A stretch of DNA of 64,000 nucleotides from Eubacteriales bacterium (GCA_045577415.1 JAZNII010000094.1:1434-65433); one strand, 5' to 3'; positions 1 through 64,000 are shown, counted from the first letter of the stretch. The notes: a model not told the origin generated them from the sequence alone. Translations and numbers: made by a program.

Positions 1-371
1 ATGTTATTTATCCCAAGCTTTGTGAGAAAGGCATATACCTTGCGGCACAGTGCTGTGAGCATCTTAATCGCGCGCTTGTAGTCGAAGCGGAATGCGCGGA
101 AAAATACGGATACGAGAGTGTAGCCGTTATTCCTCAGCCTAAGGCAGGCGGTTCATTTGCAACCTTGACATACGAGAATATGCAGTCTCCCGTGGTGGTT
201 GAGCATATCCGCGCCCACGCAGGTATTGATATAGGTCTTACTCTTATTGGTATGCATCTGCGCGACGTTGCGGTACCGCTTCGTCTTTCGGTTTCCGAAA
301 TTGGAGAGGCAAGGATAGTTTGCGCATATACCCGCCCAAAGTTTATTGGCGGATCAAGAGCAATATATTGA
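1..371 (+). CDS. TIGR01440/UPF0340 (YwlG-like) family protein, C-terminal part; the 5' end lies outside the window
   Basis: Frame 3 is open from nt 3. The translation ...[23 protein letters not shown]...[20 protein letters not shown]...[12 protein letters not shown] matches the conserved core of the YwlG/UPF0340 family. A hairpin terminator follows. Confidence 0.8.
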
Positions 372-374
372 ATA

Positions 375-402
375 AAAAACCGAGGAATTTCCTCGGTTTT
401 TT
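375..402. terminator. Bidirectional intrinsic terminator between convergent genes
   Basis: Hairpin CCGAGGA-att-TCCTCGG is flanked by an A-run upstream and a T-run downstream. Confidence 0.7.
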
Positions 403-406
403 ACTG

Positions 407-1360
407 TCATAATTGTGAGATTGCGTCTTTAAGTGAGCTTGCGGAATTCATGAAACGCGACTTTTCGGTTTTATCAAGCGGTATTTCAAGAATCTGCTCG
501 ATGCCGTTTCTTCCGACGATACACGGAATTCCCATGCAAACCTCATAAACTCCGTATTCACCCGATAGCTTGGTTGAAACGGGAAGAATTGTATGCTCGT
601 CATTGACGATAGCGGAAACTATTCTGCGTACAGAGTCGGCGATTCCGTAATAAGTTGCACCTTTTGCCTCTATAATTCGGTATGCGCTGGTCATGACCTC
701 CGCCGCAAGTCGGTCAAGAGCAGAACGGTCAAATTCCATCTTTCGCTCACGGCAATAGCTGTCGAGGTCAATGCCCGAAACGTTTGCGCTGCTCCAGACC
801 GCAACCTCACTGTCACCGTGTTCACCGATAACGAAGGAATGAACGTTTCTGCTGTCAACTCCAAGATATTTGCCCACCTTTTCCTTAAGCCTTGCGGTGT
901 CGAGAACGGTTCCCGAGCCGATAACGCGCGAAGAAGGGAATCCCGACTCGGCGAGAGTAATATAGGTAAGGATGTCAACGGGATTGGTTACCACCAAAAT
1001 CAAGGCATCTTTATTATATTCAATGATATTATCAACTATTCCTCTGAATATTCTTGCGTTTTTCTGAAGAAGATCAAGTCTTGTCTGATCCGGAGTTTGG
1101 TTGACACCTGCGGTTATTATGATAATTCCACAATCGGCAAGGTCGGGATAATCTCCTGCAATTATCTCCATGGGGGAATTAAAGGGAAGCGCGTGCGAAA
1201 TATCCTCTGCCTCTCCAAATGCCTTTTTCTTACTGAGATCGATCAGAACAAGCTTTGAAAGCAGCTTGCTGTGCATAAGAGCGTAAGCTGTTGCTGAACC
1301 AACGTTACCACAACCAATTATTGCGCACGATCTGATATTTGTAGTAGAGTTTTCCTTCAT
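407..1360 (-). CDS. ldh: L-lactate dehydrogenase
   Basis: Rossmann motif IIGCGNVGS; GVNQTPDQTRLDL (Gln typical of LDH rather than MDH); NPVD; DTAR; GEHGDSE. GGAGG RBS lies 8 nt upstream of the ATG. Confidence 0.95.
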   Translation of the reverse strand: MKENSTTNIRSCAIIGCGNVGSATAYALMHSKLLSKLVLIDLSKKKAFGEAEDISHALPFNSPMEIIAGDYPDLADCGIIIITAGVNQTPDQTRLDLLQKNARIFRGIVDNIIEYNKDALILVVTNPVDILTYITLAESGFPSSRVIGSGTVLDTARLKEKVGKYLGVDSRNVHSFVIGEHGDSEVAVWSSANVSGIDLDSYCRERKMEFDRSALDRLAAEVMTSAYRIIEAKGATYYGIADSVRRIVSAIVNDEHTILPVSTKLSGEYGVYEVCMGIPCIVGRNGIEQILEIPLDKTEKSRFMNSASSLKDAISQL

Positions 1361-1471
1361 GTTTCAGTCCTCCGTTTTAATTTAGTATTAACTATCGGTA
1401 TAGTGAAAAATTCAATAAACGGGTGTAGTCAATATAATTTACAAGAAATTCACATAATTAAACAATTAAGG

Positions 1472-1480
1472 TGATATAAT
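1472..1480 (+). promoter_or_regulatory. Extended -10 promoter element (TGaTATAAT) for the 79-aa ORF
   Basis: TGATATAAT lies about 35 nt upstream of the AAGGAG RBS at 1504. No good -35 is visible. Confidence 0.4.
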
Positions 1481-1515
1481 TAATTTAATAGATAAACTCA
1501 TTTAAGGAGCCGATA

Positions 1516-1755
1516 ATGAATATGTCCGACAACAAAAAATCATCATTAAAGATTATTCTTATAGTTTCCGCTGTTGTGGTCGCCGTTGCCGCGGCAATCG
1601 TTGGTATATATATGTACGTGAACAGAAAGGTGAAGTCTGTTGTTATTGGTAAGATCGATTTTGATGGAGACGGTGAGATCGATGCGATAATGCTTGACAC
1701 TACCGGAAACGGAGAAGTTGACACGATAGTTTTAAATTCCGATGATTATGAATAG
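1516..1755 (+). CDS. Small N-terminally membrane-anchored protein with two DxDxDG (EF-hand/dockerin-like) loops
   Basis: AAGGAG RBS 7 nt upstream. Hydrophobic segment IILIVSAVVVAVAAAIVGIYMYV is followed by DFDGDGEID and DTTGNGEVD. A strong terminator sits directly downstream. Confidence 0.6.
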   Translation: MNMSDNKKSSLKIILIVSAVVVAVAAAIVGIYMYVNRKVKSVVIGKIDFDGDGEIDAIMLDTTGNGEVDTIVLNSDDYE

Positions 1756-1756
1756 T

Positions 1757-1796
1757 AAAAAAGAAAACTACCTCGAAGGGTAGTTTTCTTTTTTAT
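1757..1796. terminator. Bidirectional intrinsic terminator
   Basis: Hairpin GAAAACTACC-tcgaa-GGTAGTTTTC has an A-run on one side and a T-run on the other. It serves the 79-aa ORF (+) and the parC-like operon (-). Confidence 0.75.
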
Positions 1797-1810
1797 TTAT
1801 CCAATTTTCA

Positions 1811-1915
1811 TTATAGCATATTGATCAACAAGGAAATAGCAATTGCCGCGCTTCCAAGCGCCATGATGCCTACGAGCGCGAGAGAAAGTACTTTTACCCA
1901 AAGCTTGTTCTTCAT
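1811..1915 (-). CDS. Candidate 34-aa hydrophobic peptide (MKNKLWVKVLSLALVGIMALGSAAIAISLLINML), below the ORF-track cutoff
   Basis: ATG is preceded by GAGGT plus a 7-nt spacer. The ORF lies 33 nt downstream of the parC-like stop and upstream of the shared terminator. It predicts a single TM helix. Confidence 0.35.
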   Translation of the reverse strand: MKNKLWVKVLSLALVGIMALGSAAIAISLLINML

Positions 1916-1948
1916 TTTTTTTACCTCATTTTGTAATCTTTCTATTTA

Positions 1949-4150
1949 TTAATTTAAAAGTGTTCCGGAAGCGGGAAGCTTAAGCTTTCTGCATCCCTTG
2001 GTATTATCGGCGTTTCCGTCAAAATCGGAAATGGCGGAAACTACCGTCTGATTCTTTTTAAGTGTCATTAACTGAACACCGATAGAAGTTTTGGTAGACT
2101 TTGTAGGTATTAAAGAGGTCTTAAAGATGATGGCTCTGTTATCGTTGGTAACGAGCATTATCTCGTAAGGCTTCTTTTCGTTTTCGGAGAATACTGCAAC
2201 TATGGGGGATGCCGTTGAGAATACGCCCTTTAATTTGCGCCTTACGCTGGAAGTCTCGTAAGCTTTTTCGGGTATCTTGACACCCTTGCCGTTTTCAAAT
2301 ATGAAAACGTAATTGTAGCCTTCTCTGAATTCACTTTGCAGAGAAACGAATACAGGCTTTTCACCGGGCTCCATCTTAAGCTCAGAGGGAACGAACTGAC
2401 CCATGACAGAGGCTTTACAGTTCTCGAAATCATTTACCGCGGCGCGATAAAGTTGCGCTTTATCTGTAAAGAAAAGGACGGTATCCTTGTTTTCGGCGTC
2501 GAATATCTGGCGGAGAGAGTCGCCATCCTTGAAGTACTGCTCGTCGTTTCCTTGGAGTGATCGGTAGGTTATCTTCTTGAAATAGCCCTCTTTGGAAAGC
2601 ACCAGTTTGCAGGGATAATTCTCAACCGTTTCTTCCTCAACGTACGCCTCGATATTTTCGGAATGGATTATCTGTGATTTTCTGGGCTGACCGTATTTTT
2701 TCTTTATTTCGGTAAGCTGACTTGCAATAAGTCCCTTCAGCTTGAATTCGTCAGCCAGTATTTCTTCGATCTCTGCTATCTCCTTTTTGAGATCCTCGAT
2801 CTCGGAGATGCGGTTGATGATATATTCTCGGTTCAAATTACGCAGCTTGATATCCGCAATATAGTTTGCCTGTATCTCGTCGATTCCAAAGCCTGAGCAA
2901 AGGTTGGGGATGACGTCCTCGTCCTTTTCGGTCTTGCGGATTATACGTATCGCCTTATCGATGTCAAGAAGTATCTTTCCAAGACCCAAGAGCAGATGAA
3001 GCTTATCTTTCTTTTTGCCGAGATCAAATTCAAGCTCACGGCTAAGACATTCCATTCTGAATGCGATCCATTCGGTAAGTATATCAACAACTCCAAGCTG
3101 ACGGGGTTCTGCGTCTATTATGATATTAAAGTTGCATTTAAAGCTGTTTTCAAGGGGAGTGGATCTGAAAAGCTTCTGCATAAGCTTGTCGGGGTCTACG
3201 CCCTTGCGAAGATCGAGAGTGAGCTTGAGACCTTCCTTGTCGGTCTCGTCTCTGAAGTCGATCACTTCCTTAAGTCTGCCTTCCTTTACCATAGCGGAAA
3301 CCTTATTGAGTATCTGTTCAATGGTAGTGGAATATGGTATCTGGTATATATCTATGCAGTTTGCGGATGGATCGTAATTATACCTTGAGCGTATCTTGAA
3401 GGATCCGTCACCCGTGGCATAAATGGATTTCATCTGCTCGTAATCGTAGATTATCTGACCGCCGCCGGGGAAGTCGGGAGCCTTTATTATCTCCATTATC
3501 TTTTCAACCGAAATGTTGGGCTTTTTGAGTATGGCGATAGTTCCGTCGCATATCTCGGAAAGATTGAAGGAACAGATATCCGACGCCATACCGACCGCAA
3601 TACCGCTATTGGGAGAAACAAGAATGTTTGGGAACGCGGTAGGAAGAAGCTGAGGCTCCTTCATAGTGCCGTCGTAGTTGTCTATCATGTTGACGGCATT
3701 TTTATCGATTCCGTCGAAAAGTGTCTCACAAAACGAATCAAGCTTTGCCTCGGTATATCGGGGAGCCGCGTATTTGGTCTCGGAGGAATATTGCTTACCG
3801 AAGTTACCCTTGGAGTCGACAAAAGGGTGAAGCAGGGTCTCGTTACCTCTCGTCAGACGAACCATCGTCTCGTATATCGACTGGTCGCCGTGAGGGTGGA
3901 GCTTCATTACCGCGCCGACGATGTTTGCGCTCTTGGTTCTCGCGCCCTTTAAAAGTCCCATATTATACATCGTATAGAGGATTTTTCTGTGTGCGGGCTT
4001 AAATCCGTCGATCTCGGGAATAGCACGGGAAACTATAACGCTCATGGTATAGGGCATATAGTTTTTCTCGATTGTTTCTGTTATAGGCTGAGGCAATATG
4101 GGGGCATAAACGATTTCCTTGACTTCGTTTTGTTTCTTTTTCTTTGCCAT
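1949..4150 (-). CDS. parC: Type IIA DNA topoisomerase subunit A (ParC/GyrA family; ParC-like, no GyrA box seen)
   Basis: SRAIPEIDGFKPAHRKILY, KLHPHGDQSIYETMVRL and the catalytic Tyr context AAPRYTEAKL. The 733-aa length and absence of a QRRGGKG GyrA box favour topoisomerase IV. Confidence 0.85.
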   Translation of the reverse strand: MAKKKKQNEVKEIVYAPILPQPITETIEKNYMPYTMSVIVSRAIPEIDGFKPAHRKILYTMYNMGLLKGARTKSANIVGAVMKLHPHGDQSIYETMVRLTRGNETLLHPFVDSKGNFGKQYSSETKYAAPRYTEAKLDSFCETLFDGIDKNAVNMIDNYDGTMKEPQLLPTAFPNILVSPNSGIAVGMASDICSFNLSEICDGTIAILKKPNISVEKIMEIIKAPDFPGGGQIIYDYEQMKSIYATGDGSFKIRSRYNYDPSANCIDIYQIPYSTTIEQILNKVSAMVKEGRLKEVIDFRDETDKEGLKLTLDLRKGVDPDKLMQKLFRSTPLENSFKCNFNIIIDAEPRQLGVVDILTEWIAFRMECLSRELEFDLGKKKDKLHLLLGLGKILLDIDKAIRIIRKTEKDEDVIPNLCSGFGIDEIQANYIADIKLRNLNREYIINRISEIEDLKKEIAEIEEILADEFKLKGLIASQLTEIKKKYGQPRKSQIIHSENIEAYVEEETVENYPCKLVLSKEGYFKKITYRSLQGNDEQYFKDGDSLRQIFDAENKDTVLFFTDKAQLYRAAVNDFENCKASVMGQFVPSELKMEPGEKPVFVSLQSEFREGYNYVFIFENGKGVKIPEKAYETSSVRRKLKGVFSTASPIVAVFSENEKKPYEIMLVTNDNRAIIFKTSLIPTKSTKTSIGVQLMTLKKNQTVVSAISDFDGNADNTKGCRKLKLPASGTLLN

Positions 4151-4182
4151 TTATATATTTACCTTTCGTATAATTTTCAAAG

Positions 4183-5220
4183 TCATACTTTAAGAACCGA
4201 ATGAGCCGCGGCGCGTATCATACGGTTGTAAAGAGCAAGACCCAAACCCTCCTTGTCGGGGATGTGGGCGTAGATTATATCGGGTGAGTGGGAGTCACAC
4301 TCGCGGAGTCTTGCGAAAAGCATTTTTGCGTGTGTTTTCAGATCACCTCTGCGACCGATGGGCAACAAAAGCCTGTTTTCAAGCAATTCTGCCTCCTCGT
4401 CGTAACAAAGGATAGCGCATTTTCGCTCTTTTTGTTCGTTTTTGAGAAATTCTATTACGTTTTTATCGTCTCCGTCAAGAAGTATCAATTGTGCCGTGGG
4501 GGCATAGTGCTTGTATTTCATTCCGGGGGACAGAGGGCGTTCGTTTTCGCCGAGGGTACCCTCAAGAGTAGGGGATATAGTCACGTTGTCGCAAACGCAA
4601 CAAAGCGCGTCGTATGTAATGGCACCGGGACGGAGCAGGACCAGTCCTGTGTCTTTCGTGACAAGTACTATCGTGGATTCAAGACCTATCTCGCACGCGC
4701 CGCCGTCGATTATCATATTGACTTTTCCGTCAAAATCTTCGATAACGTATTCAACACTGGTTGTGGATGGCTTTCCCGAAATATTAGCCGAGGGCGCGGC
4801 TATCGGAACTCCTGCCGCCTCGATTACAGCGTGAGCTACGGGGTGAGAGGGACAACGGATCGCCACGGTATCAAGTCCTCCCGTGGTCTCTAAAGGAACC
4901 GTGTTCTTTTTTGGGAGAATGACGGTGAGAGGTCCGGGCATAAAGGCTTTGGCAAGCTTATAGTAGATTTCATTGGTATATGCGTATTTTTCTGCGTCGG
5001 AGGGCTTGGCGACATGTATTATCAAGGGGTTGTCCGATGGCCGCCCCTTTGCCGCGTATATTTTTTTTGATGACTGTGGATTGGTGCCGTCGCCTCCAAG
5101 ACCGTAAACCGTCTCAGTAGGGATGACCACCAATCCGCCGTCACGTAAAAGAGCCGCCGCCTCTGCGATGTCGTCTTTTTGCACATTTACGTCGTCTATT
5201 CTGACTATTTTCGTTTCCAT
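4183..5220 (-). CDS. tsaC: L-threonylcarbamoyladenylate synthase (Sua5/YwlC type, with Sua5 C-terminal domain)
   Basis: YrdC-domain motifs GGLVVIPTETVYGLG, KGRPSDNPLIIH and APSANISGKPS. The 345-aa length fits the Sua5-type two-domain form. AGGAG RBS present. Confidence 0.9.
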   Translation of the reverse strand: METKIVRIDDVNVQKDDIAEAAALLRDGGLVVIPTETVYGLGGDGTNPQSSKKIYAAKGRPSDNPLIIHVAKPSDAEKYAYTNEIYYKLAKAFMPGPLTVILPKKNTVPLETTGGLDTVAIRCPSHPVAHAVIEAAGVPIAAPSANISGKPSTTSVEYVIEDFDGKVNMIIDGGACEIGLESTIVLVTKDTGLVLLRPGAITYDALCCVCDNVTISPTLEGTLGENERPLSPGMKYKHYAPTAQLILLDGDDKNVIEFLKNEQKERKCAILCYDEEAELLENRLLLPIGRRGDLKTHAKMLFARLRECDSHSPDIIYAHIPDKEGLGLALYNRMIRAAAHSVLKV

Positions 5221-5239
5221 AGCGGCTCCTTTCTAAAAT

Positions 5240-6316
5240 TTAACCGTTAATTTCGGCTTTGAGCTTTTCCGCGGTGTCTGCCGCGATCAGTGAGTCTATC
5301 ATTTGTCCAATGTTTCCGTTGACAAAGCTGTCAAGAGAGTGGAGGGTTACTCCTATTCTGTGATCGGTAACTCTGTTTTGGGGGTAGTTGTAGGTGCGGA
5401 TCTTTTCGCTTCTGTCTCCCGTACCTACCTGACTCTTTCGGTCGGAGGCGACCTTTTCGGACTGCTCCCGCTGCTTTATGTCGTAAAGCTTTGCGCGGAG
5501 CATTTTCAGCGCCTTATCTTTGTTTTTGAACTGTGAACGCTCTTCCTGACACTCGATCACGATGCCCGTGGGCTTGTGGGTAAGTCTCACGGCAGATTCG
5601 GTCTTGTTGATGTGCTGACCGCCCGCGCCGCTTGACTTACAGGACTCGTAGATAAGATCCGATTCCTTGATCTCGATCTCCACGTCCTCGACCTCGGGAA
5701 GTACAGCGACAGTTGCAGTAGAGGTCTGGATGCGTCCCTGTGACTCGGTCTCGGGTACTCTCTGAACTCTGTGAACTCCCGATTCAAATTTGAAACGCGA
5801 ATATGCGCCGTCACCCTCAACTGTGAAGGAAATTTCCTTATATCCGCCAAGCTCGGTCTCGTTGGCGTTTGCTATCGAGACCTTAAATCCAACCGTCGCC
5901 GCATACATCGAGTACATACGGAAGAGAACCGCCGCAAAAAGCGCAGCCTCCTCGCCGCCCGCACCGGCGCGGATCTCGACGATGATATTTTTGTCGTCGT
6001 TGGGATCACGGGGAAGAAGTAATACAGTCAGCTCATCGGCGAGGCGCTCAAGGCGCAATTTTGCTTCCTTAAGCTCCTCCTGCGCCATCGCGCGCATTTC
6101 GTCGTCGTCCGCCTCGTCGATTATCATTAAGGCGTCTTCAATATCGGTCTCTGCTCGCTTATACTCGCGGTATTTTGCCACCACGGGAGTGAGCGCGTGA
6201 TATTCCTTGATCGCCTTTGCGTAAGCCTGAGCGTCCAATATCAATGCCGTGTTGTTGGCAAGCTCGTATTCAAGCCTGTCATATTTTTCCACGGTAGATA
6301 CAAGCTTTTCAAACAT
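5240..6316 (-). CDS. prfA: Peptide chain release factor 1
   Basis: GGQ motif SGAGGQHINKTESAVRLTHKPTG and an RF1-type PxT region (RVQRVPETESQGRIQTS). Confidence 0.97.
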   Translation of the reverse strand: MFEKLVSTVEKYDRLEYELANNTALILDAQAYAKAIKEYHALTPVVAKYREYKRAETDIEDALMIIDEADDDEMRAMAQEELKEAKLRLERLADELTVLLLPRDPNDDKNIIVEIRAGAGGEEAALFAAVLFRMYSMYAATVGFKVSIANANETELGGYKEISFTVEGDGAYSRFKFESGVHRVQRVPETESQGRIQTSTATVAVLPEVEDVEIEIKESDLIYESCKSSGAGGQHINKTESAVRLTHKPTGIVIECQEERSQFKNKDKALKMLRAKLYDIKQREQSEKVASDRKSQVGTGDRSEKIRTYNYPQNRVTDHRIGVTLHSLDSFVNGNIGQMIDSLIAADTAEKLKAEING

Positions 6317-6319
6317 AAA

Positions 6320-7693
6320 TTAAGCCATGTTGAAGGCGTAGAATGCCTTGTGGGCAGAGTAAACGTCTGCCTTGGAAACTACCTCGTAGGGTGCGTGCAT
6401 ACTGATTACGGGAACACCGAGGTCAACGGTTTCGATGTTGTGCTTCGCGATATACTTCGCAACTGTTCCGCCGCCGCCCTGGTCGGTCTTACCAAGCTCT
6501 GCGGTCTGCCAGATAACGCCGTATTCCTCGTAGATCTTTCTGATCCATGCGACGTACTCTGCGGGAGCGTCATTTGTGCCGCCCTTTCCGCCGCTACCTG
6601 TGTACTTGGACATAGTGATACCGCAGTTGATCTTAGCCGCGTTCTTGGACTCGTAAACTTCAGCGAAATTGGGGTCGAAGCAAGCGTTAACGTCGGCGGA
6701 AAGGCACTTGGAATTAGCCTTTACAGCGTAGATATTGCCGCCGAGAGCCTCGGTGATAGCGCCCATAAGGTCGGTAAAGAGACCACACTGCATACCTGTG
6801 TTACCCTCGCTTCCGATCTCCTCCTTGTCTGCGAGAACCACCATAAGGGTATGTTCGCTTGCATCGGACTCAAAGAGTGCGGTGAGGGAGGGATATGCGC
6901 AGACCTTGTCGTCGTGACCGTAAGCCGAAATGAGGGAACGGTCAAAGCCAACGTCACGAGACTTGCCTGCGGGAACTACGAAAATGTCGGCAGAAAGGAA
7001 ATCTTCCTCGTGTATACCGTACTTTTCGTTGAGGATCGTGAGAACGTTAAGCTTTATCTTGTTGCTCTCCTCGGTATTAGAGAGGGGTCTTGAGCCAAGA
7101 AGGATGTTGAGGCTCTCTGCAGGGATAGCCTGACCGAGAGGCTTTGCGCTCTGGTCCTTTGCGAGGTGGGGAAGAAGATCATTAATGTAGAATACGGGAT
7201 CGCCGTCTTCGTCACCAATGCAAATGTCAACGCATGTGCCGTCCTTTTTTGCCACGGTTCCGTGAAGCGCCAAGGGGAGAGCAACCCACTGATACTTACG
7301 AACACCGCCGTAGTAGTGAGTCTTTGCTAAGCAGAAGCCGCCGTCCTCATAAACGGGAACCTGCTTGAAGTCAAGTCTGGGGCTGTCGATGTGGGAAGCG
7401 ACTATTCTCATACCATTGTTGATATTCTCGCTACCGATTTTGAAAAGATAGAGATTTCTGCCGCGGTTGTTGTAGTAATACTTGTCGCCTGCCTTGATCT
7501 GCATGCCAAAGGAATAGGGCTTGTAACCCTTAGCCTCTGCCATCTCGATAGAGACCTTGACAGCCTCTCTCTCTGTCTTGGACGCGTCCATATATGTCAT
7601 ATAGCCGTCACAGTAATCGTAAGCCGCCTTGATCTCGGCATCTGTTGCCTTGTCGTAAAAGTTAGCTTTTGTGTAGGTAAGTTCGTTGCTCAT
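6320..7693 (-). CDS. M18-family aminopeptidase
   Basis: ASHIDSPRLD; GHDDKVCAY; EEIGSEG; a C-terminal PVISMHAP-type motif; 457 aa. Confidence 0.85.
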   Translation of the reverse strand: MSNELTYTKANFYDKATDAEIKAAYDYCDGYMTYMDASKTEREAVKVSIEMAEAKGYKPYSFGMQIKAGDKYYYNNRGRNLYLFKIGSENINNGMRIVASHIDSPRLDFKQVPVYEDGGFCLAKTHYYGGVRKYQWVALPLALHGTVAKKDGTCVDICIGDEDGDPVFYINDLLPHLAKDQSAKPLGQAIPAESLNILLGSRPLSNTEESNKIKLNVLTILNEKYGIHEEDFLSADIFVVPAGKSRDVGFDRSLISAYGHDDKVCAYPSLTALFESDASEHTLMVVLADKEEIGSEGNTGMQCGLFTDLMGAITEALGGNIYAVKANSKCLSADVNACFDPNFAEVYESKNAAKINCGITMSKYTGSGGKGGTNDAPAEYVAWIRKIYEEYGVIWQTAELGKTDQGGGGTVAKYIAKHNIETVDLGVPVISMHAPYEVVSKADVYSAHKAFYAFNMA

Positions 7694-7745
7694 TTTAATA
7701 TCCTTTCTTCATAGTGTGACTATGTATTGTTTTTATTTTCAAGGA

Positions 7746-8321
7746 TCAATACAGATCCTCATATTTTCCTTTTGCGTGGTTGACCTTTTTTACGTAATTT
7801 CGTGTTTCTCGATAGGGAATGTCGCCAAGCTTTCCGTCCTCGTCCAGCCATTCGTCAACGTTGCCGAGACCTCCGTTGTAGGCAGCAATAGCCGCGTCCC
7901 AGCTATTGTATCTTGCGTAAAGATAGGAAAGGTAATATGTGCCGTAACGTATATTGGTGTCGGGATCGTACCTCATGCCGGGGTCAAGTCCTTCTTTCAA
8001 GCGTTGAGTGCTTATTTCGTTAAAGGTCGGTTCGGTTAATTGCATAAGTCCGACAGCGCCCTTGTCGGATACGGCAGAGGAGTTGAATCCGCTTTCGGTC
8101 TTTATGACTGCCCAGATAAGCTCCTCGGGAACGCCGAATCTTTCCGAATATCTTTCGACCGATTCTGCGTATTCATCGGGCTTTGGGTATATTGCGAATT
8201 CTATCTGCGATACGGCAAAGTCGAAAATAAATCCGAAAACGATTGAAATAGCCAAGACGATGAGTATTATTTTGCCCCATCCGGAACTTGAACCCGAGTA
8301 CTTCTTTCGGGATCTTGTCAT
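7746..8321 (-). CDS. Membrane-anchored lytic transglycosylase (SLT domain)
   Basis: N-terminal TM segment, catalytic ES motif IKTESGFN, GLMQLT and AYNGG. GGAGG RBS. The start overlaps the coaE stop by 4 nt. Confidence 0.85.
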   Translation of the reverse strand: MTRSRKKYSGSSSGWGKIILIVLAISIVFGFIFDFAVSQIEFAIYPKPDEYAESVERYSERFGVPEELIWAVIKTESGFNSSAVSDKGAVGLMQLTEPTFNEISTQRLKEGLDPGMRYDPDTNIRYGTYYLSYLYARYNSWDAAIAAYNGGLGNVDEWLDEDGKLGDIPYRETRNYVKKVNHAKGKYEDLY

Positions 8322-8923
8322 AGTGATATCCTCCTTTTTGAAAGGATAGTATCAACTTGTTGATTCAGGGAGGTCAGGTCTCCGTTGTTGTAGACGGTCT
8401 CGTCGGTGTGATCAATATAAAAAGAGTCCGGCTTTTGCGACTTGATACGTCTTTCTGCTGCGGATCTATCGATAGAATCTCGGAGCATTATTCTGTCTGT
8501 TCGAACACTTTCGTCGGCAAGGACTGAAACCGTTAAGTCGCAATCCTTTATAACGTTTGCCTCAATAAGCAAAGGCGCATCGATTACGCCAACGCCAACC
8601 CCTTGGCTCTTGTAGATAGAAATAATATCAATTATGCGAGAGATCACATACTTGTGAGTTATCTTGTTCAAAAGCTCAAGCTTATCTTTGTTTTCTTCGC
8701 CGAAAACGAGAGAAGCAAGCCTTTTTCTGTCAATAGCGCCTGTGTCAGTCAATATATCTTTGCCAAAATTCAATACTAATTCACCAACACAATCCGAGGG
8801 GGGAGTGATAACGTCGTGATACACCTCATCGGCATCAATTATTCTCGCGCCCTTTGACGAAAGATATTTTGAGACTTCGCCCTTGCCCGATCCGCTGGGA
8901 CCGGTGATACCGATAATGAACAT
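8318..8923 (-). CDS. coaE: Dephospho-CoA kinase
   Basis: P-loop IGITGPSGSGKG; DADEV; VIDAPLL; about 200 aa. Confidence 0.9.
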   Translation of the reverse strand: MFIIGITGPSGSGKGEVSKYLSSKGARIIDADEVYHDVITPPSDCVGELVLNFGKDILTDTGAIDRKRLASLVFGEENKDKLELLNKITHKYVISRIIDIISIYKSQGVGVGVIDAPLLIEANVIKDCDLTVSVLADESVRTDRIMLRDSIDRSAAERRIKSQKPDSFYIDHTDETVYNNGDLTSLNQQVDTILSKRRISL

Positions 8924-9078
8924 ATCCGACTCCTTTCGTTAGATTTTAGATTTCTTCCGAAAAACAAACATCCACATTATATTATAACTCATTTTGAGAA
9001 TTTTTTCAAGTCCAAAATCATAATTATTATTTAATTTTGAAAGAAAATTTCATCAAAGACAAAAATCCCTGCGTTTGC

Positions 9079-9107
9079 TTGACAACAAAATGACCTCATG
9101 GTATAAT
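9079..9107 (+). promoter_or_regulatory. Consensus sigma-A promoter TTGACA-17nt-TATAAT
   Basis: TTGACA at 9079-9084, exactly 17 nt of spacer, TATAAT at 9102-9107. It points into a plus-strand open frame. Confidence 0.6.
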
Positions 9108-9450
9108 TAAACATATCTTTGACCGTGATTGGGAGGGCGAGGTAACGAGAGTTGATACTGTAATCGATAGCGAACCCATCACCTTTTCCGTTGCTGTCGA
9201 TCGCCGTCCGCCTAAAAAGATACCCTATACTGTTGTAACCGTACTTAAAGATAACGGAAAAACCGTAAAATTGAAGATACAATCCCGAAAGATGGCACCG
9301 TTGCTTTTTGAAATCGGAGATAGAATAAAGCATCATAAGGGAGCTAAATATCCGATCGTTTTGACGTCCAAAAAGCACGTCTACATCTGCCCGATATGCG
9401 GCGGTTGGTTCAAAGAGAGAAAATGCCTCAATTGTAGGGTGAATTTTTAA
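9094..9450 (+). CDS. Candidate zinc-ribbon protein. The frame is open for 118 codons, but the first canonical starts are TTG 9271 (59 aa) and ATG 9292 (52 aa), so this may be a 5'-decayed gene.
   Basis: Frame-1 translation looks protein-like: ...DWEGEVTRVDTVIDSEPITFSVAVDRRPPKKIPYTVVTVLKDNGKTVKLKIQSRKMAPLLFEIGDRIKHHKGAKYPIVLTSKKHVYICPICGGWFKERKCLNCRVNF. It ends in CxxC-x8-CxxC and is bracketed by a consensus promoter and a hairpin. Confidence 0.35.
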   Translation, partial: PHGIIKHIFDRDWEGEVTRVDTVIDSEPITFSVAVDRRPPKKIPYTVVTVLKDNGKTVKLKIQSRKMAPLLFEIGDRIKHHKGAKYPIVLTSKKHVYICPICGGWFKERKCLNCRVNF

Positions 9451-9460
9451 TTCTTCAAGC

Positions 9461-9500
9461 AAAATTGCAACGCTAAATTATAATTTGGTGTTGCAATTTT
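9461..9500 (+). terminator. Hairpin downstream of the zinc-ribbon ORF
   Basis: Perfect 11-bp inverted repeat AAAATTGCAAC...GTTGCAATTTT with an 18-nt loop. The stem ends in a T-run. Confidence 0.45.
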
Positions 9501-9551
9501 CTATTATATATTGTATAATATTAATATATTGATTAAAGGCGGTATTTAGTA

Positions 9552-10241
9552 ATGTCAAAATACACCACAATTTTATTCGATGCGGACGATACGTTGTTTG
9601 ATTTTAAAAAGTCCGAGCATGAGGCGGTGAAGGACTGTCTTTCTTTGGTTGGGCTTCCCACGACCGATGAAATTATAGAAAAATATTCGGAGATCAATCA
9701 AAGCTATTGGAAGATGCTGGAGCGCGGTGAAATCACCAAAAAGGATCTTTTTATCGCTCGCTGGAATACCTTTCTTGATTATTACGGATTGGTAGACACG
9801 GATGCTGAAATGATAGCTAAGCTCTATCTTATACAGCTGTCACAAAAAAGCTATCTTTTGGATGGTGCGGAGAGTCTGTGTAAAAAGCTTTACGGCAAAT
9901 TCAAAATGTATATAGTAACAAACGGTTATGCGGTAGTGCAGCACGGCAGATTTGACAAGAGCATCCTGCGAAAGTATTTTGAAGATATGTTCATTTCCGA
10001 GGAGATGGGCGCAGAAAAGCCAACGGTTCAATATTTCGATGCGGTATTTTCAAGGATTCCCGACTTTGATAAAAGCAAGGCAATAATTATCGGTGATTCA
10101 CTTTCTTCCGACATAAAGGGCGGTATCGCTGCGGGAATAGATACTTGTTGGTACAATCGGGGTCACAAAAGCGCTCCCGACGGAATGAATATAACCTATA
10201 CGATAAACGATCTTTCCGAGATCGAAAACATTCTGTTTTAA
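9552..10241 (+). CDS. HAD-superfamily hydrolase, YjjG-like nucleotidase subfamily
   Basis: HAD motif I FDADDTLFDF, motif III/IV IIGDSLSSDIKGG, and a capped HAD-IA architecture. Confidence 0.8.
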   Translation: MSKYTTILFDADDTLFDFKKSEHEAVKDCLSLVGLPTTDEIIEKYSEINQSYWKMLERGEITKKDLFIARWNTFLDYYGLVDTDAEMIAKLYLIQLSQKSYLLDGAESLCKKLYGKFKMYIVTNGYAVVQHGRFDKSILRKYFEDMFISEEMGAEKPTVQYFDAVFSRIPDFDKSKAIIIGDSLSSDIKGGIAAGIDTCWYNRGHKSAPDGMNITYTINDLSEIENILF

Positions 10242-10258
10242 TCTGAAAGGACAGACCT

Positions 10259-11164
10259 ATGACCCCTGATTTCGATTCAAGCATTGAAATTCGCGAAAAT
10301 GAGCCTTTATCGAAGCATTCCTCTTTCAAGATCGGAGGACCTGCCAAGATCGCAGTTTTTCCAAAGACGCGCGACGAGCTTGTCGAGGTTCTGCGTTCGG
10401 TAAAGAGTTGTAAATATAAATATATGGTGGTAGGTAACGGATCAAATCTTCTTTTTGACGACGAGGGCTTTGACGGAATTATCATTTTTACAAAGCACTT
10501 GAACACTACAGAATACATCCATAAAAGCGACAAGACCGTGATACGAGTTGAATGCGGAAAATCGCTGACCGAGCTTGCAAGTGAGACAGGTAAAAAGCAC
10601 TCCTTGACGGGTCTTGAATTCGCGTTTGGTATCCCCGGAACGGTTGGCGGCGCTATCTATATGAACGCGGGTGCTTATGGGGGGCAAATGTCGGATATAG
10701 CTGTGGAAACAGAGTATTTCGACACCTTTGACGGTGAAATTAAGAAGGTCTCGGGCGACGCGCACAAATTTGATTACAGACATTCGATCTTTGCCGAGCA
10801 TCCCGAGTATATCATTCTTTCCACGACCCTTGAGATGAAAGAGGAAAATGCCGAAGAAATATTCGCGGCTATGACCAAAAACATGACCTCGCGCCGCGAA
10901 AAACAGCCTCTTGAATACCCAAGCGCGGGCAGCACCTTCAAGCGCCCCACAGGATATTTTGCAGGCAAGCTTATAGAAGATTGCGGACTTAAAGGCTACA
11001 CCGTAGGCGGCGCGCAGATCTCCGAAAAGCACGCGGGATTTACGGTCAATATCGGAGGAGCGACCTCCGCAGACGTTCTTGCGGTCATTGAGCATACGAG
11101 AGCTGTTGTGCTTGAAAAATTCGGCGTTGAGCTTGAATGTGAGATCATTTACGTACCCAAATAA
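10259..11164 (+). CDS. murB: UDP-N-acetylenolpyruvoylglucosamine reductase
   Basis: FAD-binding region FKIGGPA and VVGNGSNLLF; GIPGTVGGAIYMNAGAYG; AGSTFKRP; ISEKHAGF. Confidence 0.95.
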   Translation: MTPDFDSSIEIRENEPLSKHSSFKIGGPAKIAVFPKTRDELVEVLRSVKSCKYKYMVVGNGSNLLFDDEGFDGIIIFTKHLNTTEYIHKSDKTVIRVECGKSLTELASETGKKHSLTGLEFAFGIPGTVGGAIYMNAGAYGGQMSDIAVETEYFDTFDGEIKKVSGDAHKFDYRHSIFAEHPEYIILSTTLEMKEENAEEIFAAMTKNMTSRREKQPLEYPSAGSTFKRPTGYFAGKLIEDCGLKGYTVGGAQISEKHAGFTVNIGGATSADVLAVIEHTRAVVLEKFGVELECEIIYVPK

Positions 11165-11185
11165 AAGGATTGAAAGGCTATAAAA

Positions 11186-12094
11186 ATGTCATTTTCATCA
11201 CAAGTCAAGGATGAATTAAACACTTTACAGATAAAGTCAAACTGTTGCAAAAAGGCTTATATTTTCGGCTCTCTTATGTCTGCTGATATATCCGACGGAC
11301 AGATTTTCGTAAAGATCACAGATAAGTCAACCGCAGAGCAGCTTTGTCATCTGATTAAGGCAATATATAAAATTGAACCCGAAAGAAAAGAGATCAGACG
11401 AGGATGCTACAACGCCATTGAATTAAAATTCAAGTCGGCGAAAATTGAAGATTTTTTGTCCTTTGCAGACGAGTTTTCGGGGTCTGATGAGGACGTCGAT
11501 GCTTTAAATGCTTATTTTGCTTGCGAAAACTGCAAGCAGGTCTTTGCCCGCGCGGCATTTTGCGCTTGCGGTAGCGTCAGTGATCCTAAAAAGTCATATA
11601 CTTTGGAAATTTACGCCGCCAACGATACTCGCGCCATGCTTATTCACTCGGTGCTTGAGGAAATAGTTACCGAAGCGCCCGGAATTACGTCGCGTAAAGA
11701 AAAAATGAGCGTTTTTTATAAAAACAACTCGGCTATTGAGGACGTTTTGACTGTTTTGGGCGCAAGCAAGACACTTTTTGAGTTTTTGGACAGCTATATC
11801 GAAAAAGACCTTCGAAATTATGAAAACAGAGCTACGAATTGCGTAACGAGAAATATTGCAAAGTCGGTTGGAGCATCGGGGTTGCAGGTTTTGGCGATAG
11901 AAGCGCTTATTGCGACGGGAGCCTTCGAAGAATTGGGCGACGACCTTCAGGCAACAGCAGCCCTACGCTTAGCTAACCCCGCGCTTACATTGTCCGAGCT
12001 TGCGGAGATACATATTCCTCCGATTTCAAAATCGGGACTTAATCACAGAATATCAAAGATCATGGAGCTTGCTAAACAGAGAGAGCTTATATAA
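11186..12094 (+). CDS. whiA: DNA-binding protein WhiA
   Basis: N-terminal FSSQVKDEL, degenerate LAGLIDADG-like domains, and a C-terminal HTH ALRLANPALTLSELAE...ISKSGLNHR. Confidence 0.93.
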   Translation: MSFSSQVKDELNTLQIKSNCCKKAYIFGSLMSADISDGQIFVKITDKSTAEQLCHLIKAIYKIEPERKEIRRGCYNAIELKFKSAKIEDFLSFADEFSGSDEDVDALNAYFACENCKQVFARAAFCACGSVSDPKKSYTLEIYAANDTRAMLIHSVLEEIVTEAPGITSRKEKMSVFYKNNSAIEDVLTVLGASKTLFEFLDSYIEKDLRNYENRATNCVTRNIAKSVGASGLQVLAIEALIATGAFEELGDDLQATAALRLANPALTLSELAEIHIPPISKSGLNHRISKIMELAKQRELI

Positions 12095-12117
12095 AATTTA
12101 CGGAAAGGCAGGAGCTT

Positions 12118-15100
12118 ATGGGAGAGTTCGTTCATCTTCATCTTCACAGTGAATACAGTCTGCTTGACGGCGCTTGCCGAATAGCCGACATACCCGACAG
12201 ACTGCGCGAGTGCGGTCAGGATGCGGTCGCCATCACCGATCACGGCAATATGTACGGCGTTATCGAGTTCTACAAGACCTGCAAAAAGGCAGGAATAAAG
12301 CCGATAATCGGTTGCGAGGTCTATGTTGCAACCTCGTCAAGATTCGATAAGAGAAATAACACCGATTCCTATTATCATCTCGTCCTGCTTTGCAAAAATA
12401 TGACGGGATATAAAAACCTTATACGTCTGGTCTCGTTTGGCTACACCGAGGGATTTTATTCCAAGCCACGTATCGATGAGGACCTGCTCCGCACTCATAG
12501 TGACGGGCTTATCGCTCTGTCAGCTTGTCTTTCGGGCAAGATACCGAGACTTTTGTCGGTAGGTGACTACGAGTCGGCGAAAAAAACGGCACTCGACTAT
12601 GCCGAAATGTTCGGCAGGGACAATTTCTATATAGAGCTTCAGGATCACGGAACCGAGGAAACGAGGCAGATCATGCCGCTTCTCGTTGGTCTTGCCGAGG
12701 AGACGGGACTTCCTATGGTTGCCACCAACGACTGCCACTATCTTCGCCGTCAGGATTCTGAGATCCAGCAGGTGTTGATGTGTATTCAGACCAACACCAC
12801 ACTTGATAGCTCAAACAAGCCCACCTTTGGCGTGGACGACTACTATATCAAGACCACCGACGAGATGAAGCGCATTTACGGCGGATATTCGGGTGCTATC
12901 GAGAACACGGTCAAGATAGCCGAGATGTGTCAGCTCGAGCTTGACTTTGACAAGGTCTTTTTGCCCAAATTCCCTTGTCCCGACGGAAAGGGAGCAGAGG
13001 AATATCTTCGCGAACTTACCCTTGCGGGACTTGAGCGCGGACAGAAAAACGGACATCTCGTATTCGGCAACGAATCTCACAATGACGAAAAAGCATACAG
13101 AGAGAGAATTGACTATGAGCTTTCGGTCATTAACACCATGGGATATGCCGACTATTTCCTTATCGTGCAGGACTACGTGGGATTTGCCAAGAGCGCGGGT
13201 ATTCCCGTTGGCCCGGGGCGTGGATCGGGCGCGGGCAGCCTTGTAGCATATCTGCTTGGAATTACAGACATTGATTCTATCAAATTCGACCTCCTTTTTG
13301 AGCGTTTTCTCAATCCTGAGAGAGTCAGTATGCCTGATATTGATATGGACTTTTGCTACAATCGCCGCGATGAGGTCATAGACTACGTCACGAGAAAATA
13401 CGGCAGAGAACACGTGTCGCAGATAATCACCTTCGGTACTCTTGCCGCAAAGGCGGCGATCCGCGATTGCGGACGGGCTATGGGATTGTCTTATTCCGAC
13501 GTTGACGTGGTGGCAAAAGCGATACCTCGCGAGCTTGGAATAACGCTGAAAAACGCACTCCGTTTTCCCGAACTTAAAGAGCTTTACGAAGGCTCGGAGC
13601 AGATTAAAAGATTAGTTGACACGGCCATCTCTCTTGAGGGTATGCCGAGAAACATCTCGGTTCACGCGGCGGGCGTGGTCATTACGGACAAGCCTATCTC
13701 CGAGTACGTACCTCTGTCCGTAAGCAACGGCACCGTTGTAACTCAGTTTGATATGGACACTATCGCCGACTTGGGACTTCTCAAATTTGACTTTCTTGCT
13801 CTCCGCTATCTGACGATCATCAACGACGCACAGATGCAGATCAAGGAATTTGAGCCTGATTTTGACATTGAAAAAATACCGTTTGACGATAAAAAGACCT
13901 TTGAGCTGATCTCGCGCGGCGACACTGCGGGCGTTTTTCAGCTTGAATCGTCGGGAATGAAGCAGGTGCTTCAAAATCTGCGTCCCGAGTGCATCGACGA
14001 TATAATTTCGGTCATTTCGCTCTACCGCCCCGGTCCTATGGACTCGATACCAAGGTTTATAGAGTGCCGTCATGACCCCTCCAAGGTAGTTTACGATCTG
14101 CCCGAGCTTGAACCTATATTGCGCTCGACCTACGGCTGTACTGTCTACCAGGAGCAGGTAATGAGCATTTTCCGCACGGTGGCGGGATATACCTACGGTC
14201 ACGCGGATATAGTAAGACGCGCTATGTCGAAGAAAAAAGCAAGCGTGCTTGAAGCCGAGCGTGAGCAGTTCATAGGCGGCGCGGCTGAGAACGGCATTGA
14301 CCGCGCGAAAGCCGAAAAGCTCTTTGACGATATGGCAAGCTTTGCAAACTACGCCTTCAACAAGGCTCACGCTGCCGCCTACGCGGTCATAAGCTACCGT
14401 TCCGCATATCTCAAAGCCCACCACACGGGCGAATATATGGCGGCTCTCCTGACCAGCGTCCTTGGCAACCAGGTCAAGAGCGTTGAGTATATAAACGAAT
14501 GCTCGAAATTCGGTATTTCCGTTTTGCCTCCCGATATTAACGGAAGCCGTGTGACTTTCGCGACGGATAGGGATAACGGCAACATTCGTTTCGGTCTTTT
14601 GGCGCTTAAAAACGTGGGCAAGCAGATGCTTGAAGCAATAATCAGCGAGAGAACGACGGGTGGCAGATTTGCCTCATTTGACAATTTCGTTGAGCGAATG
14701 AGTGACATTACCGATCTGAACAAACGTCAAGTCGAGGCGCTTATAAAATGCGGAGCGTTTGACGGTCTCGGTCTTTTCCGCTCACAGCTTCTTATGTCCT
14801 ACGAGACTATCATAGACAACGTCCAACAAAAGAATCGTAACAACCCGGCAGGGCAGATGGATATGTTTTCGATGGGCAATATCGAGGCTCCGTCCTTCGA
14901 CTACCCCGACATTCCCGAATACGGAATGAAGGAAAAGCTGCTTATGGAAAAAGAGGCTTCGGGAATGTATTTTTCTGGTCACATGCTTGATAATTACTCA
15001 AAGCATGTGGAGGATCTCGATATAATCGCCACGGCAGAGCTTGCCGAGACCGACGAGGGCGGAGAATTGCTCTATACCGACCGAGACAGAGTCAAATTGG

Positions 15101-15786
15101 TGGGTATCATCAACTCCGTTTCACTCAAAACCACGAAGAACGACGACAGAATGGCGTTTTTCAAGCTGGAGGACAAGTACGGCGAGGTCGAGTGCATCGT
15201 TTTCCCGAAAAAGTATAACGAGCTTTATCACGAGATATTCGTGGATGCCGCTATCTACGTTGAGGGAACGGTTTCTATCAAGGACGATGAAATTCCGAAG
15301 ATTCTCGTTAACCACCTCACGGCACTTATCGAAAACGACAGATACGTAAGCAAGCCTGCGGAAGCTCCAACACAGCCAATGCAAAAAGAGCAATCCGTAG
15401 TGACCGAAACGCCCGCACAGGAATCCGAAAGCAACAACGGAGCACCCTCGATGATAAATATGTATCTTTCTTTCTACGGCGCGGCGCAAAGTAATCCCAC
15501 GCCCGAACCTGCGAGAGTAAGTACGCCCAAATCCCCCGAGCCTCGGGTAACTATGGCGAGACAACAGCCCCAAAAGCTCTATCTGCGCGTTCCCGATATG
15601 TCGGGCGAGGTGTTTTTGAAGGTCAAGAATATGGTCGATATATTCAACGAAGGAACTGTCAAGGTCATTTTCTATGATTCCTCTACTGCAAAATATTCGG
15701 AATATAGCGAGAGAATGTTCTATTCGGAGTATGCTATAAGTGAGTTGAAGAAGATAATTGGTGACGACAATGTTGTAATCAAATAA
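12118..15786 (+). CDS. dnaE: DNA polymerase III alpha subunit, DnaE type
   Basis: PHP domain FVHLHLHSEYSLLDG; PGRGSGAGSLVAY; PDIDMDF; YQEQVM; OB fold. 1222 aa with a Pro/Gln-rich linker and an extra C-terminal domain. Confidence 0.97.
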   Translation: MGEFVHLHLHSEYSLLDGACRIADIPDRLRECGQDAVAITDHGNMYGVIEFYKTCKKAGIKPIIGCEVYVATSSRFDKRNNTDSYYHLVLLCKNMTGYKNLIRLVSFGYTEGFYSKPRIDEDLLRTHSDGLIALSACLSGKIPRLLSVGDYESAKKTALDYAEMFGRDNFYIELQDHGTEETRQIMPLLVGLAEETGLPMVATNDCHYLRRQDSEIQQVLMCIQTNTTLDSSNKPTFGVDDYYIKTTDEMKRIYGGYSGAIENTVKIAEMCQLELDFDKVFLPKFPCPDGKGAEEYLRELTLAGLERGQKNGHLVFGNESHNDEKAYRERIDYELSVINTMGYADYFLIVQDYVGFAKSAGIPVGPGRGSGAGSLVAYLLGITDIDSIKFDLLFERFLNPERVSMPDIDMDFCYNRRDEVIDYVTRKYGREHVSQIITFGTLAAKAAIRDCGRAMGLSYSDVDVVAKAIPRELGITLKNALRFPELKELYEGSEQIKRLVDTAISLEGMPRNISVHAAGVVITDKPISEYVPLSVSNGTVVTQFDMDTIADLGLLKFDFLALRYLTIINDAQMQIKEFEPDFDIEKIPFDDKKTFELISRGDTAGVFQLESSGMKQVLQNLRPECIDDIISVISLYRPGPMDSIPRFIECRHDPSKVVYDLPELEPILRSTYGCTVYQEQVMSIFRTVAGYTYGHADIVRRAMSKKKASVLEAEREQFIGGAAENGIDRAKAEKLFDDMASFANYAFNKAHAAAYAVISYRSAYLKAHHTGEYMAALLTSVLGNQVKSVEYINECSKFGISVLPPDINGSRVTFATDRDNGNIRFGLLALKNVGKQMLEAIISERTTGGRFASFDNFVERMSDITDLNKRQVEALIKCGAFDGLGLFRSQLLMSYETIIDNVQQKNRNNPAGQMDMFSMGNIEAPSFDYPDIPEYGMKEKLLMEKEASGMYFSGHMLDNYSKHVEDLDIIATAELAETDEGGELLYTDRDRVKLVGIINSVSLKTTKNDDRMAFFKLEDKYGEVECIVFPKKYNELYHEIFVDAAIYVEGTVSIKDDEIPKILVNHLTALIENDRYVSKPAEAPTQPMQKEQSVVTETPAQESESNNGAPSMINMYLSFYGAAQSNPTPEPARVSTPKSPEPRVTMARQQPQKLYLRVPDMSGEVFLKVKNMVDIFNEGTVKVIFYDSSTAKYSEYSERMFYSEYAISELKKIIGDDNVVIK

Positions 15787-15792
15787 TACAAA

Positions 15793-15831
15793 AACACCGC
15801 CGAGAGTAACCGTTTGGTCGCTCTCGGCGGT
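15793..15831. repeat. 39-bp direct repeat, copy 1 (terminator-type hairpin after dnaE)
   Basis: AACACCGCCGAGAGTAACCGTTTGGTCGCTCTCGGCGGT is identical base-for-base to 18113-18151. Stem is CCGCCGAGAG/CTCTCGGCGG. Confidence 0.9.
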
Positions 15832-15849
15832 AATTCTAATTAAGTTTCA

Positions 15850-17947
<2,098 letters not shown>

Positions 17948-17960
17948 TTATTTCACCTAC

Positions 17961-17989
17961 ATTATACCATCATTGTTTTTACAGGTCAA
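17961..17989 (-). promoter_or_regulatory. Sigma-A promoter TTGACC-17nt-TATAAT for gap
   Basis: Read on the minus strand: -35 at 17984-17989 and -10 at 17961-17966. GAAAGGAAG RBS precedes the gap ATG. Confidence 0.6.
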
Positions 17990-18028
17990 TAACTTAGCAA
18001 GAGAAGTTTATTCTAATAACAAGAGAAT

Positions 18029-18077
18029 TTTCTAATGTGTATAAATGCCATTAGAAATACTTGACAATGGTACCATT
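18029..18077. promoter_or_regulatory. Operator-like inverted repeats upstream of the gap promoter
   Basis: TTTCTAATG-N11-CATTAGAAA at 18029-18057 and the perfect 12-bp palindrome AATGGTACCATT at 18066-18077. Confidence 0.4.
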
Positions 18078-18112
18078 ACCACTTTGTTTGTGAAGTATAA
18101 AATCCTAAAGTG

Positions 18113-18151
18113 AACACCGCCGAGAGTAACCGTTTGGTCGCTCTCGGCGGT
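18113..18151. repeat. 39-bp direct repeat, copy 2 (terminator-type hairpin after the pgcA-like gene)
   Basis: Identical to 15793-15831. In this copy the stem extends to 14 bp (AACACCGCCGAGAG/CTCTCGGCGGTGTT). Confidence 0.9.
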
Positions 18152-18164
18152 GTTTACTATAAAA

Positions 18165-19877
18165 TCAAATATTAAGAGTCTTTTTATACGCCTCGATATT
18201 AGCAAGCGCCGTCTCCTGATCTGCGGCAGATACCATAAAGTAGAATTTTACCTTAGGTTCGGTGCCGGAGGGACGGACGATAACAACGTCACCGTTTTCA
18301 AGCTTGAAGGAGAGAACGTTGGACGCAGGCAATTCGGTAGAGGTCTTTTCTCCGCTTACAACGTCCGTAAAGGTCTGTTTCTTATAATCACCGAAGGTAA
18401 CGACCCGAACTCCGCCAAGCTCGACGGGAGTGCTTGTTCTCATGCCATCAAGCAGAGCCGCCATTTTTGCGGGACCGTCAACACCCTCCATATATATCTC
18501 AACGTTTCTTTCAAGGCAGAAGCCGTACTTTTCGTAGAGACCCTCAAGGGCATCGTAAAGAGTCATACCCTTGGCGTGGTAATATGCGGTCATCTCGCAA
18601 ATAAGCATGGTAGCGACAACTGCATCCTTATCGCGTGCATAAGTACCCTTAAGGTAGCCGTAGCTTTCCTCAAATCCGAAGATATAGGAGCCTTCGCCCG
18701 TAGCCTCGTGGTTCTTAATGACCTCGCCGATAAACTTAAATCCGGTAAGCACGTTGAACATCTCAACGCCGTGAGCGTCACATATCTTGGTAGCAAGCTC
18801 GGAGGAAACTATGGATTTGACCACATATGGCTGATCGGGCATAGTGCCTGTTTCCTCATAAGCAGTGATGATATAGTCGATAAGAAGCGCGCCCATCTGG
18901 TTGCCCGTGATGGTCTTGAAGCTACCGTCTCGGGTTTTGGCAACAACGCCGACACGGTCTGCATCGGGGTCGGTAGCGACTACAAGGTTGCTTCCAACGT
19001 TATTGGCAATCGCGATACCGAGTTCAAAAACCTCTGCGTATTCGGGATTGGGCTTTTCGACGGTGGGGAAGTTGCCGTCAATGACGAACTGTTCCTCAAC
19101 CTTGTAAAGATGCTTGATACCCGTTCTTGCAAGAATTTCGGGGATAAGCTTGTGACCCGTACCGTGAAGGGGAGTGTATACTATCTTCAATTCATCCGCA
19201 ACTGCCTTGACTGCCTCGGGGTTGACTGCTTGTGCCTGAACCTGCGCAAGATAAAGTTCATCCATTTCAGAACCGAGGATCTTGATCTTGCCCTCGGCAA
19301 CCGCCGTGTAAAAATCAACTCTCTTGACGTCGTTGAAGATGTCTATCTTGCATATCTCCTCGTAAACGGTGTTAGCATGCTCAGGAGGGAGCTGCGCGCC
19401 GTCCTCCCAATATGCCTTGTAGCCGTTATATTGCTTGGGATTGTGTGATGCGGTGATATTGATACCCGCAACGCACTTCAGCTCGCGGAGAGCGAAGGAA
19501 AGCTCGGGGGTGGGGCGGAGAGCATCAAAAATATATACAGGAATATCAGCTGCTGCCAGAACCTCTGCGGACACCTTGGCGAAAAGCTCTGAATTATTGC
19601 GGCTATCGTAAGCGATAGCAACGCCGTCTACCGCCCTGCCTTCCTTGTGGATAAGGGTAGCCAAGCCCTGAGTTGCCTGCGCTACTGTGTAGATGTTCAT
19701 AGCGTTCATTCCAATCTTCATAGTGCCGCGAAGTCCCGCGGTACCAAAGGTCAGACCTGATGTAAAACGAAGCTTGATCTCATCGTCATTATCGGCGATG
19801 TCGCGAAGCTCTTGCTTTTCAGCTTCTGTAAGGACGGGGGAATTCAACCAAAGATTGTAATTATCAAGATAATTCAT
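18165..19877 (-). CDS. pgcA: Phosphoglucomutase/phosphomannomutase family phospho-sugar mutase (PgcA-like)
   Basis: Active-site TASHNPKQYNGYK, metal loop ATDPDADR, GFEESYG. The 570-aa length matches B. subtilis PgcA. Confidence 0.9.
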   Translation of the reverse strand: MNYLDNYNLWLNSPVLTEAEKQELRDIADNDDEIKLRFTSGLTFGTAGLRGTMKIGMNAMNIYTVAQATQGLATLIHKEGRAVDGVAIAYDSRNNSELFAKVSAEVLAAADIPVYIFDALRPTPELSFALRELKCVAGINITASHNPKQYNGYKAYWEDGAQLPPEHANTVYEEICKIDIFNDVKRVDFYTAVAEGKIKILGSEMDELYLAQVQAQAVNPEAVKAVADELKIVYTPLHGTGHKLIPEILARTGIKHLYKVEEQFVIDGNFPTVEKPNPEYAEVFELGIAIANNVGSNLVVATDPDADRVGVVAKTRDGSFKTITGNQMGALLIDYIITAYEETGTMPDQPYVVKSIVSSELATKICDAHGVEMFNVLTGFKFIGEVIKNHEATGEGSYIFGFEESYGYLKGTYARDKDAVVATMLICEMTAYYHAKGMTLYDALEGLYEKYGFCLERNVEIYMEGVDGPAKMAALLDGMRTSTPVELGGVRVVTFGDYKKQTFTDVVSGEKTSTELPASNVLSFKLENGDVVIVRPSGTEPKVKFYFMVSAADQETALANIEAYKKTLNI

Positions 19878-19913
19878 AAAAAAACTCCTTTCAAAATGTT
19901 ACTTTTAGGTAAA

Positions 19914-20165
19914 TCAAGCCTGCTTGTACTGCTCAAGCGCGATTGCTAACTGGTCGGGACATGAGGTGGGTCTGGGACCGCAATTGATTCCGCGAAGGCG
20001 CTTGATAGCCTCCTCAACGGTCATACCCTTGACGAGCGCGCTTACGCCCTGTGTGTTTCCCGAGCATCCGCCTGTAAATTTTGCTTCAACTACGACACCG
20101 TTCTCAATATCAATGTCGATTTGACGGGAGCAGGTTCCGTGTGTTTTGTAAGTAATGTGTTCCAT
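19914..20165 (-). CDS. TIGR03905-family TSCPD-domain protein
   Basis: MEHITYKTHGTCSRQIDIDIENGVV..KFTGGCSGNTQG...GINCG.RPTSCPDQLA. I prefer the ATG at 20165 (AAGGAAG upstream) over the longer TTG call. Confidence 0.85.
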   Translation of the reverse strand: MEHITYKTHGTCSRQIDIDIENGVVVEAKFTGGCSGNTQGVSALVKGMTVEEAIKRLRGINCGPRPTSCPDQLAIALEQYKQA

Positions 20166-20209
20166 AATTCTTATGCTTCCTTTCAAATAATATTCATGTT
20201 GCTGTGATT

Positions 20210-21178
20210 TTATATCTGCGTATAGAGACCAATAGGGATAAAAGCGGGGCAGTCTATTGCGAGAAACGACAAAAACGTTTGCATATCCGATCCGTCAACT
20301 CTGAAAACAGGACAAAAATATATTTCTTTTCCGATTCCTGCGGCATGCATATTCAGCGTGTCTATTCTCCTGAGCTTAAGCGAGCAGAAATCTGCGGCGC
20401 AAAACACATCCTCAAGTTTTAAGTTGTCCTCTCCCGATATTGCGAACTCAAAATATCTGTTTCTTGTTTTGGTGCGAATCGCGGTGTTTTGAGAAATAAA
20501 GGCTTTTCTCAAAAGCGCGTAACGGGTGTATCCGTTATTTCCGTGCAGATCGTAAACCGAAATTATCTTAAAAGAGTACTTGAATATAAGATCGTAAAAG
20601 GACAAGAGCTTGCCGTCGGCAGAGGTCTCGACGGGTAATATGCAATACTCACATTCCCCCTTGTATACGCTGTCGCATACATCTGTGGCGTTTTCAAAAT
20701 ATGCGGCGCGCGGAGAGCTTAACAATGCAGAAAATTGCAGATACGCGGCATCGTTATATGAGTTTTTTATGTATGCTATCCTCTCTGCGGCGTTCTCTGA
20801 TATTGAAAGCTCGGATTCCTGCCATAGATTTTTCAATGCATTCTTGTTTTCAGAGTTTAATTTGCTGACAACCTCTTTAAACACAGTTAAGCGCTCAATG
20901 GTGGATAGCTTTGAAAATACTATATCCGCAATATGCCTGTTTTCGCTGATGATGTTTCCCGAGTCGGCTTTTCCCTCGGATTTTATAGAAAGAATAATAC
21001 TTTTTATTATGTCGGTATCTCCGCCGTCGATCAGGATTGCCTCGGACAACTCAGAAAGATGCGCCAACCTCTCCTCAATTATAGATTCAAGAACACCTTC
21101 AAGCTCTGAAAGATTTGAAAGCGTTATTTCGGTATTGCTGCCCTCAAGCTCGGGAATATCCGAATAGATCAGTCCCAT
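20210..21178 (-). CDS. Truncated prephenate-dehydratase-like plus ACT-like domain protein with a ~130-aa helical N-terminal extension; probably non-catalytic
   Basis: RIAYIKNSYNDAAYLQF...YKGECEYCILPVETSADGKLL...GYTRYALL mirrors PDT lobe 1 and the TRF motif, but the SHPQ lobe is missing. The C-terminus follows the PheA ACT pattern (YFCPVFRVDG...IPIGLY). The ATG shares one nt with the htpG TGA. Confidence 0.55.
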   Translation of the reverse strand: MGLIYSDIPELEGSNTEITLSNLSELEGVLESIIEERLAHLSELSEAILIDGGDTDIIKSIILSIKSEGKADSGNIISENRHIADIVFSKLSTIERLTVFKEVVSKLNSENKNALKNLWQESELSISENAAERIAYIKNSYNDAAYLQFSALLSSPRAAYFENATDVCDSVYKGECEYCILPVETSADGKLLSFYDLIFKYSFKIISVYDLHGNNGYTRYALLRKAFISQNTAIRTKTRNRYFEFAISGEDNLKLEDVFCAADFCSLKLRRIDTLNMHAAGIGKEIYFCPVFRVDGSDMQTFLSFLAIDCPAFIPIGLYTQI

Positions 21179-23037
21179 CAGAGCATCTCCAAAATCTTGA
21201 AGCTGTCGGCAAGGAATGCTTTAAGCTCGTCGGCGGTCATGTGTCTTTGAGAAATGAGAGTAAGACGGTAAATGTCCTTTGCGATAAGCCTTGCCTTATC
21301 GGTGTCGCTATCATTTATTGCGGCAAGCTTGGAGATAAGAGGAGAGGACGAATTAAGTACGAGAGTGTATTCCGTGGGGAAAGCTCCGCCCATATCCATG
21401 CCCATGCTTGCATACATCTTCATCATGTCCTCCATGCGTCGGGATTCCTCGGAGAGAGTAAGCAAGGCAGGAACGCTTGCATCCTTAAGAATCTCAAACT
21501 TGACATCGAGCTTTTCGTCGCCTACCGCGTCCTTAAAGAGGGAAGCAATAGCTTCGTTTTCAACCGCCTCGCCGTCACCCTTAAGTATATCGGAGATGTC
21601 GGAGTCGATTCTCTTGTATTTGACGTCACTGTCGTTCATCTCGCACATGCCGATAAATTGGGTATCAAGCTGATGGTTGAGCAGTGCGATCTTGATGCCT
21701 TCTGCCTCAAGCATTGAAATATATTGTGCTTGGAGAGCTTTATCGGTAGCGTAATATATCTCGCCCTTGTGTTTCTCCTCACAATCCTTGAGGTATTCGT
21801 CAGCGGTCATAAAGCTACCGTCGGTAAGCTCCAACAGATAACATTTCTTAACTCTGTCGTAGAATTTTTTGTCACGAAGCGCGGCGTACTCAAAGAATAT
21901 CTTAAGCTCGCTCCAGATCTTTTCGTATTTCTCTCTGTCATTGTTGCAAAGGGAGCAGATCTTGTCGGCAACCTTCTTTACGATGTGGGCGGATACCTTT
22001 TTAACGTAAGCGTTATCCTGGAGATAGCTTCTTGAAACATTCAAGGGAAGCTCGGGGCAATCAAGCACGCCTTTGAGCATAAGCAGAAAGTCGGGAATTA
22101 CTTCCTTTATATCGTCTGCAACGAATACCTGATTGTAGAATAGCTTTACTTGACCCTCGTATGACTCATACTCGTTAAGTCTTGCAGGGAAATAAAGTAT
22201 GCCCTTGAAATTGAGAGGATAGTCCGCATTAATGTGAATATGGAAAAGCGGTTCTTTATAATCGTGAAATACTTTCTTGTAAAATTCGCCGTATTCCTCA
22301 TCGGTACAATCAGACGCGTTCTTGAGCCAAATCGGAGAGGTCTCGTTGATGGGGGTATCAACATTTTCTTCGGTATCTTCCGCGTTATCCTTGCTTTCAT
22401 CTCCCTCAACTGTGAAGAAAATATCCACCGACATAAACGCGCAGTATTTATCAAGTATTTCACGTGTTTTGGCTTCTTCAAGATAAGCTGCCTCGTCGTC
22501 GGAAATATGCATAATAACGTCGGTACCGTGTTCTTTTCTGTCTCCGTCCTCAATTTCGTACTCTCCGGCACCGTTACAGACCCAACGGAGAGCCTTGGAA
22601 TCGGTGTATGATTTAGTAACCACCTCTACTGTGTCGGAAACCATAAAAGAAGAATAAAAACCAAGACCGAAGTGACCGATTATGCCGTTATTTTGGTTGT
22701 TCTCGTCATACTTCTGAATAAAATCAAGCGCTCCCGAAAGTGCTATGGAGCAGATATATTTTTCAAGCTCCTCCTCGGTCATACCAATGCCGTTGTCTGA
22801 AACGGTAAGGGTCTTTGCTTCTTTATCCAGGGTAACTCTTACCGCGTATTTTTCCTCGCCGCAGTCGTATTCTCCGAGAGATGCGAGCCTGCGAAGCTTG
22901 GTTATTGCGTCGGTCGCGTTGGAAACGATCTCTCGAAGAAAAATATCCTTTTCGGAATAAAGCCATTTTTTGATTATAGGGAATATATGGGCGGTCTCAA
23001 CCGAAATACCGCCTTTTTTTGTGTTGTTTTCGCTCAT
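21178..23037 (-). CDS. htpG: Molecular chaperone HtpG (Hsp90)
   Basis: LYSEKDIFLREIVSNATDAITKLR; IGHFGLGFYSSFMV; 619 aa. Confidence 0.97.
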   Translation of the reverse strand: MSENNTKKGGISVETAHIFPIIKKWLYSEKDIFLREIVSNATDAITKLRRLASLGEYDCGEEKYAVRVTLDKEAKTLTVSDNGIGMTEEELEKYICSIALSGALDFIQKYDENNQNNGIIGHFGLGFYSSFMVSDTVEVVTKSYTDSKALRWVCNGAGEYEIEDGDRKEHGTDVIMHISDDEAAYLEEAKTREILDKYCAFMSVDIFFTVEGDESKDNAEDTEENVDTPINETSPIWLKNASDCTDEEYGEFYKKVFHDYKEPLFHIHINADYPLNFKGILYFPARLNEYESYEGQVKLFYNQVFVADDIKEVIPDFLLMLKGVLDCPELPLNVSRSYLQDNAYVKKVSAHIVKKVADKICSLCNNDREKYEKIWSELKIFFEYAALRDKKFYDRVKKCYLLELTDGSFMTADEYLKDCEEKHKGEIYYATDKALQAQYISMLEAEGIKIALLNHQLDTQFIGMCEMNDSDVKYKRIDSDISDILKGDGEAVENEAIASLFKDAVGDEKLDVKFEILKDASVPALLTLSEESRRMEDMMKMYASMGMDMGGAFPTEYTLVLNSSSPLISKLAAINDSDTDKARLIAKDIYRLTLISQRHMTADELKAFLADSFKILEML

Positions 23038-23080
23038 TTTTTACCTCAAGTTTTGAAATTTAATATAATTGCACAAATTT

Positions 23081-23109
23081 ATTATATACCTTTTTTGTTT
23101 ATAAGTCAA
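23081..23109 (-). promoter_or_regulatory. Sigma-A promoter TTGACT-17nt-TATAAT for htpG
   Basis: Read on the minus strand: -35 at 23104-23109 and -10 at 23081-23086. Confidence 0.6.
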
Positions 23110-23230
23110 TAGGAATGGAGTGCAGAGACGCAAAGTTTTTAATTTATTTAAAAATTATTATATATTCACAGATTAATAACATCTGCATTGTATAATGAAT
23201 GTATATTTATGTCGAATCGGAGGGTGTGTA

Positions 23231-24094
23231 ATGACCATAACAATTCCCGCGTATGCAAAGATAAATTTGTTTTTGGATATAGATTCTTTAAGGGATAATG
23301 GATATCACAATATTGTCAGTATTATGCAGAGTGTAAGCTTGCATGACGATATTACGGTGTCATATTCTTCTGATGATGTCAAAAGCATAAGCGTTTTCTG
23401 TGACAATTTCGACATTCCTTGCGATAAAAGCAATCTTGTTTACAAGGCGGCGGACATCTTTCCCGCAACCGGAAAAATCAACGTCAACATCTGTAAACGC
23501 ATCCCCGTCTCCGCAGGTCTTGCGGGAGGAAGCGCCGATGCTGCGGCAACTCTTATTGCTTTGAATGAGGTGACAGGTAACAGACTTTCAGAGGACGAGC
23601 TTTGCACGCTTGGCGCCCGTCTCGGCGCAGACGTTCCTTTCTGCATAAAGAGAGGCGCTTGTCTTGTAGAGGGAATAGGCGAGAAATTGACACCCGTAGC
23701 ATCAATGCCACGTTTTCCTATCGTAATAGCTAAAAAAGGAGAGGGAATGTCCACTCCTGCCGCATATAAGGCTCTTGACGTAAAATTTGATAATTTTACC
23801 GATTATGTCCCCAATACCGGACGCTGTGATATTCTTTTTGATCCCGATAGCCGTTTTAATCCCGAAAGCTTTTGCAGAGGATTGTTCAATATTTTTGAGA
23901 CGGTAGTCGAGTCTGAAAGACCTGCGGTTACAGAGTTGAAGGAGATAATGCTTTCAGCGAATGCCGCGGGCGCTATGATGAGCGGAAGCGGAACCTCGGT
24001 CTTTGGAATATTTGACAACGAGACCGACGCCAAAGGCGCATTGACCGATCTGAAGGCTTGCGGAGCAGAGGCTCATCTGTGTTATCCGTTGTGA
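23231..24094 (+). CDS. ispE: 4-(cytidine 5'-diphospho)-2-C-methyl-D-erythritol kinase
   Basis: AYAKINLFLDI; GHMP motif PVSAGLAGGSADAAA. I prefer the ATG at 23231 (GGAGGG RBS) over the track start at 23195. Confidence 0.93.
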   Translation: MTITIPAYAKINLFLDIDSLRDNGYHNIVSIMQSVSLHDDITVSYSSDDVKSISVFCDNFDIPCDKSNLVYKAADIFPATGKINVNICKRIPVSAGLAGGSADAAATLIALNEVTGNRLSEDELCTLGARLGADVPFCIKRGACLVEGIGEKLTPVASMPRFPIVIAKKGEGMSTPAAYKALDVKFDNFTDYVPNTGRCDILFDPDSRFNPESFCRGLFNIFETVVESERPAVTELKEIMLSANAAGAMMSGSGTSVFGIFDNETDAKGALTDLKACGAEAHLCYPL

Positions 24095-24104
24095 TAAAAA
24101 CAAA

Positions 24105-24133
24105 ATCCGCATCTGCCAAAAACAGATGCGGAT
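24105..24133. terminator. Bidirectional intrinsic terminator (ispE / ACP)
   Basis: Hairpin ATCCGCATCTG-ccaaaaa-CAGATGCGGAT, with an A-run on the upstream side. Confidence 0.75.
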
Positions 24134-24150
24134 AATGTATTAAAAATAAC

Positions 24151-24375
24151 TCAGGTATGAGACTCAAGGTAATCTACAACGTCACCAACGGTAATGAAGC
24201 CGTGCAGATCTTCGTCCTCGATCGTAAGATCGAATTTTTCCTCGCAAAGCATAACGAGGTCTGCCAATTCTATGGAATTGATACCAAGATCAGAAGCAAG
24301 CTCTGCGTCAAGAGTAATAACCTCTTCCTTTACCTGAAGTTCTTCCATAAGAATATTTTTGAGTGTTTCAAACAT
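24151..24375 (-). CDS. Acyl carrier protein-like (stand-alone)
   Basis: 4'-phosphopantetheine site context DLGINSIELADLV; 74 aa, acidic. The ATG at 24375 has a GGAG RBS 8 nt upstream. Confidence 0.8.
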   Translation of the reverse strand: MFETLKNILMEELQVKEEVITLDAELASDLGINSIELADLVMLCEEKFDLTIEDEDLHGFITVGDVVDYLESHT

Positions 24376-24508
24376 ATCAAAATCTCCAATCCGTCGCAAA
24401 AGCGACATATATTGACTATATTATATATATTTTTTGCAGCTTTGTCAAGCAATTTTTGAAAAAAGTTGTATTTTGTCATTTTTATAAAAATTTATTTCTA
24501 AGAAGGGA

Positions 24509-26824
24509 GTGGGAACGATCAACGTTTTTTATAGAAGACCCTTATTTTTGTCTTGTGTTACGTTCTTGCTCTTTTCGGTAATAGGTTATTTTGTCCCCGG
24601 CAGTTATAAGCTTCTTTTGTTATCGATTGCGATTTTAGTTGCAGTAGTATTTTTTCTCTTGCGCTTTGTGCTAAAAAGAATTTCTCCCTTTGTTTTTTTA
24701 TGTGCGGTGTTATCGGTCCTTATGTCGGTTACTGCTCTGAGTTCTTCGTATCTTTTTTTCAACGTTGAAGCAAAGGCGATAGAGAAATATCATAACGAAT
24801 ATCACAGTATTGAAGGTTTAGTAATATCAGAACGCTATTACGGAACAAACCTTTCGGGATTTGACGTTATAGTTACTGAGATCGACGGCAAGGCTACCTA
24901 TCATAAGGCAACCCTGTCATGCCAATACACGTCGATTTTAAATTCGGGAGATAAGTTCGAAGCAAAGGTGTACGGTGCCGCTTTTGAGAGTACTTCGGGA
25001 AGCTACAACGAGAAACTTGCGATGCACTCTGACAGGATATTTATTGATTATTTGTCGGAGGATGAATTTGCGGTTGAGATAATTGATGAAAACGTATTTC
25101 ACCCTAAGCTCTTTTTTAAAGATCTTAATAAAAGAATATCCTCGGTATTTAGACAGAAGCTTGACGGACAGACCGCCGACATGTGTTCTGCTATCTTTCT
25201 CGGCAATAGGGATGCATTATCAAATACAGTGAGACGCGACTTTACCAGAGCAGGGGCGGCGCATATCCTTGCGCTCAGTGGAATGCACATGAGCATTATT
25301 ATGGGATTTTTTATGCTCGTGCTTAAAAAACTGAGAATCGATCGCAAGATTATCGCAGTTATTCTTTCAGTGTGTGCCGTATTTTATCTTTTTCTTACGG
25401 GATTTCAGATATCTGCGGCAAGGTCGGTGATCATGCTGCTCTGCGTTTATGCATCGTGGCTTTTGAAACAATCACCCGACCCTTTGACGTCTCTTATGAT
25501 ATCCGCGACGGCACTTATGCTGATGTTCCCGGGATCGGTCATTGATGCCGCGTATTGGATGTCATTTGCGGCAACTCTCGGTATTCTTGTTTATATGCAA
25601 CCGTTTACCGAGCATATAAGAGACTTGCTCTCACCTTACAATATACCGAATTTCTTGAAAAGATGGGTAATAAGGTTAACGGCTTTTATCGCAACGTCGA
25701 TCTTTGCTATGGTTCCTCTAATCATAGTACTATGTATCTTTATCAAGCAATATTCGTTTTATTCAATTATTTCGTCCGTGGTATTGTCACTGCCAACGGC
25801 GGGAATTATATTAATATCCTTGCTGTTTATCATTTTTTCAAATGTAGGAGCGATCTCTGCTTTTTTAGCTAACGCATTGACTACTCTGACCGAATTTATG
25901 ATCGGATTTTGCGAAAATCTCTCGGATACCGAAAACGCCGTTGTTTCGTTGAACTATCCCTTTATTCTGATCATAGCAGCTATTATAGGTATAGCTTTGA
26001 TGTATTCCTTGATTGTCGATCATAGAAATATGTTTATTTCCTTGATCCCATACGTTGTTGCAATAATTATCTTTGTTTCCGCAATTTCGTTATATATCGG
26101 TTCGGGACGTGGAGGTGTTAACGTAACGTACATAAACGCATCATCGCAAACGGATATGCTGGTCATGACCGATAGTATCGGAAACGCTGTGATATGCGAT
26201 GTGGGAGGCGGAAGTAAGTCGTCATATTATCTGGCATTGGATACTCTGTATTCCGAGAGAGCGACCGAGATCAAGTCTATCGTGTTGACTAAGTATGCCA
26301 CGATCCATTCCTCATCATTATATGAAATGTTTACGTCTGAAAAGGTGAGAGAACTGTGGGTTCCATATCCTGAGACCGATGATGATTATTATAAAATGAT
26401 GTTCGTGTCGGAGCTTGCAGAAAGGTATGGGGTAGAAGTACGCGTTTATGAATATGGAGAACGCTTATATGTTTTTGAGCATACGACCATAGTTATAAAC
26501 AATTATTATATTGACCGCTCTGTGAGACCTATTTCCTTGGTTTCGGTTACCACGAGAAATGATAGATTGACGTATTGCTCGCCTGCATTCAACGAATGTG
26601 ACGCAACAGACGATATCTATGCCGAGTTTTGCAAATCTGAGTTTATAGTTTTCGGAGACGCGGGACCGAAGTCAAAAACCTATTACAGTATTCCCCCAAA
26701 CGACGTTACCGAGGTTGTGGCGTTTAGTGACGATATTAGAGTTTCTTATTTTAAAGAAAACGGGACGAACAACGCAAAATACTATAAGGTTTCGGATGTT
26801 TGCAGATTTAGGTTAGAAGAATAA
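24509..26824 (+). CDS. comEC: ComEC/Rec2-family DNA internalisation channel protein
   Basis: Competence-domain motif AHILALSGMHMSII and many TM segments. The C-terminal region is beta-lactamase-fold-like but lacks HxHxDH. Start uncertain (GTG). Confidence 0.85.
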   Translation: MGTINVFYRRPLFLSCVTFLLFSVIGYFVPGSYKLLLLSIAILVAVVFFLLRFVLKRISPFVFLCAVLSVLMSVTALSSSYLFFNVEAKAIEKYHNEYHSIEGLVISERYYGTNLSGFDVIVTEIDGKATYHKATLSCQYTSILNSGDKFEAKVYGAAFESTSGSYNEKLAMHSDRIFIDYLSEDEFAVEIIDENVFHPKLFFKDLNKRISSVFRQKLDGQTADMCSAIFLGNRDALSNTVRRDFTRAGAAHILALSGMHMSIIMGFFMLVLKKLRIDRKIIAVILSVCAVFYLFLTGFQISAARSVIMLLCVYASWLLKQSPDPLTSLMISATALMLMFPGSVIDAAYWMSFAATLGILVYMQPFTEHIRDLLSPYNIPNFLKRWVIRLTAFIATSIFAMVPLIIVLCIFIKQYSFYSIISSVVLSLPTAGIILISLLFIIFSNVGAISAFLANALTTLTEFMIGFCENLSDTENAVVSLNYPFILIIAAIIGIALMYSLIVDHRNMFISLIPYVVAIIIFVSAISLYIGSGRGGVNVTYINASSQTDMLVMTDSIGNAVICDVGGGSKSSYYLALDTLYSERATEIKSIVLTKYATIHSSSLYEMFTSEKVRELWVPYPETDDDYYKMMFVSELAERYGVEVRVYEYGERLYVFEHTTIVINNYYIDRSVRPISLVSVTTRNDRLTYCSPAFNECDATDDIYAEFCKSEFIVFGDAGPKSKTYYSIPPNDVTEVVAFSDDIRVSYFKENGTNNAKYYKVSDVCRFRLEE

Positions 26825-26841
26825 AAAAGGAAAACAGACAA

Positions 26842-27645
26842 ATGAAAATCAGTAAATATAAAATAGAGACAGACAAGAAGGGAATTTGCCTTAAGCTGGC
26901 GGTTGTGTCCGATCTTCACGCAAGACCTTATAAACAAGTAGTTGAAGCGTTAGAAACGATAAAACCCGACGCGATCCTCATGCCGGGAGACATCGTAGAG
27001 ATCGCGGCAGATTACATGAATAAAAGAAATCAAAACGGATTGAATTTTCTTGAGACCGCATCAAGGATTGCACCATGCTACTATTGCTACGGAAATCACG
27101 AGATCTTTTATTCCCACGCTAAATTTGGGCATTCCAAAACTCCTGATGAAAAATTAGGATTGGAGTATCTGGATCGCATCAACTCTTACGGTATAAATAT
27201 AGTGAACGATAAATATACAGAGATAAAGCTTTCAGGCAAAAACGGTAGTCAAGATGTAGAAAAGATCTTGGTGGGAGGACTTGTTTGCGGCAGAGATATG
27301 GATCCATCGCTAAATATGCCGTTGCCAAATTTTGAATTTCTGTCTGAATTTAACGCGGAAGATGGATTTAAGATATTACTGTGCCACTATCCGCATTATT
27401 ATGAAAAGCATCTCAAGGGTTCGAGCTTTGATCTGATACTGTCGGGACACGCTCACGGTGGACAGTGGAGATTTTTCGGCAGGGCGGTATATGCGCCGCA
27501 TCAAGGCATATTGCCCCAATACACATCGGGAATATATGACGGCAGACACATTATCAGCCGCGGAGCTTCAAACAACGTAAAGCCGATCCCTCGCCTTTTC
27601 AATCCGTGTGAGGTCTTGGAAATACAGATCGAAAGTAAAAAATAG
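26842..27645 (+). CDS. Metallophosphoesterase (calcineurin-like)
   Basis: VVSDLHA; PGDIVE; GNHE; SGHAHGGQ. Confidence 0.85.
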   Translation: MKISKYKIETDKKGICLKLAVVSDLHARPYKQVVEALETIKPDAILMPGDIVEIAADYMNKRNQNGLNFLETASRIAPCYYCYGNHEIFYSHAKFGHSKTPDEKLGLEYLDRINSYGINIVNDKYTEIKLSGKNGSQDVEKILVGGLVCGRDMDPSLNMPLPNFEFLSEFNAEDGFKILLCHYPHYYEKHLKGSSFDLILSGHAHGGQWRFFGRAVYAPHQGILPQYTSGIYDGRHIISRGASNNVKPIPRLFNPCEVLEIQIESKK

Positions 27646-27654
27646 TAAAAAACG

Positions 27655-27689
27655 ATACGGGAATCAGTGTTACTGATTCCCGTATTTTA
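27655..27689. terminator. Bidirectional intrinsic terminator
   Basis: Hairpin ATACGGGAATCAG-tgtta-CTGATTCCCGTAT followed by TTTT. It overlaps the last codons of the convergent 158-aa ORF. Confidence 0.7.
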
Positions 27690-28146
27690 TACAACCAAGC
27701 TCATCTAAAATCTTGTCAAGCTCTTTGTCGCTGTTTACCTTTATTCCGATTGAGAGATCCTGTCTGTCGGAGGCGGGTAGTGAAGCAATAACGATGCTTT
27801 TCTCGTCAACAAGTAAGTTTTCCTCGTTATATATTCCTACCATGCCGTTATGATCCTTAACAGTATAGTGTGTTTCGATCTTATTGTCTTGCGGTTGGGC
27901 ATCGGATTGATTAATTCCCATATTCGAGCCATCTGCATCGCAAATAGACGCGTTTTGAGCCTTCAACTGTCTTGTTAACGAGTTTATAACGGTACGAAGA
28001 TCAAATATTCTGTTTTTGAGATCGTTTATGCCTGATCTCATTTTATTATACGATTCTTTAGCTTTATAATTTGAATAGGCGCTAAGGAGCGATGCTGAAA
28101 GCAACGCAGTCGCAGTAGCAAACCGAGCCATTTTTACAAGTTTCAT
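27670..28146 (-). CDS. Hypothetical secreted or membrane-anchored protein (C-terminal BofC_C-like beta domain is possible)
   Basis: N-terminal signal/anchor MARFATATALLSASLLSAY, a coiled segment, then YTVKDHNGMVGIY...SLPASDRQDLSIGIKV. AGAGGT RBS. Confidence 0.5.
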   Translation of the reverse strand: MKLVKMARFATATALLSASLLSAYSNYKAKESYNKMRSGINDLKNRIFDLRTVINSLTRQLKAQNASICDADGSNMGINQSDAQPQDNKIETHYTVKDHNGMVGIYNEENLLVDEKSIVIASLPASDRQDLSIGIKVNSDKELDKILDELGCIKYGNQ

Positions 28147-28269
28147 CTATATATACCTCTGCTTATCATAAGAATTAAAAATTACACTCGTATTTTTTGC
28201 AGCTTTAACTGATATAATTCGTCTTTTGCGGAAAAATATATTTGCGGAAGTAACGGAGGGTAAATAAAG

Positions 28270-30324
28270 ATGAAACGTTTTTTGAAGGTTTTACTTATTG
28301 TTATAACAGTGGCGTCGTTGGTATCAACTACCGTAATATCGATCGGAGCGGTTTATTTGTCTCGATATTCAGGCAGCAGAGTTAACGAGGAGCTGCTTAA
28401 AAATGACCCTTATTCGGGCAAAACCGAATTTTATTACTTCGATTTTGATGAAACTAACGGCAAATGCGCTGTGCCGAGAAAAATAGAAGGAGCTTATCTT
28501 GATAACGGCATTAAATATAAATACACATCCTTTGGAGAACTTCCCGATAATCTTATCAACGCCTTTATTGCTATTGAGGACAAACGCTTTTACGAACATA
28601 GAGGTATAGATATACTTCGTAGCGGAAAGGCGGTTGTAAGCTACGTTTGGGGCGATGGAGGCTTTGGAGGATCCACCATAACTCAGCAGCTTGTAAAAAA
28701 TATTACGGGACGAAATGAGATAACGGTTGACCGTAAGCTTTCGGAAGCCTTTTCCGCCTTAAGACTTGAACAAGATTTAGACAAGAGCGAGATATTGGAG
28801 CAATATCTGAACGTTATTAATCTATCCGAGGGGTGTAGGGGGGTTGGCGCGGCGGCAGAGCTTTTTTATTCAAAGCAAGTAAAAGATCTGACCCTTTCCG
28901 AATCTGCCACGATAGCCGCTATTACCAATAATCCGTCACTTTATAATCCGATAAAGCATCCCGAAAACAATATCAAGAGACGAAATATCGTTCTTGAGTG
29001 TATGTACGAACAAAATTATATTACTAAAGACGAATATGAAGATGCGGTTAGCCAACCTATAACGCTTGATCTTTCTGTGGACGCGGATAGGAGGATAAAT
29101 TCTTGGTATATTGATATGGTTACGGAGGACGTGATAAACGACCTTTGCGCAAAATTCGGACTAACTACAAGCTCTGCCTCTTTGATGCTTTACAGAGGCG
29201 GATTTAAGATATACACTGCCATGGATGCAGAGATACAGAAAACAGTTGAAGGGTATTACTCCGACGAATATAATTTTCCAATAGACGATCAAGGAAATAT
29301 GGCTCAATCTGCGATGATCGTTATTGACCCGTATACGGGAGACATTCTTGGCGTCGCTGGAGCGATAGGTGAAAAAAAAGGGAACCGTCTGCAAAGCTTT
29401 GCAACAAACACCAAACGTCCTCCCGGATCAACGATCAAACCGCTTTCCGTATATGCGCCCGCCATTGATAAAGGACTTATCAGTTGGTCATCGCAAATAG
29501 ACGATTCCCCCGTTGTCGCGGAAACAGATAAGAGTCGCGCGTGGCCGCAAAACGTTGACAGAAAATACGTAGGACCTGTTGACGTAAAATACGCAATAGA
29601 GCATTCGTTGAATACTGTTGCGGTAAAAGTCCTTGACCTTGTGGGAGCAGAGAAATCGATGGATTTTTTGAAAAATAAGTTGTTGCTATCAAGTCTCGAT
29701 GAAAAGCATGATATAGGTCCTGCATCTCTCGCTTTGGGACAACCCTCCAATGGAGTGACACTTCGCGAGTTAACCGCGGCGTATTCGATTTTTCAAGAGG
29801 GAATTATGAGCAAGCCTCGCTCATATTATAAAGTTACCGATGCCGCAGGCAGAATAATTCTTGATAATACGCCAAAACAGGAGGCGGTCATATCAAGAGA
29901 GAGCGCCGCAATAATGACGAAGCTTCTTCAAACGGTGGTGGATTCAGGAACCGCATCGGGAAAGATAACCCTTGATAATAGAATTGAGGTTGCAGGCAAA
30001 TCGGGCACCTCAGGAAACAGCTGCGACAGATTTTTCATAGGCTACACCCCCGAGATTCTTGCAGGAGTATGGTTTGGATACGAATATCCCAAAACCCTTG
30101 AAGGGTTTGGAGGAAATCTGTCGGTCTATATTTGGGACGACGTTGTAAGTGAGATATATGGGAACAGCAAGCGATACGGAAAATCGAGCTTTACAGTTCC
30201 CGATACGGTACAGAAGTTGACCTATAAAAAGCCAAACACCGTCCAAAATAATGGCGATGGGGGATTGACGGAATACACCTTTGATGACGGTTGGTTTAAT
30301 ATTAAATTTCATAAAGACGAATGA
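28270..30324 (+). CDS. Class A penicillin-binding protein (glycosyltransferase + transpeptidase)
   Basis: GT51 motifs AIEDKRFYEHRGID, GGSTITQQ and RKLSE. Transpeptidase motifs STIKP, SLN and KSGTS. Confidence 0.93.
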   Translation: MKRFLKVLLIVITVASLVSTTVISIGAVYLSRYSGSRVNEELLKNDPYSGKTEFYYFDFDETNGKCAVPRKIEGAYLDNGIKYKYTSFGELPDNLINAFIAIEDKRFYEHRGIDILRSGKAVVSYVWGDGGFGGSTITQQLVKNITGRNEITVDRKLSEAFSALRLEQDLDKSEILEQYLNVINLSEGCRGVGAAAELFYSKQVKDLTLSESATIAAITNNPSLYNPIKHPENNIKRRNIVLECMYEQNYITKDEYEDAVSQPITLDLSVDADRRINSWYIDMVTEDVINDLCAKFGLTTSSASLMLYRGGFKIYTAMDAEIQKTVEGYYSDEYNFPIDDQGNMAQSAMIVIDPYTGDILGVAGAIGEKKGNRLQSFATNTKRPPGSTIKPLSVYAPAIDKGLISWSSQIDDSPVVAETDKSRAWPQNVDRKYVGPVDVKYAIEHSLNTVAVKVLDLVGAEKSMDFLKNKLLLSSLDEKHDIGPASLALGQPSNGVTLRELTAAYSIFQEGIMSKPRSYYKVTDAAGRIILDNTPKQEAVISRESAAIMTKLLQTVVDSGTASGKITLDNRIEVAGKSGTSGNSCDRFFIGYTPEILAGVWFGYEYPKTLEGFGGNLSVYIWDDVVSEIYGNSKRYGKSSFTVPDTVQKLTYKKPNTVQNNGDGGLTEYTFDDGWFNIKFHKDE

Positions 30325-30375
30325 TTCTTCATAAACTGTGTTAACGACCGTTAACACAGTTTTTTGAGGTGCGAT

Positions 30376-30876
30376 ATGTCTGTAAAAGCAAAAAACAATA
30401 ATCTTTCCTTGATAATGGGCTGCATTTTTGCCGTTATCGGTATTGCCGTTATATTTACATCGGGCAGTCCATTTGATCTGATGCATAAAATAAGCATGCA
30501 TCAGATCATGCCTCCAATATGGTTGTGGTGCTTGTCTACAGTCATTTTTGATTTCTTGGTGGGCTTTGCTCTCGGACTGGTCTGTGCAGAGATCTTTTCC
30601 AAGCACATCTGCAGAGAAAGGGAAGTAAGCGCATATCAGGGGTGTATATTTTTTATTGCGTCATTTTTGCTGTTTTTGGCTCATTATCCAATGCTTTTCG
30701 TGGCGGAAAGATTGGTGTTGGCACTCTTAATTGCTATTGTCTCGTTAGTATGCGCGGGAATTTGTTTTGTGTTTTGGACAAAAATCTCGCCAATGGCTGC
30801 CATAATAACAGGAGTCTATGTGCTTTGGCTTGCTTACTTATCGTTTATAAATGGCTATATTATCTTGAATATATAA
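30376..30876 (+). CDS. TspO/MBR-like five-TM membrane protein (tentative)
   Basis: About 165 aa with five hydrophobic segments. MPPIWLWCLSTVIF and the C-terminal VLWLAYLSFINGYI resemble TspO helices 1-2 and 5. GAGG RBS precedes the ATG at 30376. Confidence 0.5.
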   Translation: MSVKAKNNNLSLIMGCIFAVIGIAVIFTSGSPFDLMHKISMHQIMPPIWLWCLSTVIFDFLVGFALGLVCAEIFSKHICREREVSAYQGCIFFIASFLLFLAHYPMLFVAERLVLALLIAIVSLVCAGICFVFWTKISPMAAIITGVYVLWLAYLSFINGYIILNI

Positions 30877-30900
30877 ATAACAAATTTTGCAAAATATCTA

Positions 30901-30929
30901 TTGACAAACTCTGAAAAGTATAGTATAAT
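30901..30929 (+). promoter_or_regulatory. Consensus sigma-A promoter TTGACA-17nt-TATAAT
   Basis: TTGACA at 30901-30906 and TATAAT at 30924-30929, upstream of the lipoprotein gene. Confidence 0.65.
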
Positions 30930-30967
30930 CTATTTTAGTTATTAATACCTTTTTGGAGGAAAGTTTG

Positions 30968-31453
30968 ATGAAGGCTTTTAGAATTTTGGCAGTAGTTCTC
31001 GTTTGCGTTATGCTGAGTTGCTCGTTCATCGCCTGTGACGAGGCGGATCTTAGTGCAATCGTATTGCCCGAGAGAGACTTTTATGATATGAAGGTTTCGT
31101 TCCAGGTCGCAAATGATATGGGTGAAATCATTATTGATGCCGAAGATTATAACTATAAGGGACATGAGACTCCCACGATCCTCAATATTATTAGTGACTA
31201 TCTCGCAATTGAGGTTAATATGAAGTGTGTTATACAGGATAACACCTTGGTTCAGATCGGAACTGCAGCATCTTGCAAGGCAAGCATTGATAAAGGTGAC
31301 TATTGGGCGTTTGCCGAGGGCATAGGTCACAACGTTGGTGCTTTGATTGAGGACGATAAGCTTCAGAACAAGACCTTTGTAAACGACCAGAGAATGAGCG
31401 ACTATATCGTCGAAGACGGCGGCGCTTTCACTATTGTTCTCATAAGAGGTTGA
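30968..31453 (+). CDS. Lipoprotein, DUF4430-like (tentative)
   Basis: GGAGG RBS. Signal peptide with lipobox (MKAFRILAVVLVCVMLSCSFIAC). The GDYWAFAEG...YIVEDGGAFTIVL pattern resembles the transcobalamin-like DUF4430 fold. Confidence 0.6.
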   Translation: MKAFRILAVVLVCVMLSCSFIACDEADLSAIVLPERDFYDMKVSFQVANDMGEIIIDAEDYNYKGHETPTILNIISDYLAIEVNMKCVIQDNTLVQIGTAASCKASIDKGDYWAFAEGIGHNVGALIEDDKLQNKTFVNDQRMSDYIVEDGGAFTIVLIRG

Positions 31454-31464
31454 TTAAGACAATT

Positions 31465-31500
31465 AAACCTACTTTCCGTTAAAGGAAGGTAGGTTTTGTT
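31465..31500 (+). terminator. Intrinsic terminator
   Basis: Hairpin AAACCTACTTTCC...GGAAGGTAGGTTT (one mismatch) followed by TGTTT. Confidence 0.7.
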
Positions 31501-31534
31501 TATTAAATATTATTAATATCAAGGAAGTTTATTT

Positions 31535-32116
31535 ATGCTTATTTCAATTACCGGTAAATTAGGAAGCGGAAAATCTACAGTCTGCAACATTTTAAAAGAA
31601 AAATACGGATATCAGATATTTAGTACGGGTACGATAAACCGTGAGTTTGCCAGAAGCCTTGGCATTACTACGCTTGAACTGAATGAAAGGCTTAAGGAGG
31701 ATCCTTCTCTTGATAAGGAAATAGACGGAACCGTCACAAGGCTTTCTGTTGAAAAAAAGGATGAGAAGCTTATATTTGATTCGAGAATGGCTTGGCATTT
31801 TGCTAAGGACACGTTTAAGATATTTCTTACGATCGATCCTATGGAGGCAGCTTGCCGCGTTATGAAAAATCAACGAGGCGCTGAGGAGCATTACGAAAGC
31901 GTTGAAGATGCGTGTCAGGGACTTCTTAAAAGAGGAAATGTTGAAAGAGAGCGCTTTATCCAGATATACGGCGTGGATTATTTTGACCATAATAACTATG
32001 ATCTCATTGTCGATACTACCTCTCGCACTCCCGATGAAATAGTTAGCATAATAATGGAGAATTATGAAAGCTACTGTACTTCTGCCGAGACTTTCGTTTC
32101 TCCGAAGGAAATGTGA
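31535..32116 (+). CDS. Cytidylate-kinase-like P-loop kinase family protein
   Basis: P-loop ITGKLGSGKST; overall NMP-kinase layout; 193 aa. Confidence 0.75.
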   Translation: MLISITGKLGSGKSTVCNILKEKYGYQIFSTGTINREFARSLGITTLELNERLKEDPSLDKEIDGTVTRLSVEKKDEKLIFDSRMAWHFAKDTFKIFLTIDPMEAACRVMKNQRGAEEHYESVEDACQGLLKRGNVERERFIQIYGVDYFDHNNYDLIVDTTSRTPDEIVSIIMENYESYCTSAETFVSPKEM

Positions 32117-32136
32117 TGTTTTGAAAGATTATGAAA

Positions 32137-32169
32137 TAAAAAAATCCGACGTGCAGTCGGATTTTTTTA
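32137..32169. terminator. Bidirectional intrinsic terminator
   Basis: AAAAAAATCCGAC-gtgca-GTCGGATTTTTTT. Confidence 0.8.
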
Positions 32170-32177
32170 TGTAAAAA

Positions 32178-32600
32178 TTATTTAAGATCTGCTTTGACCT
32201 TTTCAACCCAAGCAAGGATAGCGGTCTTTTCTTCTTCGGATACTTTGGAGTCAAAGAGACCGATCTTGATCTTCATTACGTCGTCAATAACATTGGTGCC
32301 TGCCTCACGGAGCAGCTCCTTGGTCTGTTCTACGCACTCGTCGTCACCTGCGGCGAGGATAGCGACGTTCTGCGCTCTTGCCTTGGTAAGCTCTCTTACA
32401 TAAAGTCTGTAATCGTCGGGAAGCTTTCCCTTAACGTTTGTAGCCAGAATTACTATTCTTTCTCTGTCGCAGGGATATGCGGAAGGGATACGGTCAACTG
32501 CGTTTACGCTGAGGTCGTATTCAGTCTTGATCATATTTCCGATAGCTGTAAGCTTTTTCTTGCTCTCAGGGTAACAGAGAACTCTCATTTTGATTGCCAT
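32178..32600 (-). CDS. Hypothetical protein, alpha/beta (flavodoxin-like layout but no FMN phosphate loop)
   Basis: GGAGG RBS 8 nt upstream and a terminator downstream. Alternating beta/alpha pattern. No family motif recognised. Confidence 0.45.
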   Translation of the reverse strand: MAIKMRVLCYPESKKKLTAIGNMIKTEYDLSVNAVDRIPSAYPCDRERIVILATNVKGKLPDDYRLYVRELTKARAQNVAILAAGDDECVEQTKELLREAGTNVIDDVMKIKIGLFDSKVSEEEKTAILAWVEKVKADLK

Positions 32601-32751
32601 AATTGTTTTCCTCCATTAAATAACGGTTATTTTTTGCATTTTAATTCTATCATAAAACATTAGAAAAATCAAATGTTTTACTTAAAAAAACTAACTTTCG
32701 TTCATTTGAACATAAATCAAACGGTAATTTGTATAATAATGACAATAAAAA

Positions 32752-33477
32752 TCACTTAAATTCGATTAAATACCTGTCATAAACCTTATTTCGCATGATT
32801 ATGTAATTACTGCCCGGGTCAAGTCCAAATAAGTTACTGTTTTTCAGCGCGGTAACAAGATATTCGGGATTCAGATTCTCGGTGCTTCCCGCTGAAAGTA
32901 TAGTGTTTACAGTCATAGAGCCGTCCTTCGATGAGAAGGATATTTTTTTAATAAACGCGGTAATGTCTACCTCTTTTTCGCCCGATTTTGATTTTTTTAT
33001 CATCATTATAGGGGACGAGAACAGATCTGCCGCTTTTTTTTCTGTTTCGGCGCTTATTTCCGACGAGTTTAATGTGATAGTGTAATCAGCGTAAGCAATA
33101 TCCGCAAATTTTGTGGTCGGATAATATGCTTCAAGCACGTACATTTCGTCGGTAAGCTGTTCGTTGAGTTGATTTTTGATCGCGTCAAGCTCGATCTTAC
33201 GCTCTATTTTAAGATCTGCCATTTCGCACATACTCTCGGTTCCAACCGAAAGGGGAACGCCGAAAACAAGCTTTGCATGAGGATTGAATCCTTTTGTGTA
33301 CCACATAGGTATGCCCGCTCTTACGAGAACTCGGTGAAATGTTCTTTGAAGGTCAAGGTGGGAGATGAATTGCAGATTTCCGACCTTGCAGAATTTTATC
33401 CTTACGGTTTCGGGCGTTTCAAGCATAGGTAGAGAGAGCTTTTTTGCACCTGGAATTATTTCCTTTTCGGACAACAC
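32752..33477 (-). CDS. TIGR03936-family radical-SAM-associated protein (DUF2344)
   Basis: VRIKFCKVGNLQFISHLDLQRTFHRVLVRAGIPMWYTKGFNPHAKL. GTG start with a GGAGG RBS inside the upstream gene; 22-nt overlap. Confidence 0.9.
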   Translation of the reverse strand: MLSEKEIIPGAKKLSLPMLETPETVRIKFCKVGNLQFISHLDLQRTFHRVLVRAGIPMWYTKGFNPHAKLVFGVPLSVGTESMCEMADLKIERKIELDAIKNQLNEQLTDEMYVLEAYYPTTKFADIAYADYTITLNSSEISAETEKKAADLFSSPIMMIKKSKSGEKEVDITAFIKKISFSSKDGSMTVNTILSAGSTENLNPEYLVTALKNSNLFGLDPGSNYIIMRNKVYDRYLIEFK

Positions 33478-35312
33478 GATCTCTCACCTCCAAGTCTGTT
33501 TGCTCCGCAACCTGAGCATTTTTCGCGGCAGTTGGGAGTGGTCGCTCCCTCGTGAGCCTTTTTGTTTTCTCTAATGAGGAATTCCTTGGTTACACCGCAA
33601 TCGATAATATCCCAAGGCAACACCTCGTCATAGGAATACCGTCTGTTGGCGTAAAATGCGGGATCTACACCCGAATGCTCAAATACACTTATCCACTTAT
33701 CATAATCAAAGAATTCGCTCCAGGCGTCAAATTTAAAGCCCTCGCGGCAAGCCAATTCAAGGGCGGGAGCAAGTCTTCTGTCTCCGCGCGCAAGAATAGC
33801 CTCTATACGACATATCTCTGCCTCATGATGCTGATATTTTATTTTTCTGTCGGTAACGCACTTGCCCACGAATTCCTGCTTTTCCTTGATGACATCAAGT
33901 GTGTCCTGCGGTTCCCATTGGAATGGGGTAAAGGGTTTAGGAATAAAAGGTGAAACGCTGAAGGTCACCTGAGGAGACTTTGCGCGGTTTCTGTTGGGAT
34001 TGGCGTAAAACGCTTCGATAACTTTTTTCGCAAGTACCGGGATGCCTTCAAGATCCTCGTAGGTCTCGGTGGGAAGTCCCTGCATAAAGTAAAGCTTGAC
34101 TTGTGTCTTACCGGTATCAAAAGCTACGTTGACCGCTCTCATAAGATCATCCTCAAGGACATTCTTGTTGATAACGTCACGAAGCCTTTGAGTTCCTGCC
34201 TCGGGAGCAAAGGTAAGAGACGATGAGCGAACCGATGCGACCTTTTCCATTAATTCCTTTGTAAAGCTATCGACACGCAGAGACGGCAGGGAAAAGCTGA
34301 CCATATTCTCCTGTGTCCAATCAAGAAGCTTGTCTGTTAACTCGGGAAGTCCGGTGTAATCGCTGATAGACAGGGAAGCTAAGGAGATCTCCTCGTATCC
34401 CGTGTTTTCAAAGATACATTTTGCCTGTTCGTTCAGTACATCTGGCGACTTTTCTCTAACAGGGCGATAAATAATACCTGCCTGACAAAATCGGCATCCG
34501 CGGATACATCCTCTGAACACCTCAAGCATTATTCTATCGTGAACGACCTCGGTGTAAGGCATTATAGCGTAATCGGGGAAAGGAGCCTTGTCGAGGTCTT
34601 CAATGATGCGCTTTGTGATCTTGGAGGGAATGTCATCGTAAATTGGAGTATAAGCTTTAATGGTTCCGTCATCGTTGTACGTTACATCGTAGAGAGATGG
34701 AACATAGACGCCGGGGATGTTTTTTGCTGCCTCATGCAAAAAGTCTGCCTTGGTGTAAGTCCCCTCGTCCTTCATTTTTATGTAGAGCTTTACGATCTCC
34801 ACAAGCATACTTTCTCCTTCGCCTATATTGAACAGGTCGAAAAAGTCGGCAACAGGCTCGGGGTTATATGCACACGGACCACCGCCGATAACGAGAGGAA
34901 ATTCTTCGCCTCTGTCGCACGCACGGAAAGGAATACCTGAAAGCTCCAGCATATTTAGAACATTGGTATAGGACATCTCGTATTGGAGAGTAAATCCAAG
35001 GAAGTCAAAATCCCGCACCGGATCCTTGCTTTCATGCGCCCAAAGAGGAATGTTATGCTCGGCCATCTTCTCTTGCATGTCGACCCACGGGTCGTACACA
35101 CGCTCGCACCAGATGTCCTCCTCACGGTTAAGACAGTCGTACAGTATACGAACGCCGAGATTGGACATTCCTATCTCATATGTGTCGGGAAAAGCAAAGG
35201 CAAATCGTGCTTTGACGGTTGATTTATCTTTTATGATCTGTCCGTATTCACCGCCCGAATACCGTCCGGGCTTTGATACTTGCTTTAAAATTGAATAAAA
35301 ATTATCTTTCAT
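33456..35312 (-). CDS. TIGR03960-family B12-binding-domain radical SAM protein
   Basis: CxxxCxxC cluster EVFRGCIRGCRFCQAG, an N-terminal B12-like domain, and the C-terminal Cys pair CREKCSGCG. Confidence 0.92.
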   Translation of the reverse strand: MKDNFYSILKQVSKPGRYSGGEYGQIIKDKSTVKARFAFAFPDTYEIGMSNLGVRILYDCLNREEDIWCERVYDPWVDMQEKMAEHNIPLWAHESKDPVRDFDFLGFTLQYEMSYTNVLNMLELSGIPFRACDRGEEFPLVIGGGPCAYNPEPVADFFDLFNIGEGESMLVEIVKLYIKMKDEGTYTKADFLHEAAKNIPGVYVPSLYDVTYNDDGTIKAYTPIYDDIPSKITKRIIEDLDKAPFPDYAIMPYTEVVHDRIMLEVFRGCIRGCRFCQAGIIYRPVREKSPDVLNEQAKCIFENTGYEEISLASLSISDYTGLPELTDKLLDWTQENMVSFSLPSLRVDSFTKELMEKVASVRSSSLTFAPEAGTQRLRDVINKNVLEDDLMRAVNVAFDTGKTQVKLYFMQGLPTETYEDLEGIPVLAKKVIEAFYANPNRNRAKSPQVTFSVSPFIPKPFTPFQWEPQDTLDVIKEKQEFVGKCVTDRKIKYQHHEAEICRIEAILARGDRRLAPALELACREGFKFDAWSEFFDYDKWISVFEHSGVDPAFYANRRYSYDEVLPWDIIDCGVTKEFLIRENKKAHEGATTPNCREKCSGCGANRLGGERSCCPKRK

Positions 35313-35352
35313 TTAAGGGTTGCTCCGTTATTGCAACGGTCATTGCAATAGT

Positions 35353-38229
35353 TTATTTATTTTTGTTTCTGACGATTTGAATGATCTCAACTGCAACGGG
35401 GATCAAGCTTGCGATCATCAACGCGTTAATAACAGACGTAAGGTGCGATCTGATTGTCACCAGCAGATCAAGCTCGAATGAGCCTTGAGCAACGAATACG
35501 GTCAAGGCACAAGCAAGCAATAAGCCAAAGACAATAGTTGCAATATTGATAAGCTTATTGATTTTGATTTGACGTGTCATTTTAGAGCTTGATGAGATAG
35601 CGTCAGCAAGGCTTGTGGGATCTGCGGAGGACACCACACATCCGTCGCACATGTCAAGGCACTCAACAGACTCATAGCGATCAGGCTTGATGACGTTTAT
35701 GCTTGATATTGAGCGTCCTTTGTTCTGCTCATAGTAGAGATCGTTGATCTGCGGCTCATAGGTCTGAACGCGAACCTTGATTCCGGATTTGTGTAGCGAG
35801 TCAGACATTTTTAAGAATTTAGGTTTGATTCGGCTGTTGATGATGAATCCTAATTTAGGGATGCCGTCAAACGCCATGAAAATCACCGATCTGTCAGAAC
35901 CTTTGGTTGCCGTGGAGAGATTAGTGTCGGTCTTGACCTTGATATTATGTGATTGCATATATTGCTTGTCTCCAAGTAATATATTGATGGACGAATCAAA
36001 ATAGATGTCAATACCGTTATCGGTTATCTGGTTAATTACGATGTCGTGCGAGCCGTCGCCGTCAGCTTTGATGTATTTAGCACCAATCATTGCGAGAGGA
36101 CCGCCCAAGGCATTAAATATCTCGTAAGCTATTTTAAGGGATTCGATTGTGTCAGATCTGCCACTTGGGTGTATTTCAGTATACCCGGTTATTTCCAAAG
36201 AGTCACTGTCGCGGAAGATCAAGGTGGTCGCCTTTGACATTTCTTCGGGTGCCAAATTGCCAATATACGCAGTGTTTTTGTCAACCATGCAGCAGGATAG
36301 GACGTAATGTATCAGGGGCGAAGAGAACAAGCAGGATATCGGGATGCTGAAAAGCAGAGTCAGCATAGCCAATGAAAGTCCCAGCATCAAGCTTTTGGTT
36401 ATAAAAAAGACCGATATTCCGACCATGATCGAAACTATAGGCGCTATACCTATAAGGTACATTGGTTTTATAACGAGATTTTCATTTTGCGATGTTTTTC
36501 TGAAATATCCGCTGATAAGCTTCGTTTGACGAATTGTGAATTCATGCTCGGAATCGTTGTTTATTGCTCCTTGCTTTTCTGCGGTATAAAGAGTTTTAGA
36601 GGATGCTATGATATTAAAGACTTTGCGTTCCTTTATACAGTTCAACAAGTCGGATACTAAGGATAACACCGCATATATCGAAACGCAAAAGCCGAAAAGC
36701 ATGAGGTCGTCGGGATTTATTGCTTCCGAACAAATGGTGAATCCCAAAAGTGAAAAAACAGCATACAGAACGTATGTGGCAGCCACAAAAACAAATAGGG
36801 TATTGGGGCTTGTTTCCAATTTCATCAGCTTATTGAATCCGGAAATCAGCTTTTTATAAAGAATTGCTACTATTGCTACAATAAGAGAAAATTCCATCAA
36901 CAGAAAAGCCGGGAAGCTGGTTGCTTTATCGGAAAAGAATTCAAACGAGAATGTCAGGTAAAGTATTAATAAAGAAATTGTTGATACAACTGACAGAAGA
37001 ATTACAAGATTTCTGTTGTTGATCTTATATTTTTCTTGAATTTCGGGTATCTGTTTTCTATTTGTCAGCTCCTTGCCGCAAAAGCCAAATACTTTTCTGG
37101 TAGAGTCGGGAGTGAAGTATTCGTCTGCCTCCAACAATACCTGCTGAGTCTTTTTATCTCCTACCGTTGACCTTATTTCATTGTCGTAACCGAATTTTAA
37201 CAAAAGAGAAATATCGTTAGAATCGAATGCATCCTCGTTGGCTTTCTGTTTGGTCTTTGACGCCTTGTCAGCTGCTTGGCTATTTTGCTGTATATTGTGT
37301 ACGGCGATTAATTCTGCATTAGTACCTAGTGTAGGAAGTGTTTCTTGTAACGGGTCGGATGTATATTCTGAAGGAGACAGAATGATACGAGGGAGGGAAG
37401 AAGCTTCAATCTTATTCTCCGCATCGCTTGATGTTTCAGTGTTTTCCTCGTATATTGTATATTCTTCGTCTTCGACCGCAAAAGCTGCATCAGGTTCATC
37501 ATTTGACGAATCGACAGCAATATTGATTTCGTCAATATCGTCAATATCGTCAATATCGTCAACGTCTTCATAATCGTCCAAAACGACATCTTCATCGGCG
37601 TTGATAGAGTGTATGGATTCATCATCCAAGCCGTTATACGATTCCGTTGCAACGATTTCTTTTTCAACTTCTTTAATGCTTTGGGGTTCTTCGACCTCCA
37701 AAGACGCATCATCTGTTTCGGGTGATGCATCGATAATGCTTTCTATGGCATTGCCGCTTTCCTCGGGCTTGCTTTGAGCAGTCTTCCCTGAAAACATTAT
37801 GCTCAATACATTATCCACCGCTACTTTGTCGTCATTTTCCGGTTGAGAAGAATTTTGTTTGTCAAGCTCGTTTTCATCGGGATTTTCCGATTCTGTTATT
37901 TCAACAGATTCTGTATCGTTAACTGTCAAATCATCCTGTTCCGATGCTTCTGTAATTGCTTCGACATCTTTTTCGGAGCTGCAAGGCGTATCGATAGCGT
38001 CTTCGGATTGTAAGATGTTTTCTGAATCAATTTCAATAGAGTTATCATCTTTATTGGATGCGAACAGCTTGCCCAAGATTTCGTTAAGCTCTGTATCTTC
38101 TTCGCTCTCAGGGGATTCAAGCAAATCATCTTCCAGCATATTATCTAATGAATCTGATCCGTAAGATTTTTTTAGCTGTTCCAATATTACGTCAAGCTCG
38201 TTTTTTCCTTTTTTGCTTTGCTTGGACAC
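35353..38229 (-). CDS. Large membrane protein: acidic disordered N-terminus plus a degenerate P1B-type ATPase-like body (catalytic motifs lost)
   Basis: GGAGG RBS plus GTG. TM bundle. FRDSDSLEITG aligns where xFDKTGTLTxG is expected. FMAFDGIPKLGFIINSRIKPK...GIKVRVQTYEP stands in for the ...D.IKP...GI.V.MLTGD pattern. MCDGCVVSS replaces VGDGINDAP. Confidence 0.6.
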   Translation of the reverse strand: MSKQSKKGKNELDVILEQLKKSYGSDSLDNMLEDDLLESPESEEDTELNEILGKLFASNKDDNSIEIDSENILQSEDAIDTPCSSEKDVEAITEASEQDDLTVNDTESVEITESENPDENELDKQNSSQPENDDKVAVDNVLSIMFSGKTAQSKPEESGNAIESIIDASPETDDASLEVEEPQSIKEVEKEIVATESYNGLDDESIHSINADEDVVLDDYEDVDDIDDIDDIDEINIAVDSSNDEPDAAFAVEDEEYTIYEENTETSSDAENKIEASSLPRIILSPSEYTSDPLQETLPTLGTNAELIAVHNIQQNSQAADKASKTKQKANEDAFDSNDISLLLKFGYDNEIRSTVGDKKTQQVLLEADEYFTPDSTRKVFGFCGKELTNRKQIPEIQEKYKINNRNLVILLSVVSTISLLILYLTFSFEFFSDKATSFPAFLLMEFSLIVAIVAILYKKLISGFNKLMKLETSPNTLFVFVAATYVLYAVFSLLGFTICSEAINPDDLMLFGFCVSIYAVLSLVSDLLNCIKERKVFNIIASSKTLYTAEKQGAINNDSEHEFTIRQTKLISGYFRKTSQNENLVIKPMYLIGIAPIVSIMVGISVFFITKSLMLGLSLAMLTLLFSIPISCLFSSPLIHYVLSCCMVDKNTAYIGNLAPEEMSKATTLIFRDSDSLEITGYTEIHPSGRSDTIESLKIAYEIFNALGGPLAMIGAKYIKADGDGSHDIVINQITDNGIDIYFDSSINILLGDKQYMQSHNIKVKTDTNLSTATKGSDRSVIFMAFDGIPKLGFIINSRIKPKFLKMSDSLHKSGIKVRVQTYEPQINDLYYEQNKGRSISSINVIKPDRYESVECLDMCDGCVVSSADPTSLADAISSSSKMTRQIKINKLINIATIVFGLLLACALTVFVAQGSFELDLLVTIRSHLTSVINALMIASLIPVAVEIIQIVRNKNK
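37531..37566. repeat. 9-bp tandem repeat (GTCAATATC x3 plus GTCAACGTC) encoding DDIDDIDDIDEI
   Basis: Read directly from the sequence. It lies in frame within the acidic N-terminal region of the 958-aa ORF. Confidence 0.9.
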
Positions 38230-38265
38230 AAAAGATTCCTCCTTCTGCTGAAATTTGAATCTGTT

Positions 38266-39147
38266 TTACTTTGTTCTGTTTTGCTTTGCCGCTTCGCAAA
38301 GAATTACGGATGCTGCTGTGGAAACATTAAATGAATTGACCTTGCCGTACATAGGAATAGAGGTGAGAGCATCGCAATTCTCAATGACTATCTGCGAAAC
38401 TCCATTTCCTTCGCTTCCAAACACGAGGGCGCAGGGACCTTTGAAATCTGTTTCGTAATAAGGTTTTCCACCCGCCTCGGCGGCAAACACCCAAACGCCT
38501 TTTTCCTTGAGAGAAAGTATAGTGTTGGATATGTTGGACACCTTTGCAATAGCCATGTGTTCGATAGCTCCCGCGGATGCCTTTGAAACTAAAGGCGTAA
38601 GACCCGTTGAACGTCTCTTGGGAATAATAATTCCATGGGCGCCAGCGCCCTCGGCACATCTGATCAATGCTCCAAGATTGTAGGGGTCGGTTATACCGTC
38701 GGCTATAACAATGAGAGGAGCTTCGCCACGATCTTCGGCAATTTTCAGTATGTCTTCGACGCTGCAATATTCCTTTTCAGATGCCATAGCAATAACTCCC
38801 TGATGGGGAGCAAAGCCGGCCATGGAGTCAAGCTTGGCTTTATCGGTTTCCACAACGGGGATGCCTTTTTCTACTGCCATTGCTACCAAAACGACTATCG
38901 AGCCTTCTCGCTCTCCCTTTTGAACCAGGAGCTTGTCTATTTCGCGGTTGGATTTCAAAAGCTCTCTTACTGCATTTCGACCGATAACAAGACCTGCACC
39001 ATCCTCGGAGTTGGATATAGCCTCGTCTCTTGAGGAATATTTTGTGTATTTCTCGCGGTAATCGTAAGAACGCTTCGAAAACTCTTTGCTTTTGTTATTG
39101 CTGTGATAGCCGTTGTTTTTTTTACTGAATCGGTTGTTTTTTTCCAT
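38266..39147 (-). CDS. rlmB: 23S rRNA (guanosine-2'-O-)-methyltransferase, RlmB-like (SpoU/TrmH family)
   Basis: SpoU_sub_bind region GRNAVRELL..., DGITDPYNLGALIRCAEGAGAHGII, ALVFGSEGNGVS, IPMYGKVNSFNVS. The basic N-terminal extension is typical of Firmicute RlmB. Confidence 0.88.
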   Translation of the reverse strand: MEKNNRFSKKNNGYHSNNKSKEFSKRSYDYREKYTKYSSRDEAISNSEDGAGLVIGRNAVRELLKSNREIDKLLVQKGEREGSIVVLVAMAVEKGIPVVETDKAKLDSMAGFAPHQGVIAMASEKEYCSVEDILKIAEDRGEAPLIVIADGITDPYNLGALIRCAEGAGAHGIIIPKRRSTGLTPLVSKASAGAIEHMAIAKVSNISNTILSLKEKGVWVFAAEAGGKPYYETDFKGPCALVFGSEGNGVSQIVIENCDALTSIPMYGKVNSFNVSTAASVILCEAAKQNRTK

Positions 39148-39248
39148 AATAGTTTGTCCTATGTCTTGTATAAATAATAATTAATTATATTATAACATAT
39201 TTTTGCCTTTTTGTATATAGATTTTTATAATTAATTCTATTTTTACAA

Positions 39249-39288
39249 CAAAAAACATATCCGAATGCGGTTTGCTTGCGGATATGTT
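39249..39288 (-). terminator. Intrinsic terminator of the 94-aa membrane protein gene
   Basis: On the minus strand: AACATATCCG...CGGATATGTT followed by TTTTTTG. Confidence 0.65.
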
Positions 39289-39572
39289 CATCTTGCATCG
39301 GGATCAAAGCTATCGCGATCCTCGTAAGTATCATCAGCAGAGTGTTTAGAACGTCGTTTATTGCTTGCTATTATTATAAAAATAAACAAAACTGCAACTA
39401 CCAATGCTGAAAACGGGGATTTGTCAAGGGCATTGAAAAGCGCGCCTGCTCCAGCGGATGCGATAATGCCTATTATTCCTAACAATTTTCTCTTTTTCAG
39501 AAAGCCAAAGCACAAGGGAACTATTCCGCATAAGACACCGACAAAAAAACCGATAATGATCTTTGTTTCCAT
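39288..39572 (-). CDS. Small membrane protein (three hydrophobic segments, charged C-terminal tail)
   Basis: G-rich RBS, own terminator, clear TM pattern. No family recognised. Confidence 0.5.
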   Translation of the reverse strand: METKIIIGFFVGVLCGIVPLCFGFLKKRKLLGIIGIIASAGAGALFNALDKSPFSALVVAVLFIFIIIASNKRRSKHSADDTYEDRDSFDPDAR

Positions 39573-39704
39573 AGTTTCTACGCCCCCCCTTATAAATGTA
39601 CTTTCTTATTTAATTTTAACACGCTATTAAATAAAAGTCAACATTTTTTGAATAAATAATACGAAGATTTTTGCTAAAAATAATATGAGAAAGGAGTTGA
39701 AACA

Positions 39705-40490
39705 ATGAGAAACAAAATAACACTTTCATCGATATTATTAGTTGTATTATCAATGCTTTTCGCAATTCCAACAAATGCAGCTAACAGCGCTGAATATAAT
39801 TGGTATTGCGTACACAGAAAGGATCATTTGCAACCGTCCGCAGATCCTCAATTTGAGTTTATTGAAAACCTTGACGGTTACTATATTGACAAGCAAAACG
39901 GAGACGATTGTGAGGACAAGGTAATTTATCTCACCTTTGATGCGGGATATGAGAACGGCAATATAGAGAAAACTCTGGATATATTAAAAAGTCAAAACGT
40001 ATCGGGCGCATTTTTTATTTTAGGCAATCTTATTAAGTCTAATCCCGAAATCGTTACCCGTATGTTTGAAGAAGGACATCTGGTTTGTAATCATACCTAT
40101 TCTCACAAGTCTATGATCAACAAGACGGCAGAAGAATTTAAAAACGAGTTAGTTTTGCTTGAAAATGCTTGCCGCGATAAAATTGGATATAATATTGCAA
40201 AGTATTACCGCCCCCCTGAAGGAAAATTTGATGAAGCGTCTTTAAGCTATGCCAGGTCTATGGGATACAAAACGGTATTTTGGAGCTTTGCTTATGCTGA
40301 TTGGGATAACAACAAGCAAATGACTCCCGAAAAAGCTAAAGCGAAAATACTTGATAATATTCATAACGGCGAGGTAATGCTGCTCCATCCCACGTCATCA
40401 ACAAACGCTCAAATACTTGAGGAGGTCATAATAACTCTCAAGTCACAAGGATATCGCTTCGGCACGTTAGACGAGCTTTGCGAACGGTAA
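39705..40490 (+). CDS. pdaA: Delta-lactam-biosynthetic de-N-acetylase (PdaA-like polysaccharide deacetylase)
   Basis: VIYLTFDAGYENGNIEKTLDILK..VSGAFFILG..., EGHLVCNHTYSH, YYRPPEG and LLHP follow the PdaA signature. Signal peptide present. Confidence 0.85.
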   Translation: MRNKITLSSILLVVLSMLFAIPTNAANSAEYNWYCVHRKDHLQPSADPQFEFIENLDGYYIDKQNGDDCEDKVIYLTFDAGYENGNIEKTLDILKSQNVSGAFFILGNLIKSNPEIVTRMFEEGHLVCNHTYSHKSMINKTAEEFKNELVLLENACRDKIGYNIAKYYRPPEGKFDEASLSYARSMGYKTVFWSFAYADWDNNKQMTPEKAKAKILDNIHNGEVMLLHPTSSTNAQILEEVIITLKSQGYRFGTLDELCER

Positions 40491-40495
40491 TAAAT

Positions 40496-41209
40496 ATGTT
40501 TAAAACAGTAAGACTCGTGTCTTTTGTATTGATTATTGTCGTAGTAATAAATATTTTATGCACCGTAAACGTATTGGGTTCTTCACAAAATTGCGTTTCT
40601 GACAACGATGTAGATATATACCGTAAAAAAGACAATGAATTTATGAAGATAGCCCTTACCTTTGACGACGGTCCTCACCCACGATACACTCCTCAGATAC
40701 TGGACATTCTGGACAAATACGGGATCAAAGCGACTTTTTTTGCAATAGGTATCAACGCAGACCGCTATCCCGACGCAATGGAAATGGTCATAAGCAGAGG
40801 ACACGAGATAGGGAATCATACCTATACGCATCCCCACGTCGACCGATTGGATTCGATAACTCTTTATAGCGAGGTGGAAAAATGCGAATCTGCTCTGTAT
40901 AGCCATACCGATTGTAAAACAAAGCTGTTCAGACCGCCCGAAGGCATGATAGACGGCTATGTAAAGAGCGTTATAAAGCAGCTTGACTATAAGGTTATCC
41001 TTTGGGATATAGACACTATGGATTGGGCGCATACTCCGCCCGAGAAGATTGCGCGGAACGTTATCGACCGTGTATCCTCGGGAGATATAATTCTCATGCA
41101 CGACTATATTTCTTATAACAGTCCAACACCAGAGGCGCTAGAGCTTTTCATACCCGTTTTGCTTGAAAAGGGATATAAATTCGTAGTGATAAGCGAGCTT
41201 ATCTCGTAA
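40496..41209 (+). CDS. Polysaccharide deacetylase family protein (NodB domain)
   Basis: ALTFDDGPHP; ATFFAIG; GHEIGNHTYTH; LFRPPEG; ILMHD. I prefer the ATG at 40496 over the TTG at 40478. Confidence 0.88.
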   Translation: MFKTVRLVSFVLIIVVVINILCTVNVLGSSQNCVSDNDVDIYRKKDNEFMKIALTFDDGPHPRYTPQILDILDKYGIKATFFAIGINADRYPDAMEMVISRGHEIGNHTYTHPHVDRLDSITLYSEVEKCESALYSHTDCKTKLFRPPEGMIDGYVKSVIKQLDYKVILWDIDTMDWAHTPPEKIARNVIDRVSSGDIILMHDYISYNSPTPEALELFIPVLLEKGYKFVVISELIS

Positions 41210-41213
41210 TGAT

Positions 41214-41255
41214 AAAAAAGCCCCGAAATCAATAGGATTTCGGAGCTTTATTTTA
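41214..41255. terminator. Bidirectional intrinsic terminator
   Basis: AAAAAAGCCCCGAAATC...GATTTCGGAGCTTTATTTT. Confidence 0.7.
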
Positions 41256-42254
41256 TTCCTGTTCGATTTCCTCGCCAATATCGTCTATGGCTTCAGGCTC
41301 GCTGTCATTACAACTTGTATCACCGTTGTCCACAGGGTCTATCATGTATTTTTTGATAATGGGATATGCTGCGTATGTATAAATAAACGCGCATACGCCA
41401 AGGTAATAGAGCAAGGGAAGAACAATGGCTACACCAAGTCCCACTTGAACCAGAAGGATCATAGGAAGTATAGCGATCGCGGAGACAATAACCAATCCAA
41501 TGAGAGCCAGAATGTTTCTCTTTATTCCTAATACCGTGAATATCAAGGCGTTCTTAAACGCTTTGATGATCTTGATGTTAAAAGTGACAATCATCAGATA
41601 AGTGTAGAATCTGAACACCGTGTAAAGGATTATCAACGCGATGGTCATTATGTAGACAAAGTCGGATAGTCCGTTAGAGGGTGCGGTGAAAAAGTACACC
41701 AAATTATATGCAAGAACGCCTATGATCACGCAGTCAATAAGACCCAAAACCAATCCCTGCTTGAGGTTCTTTTTAATTGCATAAAAATAGTCTGAAAATA
41801 CAAATACGCTATCACCTCTTACAAGTCCGCGGGTTACATATATAGAGCCTACCTTTTGCCATCCGTAGGTAAGCGCGTAAACAAGCAGGATGCCGCCTAT
41901 TATCCAATAAATATGGGTGTTATTGTAGGTCGGCAAAGGGAACTGAAACGATAAAAGTCCCAAATTAAGCGACCCTGCCAACGTTGATGCCGCCTCTTGG
42001 ACTCCAAATAACGCCGCAAACTCGGGATAATAAAGGGAGGGTGTTTTGGGCATTGCGAATATATACAGATAAGCGCAGACCAAAAGGGGAATTATTTGGA
42101 ATATCATTAATATATTCAAAGAAATGATCTTTGAAAACTTTCTTCCGAACTGCTTGAAAAAGAACGATAGATTGGGGGTGGTATCCTCACCGGGTTCTAC
42201 GCCTTTTCCGTCACGGTTGAGATCAAACAATTTGAATTTCTTCTTGGCTTTCAA
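41253..42254 (-). CDS. YesL/DUF624-like polytopic membrane protein (tentative) with an acidic C-terminal tail
   Basis: The N-terminal FKQFGRKFSKIISLNILMIFQIIPLL pattern and six or more TM segments. TTG start. Confidence 0.55.
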   Translation of the reverse strand: MKAKKKFKLFDLNRDGKGVEPGEDTTPNLSFFFKQFGRKFSKIISLNILMIFQIIPLLVCAYLYIFAMPKTPSLYYPEFAALFGVQEAASTLAGSLNLGLLSFQFPLPTYNNTHIYWIIGGILLVYALTYGWQKVGSIYVTRGLVRGDSVFVFSDYFYAIKKNLKQGLVLGLIDCVIIGVLAYNLVYFFTAPSNGLSDFVYIMTIALIILYTVFRFYTYLMIVTFNIKIIKAFKNALIFTVLGIKRNILALIGLVIVSAIAILPMILLVQVGLGVAIVLPLLYYLGVCAFIYTYAAYPIIKKYMIDPVDNGDTSCNDSEPEAIDDIGEEIEQE

Positions 42255-42293
42255 TTTTACTAAATCCTTTATATAATTAAATTTGATTCAAGG

Positions 42294-43118
42294 TTATTTT
42301 TTACCTAATTCTTCGGCTCGTTGGGTGCATTTGTCCATAGCGCTGACTATGCTTTCGCAAAACCGAAAGCTTTCAAGCTCCGCAATCGCCCGCTCGGTAG
42401 TGCCGCCTTTGGATGCTACGGTGGCGATCTGCTGATCGGGTGTTTTGGATTCATGCTTCATAAGCTCGGCGGCACCGATTATGGTATTGCAGATCGCGTC
42501 AACAAGCTCTTTTTCACTCAGACTTGATTTGCCGTCACATAATCCTTGCTTTTGCGCGCCCTCGCACATAGCCTTTATCATCATGAAAACGTATGCGGGA
42601 GAAGATCCCGTAACGCAAATGATCTTGTTCATCTCGCTCTCGTCGATTTTGATAACGCTGCCCGATGAAGTAAAGATGTTGCAAACGTATTCGAAATCCT
42701 CGTCAGACACCTTGTCGTTTCTGCATGCGGCAATAACTCCTTTGCCTATAAGCATAGGTGTGTTGGGCATAACTCGAATAACAGGCGCGCCATCGGCGGC
42801 TTCGGATACGGTATCGGTAGAGATACCTGCCGCCATGGTAACGAATACCTTTTGGGAAACGTCTTTACACTCCTTCAGAAGAGGAAGGATCTCGGGAAAG
42901 TTTTGCGGTTTGACGCAGAGCATGACGTAGTGTGCGCACTCTACCGCTTCACGTAGAGAAAGGGCGATATGCGCGCCTGAGGATCTGTATTTTTCTATCT
43001 TTTCAACGTGTCTGTTGAACAATATGATATTTGACATATCCGGAGAGTTGGCAGTGATTCCCATAAGGGTGGCGGTAGCCATATTTCCAACTCCTATAAA
43101 AGCAATTTTGCCTGACAT
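42294..43118 (-). CDS. proC: Pyrroline-5-carboxylate reductase
   Basis: IAFIGVGNMA; RVMPNTP; GSSPAY; SKGGTTE. Confidence 0.93.
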   Translation of the reverse strand: MSGKIAFIGVGNMATATLMGITANSPDMSNIILFNRHVEKIEKYRSSGAHIALSLREAVECAHYVMLCVKPQNFPEILPLLKECKDVSQKVFVTMAAGISTDTVSEAADGAPVIRVMPNTPMLIGKGVIAACRNDKVSDEDFEYVCNIFTSSGSVIKIDESEMNKIICVTGSSPAYVFMMIKAMCEGAQKQGLCDGKSSLSEKELVDAICNTIIGAAELMKHESKTPDQQIATVASKGGTTERAIAELESFRFCESIVSAMDKCTQRAEELGKK

Positions 43119-43222
43119 AATTATGATGCCCCTTGCTTTAAAATCATTAAAATTAATTATATCATTAAAGAGTATAAAAATTAAGTACTCTTACTCAACA
43201 AATAGCAACTTTTTTGTAAAAT

Positions 43223-43993
43223 TTATCGTAATTTATTTTTCTTCTTGGATATTTCAAACGCCATGACAGATACCGCGGAAGTAGAGGGAAGAGAACCCAT
43301 AAATTCGCGTCCGTAGGGAATTCTGACGGTTACGTTGGAAATATCAAGTATTTTCCTAGATATTCCTCGCTTTTCACCGCCTATAACCAACAGGGTTGGT
43401 TTTGAAAAATCGTGATCATACAGAGATACCGAGTCGCGTATACCAGCGCAAACTATTTCAAATTTGTTTTCCTTAAACAGTTTTACAGCGTCCAAGGGAT
43501 CGGATATTGCAATATTAGCTAACTCCGAGGTGCCTGCGGAGGAACGCGCGACAGTGCTAGAAAATTCCATCCAATTTCTTTCAGGAAGAACTATTCCGTC
43601 TATACCTGCGGCGTACAAAGAACGAACCGAATAACCAAAGTTATAAGGATCCTCAATTCCTTCAATAAGAGCATAAAAATCGCCGCTTGTTAAAAAATTA
43701 ACATTTAGATTAGGGAAGGAACGTTTAAAGCAAATCATTACAAATCCGCCGTGTGTGTTGCCGGAAACTACGGAGTCAATGAACAGCTTATCAGAGCTTA
43801 TAAGCTTAAAGCCAAGCTCGACAGATGCGTGTTCCAAAAATTTAAGCTCATGAGATTTTTTCGCTGTGCGAGCTTCGTCAAAATATACCGTGTCGATCAC
43901 ACGGTCGCTGGAATTATTCCTGATAGATCTAATTACGGCGGAAATTGAGGTCATACCCTCAAAAATATCATATTTTTCAATGTCGATGATCAT
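43223..43993 (-). CDS. TrmH/SpoU-family RNA 2'-O-methyltransferase
   Basis: EGIEDPYNFGYSVRSLYAAGIDGIVL; LLVIGGEKRGIS; RIPYGREFMGSLPS. Confidence 0.85.
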   Translation of the reverse strand: MIIDIEKYDIFEGMTSISAVIRSIRNNSSDRVIDTVYFDEARTAKKSHELKFLEHASVELGFKLISSDKLFIDSVVSGNTHGGFVMICFKRSFPNLNVNFLTSGDFYALIEGIEDPYNFGYSVRSLYAAGIDGIVLPERNWMEFSSTVARSSAGTSELANIAISDPLDAVKLFKENKFEIVCAGIRDSVSLYDHDFSKPTLLVIGGEKRGISRKILDISNVTVRIPYGREFMGSLPSTSAVSVMAFEISKKKNKLR

Positions 43994-44077
43994 AAAAACT
44001 CCGAAACAAGGTATTTTAGTAAGCGTAATGTCATATATATTACCAATGCAACAAATATAACTGTGAGGTAACTGTTA

Positions 44078-44344
44078 ATGATGTATCTGGCATCCGGCAA
44101 GGAACGTTGCGTAATATTGGGACTATATATAGTAGAAAATAATGCAACGGTACGAGCTACCGCAACAAGATTTGGGATAAGCAAAAGTACCGTACATAAG
44201 GATGTCACACAGGTTTTGAAGAATACTAATAAGTCGTTATATCTGGACGTTAAAAGCGTTCTTGCCAAAAACAAAGAAGAACGCCACCTGCGCGGCGGTG
44301 AGGCAACAAAGAAGAAATATATGGAGGAGAAAAAGATAATATAG
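44078..44344 (+). CDS. spoIIID: Sporulation transcriptional regulator SpoIIID
   Basis: YIVENNATVRATATRFGISKSTVHKDV and ERHLRGGEATKKKY are near-identical to the SpoIIID signature. Confidence 0.92.
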   Translation: MMYLASGKERCVILGLYIVENNATVRATATRFGISKSTVHKDVTQVLKNTNKSLYLDVKSVLAKNKEERHLRGGEATKKKYMEEKKII

Positions 44345-44484
44345 AAATCAAGTTTTTGCGAGGATTCTATAATTGTACCAAAGTATGGGTAGATTTAGCC
44401 GTTTTTTAGCGTAAAGGAATTATACTTAAACAATTAATTTATACAAAAATAGTGAAAAAGAGAAGCAGTTTTATCAAAATGTGT

Positions 44485-44514
44485 AATTATACAAAATCAA
44501 AATTTTGTATAATT
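44485..44514. repeat. Perfect 13-bp inverted repeat AATTATACAAAAT-caaa-ATTTTGTATAATT in a 414-bp ORF-free spacer
   Basis: Read directly from the sequence. Related TTATACAAAA words recur nearby. Function unknown. Confidence 0.8.
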
Positions 44515-44701
44515 CGGGGTATCAATTTTGGCTAAAAAACCCTTAAAGTTACTTTGTTTTGGGACAAAAATCATAAACACCTCAAAAATAAAGATTTTTA
44601 TGAGTATTCTTAACATATAAATTTTAACACAATAAGAGTCCTGTGTCAAGTGTTTAATCTGACTTGTTTTGATACTTGCTTACATGTAATTTTATTGCGT
44701 C

Positions 44702-44734
44702 AAAAGGCTACCTCGATAAATGAGATAGCCTTTT
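44702..44734 (-). terminator. Probable terminator of the SDR gene
   Basis: Hairpin AAAAGGCTACCTC...GAGATAGCCTTTT (one mismatch). Confidence 0.55.
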
Positions 44735-44758
44735 ATACGTTAATTTATTTAGAACTGT

Positions 44759-45583
44759 TTATACTCCGGAATATGCCGAGAAACCACCGTCAACGGGGAT
44801 GACTGTGCCGGTAACAAAAGATGACGCAACGGGATCAGCCAAGAACTTGAGAACTCCGAGAAGCTCATGAGCCTCGCCGAAGCGTCCCATAGGAGTAGCT
44901 GCAAGGATCTTTCCTGTTCTCGCAGTGGGAGTGCCGTCAGCGTTCCAGAGAAGCGCCTTGTTCTGGTTAGTAGAGAAGAATCCGGGGGCAATTCCGTTGA
45001 CTCTTATTCCCTCTTTCGCAAAATGAACGGCGAGCCACTGGGTAAAGTTGGATACTGCAGCCTTAGCGGAGCTATATGCAGGGATCTTTGTCAAGGGTGT
45101 GTATGCGTTCATAGAGGAAATGTTGATTATAGAGCAACCCTCCTCACCTATCATATCTGTAGCAAAGACCTGAGTAGGAAGAAGAACTCCCTTCATGTTG
45201 AGGTCAAAAACAAAATCAAATCCTGCCTCGTTGAGGTTAAAGAAGGTCAAAATATCGTCGCGGCTTTCGTCACCTGCTTCAAAATACTCGTGAGCGGTCG
45301 TAGCCTTGGGACTGTTTCCGCCGGCTCCGTTGATAAGCACGGTACACTTGCCAAGCTCAGCAAGAACTCTTTGATGAACGTCTACGATACAATCTTTGTC
45401 AAGTACGTTGGTCTTATAAGCCTTTGCAACACCTCCGCAAGCGCATATTTCATCTGCAACGGCTGCCGCAGCGGCCTCGTTAATGTCAAGAAGCGCTACT
45501 GCGTAACCGTTCTTTGACATTTCCTTGGCGAATTCTGCGCAAAGTATTCCACCTGCACCTGTAACAACACATACCTTTTTCAT
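44759..45583 (-). CDS. Short-chain dehydrogenase/reductase (SDR) family oxidoreductase
   Basis: VVTGAGGILC (TGxxxGxG), NGAG, catalytic YSSAK. AGGAG RBS. Confidence 0.88.
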   Translation of the reverse strand: MKKVCVVTGAGGILCAEFAKEMSKNGYAVALLDINEAAAAAVADEICACGGVAKAYKTNVLDKDCIVDVHQRVLAELGKCTVLINGAGGNSPKATTAHEYFEAGDESRDDILTFFNLNEAGFDFVFDLNMKGVLLPTQVFATDMIGEEGCSIINISSMNAYTPLTKIPAYSSAKAAVSNFTQWLAVHFAKEGIRVNGIAPGFFSTNQNKALLWNADGTPTARTGKILAATPMGRFGEAHELLGVLKFLADPVASSFVTGTVIPVDGGFSAYSGV

Positions 45584-45638
45584 AATAATCTCCTAATTCT
45601 TTATTTTTGTTTTGAGGTTAACAACATAAGGTTGCCGT

Positions 45639-45689
45639 GCTATAATAATTATAGCATGTTTTTTAATAATTTCAATAGACATTATTGAA
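45639..45689 (-). promoter_or_regulatory. SDR promoter (TTGAAA-16nt-TGcTATAAT) overlapped by two palindromes
   Basis: -10 at 45648-45653 and -35 at 45670-45675 (minus strand). GCTATAAT-a-ATTATAGC (45639-45655) covers the -10, and TTCAATA-N5-TATTGAA (45671-45689) covers the -35. Confidence 0.5.
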
Positions 45690-45808
45690 AAAATAATGCG
45701 ATTTTTAGCTTTTTCTTATTTTTTTGAGGGTGTTAGTTAATGATAGAGGATGTTTTTTATTATAATCATAATAGAGATCTCCACTTTGGTTTAGCAAATA
45801 AACAAAAA

Positions 45809-45840
45809 CGGTTACGAGTTCCCTTTGGGGTTCGCAACCG
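45809..45840 (-). terminator. Terminator closing the Cys-rich gene
   Basis: On the minus strand: CGGTTGCGAA...CTCGTAACCG (imperfect) followed by TTTTTGTTTATTT. Confidence 0.6.
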
Positions 45841-45875
45841 TGATTTTTATTATTTGAGATTATTCAAAGTAATCG

Positions 45876-46712
45876 TCAGCAGCCGCATTTGCCGCCCTTA
45901 TCTCCGTGAATATGCGGAGCTTGGGTAGATGCGCATGAGAACTCCGAGATCGGGAAAGCCATAGAGCGGAATACGCTGCAGGGATCGTCATTGGATGGTG
46001 ATACGCATTCCTTATCGGGTATTACATATTCGGTAGCTGAAATTATAAACTGACCGGGACGCACGATTCTCACTATCGAGAAGATTCCTAAGGATACCGC
46101 AAGGTATCTTCTGTCATCGTCTTCATCATAATAAAGGTTTCCGTTCATGGTGTTTACAACTGTTTCGGGAATGTCGTGAGCGCAGCAGCAACAGCAGCAA
46201 CAATCGTTGATGCTCTCAAGGACGTTAACCCCGAGTACGATAGGCTCTGCCACCTCTACTACTGCCGTGGGTACGTTGTTTTCCTTGCAGCAAGGCTCAA
46301 CCCGTGAGCAGAAATCCGAAAAATCTCCGCCGCCGCGGAAGGTGCTTACGTTACAGTCACCGCCGTAAAGAATTACCTTTTTGTCGAGAACGGCGACGCC
46401 CTCAAATTCCTGGGAACGACCGTTTCCGATGCAACCCTCAAATACCAGCTTAACGTAGAAACGAATATTAACGGTGTAAAAGCCTCTGTTGAACTGAACG
46501 GGATCGAGGCTTATATGGGTCTGAGCGATGCAAGCGCTCTTAACTCTGACAGTACCGGTATGATCAATGATCTCCTTGCCGAAATCGGTCAGAAAAACCC
46601 TTGCGTTTTCAAAACAATCGCGGTCTCTGCAAGAGTCAAGTATTCTGTTAGTCTCTATACAAACAGTTTCCTTGCCAATGCCGGGGCCGCATGAAAATCT
46701 GTTATCTTGCAT
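45876..46712 (-). CDS. Cysteine-rich protein of unknown family (278 aa, 22 Cys, CCCCCCC run)
   Basis: The ATG at 46712 has a GGGGGA RBS. No TM segment or signal peptide is evident. Cys clusters occur at the N-terminus, the middle (46182-46202) and the C-terminus (KCGC). Confidence 0.65.
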   Translation of the reverse strand: MQDNRFSCGPGIGKETVCIETNRILDSCRDRDCFENARVFLTDFGKEIIDHTGTVRVKSACIAQTHISLDPVQFNRGFYTVNIRFYVKLVFEGCIGNGRSQEFEGVAVLDKKVILYGGDCNVSTFRGGGDFSDFCSRVEPCCKENNVPTAVVEVAEPIVLGVNVLESINDCCCCCCCAHDIPETVVNTMNGNLYYDEDDDRRYLAVSLGIFSIVRIVRPGQFIISATEYVIPDKECVSPSNDDPCSVFRSMAFPISEFSCASTQAPHIHGDKGGKCGC

Positions 46713-46811
46713 AATATTTCCCCCTATATGTTTTGTCAGAAAGCCGTGGAACTGCTTTCTCAATATCATTCTATGTCGAATTTGGGGATATGTTACGCTA
46801 TTTTGGAGAAC

Positions 46812-46846
46812 AAAAAATCTCGAAGAAATTTCTCCGAGATTTTTTA
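46812..46846. terminator. Palindromic hairpin between GTPase gene 2 and the Cys-rich gene
   Basis: AAAAAATCTCGAAG-aaattt-CTCCGAGATTTTTT, with one G-U pair. Confidence 0.6.
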
Positions 46847-46847
46847 A

Positions 46848-47798
46848 TTAATAGAAAGTTGCGACTTCCTTTTCGGGCTTGTCGGTGTATGCGCTGCTTT
46901 CGGCGTAAATAACGGGGCCGGGTCTGCCGTAGAGCTTGTTCTTCTCTATCTTGATCTTGCCCTGAACGTTTATCCAATCGTAATTTTTATAAGCGACGTT
47001 TGACTTGAATTTGCATACGAGACCGCTATATGCAATATCCTCAACACAACAGGTCATAACGTGTCTGCCGATAACGATAGCGTCCTTGCCAAGCTTCATA
47101 TCTCTTGCTACTACGCCCTTGAATTTGACGGTCTTACCGTCGTATTTCTCCATTTCCTCGCTGAGGTCTCTGTACCAGATCGCGTAGTCGTCGTCCTCGA
47201 TAATGATAACATCTGCCTCAATGTCAAAAGGCAGAGGATCCTCGATCTCATCGTATTCAACGTGACCGTCGGGATAATCGTAGGTTATAGTCGCTCTGCG
47301 GGAAATGCCGCGGACTATCTTGTGAACCTCATCCTTGTCGATATTGTCGGGCGTGCGGTTGAGGACTATCATTTCGCAGGACATAAGCTTATCTACCATA
47401 AGGCTTCTCATGTTCTGATTGTAAGCGAAAAACGTGTTTGCGTCGGCAAACATCATATTCTGGAAGATAAACCAATCAGCAGGCAGATTATTATAAAGCG
47501 TTGCCAACTGCCACATACCGTTGTATTCGATAATAACGCGGTCGATCTTGTGACCCTCGCGGCAGGATTCAAGCTTTTCTGCGGTAACGTCAACTTCGCT
47601 GTCAAGAGTTGCGAGGTAGACGTTCTTGCCGGGGAATTCGGTGACGTCAAGCTCCTCGATTCCCTCCTCGCAGAGGATGATAAGAGTCTTTTCGCCGGTG
47701 TTGAAGCGCTCGTCTGCCATAGACTCCTGAATTATATGTGTTTTACCGCCCTCAAGAAAGCCGGTAAAAAGATATACTGGAATAGTAGGTTGTGCCAT
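46848..47798 (-). CDS. G3E/COG0523-like GTPase paralogue lacking the CxCC motif, fused to a DUF1980 (YcgQ/COG3689)-like C-terminal domain
   Basis: Walker A TGFLEGGKTH; IEYNGM; VLNRTP (a degenerate NKxD). The C-terminal HVMTCCVEDIAYSGLVC resembles the DUF1980 xTCCxxDA motif. AAGGAAAGG RBS. Confidence 0.6.
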   Translation of the reverse strand: MAQPTIPVYLFTGFLEGGKTHIIQESMADERFNTGEKTLIILCEEGIEELDVTEFPGKNVYLATLDSEVDVTAEKLESCREGHKIDRVIIEYNGMWQLATLYNNLPADWFIFQNMMFADANTFFAYNQNMRSLMVDKLMSCEMIVLNRTPDNIDKDEVHKIVRGISRRATITYDYPDGHVEYDEIEDPLPFDIEADVIIIEDDDYAIWYRDLSEEMEKYDGKTVKFKGVVARDMKLGKDAIVIGRHVMTCCVEDIAYSGLVCKFKSNVAYKNYDWINVQGKIKIEKNKLYGRPGPVIYAESSAYTDKPEKEVATFY

Positions 47799-47823
47799 TT
47801 TGATTGCCTTTCCTTATTGAAAA

Positions 47824-49008
47824 TTAAGCCAGTTCTACGCCGATAGCCTCGGATACGGCATTCTTATGGAGTTTAGAGCCGATAACGCAGAGACGTCCAA
47901 TGACACCTGCGCCGCCGTATCGTATGTCAGGCTCGCCGGGGATGTAGTCGAAGTGGATCCATCTGCCGTCGTCGGACTCGACGATTCCCTTTGCGCGTAG
48001 GATCATTCCGTATTTTTCGGTGTCGGTGAAGCTCTCAAGAGCGGCTTTGAGCTGATCAGCGTTGAACTTCTTGGTAGTCTCGGCGCCGTAGCTTACGAAC
48101 ACCTCGTCGGCGTGGTGATGGTGGTGGTCGTGGTCGTGGTGATGACCGCAAGAGCAGTTTCCATGCTCGTCATATTCATGATGATGCTCGTGGTCGTGAT
48201 CATGGTCGTGATCGTGGTGACAACACTCGTCATCGTGGTGATGATGTTCATGTTCATGCTCGTGATCACAGCAACAATCCTCATCGTGGTGATGATGGTG
48301 TTCATGCTCATGCTCGTGATGGCAGCAACAATCCTCATCATGATGATGCTCGTGATGCTCGTGATGATGCTCGTGTGCCGCCTCGGCAAGCTCGGTCATT
48401 TCTGCCTCAAGGGTAGACTTGCGCTCCATAGCTTCGAGAAGCTGTGCGCCGGTAAGCTGATCCCAAGGTGTGGAAACGATGACCGCGGTAGAGTTATGCT
48501 CCTTGAGAAGCGCTACGCAATCTGCGATCTTCTGCTCGGAAATATTGCCCGTATGGCTAAGCACGATACATCCTGCATTCTCCACCTGATCGTTGAAGAA
48601 CTCACCAAAGTTCTTCATGTGCATCTTACACTTGTTTGCGTCAACGATAGTGGTAAATCCGTTAAGCTCTGCCCCCTCGGTGTCTGCGTTCTTGACTGCT
48701 TTGATAACATCGGAGAGCTTGCCAACTCCGGAAGGCTCGATAAGTATGCGATCGGGAGTGTACTCGGAAATAACTTTTTTAAGAGCCTCTGCAAAGTCTC
48801 CTACAAGCGAGCAACAGATGCATCCCGAGTTCATTTCGTTGATCTTGATGCCTGCCTCGGCAAGAAATCCGCTATCAATGCCGATCTCGCCAAATTCGTT
48901 CTCGATAAGAACGATCTTTTCGCCGTGATAGGCTTCTTCTATAAGCTTTTTGATAAGAGTGGTCTTTCCCGCGCCGAGAAAACCCGAAAATATGTCAATT
49001 TTAGTCAT
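47824..49008 (-). CDS. CobW/COG0523-family metallochaperone GTPase with a His/Cys-rich insert
   Basis: SGFLGAGKTTLI, ENEFGEIGID, GCICCS, IEPSGV and a CobW_C-like end (ILRAKGIV...RWIHFD). I prefer the ATG at 49008 (AGAAAGG RBS) over the longer track call. Confidence 0.88.
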   Translation of the reverse strand: MTKIDIFSGFLGAGKTTLIKKLIEEAYHGEKIVLIENEFGEIGIDSGFLAEAGIKINEMNSGCICCSLVGDFAEALKKVISEYTPDRILIEPSGVGKLSDVIKAVKNADTEGAELNGFTTIVDANKCKMHMKNFGEFFNDQVENAGCIVLSHTGNISEQKIADCVALLKEHNSTAVIVSTPWDQLTGAQLLEAMERKSTLEAEMTELAEAAHEHHHEHHEHHHDEDCCCHHEHEHEHHHHHDEDCCCDHEHEHEHHHHDDECCHHDHDHDHDHEHHHEYDEHGNCSCGHHHDHDHHHHHADEVFVSYGAETTKKFNADQLKAALESFTDTEKYGMILRAKGIVESDDGRWIHFDYIPGEPDIRYGGAGVIGRLCVIGSKLHKNAVSEAIGVELA

Positions 49009-49048
49009 CTTATCGCCTTTCTGATTATAAATTAATAAACCCAAATGA

Positions 49049-49077
49049 ATTATACCCCCAAAACGGGTAAAAGTCAA
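49049..49077 (-). promoter_or_regulatory. Sigma-A promoter TTGACT-17nt-TATAAT for the COG0523 locus
   Basis: Read on the minus strand: -35 at 49072-49077 and -10 at 49049-49054. Confidence 0.65.
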
Positions 49078-49093
49078 TGATTTTGCAAAAAAA

Positions 49094-49537
49094 TTACTTG
49101 GTTCCCGTAGAGCCGAAGCCGCCCGCGCCTCGAACCGTCTCGGAAAGCTCGTCCTTCAGATCAAATTCCGCAGTGTAATACGGGATAAACGACATCTGCG
49201 CTATCCTCTCACCGTTTTCTACTGTTTGAGGAATACTGCCTTGATTGTGGAGCGCAACCATAAGCTCGCCGCGGTAGTCACTGTCGATAACGCCCACCTT
49301 GTTTGCGGGTGCTAAACCGCGCTTTGCCGCCATGCCGCTACGGGCAAAAACAAGCCCTACAAGTCCCTCGGGGATGGCGAAGGCAATTCCCGTGTGGATA
49401 AGCTTGGTCTCACCGGGAGCGATAACCGTAGGCTCGTCAAGGAGCGCGTAAATATCAGCACCTGCGGAAAACTCGGTGCCGTAAGTCGGAATTATTGCCC
49501 TTTCATCAAGCTTTTTGATCTCAACTTTAGTTTTCAT
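49094..49537 (-). CDS. dut: dUTP diphosphatase
   Basis: SAGADIYA; ARSGMAAKRGL; GVIDSDYRGE; RGAGGFGSTG. ATG at 49537 with a GGAG RBS. Confidence 0.95.
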   Translation of the reverse strand: MKTKVEIKKLDERAIIPTYGTEFSAGADIYALLDEPTVIAPGETKLIHTGIAFAIPEGLVGLVFARSGMAAKRGLAPANKVGVIDSDYRGELMVALHNQGSIPQTVENGERIAQMSFIPYYTAEFDLKDELSETVRGAGGFGSTGTK

Positions 49538-49719
49538 AATTTTTTCTCCAAAGTAATTCAATATGATAATATTATTGTATCAAAAAATAATTAAGAAATG
49601 GTTAACATTAGTGATTAAATCCAATAATTACGCATATAATTTTAACGCAAATGACATTATAAAATTTGCGCCAAATTAACGAAAAAACGCCCCCGAAACG
49701 GCAATTTCCGCAAATGGGG

Positions 49720-49748
49720 TTGACAAAAAAGGTTTTTTGGTGTAAAAT
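49720..49748 (+). promoter_or_regulatory. Sigma-A promoter TTGACA-17nt-TAAAAT
   Basis: TTGACA at 49720-49725 and TAAAAT at 49743-49748, upstream of the LRR gene. Confidence 0.55.
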
Positions 49749-49800
49749 AGGTTTATATTTACTACGACAAGCATGCAATTTGCGGAAAGGAGTCACACCG

Positions 49801-50454
49801 ATGAAGGTTTCTCGCGGTCTTGAATATGCGGTTATGAAGAACGGCGTGGCCATTCTGCGCGGTATCGGCAACTGCCTTGATGAGCATATAGTAATTCCCT
49901 CTGATGTTCAAGGTTATCCCGTAGTAGGAATTGCAGAAAAGGCTTTTTCGAGATCGGCTTTGATCAAGAGCGTTACTATTCCCGCATCGGTCAAGTTTAT
50001 TGGAGATCAGGCGTTTGCTTGGTGCCGCGAGTTGACCGAGATCAAGCTGACAAGCACTGCCGAGATCGGTGAAAGAGCCTTTATGGGATGTGACAAGCTT
50101 TCATCTGTTGACCTTGGCAACTCCCTTGAATTGATCGGCGCAAAGGCCTTTGCTTACTGCCCGAGTCTTAATTCAGTGAAGATTCCCGAAACCGTGAGCC
50201 GTCTTGGCTCTGCGAGCTTTGAGGGATGCAGAAATCTTTCCGGCGTTTCTCTTTCGAACGGTATTAAGATCATTGAAAATAACACCTTTTACGCTTGCGA
50301 AAAGCTCTTTGACATCACACTTCCTAAACAACTTGAATATATCGACGAATTCGCATTTGCGTACTGCTCGTCTCTTGTTTATGCGGACATTCCCTCAAAG
50401 ACAGTTATCAACAACGACGCTTTCTTTGAGTGCGGTAATCGTAAGGCTTCCTAA
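49801..50454 (+). CDS. BspA-type leucine-rich-repeat protein (no signal peptide)
   Basis: AAAGGAG RBS. Repeating ...I.IP.SV..IG..AF..C..L..I.L units occur about 8 times. Confidence 0.8.
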   Translation: MKVSRGLEYAVMKNGVAILRGIGNCLDEHIVIPSDVQGYPVVGIAEKAFSRSALIKSVTIPASVKFIGDQAFAWCRELTEIKLTSTAEIGERAFMGCDKLSSVDLGNSLELIGAKAFAYCPSLNSVKIPETVSRLGSASFEGCRNLSGVSLSNGIKIIENNTFYACEKLFDITLPKQLEYIDEFAFAYCSSLVYADIPSKTVINNDAFFECGNRKAS

Positions 50455-50465
50455 TATGTAATCAA

Positions 50466-50488
50466 CCCCGACCGAATTTCGGTCGGGG
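50466..50488. terminator. Bidirectional intrinsic terminator (LRR gene / polC)
   Basis: CCCCGACCG-aattt-CGGTCGGGG followed by a T-run. Confidence 0.75.
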
Positions 50489-50509
50489 CAATCTTTTTAT
50501 AATTGGTGA

Positions 50510-53500
50510 TTAGAAAAAGCTTAATTGGTCGGTCTCGTCAAGTCCCTCAAGAACCTTGTTGTTTCTGAGGACTTCAATGACCGATTTTGTCAGCTTCGCT
50601 CTTATTTGAAGATCCTCAACCGAGAAGAAGGGTTCTTCCTCTCTCGCCGCAACAATATTTGCCGCCGCATTCTCGCCAAGTCCGCCCAATGCCGAGAAAG
50701 GCATACGGATAGCGCCGTTTTCGGGTATAAATGCAGAGGATTCGGACTTGATGATATTGACGGGCAGGAACTTGATTCCTCTCGCCATAGCCTCGTTAAT
50801 AAGCTGAAGCGTGGGAATGCTTGCCTGCTCCTTGGGAGTGACCTCTTTCTTTTCTCTCGTTCTCTGCTCAATATCTTTGATCGTTGCTTGAACCTTGCTT
50901 CTTCCGCCCATAACTATCTCGGCGTCAAATCCACCGGGGGCGACCGTGAACATCGCGCAATAGAATGCGATCGGAATATGTACCTTGTACCAGCCGAGAC
51001 GGATCGCCGACATAACGTACGCCGCCGCGTGTGCCTTGGGGAACATATACTTTATCTTCTTACAAGAGCCGATATACCAATCGGGAACGCCCGCGGCGAT
51101 CATTTCTTCTTCCCATTCGGGAGTGAGACCTTTACCCTTTCTGACTGACTCCATTATCTTAAAGGCGTGAGATTTTTCAACGCCGTAAGCGATAAGGTCG
51201 TTCATTATGTTGTCACGACATCCGATAACGTTTGAAATGTTACATATTCCCTCATTTATAAGGTCTTGGGCGTTGCCCGTCCAAACGTCGGTTCCGTGGG
51301 AAAGTCCCGAGATCTGCAAAAGGTCGGAGAAGGATTTCGGCTTTGCTTCCTCAACCATTTTGATAACGAATCTAGTACCAAACTCAGGCAGACCAAAGGT
51401 ACCGATATTACAGTTTATATCGTCGGGAGAAACGCCGAGAGATTTCGTGGATAAGAATAGCTCATAAACAGACTTATCGTTCATGGGAACGTCCATGACG
51501 CTGGTGTTACCCGAATACTTTTCAAGATACTTGTACTTGGTCGGCATATCGTGTCCAAGCTCGTCAAGCTTCAGAAGCGTATCATGAAGATATTCGAAGG
51601 TAAAATGCGTGGTCACAATGTCGGAATTGGGGTCGTCCGCAGGGTGCTGAACGGGACAGAAATCGTATATCTCGTACTCCTTGGGAACAACGACTATTCC
51701 GCCCGGGTGCTGTCCCGTTGAACGCTTGACTCCAACGCAGTTCGATACTATTCTGTTGACCTCGGCGCGGGGCAGGCTGATTCCCTTTTCCTCAAGGAAT
51801 TTCATAACGTAACCGTAGGCGGTCTTGTCGGCAAGCGTACCGATAGTTCCCGCGCGGAACACGTTTTCGGCACCGAAAAGCTCCTCGGTGTATTTATGCA
51901 CCTTGCCCTGAACCTCACCTGAGAAGTTAAGGTCAATATCGGGGGATTTATCTCCGTAGAATCCAAGGAAGGTCTCAAAAGGAATGTGGTGACCGTCGGC
52001 GTTCAGCTTGTGACCGCACTTGGGGCAGTTCTTGTCGGGAAGGTCGAAGCCGGAGCCTGCCTTGTCGGGATTGGAGAAATCGTTATACTGACAGCTGGGA
52101 CACCAATAGTGAGGCGGCAGAGGGTTAACTTCGGAGATACCCGCCATAGAAGCTACGAATGAAGATCCGACAGAGCCTCGTGAACCTACAAGATATCCGT
52201 TCTGCTCACTGTACCAAACGAGCTTCTGCGCAATCATATAAAGCACCGCGAAGCCGTTTTTGATGATAGAGGTCAGCTCCTTGTCGAGCCTCTGCTCAAC
52301 TATCTCGGGGAGCGGATCGCCGTACATGGATTTTGCTCTCTCGTAGCAGATCCTTGTCAGATCCTCCTCTGCGCCCTCCATGTCGGGAGTAAAGGTGCCC
52401 TTGGGAAAAGGACGGATATCGCTTTCGATCATATCATTGATCATATTGGTGTTAGTAACGACTACCTCGTAAGCCTTTTTCTCGCCGAGATAAGAGAATT
52501 CCTCAAGCATCTCCTCGGTAGTACGGTAATAAAGATGTGACTCTGAGTCGTAATCCTTAAACTTCTGACCTGCAAGCAATATTTTGCGGTAAAGCTCGTC
52601 CTCATTGTTGAGAAAATGCGCGTCACAGGTGGCAACGACGGGTTTGTTGTATCTCTCGCCAAGCTCGACTATTCTTCGATTGAGATTGCGAAGGTCCTCG
52701 TCGTCCTTTGCCCTTTCCTCTCTTATAAGGAATTGGTTGTTGGAAATAGGCTGAATTTCAAGGTAATCGTAGAAGTTGACTATCTCCTCGATCTCTGCCT
52801 CAGGGCGGTTTTCAAGGATAGCCGTAAAGAGTTCGCCCGCTTCGCAGGCAGAGCCGATTATAAGACCCTCTCTGTGCTTTTCAAGCTCGGTCTTAGGAAT
52901 TCTCGGGTGTCTCTTGTAATACTTCAAGAAACCGAAGGAAATAAGCTTGTAGAGGTTCTTCAAACCTATCTTGTTCTTAACAAGAATTATCTGATGATAG
53001 GGCTTGAGATTGAGCGGATTGGAGTTTGCGCTCATATCGCGCTTGAGCTGTTCAAAGCTCTTAATATCCTGCTCTCTCATCGACGCTATCATCTTGACGT
53101 AAATTGCCGCAAGCATAGCCGCATCGTCGCAGGCTCTGTGGTGGTTGAAATCGCCAAGCTGATAATATTCCGCAAGAGTGTCAAGCTTATGCTTTTTCAA
53201 ATCAGGGTTTATGTATCTTGAAAGCGCAACCGTGTCAAGATACGGATTTCTGAATTCCAGACCGCATTCTTCGGCGGCGTAACGGATAAATCCCATATCA
53301 AAGCTTGCGTTGTGAGCAACGAGAAGCTTTTTCTTATCGGTGTCTCTATCGCCGATAAAGTTGAAAAACGCTTCAAGCGCGTCTCTTATTTTAGGCGCGT
53401 CTGCGACCATTTCGTCGTTAATTCCGGTCAACTGAACTATATCCTCGGGGATAGGTATCTCGGGATTTACAAAGGTGTTAAATACCTCAACGACCTCGCC

Positions 53501-54937
53501 GTCCTTGACCTTTACCGCGCCAATCTCGGTGATCTTACAGTTCTTCACCGAAAGACCCGTAGTCTCGATATCGAAAACGATAGTTTCTTCGTCAAAATCC
53601 TCGTTATAATTGCCGTAAAGCGCGCCTGCGGTGTCGTTTACAAAGTATGCTTCAACGCCGTAAATGACCTTCTGTCCTATCTTTTCGGACGCAAGCATAG
53701 CATCCTGATAGCCCTGCACCGTTCCGTGGTCGGTAATAGCCACGGCAGGGTGTCCCCACGCGTTAGCCTGCTTGACCGCAACGTCGGGTGGAATAAGGGC
53801 ATCCATATGGGACATCTGGGTGTGCAGATGAAGCTCAACGCGCTTAACGGGGGCGTTGTCAACTCTTGAGAGCTTCTTTATCTTAGCGATATTGTTAAAG
53901 AAGAACTGAAAATCGGTTCCCTCTGTTCTGTCTTTTCGCATTTCCTTTTTTGCATATCCTTTAAGAGCCAGAACCGCTCCGTTTTTAACGCTTGCGGCAA
54001 TCTCCTCGGCATCTTCAAGAGTAGCGAAGCATTTTACCTCCACAGAGGAGTTTCCGTCGCTTATTGAGAAGGAAATATTCATTTTGTCGCCCGAACGGCT
54101 TGGCTCTTGAGCGTAGTCAAAGACCGTACCGAGGATGACTATATTTCGTTGCGGCTTGTTAATGTCGGCGATTGACGTGGGAGTGATCGGAAAAGGCTCG
54201 CCGTAAACATATTCGGGTGACGAGATGTCAAAAGCTCCGTTTCCAATCCTGCAAATGCCGTCTTCAACCGTTGCGACTGCGTTTTCATCAAACAACGTGG
54301 TCTTTCTGGGGAGCATATTTGCCTCCTCATCGGATGGAGGTGTCGACGTCAACTTCTGAGCCATTCTCGCTTCGTACGCCTTTGCCTCAGCCGCCATACG
54401 CTTGTCAAAATCCTCTATATACTTTTCAAGAGAATTGTTGCTTGCGAGAAAAATCTCGTCGCTTGTATGGACTATATTTACCTTTACGTTAACGCCGAAT
54501 TCCGACAGGATAATTCCCTGCATTACTCCCGGAGTTCTTGCGTCGTAAAGTAATCTGACTCCGTTTTCGGTAAAAGGAATTTCTATATTTAACGTGTTGT
54601 TTTCAAGATTATAGCGATACTTATTAAAGAATCCCATAGCAACGATCCCGACCTTTTCGGTCTCCTTTAAAAGCTCGGAAACGTATCCGCTGTCAAACAG
54701 CGCCGAGGGATAATGAGGCATTATCTTGACCCAGTTAAGCTCGTACGCCTTTGCAATCTCGGACTCAAATCTATAAAGCGTTTCTTTATCAATGAGCATG
54801 GGAAAATCGGCCGACACCTGCAAAATTCTGTTTGCTTTGTCGGCCTGTATCTTTATATTCTGAGCGCGGTTAAGAATTTCTTCGCCGCGCTCATCCGCTT
54901 TATACTTTTCAAAAATCTGTAAAAATGTCTTTGCCAT
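50510..54937 (-). CDS. polC: DNA polymerase III PolC-type
   Basis: PHP domain VELHLHTQMSHMDA; DEDDh exonuclease FDIETTGL and HNASFDMGF, H..CDDA; Zn module CPSC...CPKCG; PKAHAAAY; 1475 aa. Confidence 0.98.
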   Translation of the reverse strand: MAKTFLQIFEKYKADERGEEILNRAQNIKIQADKANRILQVSADFPMLIDKETLYRFESEIAKAYELNWVKIMPHYPSALFDSGYVSELLKETEKVGIVAMGFFNKYRYNLENNTLNIEIPFTENGVRLLYDARTPGVMQGIILSEFGVNVKVNIVHTSDEIFLASNNSLEKYIEDFDKRMAAEAKAYEARMAQKLTSTPPSDEEANMLPRKTTLFDENAVATVEDGICRIGNGAFDISSPEYVYGEPFPITPTSIADINKPQRNIVILGTVFDYAQEPSRSGDKMNISFSISDGNSSVEVKCFATLEDAEEIAASVKNGAVLALKGYAKKEMRKDRTEGTDFQFFFNNIAKIKKLSRVDNAPVKRVELHLHTQMSHMDALIPPDVAVKQANAWGHPAVAITDHGTVQGYQDAMLASEKIGQKVIYGVEAYFVNDTAGALYGNYNEDFDEETIVFDIETTGLSVKNCKITEIGAVKVKDGEVVEVFNTFVNPEIPIPEDIVQLTGINDEMVADAPKIRDALEAFFNFIGDRDTDKKKLLVAHNASFDMGFIRYAAEECGLEFRNPYLDTVALSRYINPDLKKHKLDTLAEYYQLGDFNHHRACDDAAMLAAIYVKMIASMREQDIKSFEQLKRDMSANSNPLNLKPYHQIILVKNKIGLKNLYKLISFGFLKYYKRHPRIPKTELEKHREGLIIGSACEAGELFTAILENRPEAEIEEIVNFYDYLEIQPISNNQFLIREERAKDDEDLRNLNRRIVELGERYNKPVVATCDAHFLNNEDELYRKILLAGQKFKDYDSESHLYYRTTEEMLEEFSYLGEKKAYEVVVTNTNMINDMIESDIRPFPKGTFTPDMEGAEEDLTRICYERAKSMYGDPLPEIVEQRLDKELTSIIKNGFAVLYMIAQKLVWYSEQNGYLVGSRGSVGSSFVASMAGISEVNPLPPHYWCPSCQYNDFSNPDKAGSGFDLPDKNCPKCGHKLNADGHHIPFETFLGFYGDKSPDIDLNFSGEVQGKVHKYTEELFGAENVFRAGTIGTLADKTAYGYVMKFLEEKGISLPRAEVNRIVSNCVGVKRSTGQHPGGIVVVPKEYEIYDFCPVQHPADDPNSDIVTTHFTFEYLHDTLLKLDELGHDMPTKYKYLEKYSGNTSVMDVPMNDKSVYELFLSTKSLGVSPDDINCNIGTFGLPEFGTRFVIKMVEEAKPKSFSDLLQISGLSHGTDVWTGNAQDLINEGICNISNVIGCRDNIMNDLIAYGVEKSHAFKIMESVRKGKGLTPEWEEEMIAAGVPDWYIGSCKKIKYMFPKAHAAAYVMSAIRLGWYKVHIPIAFYCAMFTVAPGGFDAEIVMGGRSKVQATIKDIEQRTREKKEVTPKEQASIPTLQLINEAMARGIKFLPVNIIKSESSAFIPENGAIRMPFSALGGLGENAAANIVAAREEEPFFSVEDLQIRAKLTKSVIEVLRNNKVLEGLDETDQLSFF

Positions 54938-54939
54938 AT

Positions 54940-56034
54940 TTAAGAAAATTTTTCTTCCTTGATTTTTTTGATTTCTTTTATAAGTGTGGTGATGATCTCA
55001 TCCTCTTTGATCTTGCCGAGGGTTTGTCCATGGGAAAAAAGCAGAGCCTCGCCTCGTCCACCCGCAATTCCAAGATCGGCCTCATGAGCTTCACCGGGAC
55101 CATTGACTATACAACCCATCAAAGCCACAGTTATTGGCAGATTATCAAGCTTTTCAGCGACGATCGCATCCTCAAAACGCGCGGAGAGAGATATAAGGTC
55201 TATTTTCGTTCTTCCGCAGGTGGGACAACTGACGATGTTCATTCCGCACTGTCCTTCGATATTGAGCGCGTTAAGAAGATTTTTTGCCGCTCCAACCTCA
55301 CTTACGGGGTCTGCTGTAAGAGATACCCGCAAAGTGTCGCCAATGCCGTCGCACAAAAGCGAGCCTATGCCGATCGCGCTTTTTATAGTTCCCTTTCTTT
55401 CGTCACCTGCTTCGGTAACACCGATATGTATCGGATAGTCGCAACGCTCCGCGACTAATCTGTTAGCCGCAATCATCGTTGATACATCAGAGGATTTTAT
55501 AGAGAGCGCTGTATCGTAAAAATCGTATTTTTCAAGAATAGACGCGTGATAAAGGGCGCTTTCGCAAAGAGCCTCAGGCGTGGGAGATCCGTATTTTGCG
55601 AGAATATGCTTTTCCACAGAACCGCTGTTTACACCTATTCTGATAGGAATATTTTTTGCCTTGCAGGCATCGACAACAGCCTTGACTCTCTCTTCATCAC
55701 CTATATTTCCGGGATTTATACGAATCTTATCAACTCCGTATTCGGCAGATTTCAGAGCGGCGCGATAGTCAAAGTGGATATCCGCAACGATAGGCGTGCG
55801 GATACCCGATTCTTTAATTATTCGGATCGTTTCTGCAGCTTCCTCGTCGGGAACGGTGATGCGTACTACGTCACAGCCCGCGCTGGAGAGTCTTTTGATC
55901 TGTTCGAGCGTAGCTACAGAGTCCTTGGTATCGGTGTTGGTCATAGACTGAATGGCAATTTTATTCTCGCCGCCAATCTTTACGTTACCGACAGTTATTT
56001 CTCTTGTTTTACGTCTGATTTTATTGTAGATCAT
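54940..56034 (-). CDS. ispG: 4-hydroxy-3-methylbut-2-en-1-yl diphosphate synthase
   Basis: QSMTNT; RINPGNIG; GVNSGS; CPTCGRT; GCIVNGPGE. Confidence 0.96.
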   Translation of the reverse strand: MIYNKIRRKTREITVGNVKIGGENKIAIQSMTNTDTKDSVATLEQIKRLSSAGCDVVRITVPDEEAAETIRIIKESGIRTPIVADIHFDYRAALKSAEYGVDKIRINPGNIGDEERVKAVVDACKAKNIPIRIGVNSGSVEKHILAKYGSPTPEALCESALYHASILEKYDFYDTALSIKSSDVSTMIAANRLVAERCDYPIHIGVTEAGDERKGTIKSAIGIGSLLCDGIGDTLRVSLTADPVSEVGAAKNLLNALNIEGQCGMNIVSCPTCGRTKIDLISLSARFEDAIVAEKLDNLPITVALMGCIVNGPGEAHEADLGIAGGRGEALLFSHGQTLGKIKEDEIITTLIKEIKKIKEEKFS

Positions 56035-56046
56035 GAATTTGTCCTT

Positions 56047-57207
56047 TTAGAATAGATTGATGATGTCCTTAAACGTAACGAATAGCATCAGAGCCAGAAG
56101 AACAAGGAGTCCGACTGTATTTATCATTCCCTCGACCTCTTTTTTGACGGGCTTTCTGCGAACCATTTCAATTAAAAGAAATATTATTCTTCCGCCGTCC
56201 AAAGCAGGGAGAGGCAAAAGATTGAATACGCCAAGGTTCATCGTTATCAGTGTAAATAGGTTCAAAAGCGAGTATGGGCCGATCTTTGCGGCATCTCCCA
56301 CGGCACCTGCCATTCCAACGGGACCCGAAACAGCTTCTGCGCCGTAACGTCCGGTTAACAGGTCCTTGATGCCGTCAACTATTATTTTAACGGATGAGAC
56401 AGATCTGAAGATCGAGTGCTTAACAACAGATACAAATGATATATCTTCCTTTAAAACGTAAAAATCCCGATTGCCTATCGTGGTTCCAGCGGTTTCTTCG
56501 GTTGGAAATTCAACATTCTCCAGCAATACCCGTTCTCCGTTCCTGACAACAACAATATCAATAGGCTCGTATCCGTTATTCAGGATCTCGTAAACTACCT
56601 CTTGACCCGTATGGACGTAAACACCGTCAATTTTGACTATTTTGTCTCCAACCATAAGACCGCTTTGATCTGAGGTGGATTCCTCGAAAAATTCTCCTAC
56701 TACGTTTGACGCAAGATAGCCGTCCTGAATGCAGTCAATGCCGACTAAGGTGAACATGCAAAGTATTCCGAGCAGAATATTCATTACGGGTCCCGCAACT
56801 GTTATAAGAAATCTTTGCCAGACCTTTTTGTTGCAGAAGGCATTAGCGTCTGTTGATGCTTCGTCCTCTCCTGCCATTCTGACGTAACCTCCGACGGGAA
56901 ATGCCCTTATGCTGAATACTGTTTTTTGATTTTCGGGATCGATAGCTTTATTGTGGGAAACAACCTCTTGAGCCGCATCAACTGACTCGTCTTGTGAAGA
57001 ATGAAATGTGTTTCCTATAGAATTGCCGCCGTCGTCGGTCTTTTTCTTCTTTCTTGCGGTAGTGAAAATCGCGGGTCCCATACCGATTGAAAATTCCAGT
57101 ACGGTAACCTTGAAAAGCTTTGCGAACAAAAAATGTCCCAGCTCGTGAATAACTACCATAACGCTGAGCAAAAGCAACGTCAGCAACAAGTACCAAACAG
57201 TATCCAT
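56047..57207 (-). CDS. rseP: RIP site-2 metalloprotease RseP/RasP (M50)
   Basis: HELGHF; PDZ region; NLLPLPALDGG. Confidence 0.9.
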   Translation of the reverse strand: MDTVWYLLLTLLLLSVMVVIHELGHFLFAKLFKVTVLEFSIGMGPAIFTTARKKKKTDDGGNSIGNTFHSSQDESVDAAQEVVSHNKAIDPENQKTVFSIRAFPVGGYVRMAGEDEASTDANAFCNKKVWQRFLITVAGPVMNILLGILCMFTLVGIDCIQDGYLASNVVGEFFEESTSDQSGLMVGDKIVKIDGVYVHTGQEVVYEILNNGYEPIDIVVVRNGERVLLENVEFPTEETAGTTIGNRDFYVLKEDISFVSVVKHSIFRSVSSVKIIVDGIKDLLTGRYGAEAVSGPVGMAGAVGDAAKIGPYSLLNLFTLITMNLGVFNLLPLPALDGGRIIFLLIEMVRRKPVKKEVEGMINTVGLLVLLALMLFVTFKDIINLF

Positions 57208-57228
57208 TAATTTCTCCGTAAAAATATT

Positions 57229-58410
57229 TTATGCGCGAGCGGCAATATGTTTTTGAGCTGACTCTCTTGCCTGTCTCGCCATATAAAGTATTGTATCAAG
57301 ATCGTGAACGTCTTTGCAGGTATGCATTTCATCTACAACAATGCAGACTATCTCGCAAATATCGTAAAAACCGATCTTTTTCTGTAAAAATGCCGCAACT
57401 GCTTCCTCGTTTGCAGCATTAAGTATAGCCGGAACAGCTCCGCCCAGCTTTATAGCTTCAAATGCTTTGTTTAAAAGAATAAAGGTATCGGGATCGGGTC
57501 TTTGGAACGTCAGCTTTCCAACCGAGAAAAGATCAAGCGCTTCGGTCGTTGCCTCTCCTCTTTCGGGGTGAGTAAGCGCGTATTGAACACAATGGCGCAT
57601 ATCGGGAACAGACATCTGCGCGATAACGCTGTTGTCAATAAATTCAACCGCGGAATGTATTATGCTTTCTCTGTGAACCACAACCTTGATCTGTTCGGGA
57701 CTTACGCCGAACAAGTGGACTGCCTCGATGACCTCAAAGCCTTTGTTCATAAGGGTTGCGCTATCAACGGTTATTTTTGCTCCCATTGACCAAGTGGGAT
57801 GCGCCAGCGCAGAATCAAGAGTGGCGGTTTTTAACTGTTCTTTAGTATAACCAAAGAAAGGACCTCCCGAAGCGGTCAGTATTAAGTTTTTTACTTCGCT
57901 TTGTTTGCCCGAGCGCAAACATTGGAATATTGCGCAATGCTCGCTATCCACGGGAAGGATCTCGTGTCCGCTATCCCTTGCCGCCTGCATAACGATCTCA
58001 CCGCCTACGACGAGAGACTCCTTATTTGCAAGCGCAAGCTTTTTCTTTGCGTGAAGCGTTGCCAAAGTAGGCTTCAGACCCGCTTCACCCAGAATAGAGT
58101 TCTCAACCACCTGCTCGCAACCGTCGTCACCTTTGGTCTCTGCAATCATTTCACAGATTCCCTCGGTGCCGCAATACACCTTTATTTCGGTATCCTTGAG
58201 TCTGTCTTTCAAGTCGCGAGCCGCATCGGTGTCGCTCATGGCGCAAGCCTTGACCTTAAACTGCCTGGCCTGCTCCTCTACGCGCTTGGCGTTCTTGTGA
58301 GCGGATAGCGCATCAACTCTAACGTTAAATTTTTTCGCTACGTCGATAGCCTGCTCGCCGACCGAGCCCGTAGAGCCGAGGACGATCATTGAGGGTTTAT
58401 TATCTTTCAT
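57229..58410 (-). CDS. dxr: 1-deoxy-D-xylulose-5-phosphate reductoisomerase
   Basis: LGSTGSVG; LANKESLV; PVDSEH; ASGGPF; HPTWSMG. I prefer the ATG at 58410 (AAGGA RBS). Confidence 0.96.
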   Translation of the reverse strand: MKDNKPSMIVLGSTGSVGEQAIDVAKKFNVRVDALSAHKNAKRVEEQARQFKVKACAMSDTDAARDLKDRLKDTEIKVYCGTEGICEMIAETKGDDGCEQVVENSILGEAGLKPTLATLHAKKKLALANKESLVVGGEIVMQAARDSGHEILPVDSEHCAIFQCLRSGKQSEVKNLILTASGGPFFGYTKEQLKTATLDSALAHPTWSMGAKITVDSATLMNKGFEVIEAVHLFGVSPEQIKVVVHRESIIHSAVEFIDNSVIAQMSVPDMRHCVQYALTHPERGEATTEALDLFSVGKLTFQRPDPDTFILLNKAFEAIKLGGAVPAILNAANEEAVAAFLQKKIGFYDICEIVCIVVDEMHTCKDVHDLDTILYMARQARESAQKHIAARA

Positions 58411-58430
58411 TTTATACATCCTTGATTGAA

Positions 58431-59297
58431 TCAAATTATATTTGGAAGAAGGTCAAAATAGGTACAAGCGATGGCAAGGACGAGGCAGTTTGCAAGCGCG
58501 GAATCGAATCTGTCGAGCATTCCCCCGTGGCCCGGGAAAAAATTTCCGTAATCCTTTATGCTGTAATTTCTTTTGATGACAGACATTATAAGATCGCCGA
58601 TCTGTCCGACGATAGGAATGAGGATTCCGAACAAAGCGAGAGCTATGTAGTTTGCGTCAATAATTCCGTCGGGATTGAAAAATTTTTCGATAACGAAAGC
58701 GTACAGCACCACGGAGCCTGCGCCGAAAAGAGTGCCGCCAATAGCGCCCTCAACGGTTTTCTTGGGACTTACCGAGGGGATAAGCTTATGTCTGCCGAAA
58801 AGTCTGCCGCAAAAATAAGCAAAGGTATCGGTCACCCAACCGACGATAAAAGGAAGATATATAAGATATGCACCGTTTGTCGCTACGTCTCTGATATAAA
58901 CCGTGGCACTGAATCCTGCGTTCACATAAATAAACATCGCTATAAGAAGTCCTGCGTCTGCAACATTCAGAGTCTTGTTGCCAAAGACTGCAACTGTAAA
59001 AATATAAAGAGACACAGAAATTATAAGCACAGAGCCACCGACGAATATATCTCCCACGTCACCGTAAACACTTGCGTATCTGGTATAGATAGGCATAAAA
59101 AAGGATGCGGCACAAAGCGGTATGGTTAGGAAAAAGTTCTTTTTCTGACCTATGCAATGTATTGCCTCGAAAACCGCAATTGCTATACAAACGCCTATCA
59201 AAACGGTATATATCCATGTGTCGCTGAATATTAACATGGGTATAAATACGCAAAGCGCAACGATTGCGGTAATAGTTCTCTTAATCATAATGATCAA
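58431..59297 (-). CDS. cdsA: Phosphatidate cytidylyltransferase
   Basis: SPKKTVEGAIGG; GDLIMSVIKR..IKD.G...PGHGG.LDRFDS. Confidence 0.92.
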   Translation of the reverse strand: MIIMIKRTITAIVALCVFIPMLIFSDTWIYTVLIGVCIAIAVFEAIHCIGQKKNFFLTIPLCAASFFMPIYTRYASVYGDVGDIFVGGSVLIISVSLYIFTVAVFGNKTLNVADAGLLIAMFIYVNAGFSATVYIRDVATNGAYLIYLPFIVGWVTDTFAYFCGRLFGRHKLIPSVSPKKTVEGAIGGTLFGAGSVVLYAFVIEKFFNPDGIIDANYIALALFGILIPIVGQIGDLIMSVIKRNYSIKDYGNFFPGHGGMLDRFDSALANCLVLAIACTYFDLLPNII

Positions 59298-60025
59298 CCC
59301 TTCTTCTTCTCGGTGTTTTTGTCAAGTCCGCCAAAACGGCGTTTTCTGGAGTAAAATTCGGCAACTGCGCGGTCTATCTCCTCGGGACCGAAATCGGGCC
59401 AGAGTGTGTCGGTAAAATACAACTCTGAGTATGCGGCTTGCCAAAGCAAAAAGTTTGATATTCGCAGATCTCCGCCCGTTCTCACGATAAGATCGGGGTC
59501 CGGACAGCCTCCCGTATAAAGCGCGGAATCAATGTCCTCTGGGGTGACTTGGGACTTACCGCTTGCGATAAGTCGGTTGACCGCATTGGTGATCTCAAGA
59601 CGCGAGCCGTAATTTACGGCGACGTTCAAGACGGAATGGCGCTTTGAGGTAATCTTCTCTATCAGCTTAATCTTTGCTTTCAAGGGTATGCTCAACACGC
59701 TTGTATCGCCGATAAAGCGCACCTGTCCCAATCCATCGGACTTGTTATCGTTGAAAAAGCTATCAAGATATTGCTCAAGTAACGCCATTATGGCATCCAC
59801 CTCTTTTTTGGGGCGCTTCCAGTTTTCAGTAGAAAAGGCATAGACCGTAATATATTCTATTCCGATCTTTCGGCAATATTCCACCGCATCTATAAAAGCC
59901 TTTACGCCTTCCTTATGCCCTTCTTCTCTCGGCATATTGCGAGATGTAGCCCACCTTCCGTTGCCGTCCATAATAAAAGCGATGTGCTTGAGTCTTTCAT
60001 CCACCTTAATAATTTCTTTGCTCAT
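59294..60025 (-). CDS. uppS: Isoprenyl transferase (undecaprenyl-diphosphate synthase)
   Basis: HIAFIMDGNGRWA; FSTENW.RP; RTGG..RISNFLLWQ..YSE. Confidence 0.95.
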   Translation of the reverse strand: MSKEIIKVDERLKHIAFIMDGNGRWATSRNMPREEGHKEGVKAFIDAVEYCRKIGIEYITVYAFSTENWKRPKKEVDAIMALLEQYLDSFFNDNKSDGLGQVRFIGDTSVLSIPLKAKIKLIEKITSKRHSVLNVAVNYGSRLEITNAVNRLIASGKSQVTPEDIDSALYTGGCPDPDLIVRTGGDLRISNFLLWQAAYSELYFTDTLWPDFGPEEIDRAVAEFYSRKRRFGGLDKNTEKKKG

Positions 60026-60070
60026 ATTACTCCGTCAAAGTTGTTAAAATTTGTGTTTATCAAACTGCAA

Positions 60071-60101
60071 TTAAAGCGGAAGCTTTTTCCTTCCGCTTTA
60101 A
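60071..60101 (-). terminator. Hairpin downstream of frr (possible attenuating terminator before uppS)
   Basis: Perfect 12-bp stem TTAAAGCGGAAG/CTTCCGCTTTAA. The T-tract is weak. Confidence 0.45.
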
Positions 60102-60116
60102 TGCCTATCCGCGGGA

Positions 60117-60671
60117 TCAGACCTTCATAATGTCCTTTTCCTTAGCGGTTGTAATGGTTTCAATATTCTTTACGTATTTGTCGGTAAGATCCTGAACTGC
60201 CTTTTCAGCGTTCTTAACGTCATCCTCGGTAAGGAGACCGTCCTTCTTCTGTTTCTTAATATCGTCGTTAGCGGTACGTCTGATATTTCTGACAGCTACC
60301 TTAGCCTCCTCGCCCATCTTCTGAACCTGCTTAGCAAGCTCGCGGCGTCTCTCCTCGGTAAGCTGGGGGAAAACGAGACGGATGATCTTACCGTCGTTGG
60401 AGGGGTTAATTCCTATATCAGAGGTCTGAATAGCCTTTTCCATAGCCTTGAGAGTGCTTGCGTCGTAAGGAATGATCTCAAGCGTCTTTGCATCAGCGAC
60501 TCTTACGTTTGCCATAGCGGTGATCTCTGCGGGAGAACCCCAGTAATCGAAGGTTACACGAGAAAGAACTGCAGGATTAGCCTGGCTTGCGCGGATGGAA
60601 GCAAGGTTAATTTCGTACGACGCGATAGATTTCTGCATTTTTGATTCAAGTTCTTTTGTGTTGTAATTCAT
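60117..60671 (-). CDS. frr: Ribosome recycling factor
   Basis: IRASQANPAVL; P.LTEERRREL.K; 184 aa. Confidence 0.97.
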   Translation of the reverse strand: MNYNTKELESKMQKSIASYEINLASIRASQANPAVLSRVTFDYWGSPAEITAMANVRVADAKTLEIIPYDASTLKAMEKAIQTSDIGINPSNDGKIIRLVFPQLTEERRRELAKQVQKMGEEAKVAVRNIRRTANDDIKKQKKDGLLTEDDVKNAEKAVQDLTDKYVKNIETITTAKEKDIMKV

Positions 60672-60703
60672 AATTTTGATTCCCTTTCTATGTATGTAAG
60701 TTA

Positions 60704-61420
60704 TTATTTATGCATTTTTGTTCCTGTGGTGTTACCCATGACCGTGCGATAAATGTTTTCGGGGTCAGAGAGCGCGAAAGCATAGCAATCGATGTCATTT
60801 TCGTTACAGAAGGAAACTGCAGTGAGATCAAACGCTTTCAGGTTTTTGTCAAGGATCTCGGCGTATGTAACATCGTTGTAACGCACAGCGGTGGGATCCT
60901 TCTTGGGGTCGGCGGTATACAGACCGTCAACGTTCTTTGCCATAAGCACGATGTCAGCTCCGATCTCGGCTGCGCGAACTACTGCAGGGGTGTCGGTTGA
61001 GAAATAGGGAGCGCCAAGACCGCCGCCAAAAATAACGACCTTACCCTCGGAAAGGTATCTGTCGGCATCTCGTTGAGTGTAAAAATCAGCGAATGTATTC
61101 ATCTCGACCGAGGAAAGGACCTTTGCGTCGATTCCGTGTCTGATAAAGGCATCCTGAAGCGCCAAGGAATTGATAACGGTTGCGAGCATACCCATGTGGT
61201 CGGCTCTTGCTCGGTTCATGCCTACGCCCTTTCTCGCGCCGCGCCATATATTGCCCGCTCCGACAATAATAGCAACCTCAACGCCCGCCTTAAGGCACTT
61301 GTCGATGGAATCTACAACCTTGTCAACAAAATCGAAATCGAGAATATCATTCTCACATCCGTTTTTGAGAGCTTCGCCCGAAATTTTAACTAAAATACGC
61401 TTATAAATAGGTTTAGACAT
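60704..61420 (-). CDS. pyrH: UMP kinase
   Basis: YKRILVKISGEAL; VGAGNIWRG; GMLATVINS; TDT.A..RA.E; VDG.YTADP. Confidence 0.97.
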   Translation of the reverse strand: MSKPIYKRILVKISGEALKNGCENDILDFDFVDKVVDSIDKCLKAGVEVAIIVGAGNIWRGARKGVGMNRARADHMGMLATVINSLALQDAFIRHGIDAKVLSSVEMNTFADFYTQRDADRYLSEGKVVIFGGGLGAPYFSTDTPAVVRAAEIGADIVLMAKNVDGLYTADPKKDPTAVRYNDVTYAEILDKNLKAFDLTAVSFCNENDIDCYAFALSDPENIYRTVMGNTTGTKMHK

Positions 61421-61555
61421 CGCTATTCCCCCAATATATAAATTCTACCAAATATTGTACTACTTTTTTTGAGTTTTGTAAATACTTTTTTTGTAAACAA
61501 TTTATATATTATTATATTTTTAATAATTTAATACTTTAAAATGCCTGTAATTACA

Positions 61556-61589
61556 TCAAAAACACCCTTGGAGTATCCCCAAGGGTGTT
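61556..61589 (-). terminator. Intrinsic terminator of thrS
   Basis: On the minus strand: AACACCCTTGG-ggatact-CCAAGGGTGTT followed by TTTTG. Confidence 0.75.
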
Positions 61590-61598
61590 AATTAACAA

Positions 61599-63539
61599 TT
61601 ATCTTCTCTTCTCTGCAATTTCAAGAAGAAGCTCGCTGATGAACTGATCGGGAGACATAGCGCCCTTTTCGCCGTCCTTTCTTGAACGGACTGCAACTGT
61701 GTTGCTTTCAACCTCTTTCGCGCCCACAACGATCATATAAGGCAGCTTTTCAAGCTGAGCGTTACGGAGTTTATATCCGATAGTCTCATTTCTCTTGTCT
61801 ACCTCGCAACGAACGCCGAGATTTGTAAGTCTGGTAGCGATTGCCTCGCAGTACTCGATCTGCTCGTCGCCGATAGGCAACATTCTGACCTGAATAGGAG
61901 CCATCCATGTGGGAAGCGCGCCTGCGTACTTTTCAAGGAGAAGCGCAAGGGTTCTTTCGTAGCATCCCATAGAAGTGCGGTGGATGATATAAGGTGTCTT
62001 CATCGTATTATCTGAATCGACGTATTCCATACCGAACTTCTTTGCAAGAAGCATATCGATCTGGATGGTGATAAGGGTATCTTCCTTGCCGAATACGTTC
62101 TTGATCTGGATGTCGAGCTTAGGACCGTAGAACGCTGCCTCGTCGATACCGATAGCGTAGTTGCCCTTGCCGAGATTTTCGTCAAGAAGCTTTTCCATAA
62201 TTCCCTGCGCCTCATCCCACTGTTCGGGAGAGCCTTCGTACTTATCTGTTCTCTTGGGATCCCACTGAGAGAAGCGGAAGGTGCAATCCTCTCTGAGTCC
62301 AAGTGTGTCAAGGCAGTAGAGGGCGAGATCAAGACAACCCTTGAACTCCTCCGCAAGCTGCTCGGGACGAAGGATAAGATGTCCCTCGGAGATCGTAAAC
62401 TGACGGACGCGGATAAGACCGTGCATCTCACCACTCTCCTCGTTTCTGAACAGAGTGGAGGTCTCACCAAGTCTCATGGGAAGATCTCTGTAGGAACGCT
62501 TTTTATTAAGGAATACCTGATACTGGAAAGGACAAGTCATAGGGCGGAGAGCGAAGCACTCCTTTGTCTCGTCGTCGGCGTCACCCAGTATGAACATACC
62601 GTCGCGGTAGTGATCCCAGTGTCCCGAAATCTTATAAAGGTCTCTCTTTGCCATAAGAGGGGTCTTGGTAAGAAGATAGCCTCGTCTCTGCTCCTCGTCC
62701 TCGATCCATCTCTGGAGAGTTTGGATAACGCGAGCGCCCTTGGGCATAAGGATAGGAAGACCCTGACCGATAGAGTCAACAGTGGTGAAATATTCAAGCT
62801 CTCTGCCTATCTTGTTATGGTCGCGCTTTCTTGCTTCTTCGAGCATAGTGACGTAAGCGTTAAGCTCGTCCTTTGAGGGGAATGCAAGACCATAGATTCT
62901 CTGGAGCTGCTTATTGTTCTGATCGCCCTTCCAATAAGCGCCGGTACACTGCGTCAGCTTGAATGCCTTAACAGCGCCCGTTGCGAAAAGGTGAGGACCT
63001 GCGCAGAGATCGGTGAACTCGCCCTGACGGTAGAAGCTTATGGTCTCACCCTTGGGAAGCTCCTCGATAAGCTGAACCTTGTAAGGCTCGTTCTTCTCTG
63101 TCATAAACGCGATAGCCTCGTCGCGGGGAAGCTCAAATCTTTCGATCTTGAGGTTTTCTTTGACGATCTTTTTCATCTCGCTCTCAAGCGCCTTGAGAAT
63201 GTCGGGAGTGAAAGCGATGTCGCTGTCGAAGTCATAATAGAAGCCGTCCTCAATAGCGGGACCGATGGTAAGCTTGGTGTCGGGATAAAGTCTCTTTACC
63301 GCCTGAGCAAGAATGTGAGACGCGGTGTGTCTGAACACGTGAGCGCCCTCCTTGTCGGCGAAGGTAAGAAGCTTTACGTCGGCATCTGCGTCGATCTCGT
63401 AACCCAGAGCAACGGTTTCACCGTTAACGCTTGCAGCGATAACGCTTCTTTCCACCATGCCAAAAGCTTCCTTCGCGGCATCATAGACCGCTACGGGAGC
63501 CATGGATTCAAAAATCTGTGAACCAAAATTGATTTTCAT
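61599..63539 (-). CDS. thrS: Threonine--tRNA ligase
   Basis: TGS domain; editing-domain HTASHILA; class II motifs FRNEESGEMHGLIRVRQFT and RTSMG..ER; anticodon-binding domain. Confidence 0.98.
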   Translation of the reverse strand: MKINFGSQIFESMAPVAVYDAAKEAFGMVERSVIAASVNGETVALGYEIDADADVKLLTFADKEGAHVFRHTASHILAQAVKRLYPDTKLTIGPAIEDGFYYDFDSDIAFTPDILKALESEMKKIVKENLKIERFELPRDEAIAFMTEKNEPYKVQLIEELPKGETISFYRQGEFTDLCAGPHLFATGAVKAFKLTQCTGAYWKGDQNNKQLQRIYGLAFPSKDELNAYVTMLEEARKRDHNKIGRELEYFTTVDSIGQGLPILMPKGARVIQTLQRWIEDEEQRRGYLLTKTPLMAKRDLYKISGHWDHYRDGMFILGDADDETKECFALRPMTCPFQYQVFLNKKRSYRDLPMRLGETSTLFRNEESGEMHGLIRVRQFTISEGHLILRPEQLAEEFKGCLDLALYCLDTLGLREDCTFRFSQWDPKRTDKYEGSPEQWDEAQGIMEKLLDENLGKGNYAIGIDEAAFYGPKLDIQIKNVFGKEDTLITIQIDMLLAKKFGMEYVDSDNTMKTPYIIHRTSMGCYERTLALLLEKYAGALPTWMAPIQVRMLPIGDEQIEYCEAIATRLTNLGVRCEVDKRNETIGYKLRNAQLEKLPYMIVVGAKEVESNTVAVRSRKDGEKGAMSPDQFISELLLEIAEKRR

Positions 63540-63583
63540 AATCTTTGCCTTTCTGAAATATATTATCTGTTAATTTTTTACTA

Positions 63584-63750
63584 AAAAATAAGACCCCGAA
63601 CACATTGACTGTGTTCGGGGTGCAATATGCACGGTTCCACCCGAGCTTTTAACTCATTTGTATTGAATTGAGCGCAAAAGTGGTATTCTATACGTTGTCG
63701 CAAAAAACTCTCAGCAACCGTTTTCTCTCTGTGTGCGCTTCGTGTATAGA
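63584..63750 (-). promoter_or_regulatory. T-box riboswitch leader (Thr, ACC specifier) controlling thrS
   Basis: Minus-strand RNA shows stem I with AGAGA and GAGAG elements, a specifier loop GAAU-ACC-A (63682-63684), the T-box sequence AGCUCGGGUGGAACCGUGC (63630-63648), and the terminator ACCCCGAACAC...GUGUUCGGGGU plus a U-run (63584-63621). Confidence 0.85.
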
Positions 63751-63773
63751 ACGTGTCTTTTGGGATTGTTAAT

Positions 63774-64000
63774 TTATCTGTGGCTTCTGTTATAAGTAGA
63801 CGTGGGATTTACGACCTCTCTCCAATCGAGATCTCCCCTGTCAAGCGCCATAATAATAACCTCTGCGGTCGCAATATTGGTCGCGACGGGGATATTGTAG
63901 CGGTCACACGCAAGCAGCAGTTCCTTTTCGACCTTGTCATGATCGGAGTATATATCGGAAGAAGGACGTGTATCGCGGAAATAGATAAGAACGTCTATTT
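63774..64000 (-). CDS. mgsA: Methylglyoxal synthase, C-terminal part; the 5' end lies outside the window
   Basis: Minus-strand frame reads ...DVLIYFRDTRPSSDIYSDHDKVEKELLLACDRYNIPVATNIATAEVIIMALDRGDLDWREV...*, which matches the MgsA C-terminal signature (F.DP...HD.D...L.R....NIPVATN..TA). It is absent from the ORF track because there is no start in the window. Confidence 0.8.
   Translation of the reverse strand, partial: IDVLIYFRDTRPSSDIYSDHDKVEKELLLACDRYNIPVATNIATAEVIIMALDRGDLDWREVVNPTSTYNRSHR

Follow-up and report, generated by a model that had tools for sequence, protein, structure and literature searches.

The nickel chaperones HypB, UreE and SlyD carry flexible, acidic His/Cys metal-storage tails on a G3E or chaperone core. 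Among the Cys-rich proteins of the spore surface are Bacillus subtilis CotY/CotZ, Bacillus cereus ExsY and Clostridioides difficile CdeC/CdeM. To our knowledge, every characterised member of COG0523 has been linked to a metal. The COG0523 proteins have been described as putative metal chaperones (Haas 2009, PMC2770081), the CxCC motif being the criterion for membership in that work; COG0523 metallochaperones are typically marked by CxCC and by His-stretches, the latter being found in about 40% of COG0523 proteins and discussed also for UreG and HypB (PMC2770081).

The three genes considered here lie on the minus strand of a 64,000-nucleotide stretch of DNA from a Eubacteriales bacterium (the window), and had been put forward as a single locus for metal handling, in which a GTPase pair would be joined by a dedicated poly-Cys protein. 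All the genes and sequence features of the original prediction are present at the positions it gave. By taking into account the related genomes, the region is probably better described as two independent units, namely a G3E metallochaperone pair and a late-sporulation Cys-rich gene. The features of the pair are:

49049..49077, minus strand: sigma-A-type promoter of the gene 1-gene 2 operon, TTGACT-17-TATAAT, 11/12 consensus positions
47824..49008, minus strand: gene 1, 394 aa, COG0523/CobW-family G3E GTPase with GFLGAGKTT, GCICC and CobW_C
48103..48381, minus strand: linker of gene 1 (residues 210-302), rich in His and Cys and made of Cys2/His-rich units in tandem
46848..47798, minus strand: gene 2, 316 aa, CxCC-less COG0523-like NTPase domain (residues 1-185) followed by DUF1980_C
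46869-47219, minus strand: DUF1980_C domain of gene 2, residues 194-310, soluble, with an invariant TCC..D motif
46811..46846, minus strand: intrinsic terminator closing the gene 1-gene 2 operon, a 16-bp stem with a T-run after it, folding at -18.2 kcal/mol (z -5.3)

The identification of gene 1 as a CobW/COG0523 GTPase was borne out by a Pfam search (cobW, 2.3e-37; CobW_C, PF07683, 1e-4, a marginal pass at 22.6 bits, the cut-off being 22) and by the alignment with E. coli YjiA (3.3e-18). The P-loop consensus GxxGxGK[ST] is present as GFLGAGKTT, GCICC aligns with the CxCC motif of YjiA, and both are strictly kept in 23/23 orthologues. The G4 consensus [NT]KxD is absent from gene 1, where LSHTG aligns to LTKTD of YjiA; SHT[GDQS] takes this position in 22 of the 23 orthologues, the remaining one being unmatched by the pattern. 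GTP specificity and orthodox COG0523 behaviour are therefore putative, because G4 is non-canonical in both proteins (SHT[GDQS] in gene 1, NRTP in gene 2). The NCBIfam equivalog models for CobW, ZigA, the YjiA-type and Se-CobW all scored gene 1 under their own cut-offs.

The predicted insert rich in His, Cys, Asp and Glu was also found, its length being 93 residues rather than 88, with 44 His, 16 Glu, 15 Asp and 10 Cys. At the DNA level it has a 54-nt period (2.4 copies, 87% matches). In the orthologues, 2-7 units such as DGECCHHDHEHHHH give rise to proteins of 370-443 aa; the Cys2/His units are ordered, and the array always ends with ...GNCSCGHHH...HHHHADE. Given the frequency of His-stretches in COG0523 quoted above, a His-rich linker is therefore a common kind of feature.

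Gene 2 starts 25 nt past the stop codon of gene 1, with the ribosome-binding site AAGGAAAGG. As anticipated, it keeps a P-loop (GFLEGGKTH), has no CxCC and contains TCCVED in a DUF1980-like region: DUF1980_C (PF21537, Pfam) matches residues 194-310 at 2.5e-24 (86 bits; cut-off, 25.9), and TIGR03943, whose cut-off of 88.8 bits is missed with 85 bits, matches with its C-terminal half only (positions 97-219 of a 221-position profile). The cobW match is weak (3.9e-7, residues 7-167, Pfam), and at the C-terminus no Pfam match to CobW_C was obtained, DUF1980_C standing in its place. The BLASTP alignment with gene 1 (25% identity over 154 aa) has a gap exactly at GCICCS. Thus, because the CxCC loop is deleted and CobW_C is absent, with the P-loop retained, gene 2 is to be classified from its sequence as COG0523-like and not as a COG0523 member. 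Its conservation is high (mean column identity, 80%): in a set of 17 homologues, no variation is seen in GFLEGGKTH, CEEG, IEYNGMW, LNRTP and GRHVMTCC, nor in the Cys-Cys-x-x-Asp motif of the DUF1980_C domain. No transmembrane segment was found in the protein (maximum 19-residue hydropathy, 0.98). More than 8,000 clusters share the PF02492+PF21537 architecture, their sole label being 'GTPase'; a literature search found no functional study of DUF1980, and no paper naming both DUF1980/COG3689 and COG0523 zinc clusters.

The third gene has signals of its own:

46766..46795, minus strand: gene 3 promoter, TAACA-N15-CATAGAATGA, putatively of the mother-cell sigma-E/sigma-K class
46738..46760, minus strand: conserved hairpin (AGAAAGC...GCTTTCT) close to the 5' end of the gene 3 leader
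45876..46712, minus strand: gene 3, 278-aa Cys-rich protein without a signal peptide
45801..45851, minus strand: intrinsic terminator closing gene 3, with a T-run after the hairpin, folding at -20.1 kcal/mol (z -5.1)

Gene 3 is a member of a large unnamed clostridial family (2,270 clusters at 90% identity, 865 at 50%), seen in Clostridia only and, with the single exception of Clostridium minihomine (P0547), in uncultured organisms. The poly-Cys character that had drawn attention to it is confirmed, with 22 Cys counted and seven of them consecutive at residues 171-177. Cys-richness is common to the family (median, 20 Cys per protein); the longest Cys run varies from 1 to 8 among 90 relatives, and the seven-Cys run is no family trait. 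The conserved cysteines are instead seven others, C18, C28, C33, C236, C245, C276 and C278. Searches of the gene 3 protein against Pfam, NCBIfam and PHROG gave 0 matches at E<=1, and no Pfam match recurs across 90 family members; a precomputed match to PF27077.1 is found on some distant homologues. The AF2 model (pLDDT 83) has no fold match in PDB or BFVD at E<=1e-3, and neither a signal peptide nor a transmembrane segment was found in the protein.

The CATAnnnT -10 element of gene 3 is invariant in 78 anchored upstream sequences, the stricter form [GA]CATAnn[AC]T being present in 76/79, and CATAnnnT is also found upstream of four remote homologues (L087, L089, L091 and L092). The C and A just upstream of the -10 TA are conserved in 100% of the orthologues. 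The -35 element is clade-dependent, with C at position 4 in 73% of the orthologues, including that of the window (TAACA). Sigma-E and sigma-K share the -10 element, and C at -35 position 4 is specific for sigma-K (PMC517825, PMC3789822); the pattern used for both was a CATAnnnT -10 with a kmA[C/T]A -35 element 14-16 nt upstream. In the window, spoIIID has TCATA-N16, where the T at position 4 is that of the sigma-E type; the gene 3 promoter of the window, if read with a 13-nt gap, gives ACATA, also of the sigma-E type. In Ca. Paraimprobicoccus the gene 3 promoter is TAACA-N16-CATAGTAT, and the same form is found in Ca. Improbicoccus, where ylmC/ymxH, cwlD-like and pdaB-like genes lie 1.8-9.5 kb upstream of the gene 3 homologue. 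The bare AC-N16/17-CATAnnnT pattern has 16 matches in the window against 20.7 expected, that is, it occurs at chance frequency, and the promoter argument is therefore solely one from conservation. On this ground, a dependence of gene 3 on sigma-E or sigma-K may be inferred.

Conservation extends to the leader, where the first hairpin opens at most 7 nt into the analysed segment in 67 of 74 distinct sequences, with stems that differ in sequence, and where the mean z value of the hairpins is -2.0 vs +0.06 for control segments. The hairpins predicted as terminators on either side of gene 3 do fold like terminators, each being followed by a T-run, with z-scores (-5.3 and -5.1) from 200 shuffles, 0/200 of which folded as well in either case.

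It may be argued that gene 3 encodes an abundant, sigma-A-transcribed cytoplasmic protein of Oscillospirales, not specific for sporulation and able to survive extreme genome reduction, which may be a metalloprotein, an Fe-S protein or, through its seven conserved cysteines, a structural or assembly protein. Indeed, the promoter can also be read as GTAACA-17-TAGAAT in the window (9/12), most orthologues having the sigma-A-like form TTGTCA-17-TAnnAT; a 5' hairpin and a strong ribosome-binding site would suit any highly expressed gene, and the neighbours of gene 3 across loci are mostly housekeeping genes (clpX, clpP, tig and dnaX). Endosymbionts that have about 800 genes still carry the family, and its presence in obligate intracellular Clostridia of 1.0-1.3 Mb (PMC10579323) makes a housekeeping role possible. 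The seven conserved cysteines, furthermore, could form a metal or Fe-S site instead. However, sigma-A needs neither the C nor the A that are fully conserved before the -10 TA, by both of which sigma-E and sigma-K promoters are defined, and a TG extended -10 is absent from the gene 3 promoter. Moreover, sporulation-family models match at the endosymbiont locus L092 itself (ylmC/ymxH over its cut-off, CwlD and PdaB just under theirs), and the family is confined to Clostridia. A sigma-A-transcribed, general cytoplasmic role is thus considered unlikely, though it is the alternative to be taken most seriously, and a slight preference is given to gene 3 as a candidate Cys-rich structural protein of late sporulation, representing a new family.

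As to the pair, gene 1 lies directly upstream of gene 2 in every locus holding gene 2. The two are also found with glycerol-3-phosphate-dehydrogenase-like genes and glycoside hydrolases, with gaps of 1-2 nt and gene 3 absent. Because their tight coupling persists when the context is unrelated, gene 1 and gene 2 form a conserved module, and represent a widespread, unstudied GTPase pair of the metal-chaperone type. The predicted TTGACT-17-TATAAT promoter of the operon was confirmed and is conserved in the closest relatives only (L001-L003, L005, L010, L012); outside these, gene 1 starts 10-40 nt after dut or a 562-aa gene. In the window, the neighbours of the pair are dut, polC, an SDR gene and spoIIID. 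The expected absence of a permease, a metalloregulator and a Zur box also held: no Zur box was matched near gene 1 (6 matches in the whole window vs 4.6 expected by chance, 0 in the promoter region), no Rfam family or riboswitch was detected, and no partner permease for DUF1980_C was seen in the annotated 27.6-63.5 kb of the window. Gene 1 thus shows none of the features sought for COG0523 subfamily 1, the Zur-regulated zinc chaperones, namely an upstream Zur box or zinc paralogues or zinc transporters as neighbours. Expression of the pair looks constitutive or housekeeping, rather than Zur-controlled.

The lack of a Zur/Fur box and of a riboswitch, the housekeeping setting after dut or a GH-like gene, the non-canonical G4 of both proteins and the scores under the cut-off of every NCBIfam COG0523 equivalog would also suit a nucleotide-dependent regulator or assembly factor, e.g. 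one associated with the ribosome or the envelope, with the His/Cys array as incidental low complexity. Little probability is assigned to this proposal, against which stand the strict conservation of GCICC and P-loop in all gene 1 orthologues, the ordered Cys2/His units of the linker, which are not random low complexity, the invariant Cys-Cys-x-x-Asp of DUF1980_C and the metal link of the characterised COG0523 proteins mentioned at the outset.

The neighbourhood survey envisaged in the original prediction did not uphold a conserved co-occurrence of gene 3 with COG0523 genes. In the 50 informative genome loci with gene 3 homologues, gene 2 lies within 180 nt of gene 3 in 8; in 10, 1.3-7.8 kb are inserted between the two; in 3, gene 3 is found across dut, its distance to gene 1 being at least about 3 kb; and in 29 neither gene 1 nor gene 2 is present within 5-10 kb. 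The homologues that adjoin the pair belong to close relatives only, and adjacency is confined to the synteny block polC-LRR-dut-g1-g2-g3-SDR-spoIIID, with insertions or rearrangement even inside it. Remote homologues (36-40% identity) are found in unrelated contexts, and in the metagenome-assembled genome JAZUSJ01 separate contigs carry the pair (contig 55, L085) and gene 3 (contig 81, L036). Gene 3 is therefore a neighbour of the pair through local synteny only, and the two are independent transcription units. Of the suggestion that gene 3 might belong to a known spore-coat or exosporium family unlinked to COG0523, the missing linkage stands, but no such family was matched in Pfam or NCBIfam. 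The view that the three genes form one metal-handling system, expressed in part by read-through and with the poly-Cys protein as a metal store, sink or client, is in agreement with their common orientation and adjacency in the window and 8 related loci, and with the Cys- and/or His-rich nature of all three proteins, but it is largely refuted by the comparative data and deserves hardly any credence, because gene 3 is unlinked, lies behind a strong terminator and is served by a conserved promoter and leader of its own, besides the occurrence of the pair without gene 3 in other contexts and the unconserved poly-Cys run.

In the proposed two-unit arrangement, the first unit (46811-49077) would be a bicistronic operon encoding a G3E metallochaperone module. 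The CxCC motif and the expandable Cys/His repeat linker of gene 1 would bind and buffer a thiophilic divalent metal, most likely Zn, with Ni or Co as possible alternatives. The two proteins may form a heteromeric pair, in which gene 1 would act as the supplier of the metal and as the nucleotide switch, and gene 2, its paralogue with a retained P-loop but no CxCC loop any more, as an adaptor or acceptor toward the client. The second unit (45801-46795) would consist of the monocistronic gene 3, set between a sigma-E/sigma-K-class promoter and a terminator of its own, with a stabilising 5' hairpin and a strong ribosome-binding site. Its product, an all-beta protein rich in Cys and presumably made in the cytoplasm, would represent a new family; it may be a coat- or exosporium-type protein, cross-linked through cysteines late in sporulation, and would have no functional tie to the GTPase pair.

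For gene 1, the closest known proteins are the COG0523 GTPases (E. coli YjiA/YeiR, B. subtilis ZagA/YciC, Acinetobacter baumannii ZigA, CobW and the nitrile-hydratase activators), with which it shares the P-loop, the GCxCC metal motif of switch I, CobW_C and a His-rich stretch between the domains. It differs from them in scoring under the cut-off of every named subfamily, in lacking a Zur box and a B12 or nitrile-hydratase context, and in having SHT[GDQS] in place of [NT]KxD as G4, a copy-number-variable Cys2/His array rather than a plain His run, and a CxCC-less paralogue always following it. By analogy with the tails of HypB, UreE and SlyD, its His/Cys region is probably a multi-site metal buffer; unlike them, it is internal, between the G domain and CobW_C, and is built of repeated CC/CxC-His units; hydrogenase or urease genes are absent near gene 1. 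The C-terminal 120 residues of gene 2 resemble the DUF1980/TIGR03943 proteins (YcgQ-type, 'putative permease subunit') over positions 20-136 of 141 of the DUF1980_C profile, Cys-Cys included, whereas the canonical N-terminal half of TIGR03943 is swapped for a cytoplasmic P-loop domain. Finally, although gene 3 differs from the spore-surface families in having neither a Pfam/NCBIfam spore-family match nor a fold match, it is like the Cys-rich proteins of the spore surface in being Cys-rich, free of a signal peptide, monocistronic and preceded by a putative mother-cell-class promoter, and traits of this kind are expected of a disulfide-cross-linked protein of the outer spore layers.

Three co-oriented ORFs are present on the minus strand between 45.8 and 49.1 kb, exactly as claimed in the original prediction, where they were taken to form one metal-handling system with a poly-Cys protein dedicated to a pair of GTPases. 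The genes and the features on their 5' side are the following.

50510-63539, minus strand: housekeeping cluster (thrS, pyrH, frr, uppS, cdsA, dxr, an M50/RseP protease gene, ispG, polC)
49049-49077, minus strand: sigma-A promoter of gene 1, TTGACT-17-TATAAT
47824-49008, minus strand: gene 1, 394 aa, Pfam cobW (2.3e-37)
48103-48381, minus strand: linker of gene 1, tandem Cys2/His units
46848-47798, minus strand: gene 2, 316 aa, starting 25 nt past the gene 1 stop codon
45876-46712, minus strand: gene 3, 278 aa, 22 Cys, seven of them consecutive

The individual elements of the prediction were found to be sound: the Cys count of gene 3 is correct, the promoter of gene 1 is real, and the two proposed terminator hairpins fold with z values of −5.3 and −5.1, none of 200 shuffles folding as well. 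A hydrophobic segment or signal peptide is absent from all three proteins. Since the cluster at 50510-63539 is conserved in Firmicutes, the locus is assigned to the core chromosome and not to a mobile element.

The three-gene system itself is not borne out by other genomes. When the neighbouring proteins of the window were mapped onto 80 genome loci encoding gene 3 relatives, gene 2 was found within 180 nt of gene 3 at only 8 of them, all belonging to one synteny block (in the order polC, LRR protein gene, dut, gene 1, gene 2, gene 3, SDR, spoIIID, methyltransferase gene, proC), and no linkage to COG0523 pairs was detected beyond this block. In 10 loci with the same polC-proC block an insert of 1.3-7.8 kb separates genes 2 and 3, and in 3 gene 3 lies between the LRR gene and dut, at a distance of approximately 3 kb or more to gene 1 and 4 kb to gene 2. 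Both genes of the pair are missing from 29 of the 80 loci, all of which extend 5 kb or more upstream (24 of them also 5 kb or more downstream), while the upstream stretch is too short for judging linkage in 30. Homologues of gene 3 at 36-40% identity are found in unrelated neighbourhoods, and in the metagenome-assembled genome JAZUSJ01 the pair (locus L085) and gene 3 (locus L036) are on separate contigs. Neighbour clustering of the 80 loci yielded no partner of gene 3 beyond local synteny, the recurrent neighbours being clpX, clpP, tig and thrC. The pair also occurs without gene 3, as in a second context of gene 2 relatives (approx. 70% identity) with glycerol-3-phosphate-dehydrogenase-like genes, a 562-aa GH99-like protein and GH42, in which a cobW gene still precedes gene 2 with a gap of 1-2 nt and gene 3 is missing. 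Taken together, the comparisons of the gene 3 loci and of the gene 2 loci identify genes 1 and 2 as the conserved unit and, as judged from gene order, gene 3 is independent of it, a neighbour by chance in the lineage of the window. Adjacency in a single genome and a common richness in Cys and His were misleading, and the 'system' dissolves on comparing other genomes.

The family assignments of genes 1 and 2 proved to be right. Besides cobW, gene 1 gives a marginal match to CobW_C in Pfam (22.6 bits, cut-off 22), and E. coli YjiA aligns with it over the G domain, including the GCICC motif (3.3e-18); the named NCBIfam COG0523 equivalogs all score under their cut-offs. The insert of gene 1 consists of 93 residues, 91% of which are His, Glu, Asp or Cys. 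In 23 orthologues (loci L001-L086) the linker is built of Cys2/His units of 14-18 residues each, arranged in tandem (for example, DGECCHHDHEHHHH and DEECDCGCHDHEHHHHHH), and ends in a constant ...GNCSCGHHH...HHHHADE. The copy number ranges from 2 to 7, leading to protein lengths of 370-443 aa, and differs even among close relatives, which, along with a 54-nt period in the DNA of the window, suggests that the linker is a multi-site metal buffer that expands and contracts rapidly.

Gene 2 combines a weak cobW match (residues 7-167) with a clear DUF1980_C domain (residues 194-310, 2.5e-24), confirming the proposed P-loop protein with a DUF1980-like end. It aligns with gene 1 over 154 residues at 25% identity (BLASTP), with a gap located exactly at GCICCS of gene 1. 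More than 8,000 clusters at 90% identity have the PF02492 plus PF21537 architecture, and their members, if named at all, are labelled 'GTPase' or 'G3E family GTPase'. Among 17 sequences, with identity down to 68%, the mean column identity is 80%, and GFLEGGKTH, CEEG, IEYNGMW, LNRTP and GRHVMTCC..D are invariant. The canonical [NT]KxD form of the guanine-specificity motif (G4) is missing from both paralogues, a trait kept in nearly all orthologues: in gene 1, which in the window has LSHTG at approximately residue 150, SHT[GDQS] is kept in all but one of the 23 orthologues, the pattern being unmatched in the remaining one, and gene 2 has NRTP, within LNRTP at approximately residue 146. The preference of the two proteins for GTP or ATP may depart from that of textbook COG0523 enzymes.

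The near-consensus promoter of gene 1 is a lineage-specific feature, confined to the closest relatives when the window is compared with loci L007-L015, L024, L038, L046, L075 and L081-L086; in the remaining relatives gene 1 sits 10-40 nt behind dut or the 562-aa GH99-like gene. In a second clade the latter recurs 5' of the two genes, and it was considered as encoding a client of the pair, a candidate that was dropped because the gene is absent from the window and most loci. In agreement with the original prediction, no convincing Zur box was found at the pair, the matches of the scan being at chance level, and no riboswitch was matched in Rfam. The two proteins would form a heteromeric G3E metallochaperone, with the soluble DUF1980_C domain of gene 2 as the putative metal-accepting module. 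We infer this metallochaperone role from knowledge of the family, since the literature yielded no functional studies of DUF1980, COG3689, YcgQ or TIGR03943.

Gene 3 had been described as unplaceable, which holds with respect to named families and folds, with no match in Pfam, NCBIfam or PHROGs; it does belong to a large unnamed family of 2,270 clusters at 90% identity (865 at 50%), with all members from Clostridia, Oscillospiraceae or Acutalibacteraceae; among the carriers, Clostridium minihomine (homologue P0547) is a cultured one. No Pfam family recurs in its relatives (10, then 90 members, with a Pfam copy lacking PF27077); a precomputed PF27077.1 hit is carried by some distant homologues (P0450, P0480, P0500 and others). 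Cys-richness is family-wide (median, 20 Cys per protein), and the widely conserved Cys residues are only C18, C28, C33, C236, C245, C276 and C278, the poly-Cys run not being among the widely conserved features. An initial AF2 model, based on 20 close sequences, was unusable (pLDDT 59), and 90 diverse sequences gave a confident AlphaFold model (pLDDT 83, pTM 0.78), which predicts a sheet whose antiparallel strands are very long. Single-sequence and profile searches of PDB sequences gave no match, and Foldseek searches of PDB and BFVD with the confident model gave none at E ≤ 1e-3, the best query-normalized TM-scores being at most 0.2.

Two further features bear on the expression and setting of gene 3.

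46738-46760, minus strand: hairpin in the gene 3 leader, with a counterpart at this position in 74 orthologous leaders
44078-44344, plus strand: spoIIID (TIGR02844, 98 bits, cut-off 111.5), 1.5 kb from gene 3

The 78 anchored regions upstream of gene 3 have in common the motif ..T..CA-N15-(G/A)CATAnnATGnTA..GA, and the stricter [GA]CATAnn[AC]T form is found in 76 of 79, with the four bases of CATA and the last T of the −10 element invariant. A CATA-type −10 is common to sigma-E and sigma-K promoters of B. subtilis and C. difficile, which are told apart by position 4 of the −35 element (C for sigma-K, T for sigma-E) and have a gap of 14-16 nt between the elements (PMC517825; PMC3789822). The promoter in the window, read as TAACA-N15-CATAGAATGA, would be of the sigma-K type; the −35 element varies by clade, and a 13-nt gap leads to a sigma-E-like ACATA in the window. 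Calibration on the spoIIID promoters of relatives was ambiguous, as gaps of 13 and 16 nt are both readable; in the window the region upstream of spoIIID (44018-44077) contains a sigma-E-like TCATA-N16-CAAATATAAC. The bare AC-N16/17-CATAnnnT pattern was abandoned as evidence for sigma-K, as it occurs in the window at chance frequency (16 observed versus 20.7 expected), so that only conservation of the pattern counts. The CATAnnnT box also precedes remote homologues in loci L087 and L089. Of 74 distinct leaders, each analysed from approximately the expected transcription start, 67 have the hairpin opening in their first 7 nt; its stem sequence changes between lineages, the mean z is −2.0 (controls, +0.06), and no Rfam family matches it. 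It is probably an mRNA-stabilizing 5' stem-loop, which would imply high expression of gene 3. A sigma-A reading of the same promoter (TTGTCA-17-TAnnAT) is possible, and gene 3 might be an abundant vegetative protein, cytoplasmic or metal-binding, a reading that we consider less likely than a role in sporulation. By taking the conservation of the CATA-type box into account, we lean towards gene 3 encoding a late mother-cell structural protein of the spore surface; it is unrelated to the adjoining pair, a member of a large uncharacterized Cys-rich family that is probably linked to sporulation. Also in this region of the window, a 94-aa ORF (43990-44274) that overlaps spoIIID on the opposite strand is probably spurious, and two tandem polysaccharide-deacetylase genes (39705-41209, plus strand; PF01522, 3e-32 and 1e-37) might encode cortex delta-lactam or sporulation deacetylases.

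The family extends to protist endosymbionts that are obligate intracellular Clostridia with genomes of 1.0-1.3 Mb (PMC10579323). Homologues preceded by CATAnnnT boxes (TAACA-N16-CATAGTAT and TCACG-N16-CATAATAT) are found in Ca. Paraimprobicoccus trichonymphae (locus L091, 10001-10891; AP027925.1) and Ca. Improbicoccus devescovinae (locus L092, 10001-10945; BSWA01000001.1). In the latter, ylmC/ymxH, over its cut-off, and genes for a CwlD-like amidase and a PdaB-like deacetylase, just under theirs, lie 1.8-9.5 kb upstream; the regions upstream of ylmC and pdaB are too AT-rich for promoter reading. The presence of these sporulation-family genes makes retention of gene 3 compatible with a role in sporulation and, along with the CATAnnnT-bearing homologues, suggests that these 'energy parasites' may retain sporulation functions, of which PMC10579323 and its supplement make no mention. 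If the spore-surface reading is true, such endosymbionts of termite-gut protists would still form spores for transmission. In L091, the gene 3 homologue is closely preceded by a tandem array of five paralogous genes (4375-8819, minus strand), each encoding 258-264 aa and without a Pfam or NCBIfam match.

To our knowledge, next to nothing has been established about the spore outer-layer proteins of Oscillospirales in the gut, for which the gene 3 family offers a concrete candidate: its members number thousands, its promoter is conserved and it has no known fold. As a new family, it may comprise Cys-rich late mother-cell proteins conserved across Oscillospirales, including Acutalibacteraceae. 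Two far-reaching readings are put forward tentatively, as less likely than not: that gene 3 is a conserved Oscillospirales spore-surface protein of new fold, and that the pair is a heteromeric metallochaperone with a DUF1980_C acceptor. COG0523 chaperones are under active study, most of their clients and partners being, as far as we know, still unknown, and a very widespread and strongly conserved two-gene module could reveal how they hand over metal and what DUF1980 does; the heteromeric reading, if true, would open a first route to the function of the DUF1980/YcgQ family, which is unstudied. In COG0523 proteins His-stretches are found in approximately 40% of members and CxCC serves as a criterion of membership (Haas et al. 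2009, PMC2770081), so that, from their motifs, gene 1 is classed as a member and gene 2 as a non-member. The pair is an unstudied, already catalogued variant of COG0523, in which a CxCC GTPase with a Cys/His array is accompanied by a CxCC-less DUF1980_C paralogue.

Follow-up and report, generated by a model that had tools for sequence, protein, structure and literature searches.

A cysteine-rich protein with a seven-cysteine run from an uncultured Eubacteriales bacterium: a candidate spore-envelope protein of the CsxA superfamily

A small protein encoded on the chromosome of a Eubacteriales bacterium carries seven cysteine residues in direct succession and poses the question of what such a dense thiol patch is for. 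The initial annotation, made from the sequence alone, offered two answers: a multinuclear thiolate metal site or dense disulfide cross-linking as in spore coats. The conservation of the gene, its distant homology, its promoter, and its neighborhood are considered here in turn, followed by the explanations that compete for them.

The gene and its family

The window, meaning the whole stretch of 64,000 nucleotides that was analyzed, is core Bacillota chromosome with polC, dnaE, a gyrA-like gene, prfA, murB, whiA, and gap, and it also carries the cluster pyrH-frr-uppS-cdsA-dxr-rseP-ispG. The gene for the mother-cell sporulation regulator SpoIIID (PF12116; E value of 1e-32) is located at 44078-44344 on the plus strand, 1.5 kb from the target gene, and indicates that the organism is an endospore former. 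The cysteine-rich open reading frame (ORF) runs on the minus strand, a detail left unstated in the initial annotation, from the ATG at 46712-46710 to the TGA stop codon at 45878-45876. Its features are as follows.

45876..46712, minus strand: coding sequence of the CsxA-like 278-aa protein, stop codon included (based on homologues and on hhalign and HMM matches to CsxA)
46719..46724, minus strand: Shine-Dalgarno element GGGGGA, 6 nt 5' of the ATG (read from the sequence)
46182..46202, minus strand: seven consecutive Cys codons, residues 171 to 177 (aligning with the CsxA loop DCGGGCNCGCTC)

A longer reading frame of 297 aa, beginning with an ATG at 46769, is also possible and is the one used in some database gene calls; N-terminally extended versions of 296 to 299 aa beginning at the upstream ATG include P0001, P0011, P0015, and P0017. 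Most homologues begin with MQDNRF or MPDNRF, matching the ATG at 46712, and a GGAGG/GGGGGA element occupies the Shine-Dalgarno position in 80 loci. The Shine-Dalgarno element, the homologue starts, and the placement of the upstream ATG within the predicted promoter indicate that the ATG at 46712 is the start, correcting the database gene calls.

Comparison with databases indicates that the ORF is a real and conserved gene. A database search yields more than 2,270 homologous proteins at an E value of ≤1e-3, all from metagenome-assembled genomes (MAGs) of Clostridia and all unnamed or labeled "hypothetical." When a profile is searched against 1.84 billion cluster representatives, 1,072 clusters at 50% identity match, and the wider family amounts to ∼3,700 sequence clusters at 90% identity. 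In a scan with one genome per species, relatives are found in at least 455 species-level genomes; the best 80 of these carriers are all uncultured gut or rumen MAGs, labeled Eubacteriales, Clostridia, Oscillospiraceae, or Lachnospiraceae. An alignment of 26 sequences with 60 to 87% identity contains 79 invariant columns, among them DSC-D-RDC, three Cys residues of the run, KEC, DPC, and the C-terminal C-G-C. A look-up of the exact window protein sequence finds no database record, and a cluster look-up of 10 distant family members finds none with a name.

The cysteine run and the relationship to CsxA

The protein contains 22 Cys residues in 278 aa (7.9%), at positions 8, 18, 28, 33, 61, 94, 120, 135, 141, 142, 171 to 177, 236, 245, 260, 276, and 278. 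This count and the seven-Cys run agree with the initial annotation, and the motifs quoted there (FSCGPG, VCIE, DSCRDRDC, PCC, and HIHGDKGGKCGC) are all present. By composition alone, ∼5e-6 C7 runs would be expected in the protein. The longest Cys run measures 3 to 9 residues, with a mode of 6, in 120 of 120 close database homologues and likewise 3 to 9 residues in all 80 species-level genome loci, so that a run is conserved among orthologues, a point that had been marked for checking. Directly after the run, the pattern x-x-D-[IV]-P-[ED] follows in 80 of 80 loci. Within D-CCCCCCC-AHD, the seven residues are encoded by TGT TGC TGC TGT TGC TGC TGC, and synonymous TGT/TGC differences inside the run separate the window from the near-identical loci L001 and L002. 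These changes indicate selection on the amino acid rather than a slippery DNA repeat and bear out the earlier argument that mixed codons speak against a slippage artifact. In distant family members (27 to 54% identity), the loop is still rich in Cys yet mostly not homopolymeric, which indicates that the run is a clade-specific elaboration of a Cys-rich loop and that its length is not fixed. Conservation reaches 90% or more for C28, C33, and C245 over the wider family, and the family alignments contain no conserved His alongside the run.

The window protein has no match among the curated protein families searched. Searches of Pfam, NCBIfam, and PHROGs give no match, the best candidate being a PHROG of unknown function with an E value of 0.17; the Pfam copy used lacks PF27077, the CsxA family, and gives no match for CsxA itself. 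Pfam also gives no match for 50 diverse family members. Searches of PDB sequences with the single sequence and with a profile return only chance matches, i.e., a hydrophobin (E value of 0.03) and a retinol-binding protein (E value of 0.06).

A likeness to CsxA (sequence from the supplement of PMC4942563) is nevertheless evident by eye in an N-terminal motif and a C-terminal block, and profile comparison extends it over both proteins. With hhalign, a family profile of 50 sequences (A2) matches CsxA with a probability of 97.8% and an E value of 1.1e-12, in an alignment of 217 columns that runs through both proteins. When 26 homologues of CsxA are combined into a profile (A3) and compared in its place, the probability rises to 99.0%, with an E value of 2.7e-18 over 219 columns. 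CsxC, which is equally rich in Cys and serves as a control for a composition artifact, reaches a probability of 0.3%. An HMM of CsxA homologues applied to 1,638 ORFs from the window and the other loci matches exactly the 81 family ORFs, without false matches, and the window protein scores an E value of 8e-9. Pairwise BLASTP between the window protein and CsxA is weak (E value of 6e-5 over 56 aa). The precomputed annotation PF27077, named "CsxA," is attached to 3 of the 120 top matches of the family profile and to none of 120 close homologues. On these comparisons, the window protein shows full-length homology and is assigned to a branch of the CsxA superfamily that is divergent and so far unannotated.

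CsxA of Clostridium sporogenes and group I Clostridium botulinum (UniProt G9F2G0, PF27077) comprises 299 aa with 25 Cys residues, compared to 278 aa and 22 Cys residues in the window protein, and the identity between the two is only ∼20 to 23%. The N-terminal motif C-I-x-x-x-[KR]-[IV]-x-D-x-C-x-x-[KR]-x-C aligns between the family profile and CsxA and reads VCIETNRILDSCRDRDC in the window protein and ICCIQVPKVFDQCLRKEC in CsxA. The aligned C-terminal block, [IV]-[ST]-L-G-x-F...Y-x-x-P-x-x-E-C...D-P-C...F...P, reads VSLGIFSIVRI...ATEYVIPDKEC..DPC..F..FP in the window protein and ITLGLFIIIKC...PAYGYCPVPEEC..DPC..F..LP in CsxA. A loop rich in Cys occupies the same place in the alignment of both proteins; in the window protein, a homopolymeric run takes the place of the C-x-C spacing of the CsxA loop. 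The C terminus differs as well, with a conserved GGKCGC in the window family compared to a long acidic tail in CsxA. In alignment A3 of the CsxA homologues P0319 to P0405 (columns ∼215 to 240), the loop sequence of CsxA is inserted in the sporogenes/botulinum group alone, and in the remaining homologues the loop is short and contains 1 to 3 Cys residues. Since the insertion is confined to that group, the same loop position appears to have been loaded with Cys independently in the two branches.

Structure prediction agrees with the earlier impression of a beta-rich, globular protein. An AlphaFold2 (AF2) model built on a deep alignment reaches a pLDDT of 80.8 and a pTM of 0.77 and is all-beta, with very long strands at residues 18 to 42, 55 to 71, 78 to 95, 99 to 116, and 202 to 223. 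The Cys run falls in a lower-confidence loop between the strand of residues 158 to 166 and the helix of residues 183 to 186. An earlier model, built on a shallow alignment, was of poor quality, with a pLDDT of 57, and its Foldseek matches to RAD52 and SecB (E value of >0.1) were discarded. Foldseek finds no match for the pLDDT-81 model in PDB or BFVD (best E value of 0.014; TM score of <0.2), which argues against a phage-capsid origin. Hydropathy analysis (Kyte-Doolittle) of the window protein reveals neither an N-terminal hydrophobic segment nor a convincing transmembrane helix. The maximum 19-residue mean of 1.59 lies on a predicted beta-strand, and the earlier statement that signal peptide and transmembrane helix are lacking holds.

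Promoter, transcription unit, and neighborhood

The region around the gene contains the following elements.

46764..46775, minus strand: -10 region CATAGAATGATA of a predicted mother-cell (σK/σE-type) sporulation promoter (conserved; sole match in the window)
46791..46796, minus strand: -35 region GTAACA, with AC 16 nt 5' of CATA (σK-like; AC is the σK discriminator)
46738..46760, minus strand: 5'-UTR stem-loop AGAAAGC-N9-GCTTTCT, directly 3' of the -10 region (dG, -8.5; z, -1.8)
46812..46846, minus strand: intrinsic terminator of the upstream CobW-like gene (dG, -18.2; z, -5.9; followed by a U-tract)
45804..45841, minus strand: intrinsic terminator of the target gene (dG, -18.8; z, -4.1; followed by a U-tract)

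Alignment of 79 upstream regions on the -10 element reveals the pattern [GT]T.[AT]CA - N15/16 - CATAnnATGnTA in 78 of them, 49 to 92 nt before the ATG. In the window, the promoter reads GTAACA-N-CATAGAATGATA (46796-46764), or AC-N16-CATAGAATG, and neither test pattern has another match on the two strands of the 64-kb window (128 kb). In Clostridioides difficile, σE and σK promoters have a CATAnnAT-type -10 region in common, with ATA in the -35 region marking σE and AC marking σK (PMC3789822). The AC located 16 nt 5' of CATA in the window thus fits σK better than σE. The conserved promoter is consistent with recognition by the mother-cell sporulation sigma factors, σK more so than σE. Upstream of csxA in C. 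botulinum, CACAC-N15-17-CATACTATATATTGAGA resembles the CATAGAATGATATTGAGA of the window, and both genes have a σK-like promoter on their 5' side. The in-frame ATG at 46767-46769 (minus strand) sits within the conserved -10 box.

Folding of single sequences places a hairpin just after the -10 element in 76 of 76 loci, with a median dG of -8.1 and a median z of -2.1. The stems vary by lineage (AGAAAGC/GCTTTCT, GAGC/GCTC, GAGGGG/CCCTC, and AAAAAGC/GCTTTTT) and differ in length, as do the loops, and RNAalifold finds no consensus for these 5'-UTR hairpins. Enrichment over random windows is modest, with 26% of loci in the lowest 5%. Positioned where the mRNA is predicted to start, the stem-loop may act as a 5' stabilizer of the transcript. 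A search of the window against Rfam finds no family. In locus L081, the csxA promoter of C. botulinum/C. sporogenes (2920-2965) is σK-like, and the stretch ATATTGAGA after its -10 region is also present at the window gene; the hairpin that follows there is weak (dG, -3; z, -0.6).

Folding confirmed both flanking terminators, which a simple terminator scan had missed since their loops or bulges fall outside its rules. The gene is predicted to be monocistronic, bracketed by two strong intrinsic terminators, of which the one belonging to the CobW-like gene insulates the target from that gene. The neighboring genes for a short-chain dehydrogenase/reductase (SDR), two CobW-family proteins, and a dUTPase share synteny with the target in just the ∼20 closest of the 81 loci, and spoIIID keeps its synteny with the target in ∼10 loci. 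In the remaining loci, the target lies among unrelated housekeeping genes. The flanks of the 80 loci contain no conserved neighbor of any kind beyond local synteny, and a conserved operon was rejected on this ground together with the lack of paralogues in the flanks. Glycosyltransferase genes are likewise missing near the target in the flanks examined. The window has no collagen-like (BclA-type) ORF, and the flanks of the 80 loci contain a single ORF with G-X-X repeats (L049; 151 aa).

Directly upstream of the target, two genes for CobW/COG0523-family GTPases stand in tandem (47824-49077 and 46848-47798, both on the minus strand). The first contains an insert of ∼100 aa in which nearly all residues are His, Asp, Glu, or Cys (HEHHHEHHEHHHDEDCCCHHEHEHEHHHHHDEDCCCDHEHEH...), with two CCC and one CC; the second fuses a CobW N-domain to DUF1980_C. 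The two proteins probably form a pair of metal (Zn) chaperones. Elsewhere in the window, two slightly overlapping tandem polysaccharide deacetylase (PF01522) genes at 39705-40490 and 40478-41209 (plus strand) could, in a spore former, encode cortex enzymes of the PdaA/PdaB type. An ORF of 958 aa at 35353-38229 (minus strand) has no Pfam match at an E value of ≤1e-5. Smaller ORFs without a Pfam match are found at 27670-28146 (minus strand), 30953-31453 (plus strand), 32178-32600 (minus strand), and 9031-9462 (minus strand).

Proposed role and comparison with known spore-envelope proteins

CsxA forms the self-assembling, disulfide-cross-linked basal layer of the exosporium in C. sporogenes (PMC4942563, PMC7333573), and its assemblies, built from a protein with 25 Cys residues, come apart only on boiling in 2 M DTT (PMC7333573). 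In the model of a recent preprint, CsxA is an intertwined trimer rich in beta structure; the trimer fits the lattice seen by cryo-EM, and its unpaired "tripod-leg" Cys residues are proposed to cross-link one trimer to another (bioRxiv 10.64898/2026.09.03.749163). From the full-length homology to this protein, it is likely that the window gene encodes a mother-cell-made, self-assembling lattice protein of the spore envelope in which the poly-Cys loop acts as a disulfide cross-linking hub. The protein would be made late in the mother-cell cytoplasm, without a signal peptide, and would oligomerize in the manner of the modeled CsxA trimer. It would then tile into an outer layer of the spore envelope, either the exosporium or the outer coat. 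A surface loop with 3 to 9 consecutive Cys residues would create a very high local thiol density at the lattice contacts, and cooperative intermolecular disulfides formed from these thiols would lock the assembly, as has been proposed for CsxA with respect to its Cys-rich loop and its unpaired "tripod-leg" Cys. The five Cys residues common to both proteins (VC18, DSC28, DC33, KEC236, and DPC245) are probably core structural or inter-subunit residues, and the variable ones, including the run, are probably position-tolerant cross-linkers. The disulfide alternative of the initial annotation gains support from this homology, from the conserved mother-cell sporulation-type promoter, and from the SpoIIID-encoding genome.

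The other alternative assumes a metal-thiolate protein, in which the C7 run, flanking His and Cys residues, and the C-terminal KCGC would form a multinuclear cluster of the Zn, Cu, or Fe-S type, possibly served by the CobW (COG0523) metallochaperones. The Cys content of 7.9% with its dense thiol patch fits this idea, and the two CobW-family genes just upstream, one of them with the His/Cys-rich insert, probably encouraged it. It is very improbable all the same, as the initial proposal of such a site finds no positive support. A run that varies between 3 and 9 residues in orthologues and dissolves in distant members does not suit a fixed cluster geometry; this variability fits a principle of "more thiols, more cross-links" better than a geometrically defined metal site. 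The run is accompanied by no conserved His, the CobW genes form a separate transcription unit behind a strong terminator and are neighbors in only 20 of 81 loci, and searches with Pfam and NCBIfam, extended with Pfam to 50 family members, match no metallothionein or metal-binding family. The protein is, moreover, globular and beta-rich, and its homologue CsxA serves as a structural lattice component. Adventitious metal binding as a side property of the window protein may still occur.

A different objection accepts the family and assigns it another function, that of a component of the inner or outer coat, the crust, or a parasporal layer, or of a morphogenetic organizer like CotE or SipL, rather than a tile of the exosporium basal layer. 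In C. sporogenes, Cys-rich envelope proteins with a related modeled fold do build different layers, CsxA the exosporium and CsxC the parasporal crystals (bioRxiv 10.64898/2026.09.03.749163), and BclA-like nap genes are missing near the target. Such a role is rather unlikely, since the sequence homology is specific to CsxA and not to CsxC, and the morphogenetic members of the fold class, CotE and SipL, are poor in Cys (bioRxiv 10.64898/2026.09.03.749163), whereas the window protein is as rich in Cys as CsxA. Barely credible is a housekeeping or vegetative Cys-rich protein, e.g., a redox buffer, unrelated to sporulation and transcribed by σA. Read as a σ70 promoter, the upstream site (GTAACA-17-TAGAAT) is weak, with 9 of 12 consensus positions, and the neighboring genes are of the housekeeping type. 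The positions conserved across the 78 loci, i.e., the C and A of CATA, the ATG and TA that follow, and the C of the -35 region, are those of the mother-cell σE/σK consensus and not those that σA needs, and the homology is to an exosporium protein. Most likely, the window protein helps to build the spore shell of an uncultured gut bacterium and is not a new metal protein. A more far-reaching version, in which the poly-Cys loops meet at a lattice symmetry axis in groups of 3 or 6 (21 to 42 thiols) and form a redox-switchable multi-disulfide or metal-thiolate node controlling the permeability or mechanics of the spore shell, and in which a large share of the uncultured gut Clostridia draw their main outer-shell protein from this family, is quite unlikely.

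Descriptions of CsxA have so far been limited to Clostridium sensu stricto and its close relatives (87 database matches), and the present analysis links to it a much larger "hypothetical" family of uncultured gut and rumen Clostridia (∼3,700 clusters at 90% and ∼1,070 at 50% identity, in at least 455 species-level genomes). The curated models for CsxA appear to overlook the greater part of this superfamily. The family thus contains a concrete candidate for an outer spore-shell protein of commensal spore formers, whose spores mediate transmission from host to host; if the proposal is true, it concerns spore surfaces of uncultured gut Clostridia that are relevant to this transmission and have never yet been described. 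The loops with 3 to 9 Cys residues also form a natural length series for the "cooperative disulfide" model of spore-envelope assembly. As a kind of protein, nothing categorically new is proposed, as the CsxA type is known; the novelty indicated by the comparisons lies in a database-invisible branch extending well beyond Clostridium.

Beside the shared motifs, loop position, and promoter type, the window protein and CsxA agree in the absence of a signal peptide. Collagen-like and glycosyltransferase genes, which are frequent though not obligatory companions of csxA, are not neighbors of the window gene, and its carriers are uncultured Eubacteriales/Oscillospiraceae gut MAGs instead of Clostridium sensu stricto. 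The curated CsxA models also appear not to capture this branch, as its close homologues carry no precomputed PF27077 and the window protein has no NCBIfam match. The preprint assigns CsxA to the SPOCS/DUF3794 fold by means of AlphaFold3 and Foldseek (bioRxiv 10.64898/2026.09.03.749163) and places CsxC, CdeC, CotE, and SipL in the same fold, with the Cys-rich CsxC and CdeC proposed to form cross-linked arrays. At an E value of ≤1, PF12673 (SPOCS/DUF3794) matches none of 50 family members, and CsxA also lacks a match; CsxC itself matches DUF7852 and, weakly, SipL/SPOCS. Between CsxC and the window family, no sequence relationship is detectable at the profile level (probability of 0.3%). The CotY/CotZ/ExsY proteins of Bacillus spores are unrelated to the window protein in fold and sequence, and the window protein has no Pfam or NCBIfam match to their families. 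The comparison with them is one of analogy only, in that they follow the same strategy of Cys-rich, self-assembling, disulfide-stabilized two-dimensional lattices in the outer spore envelope.
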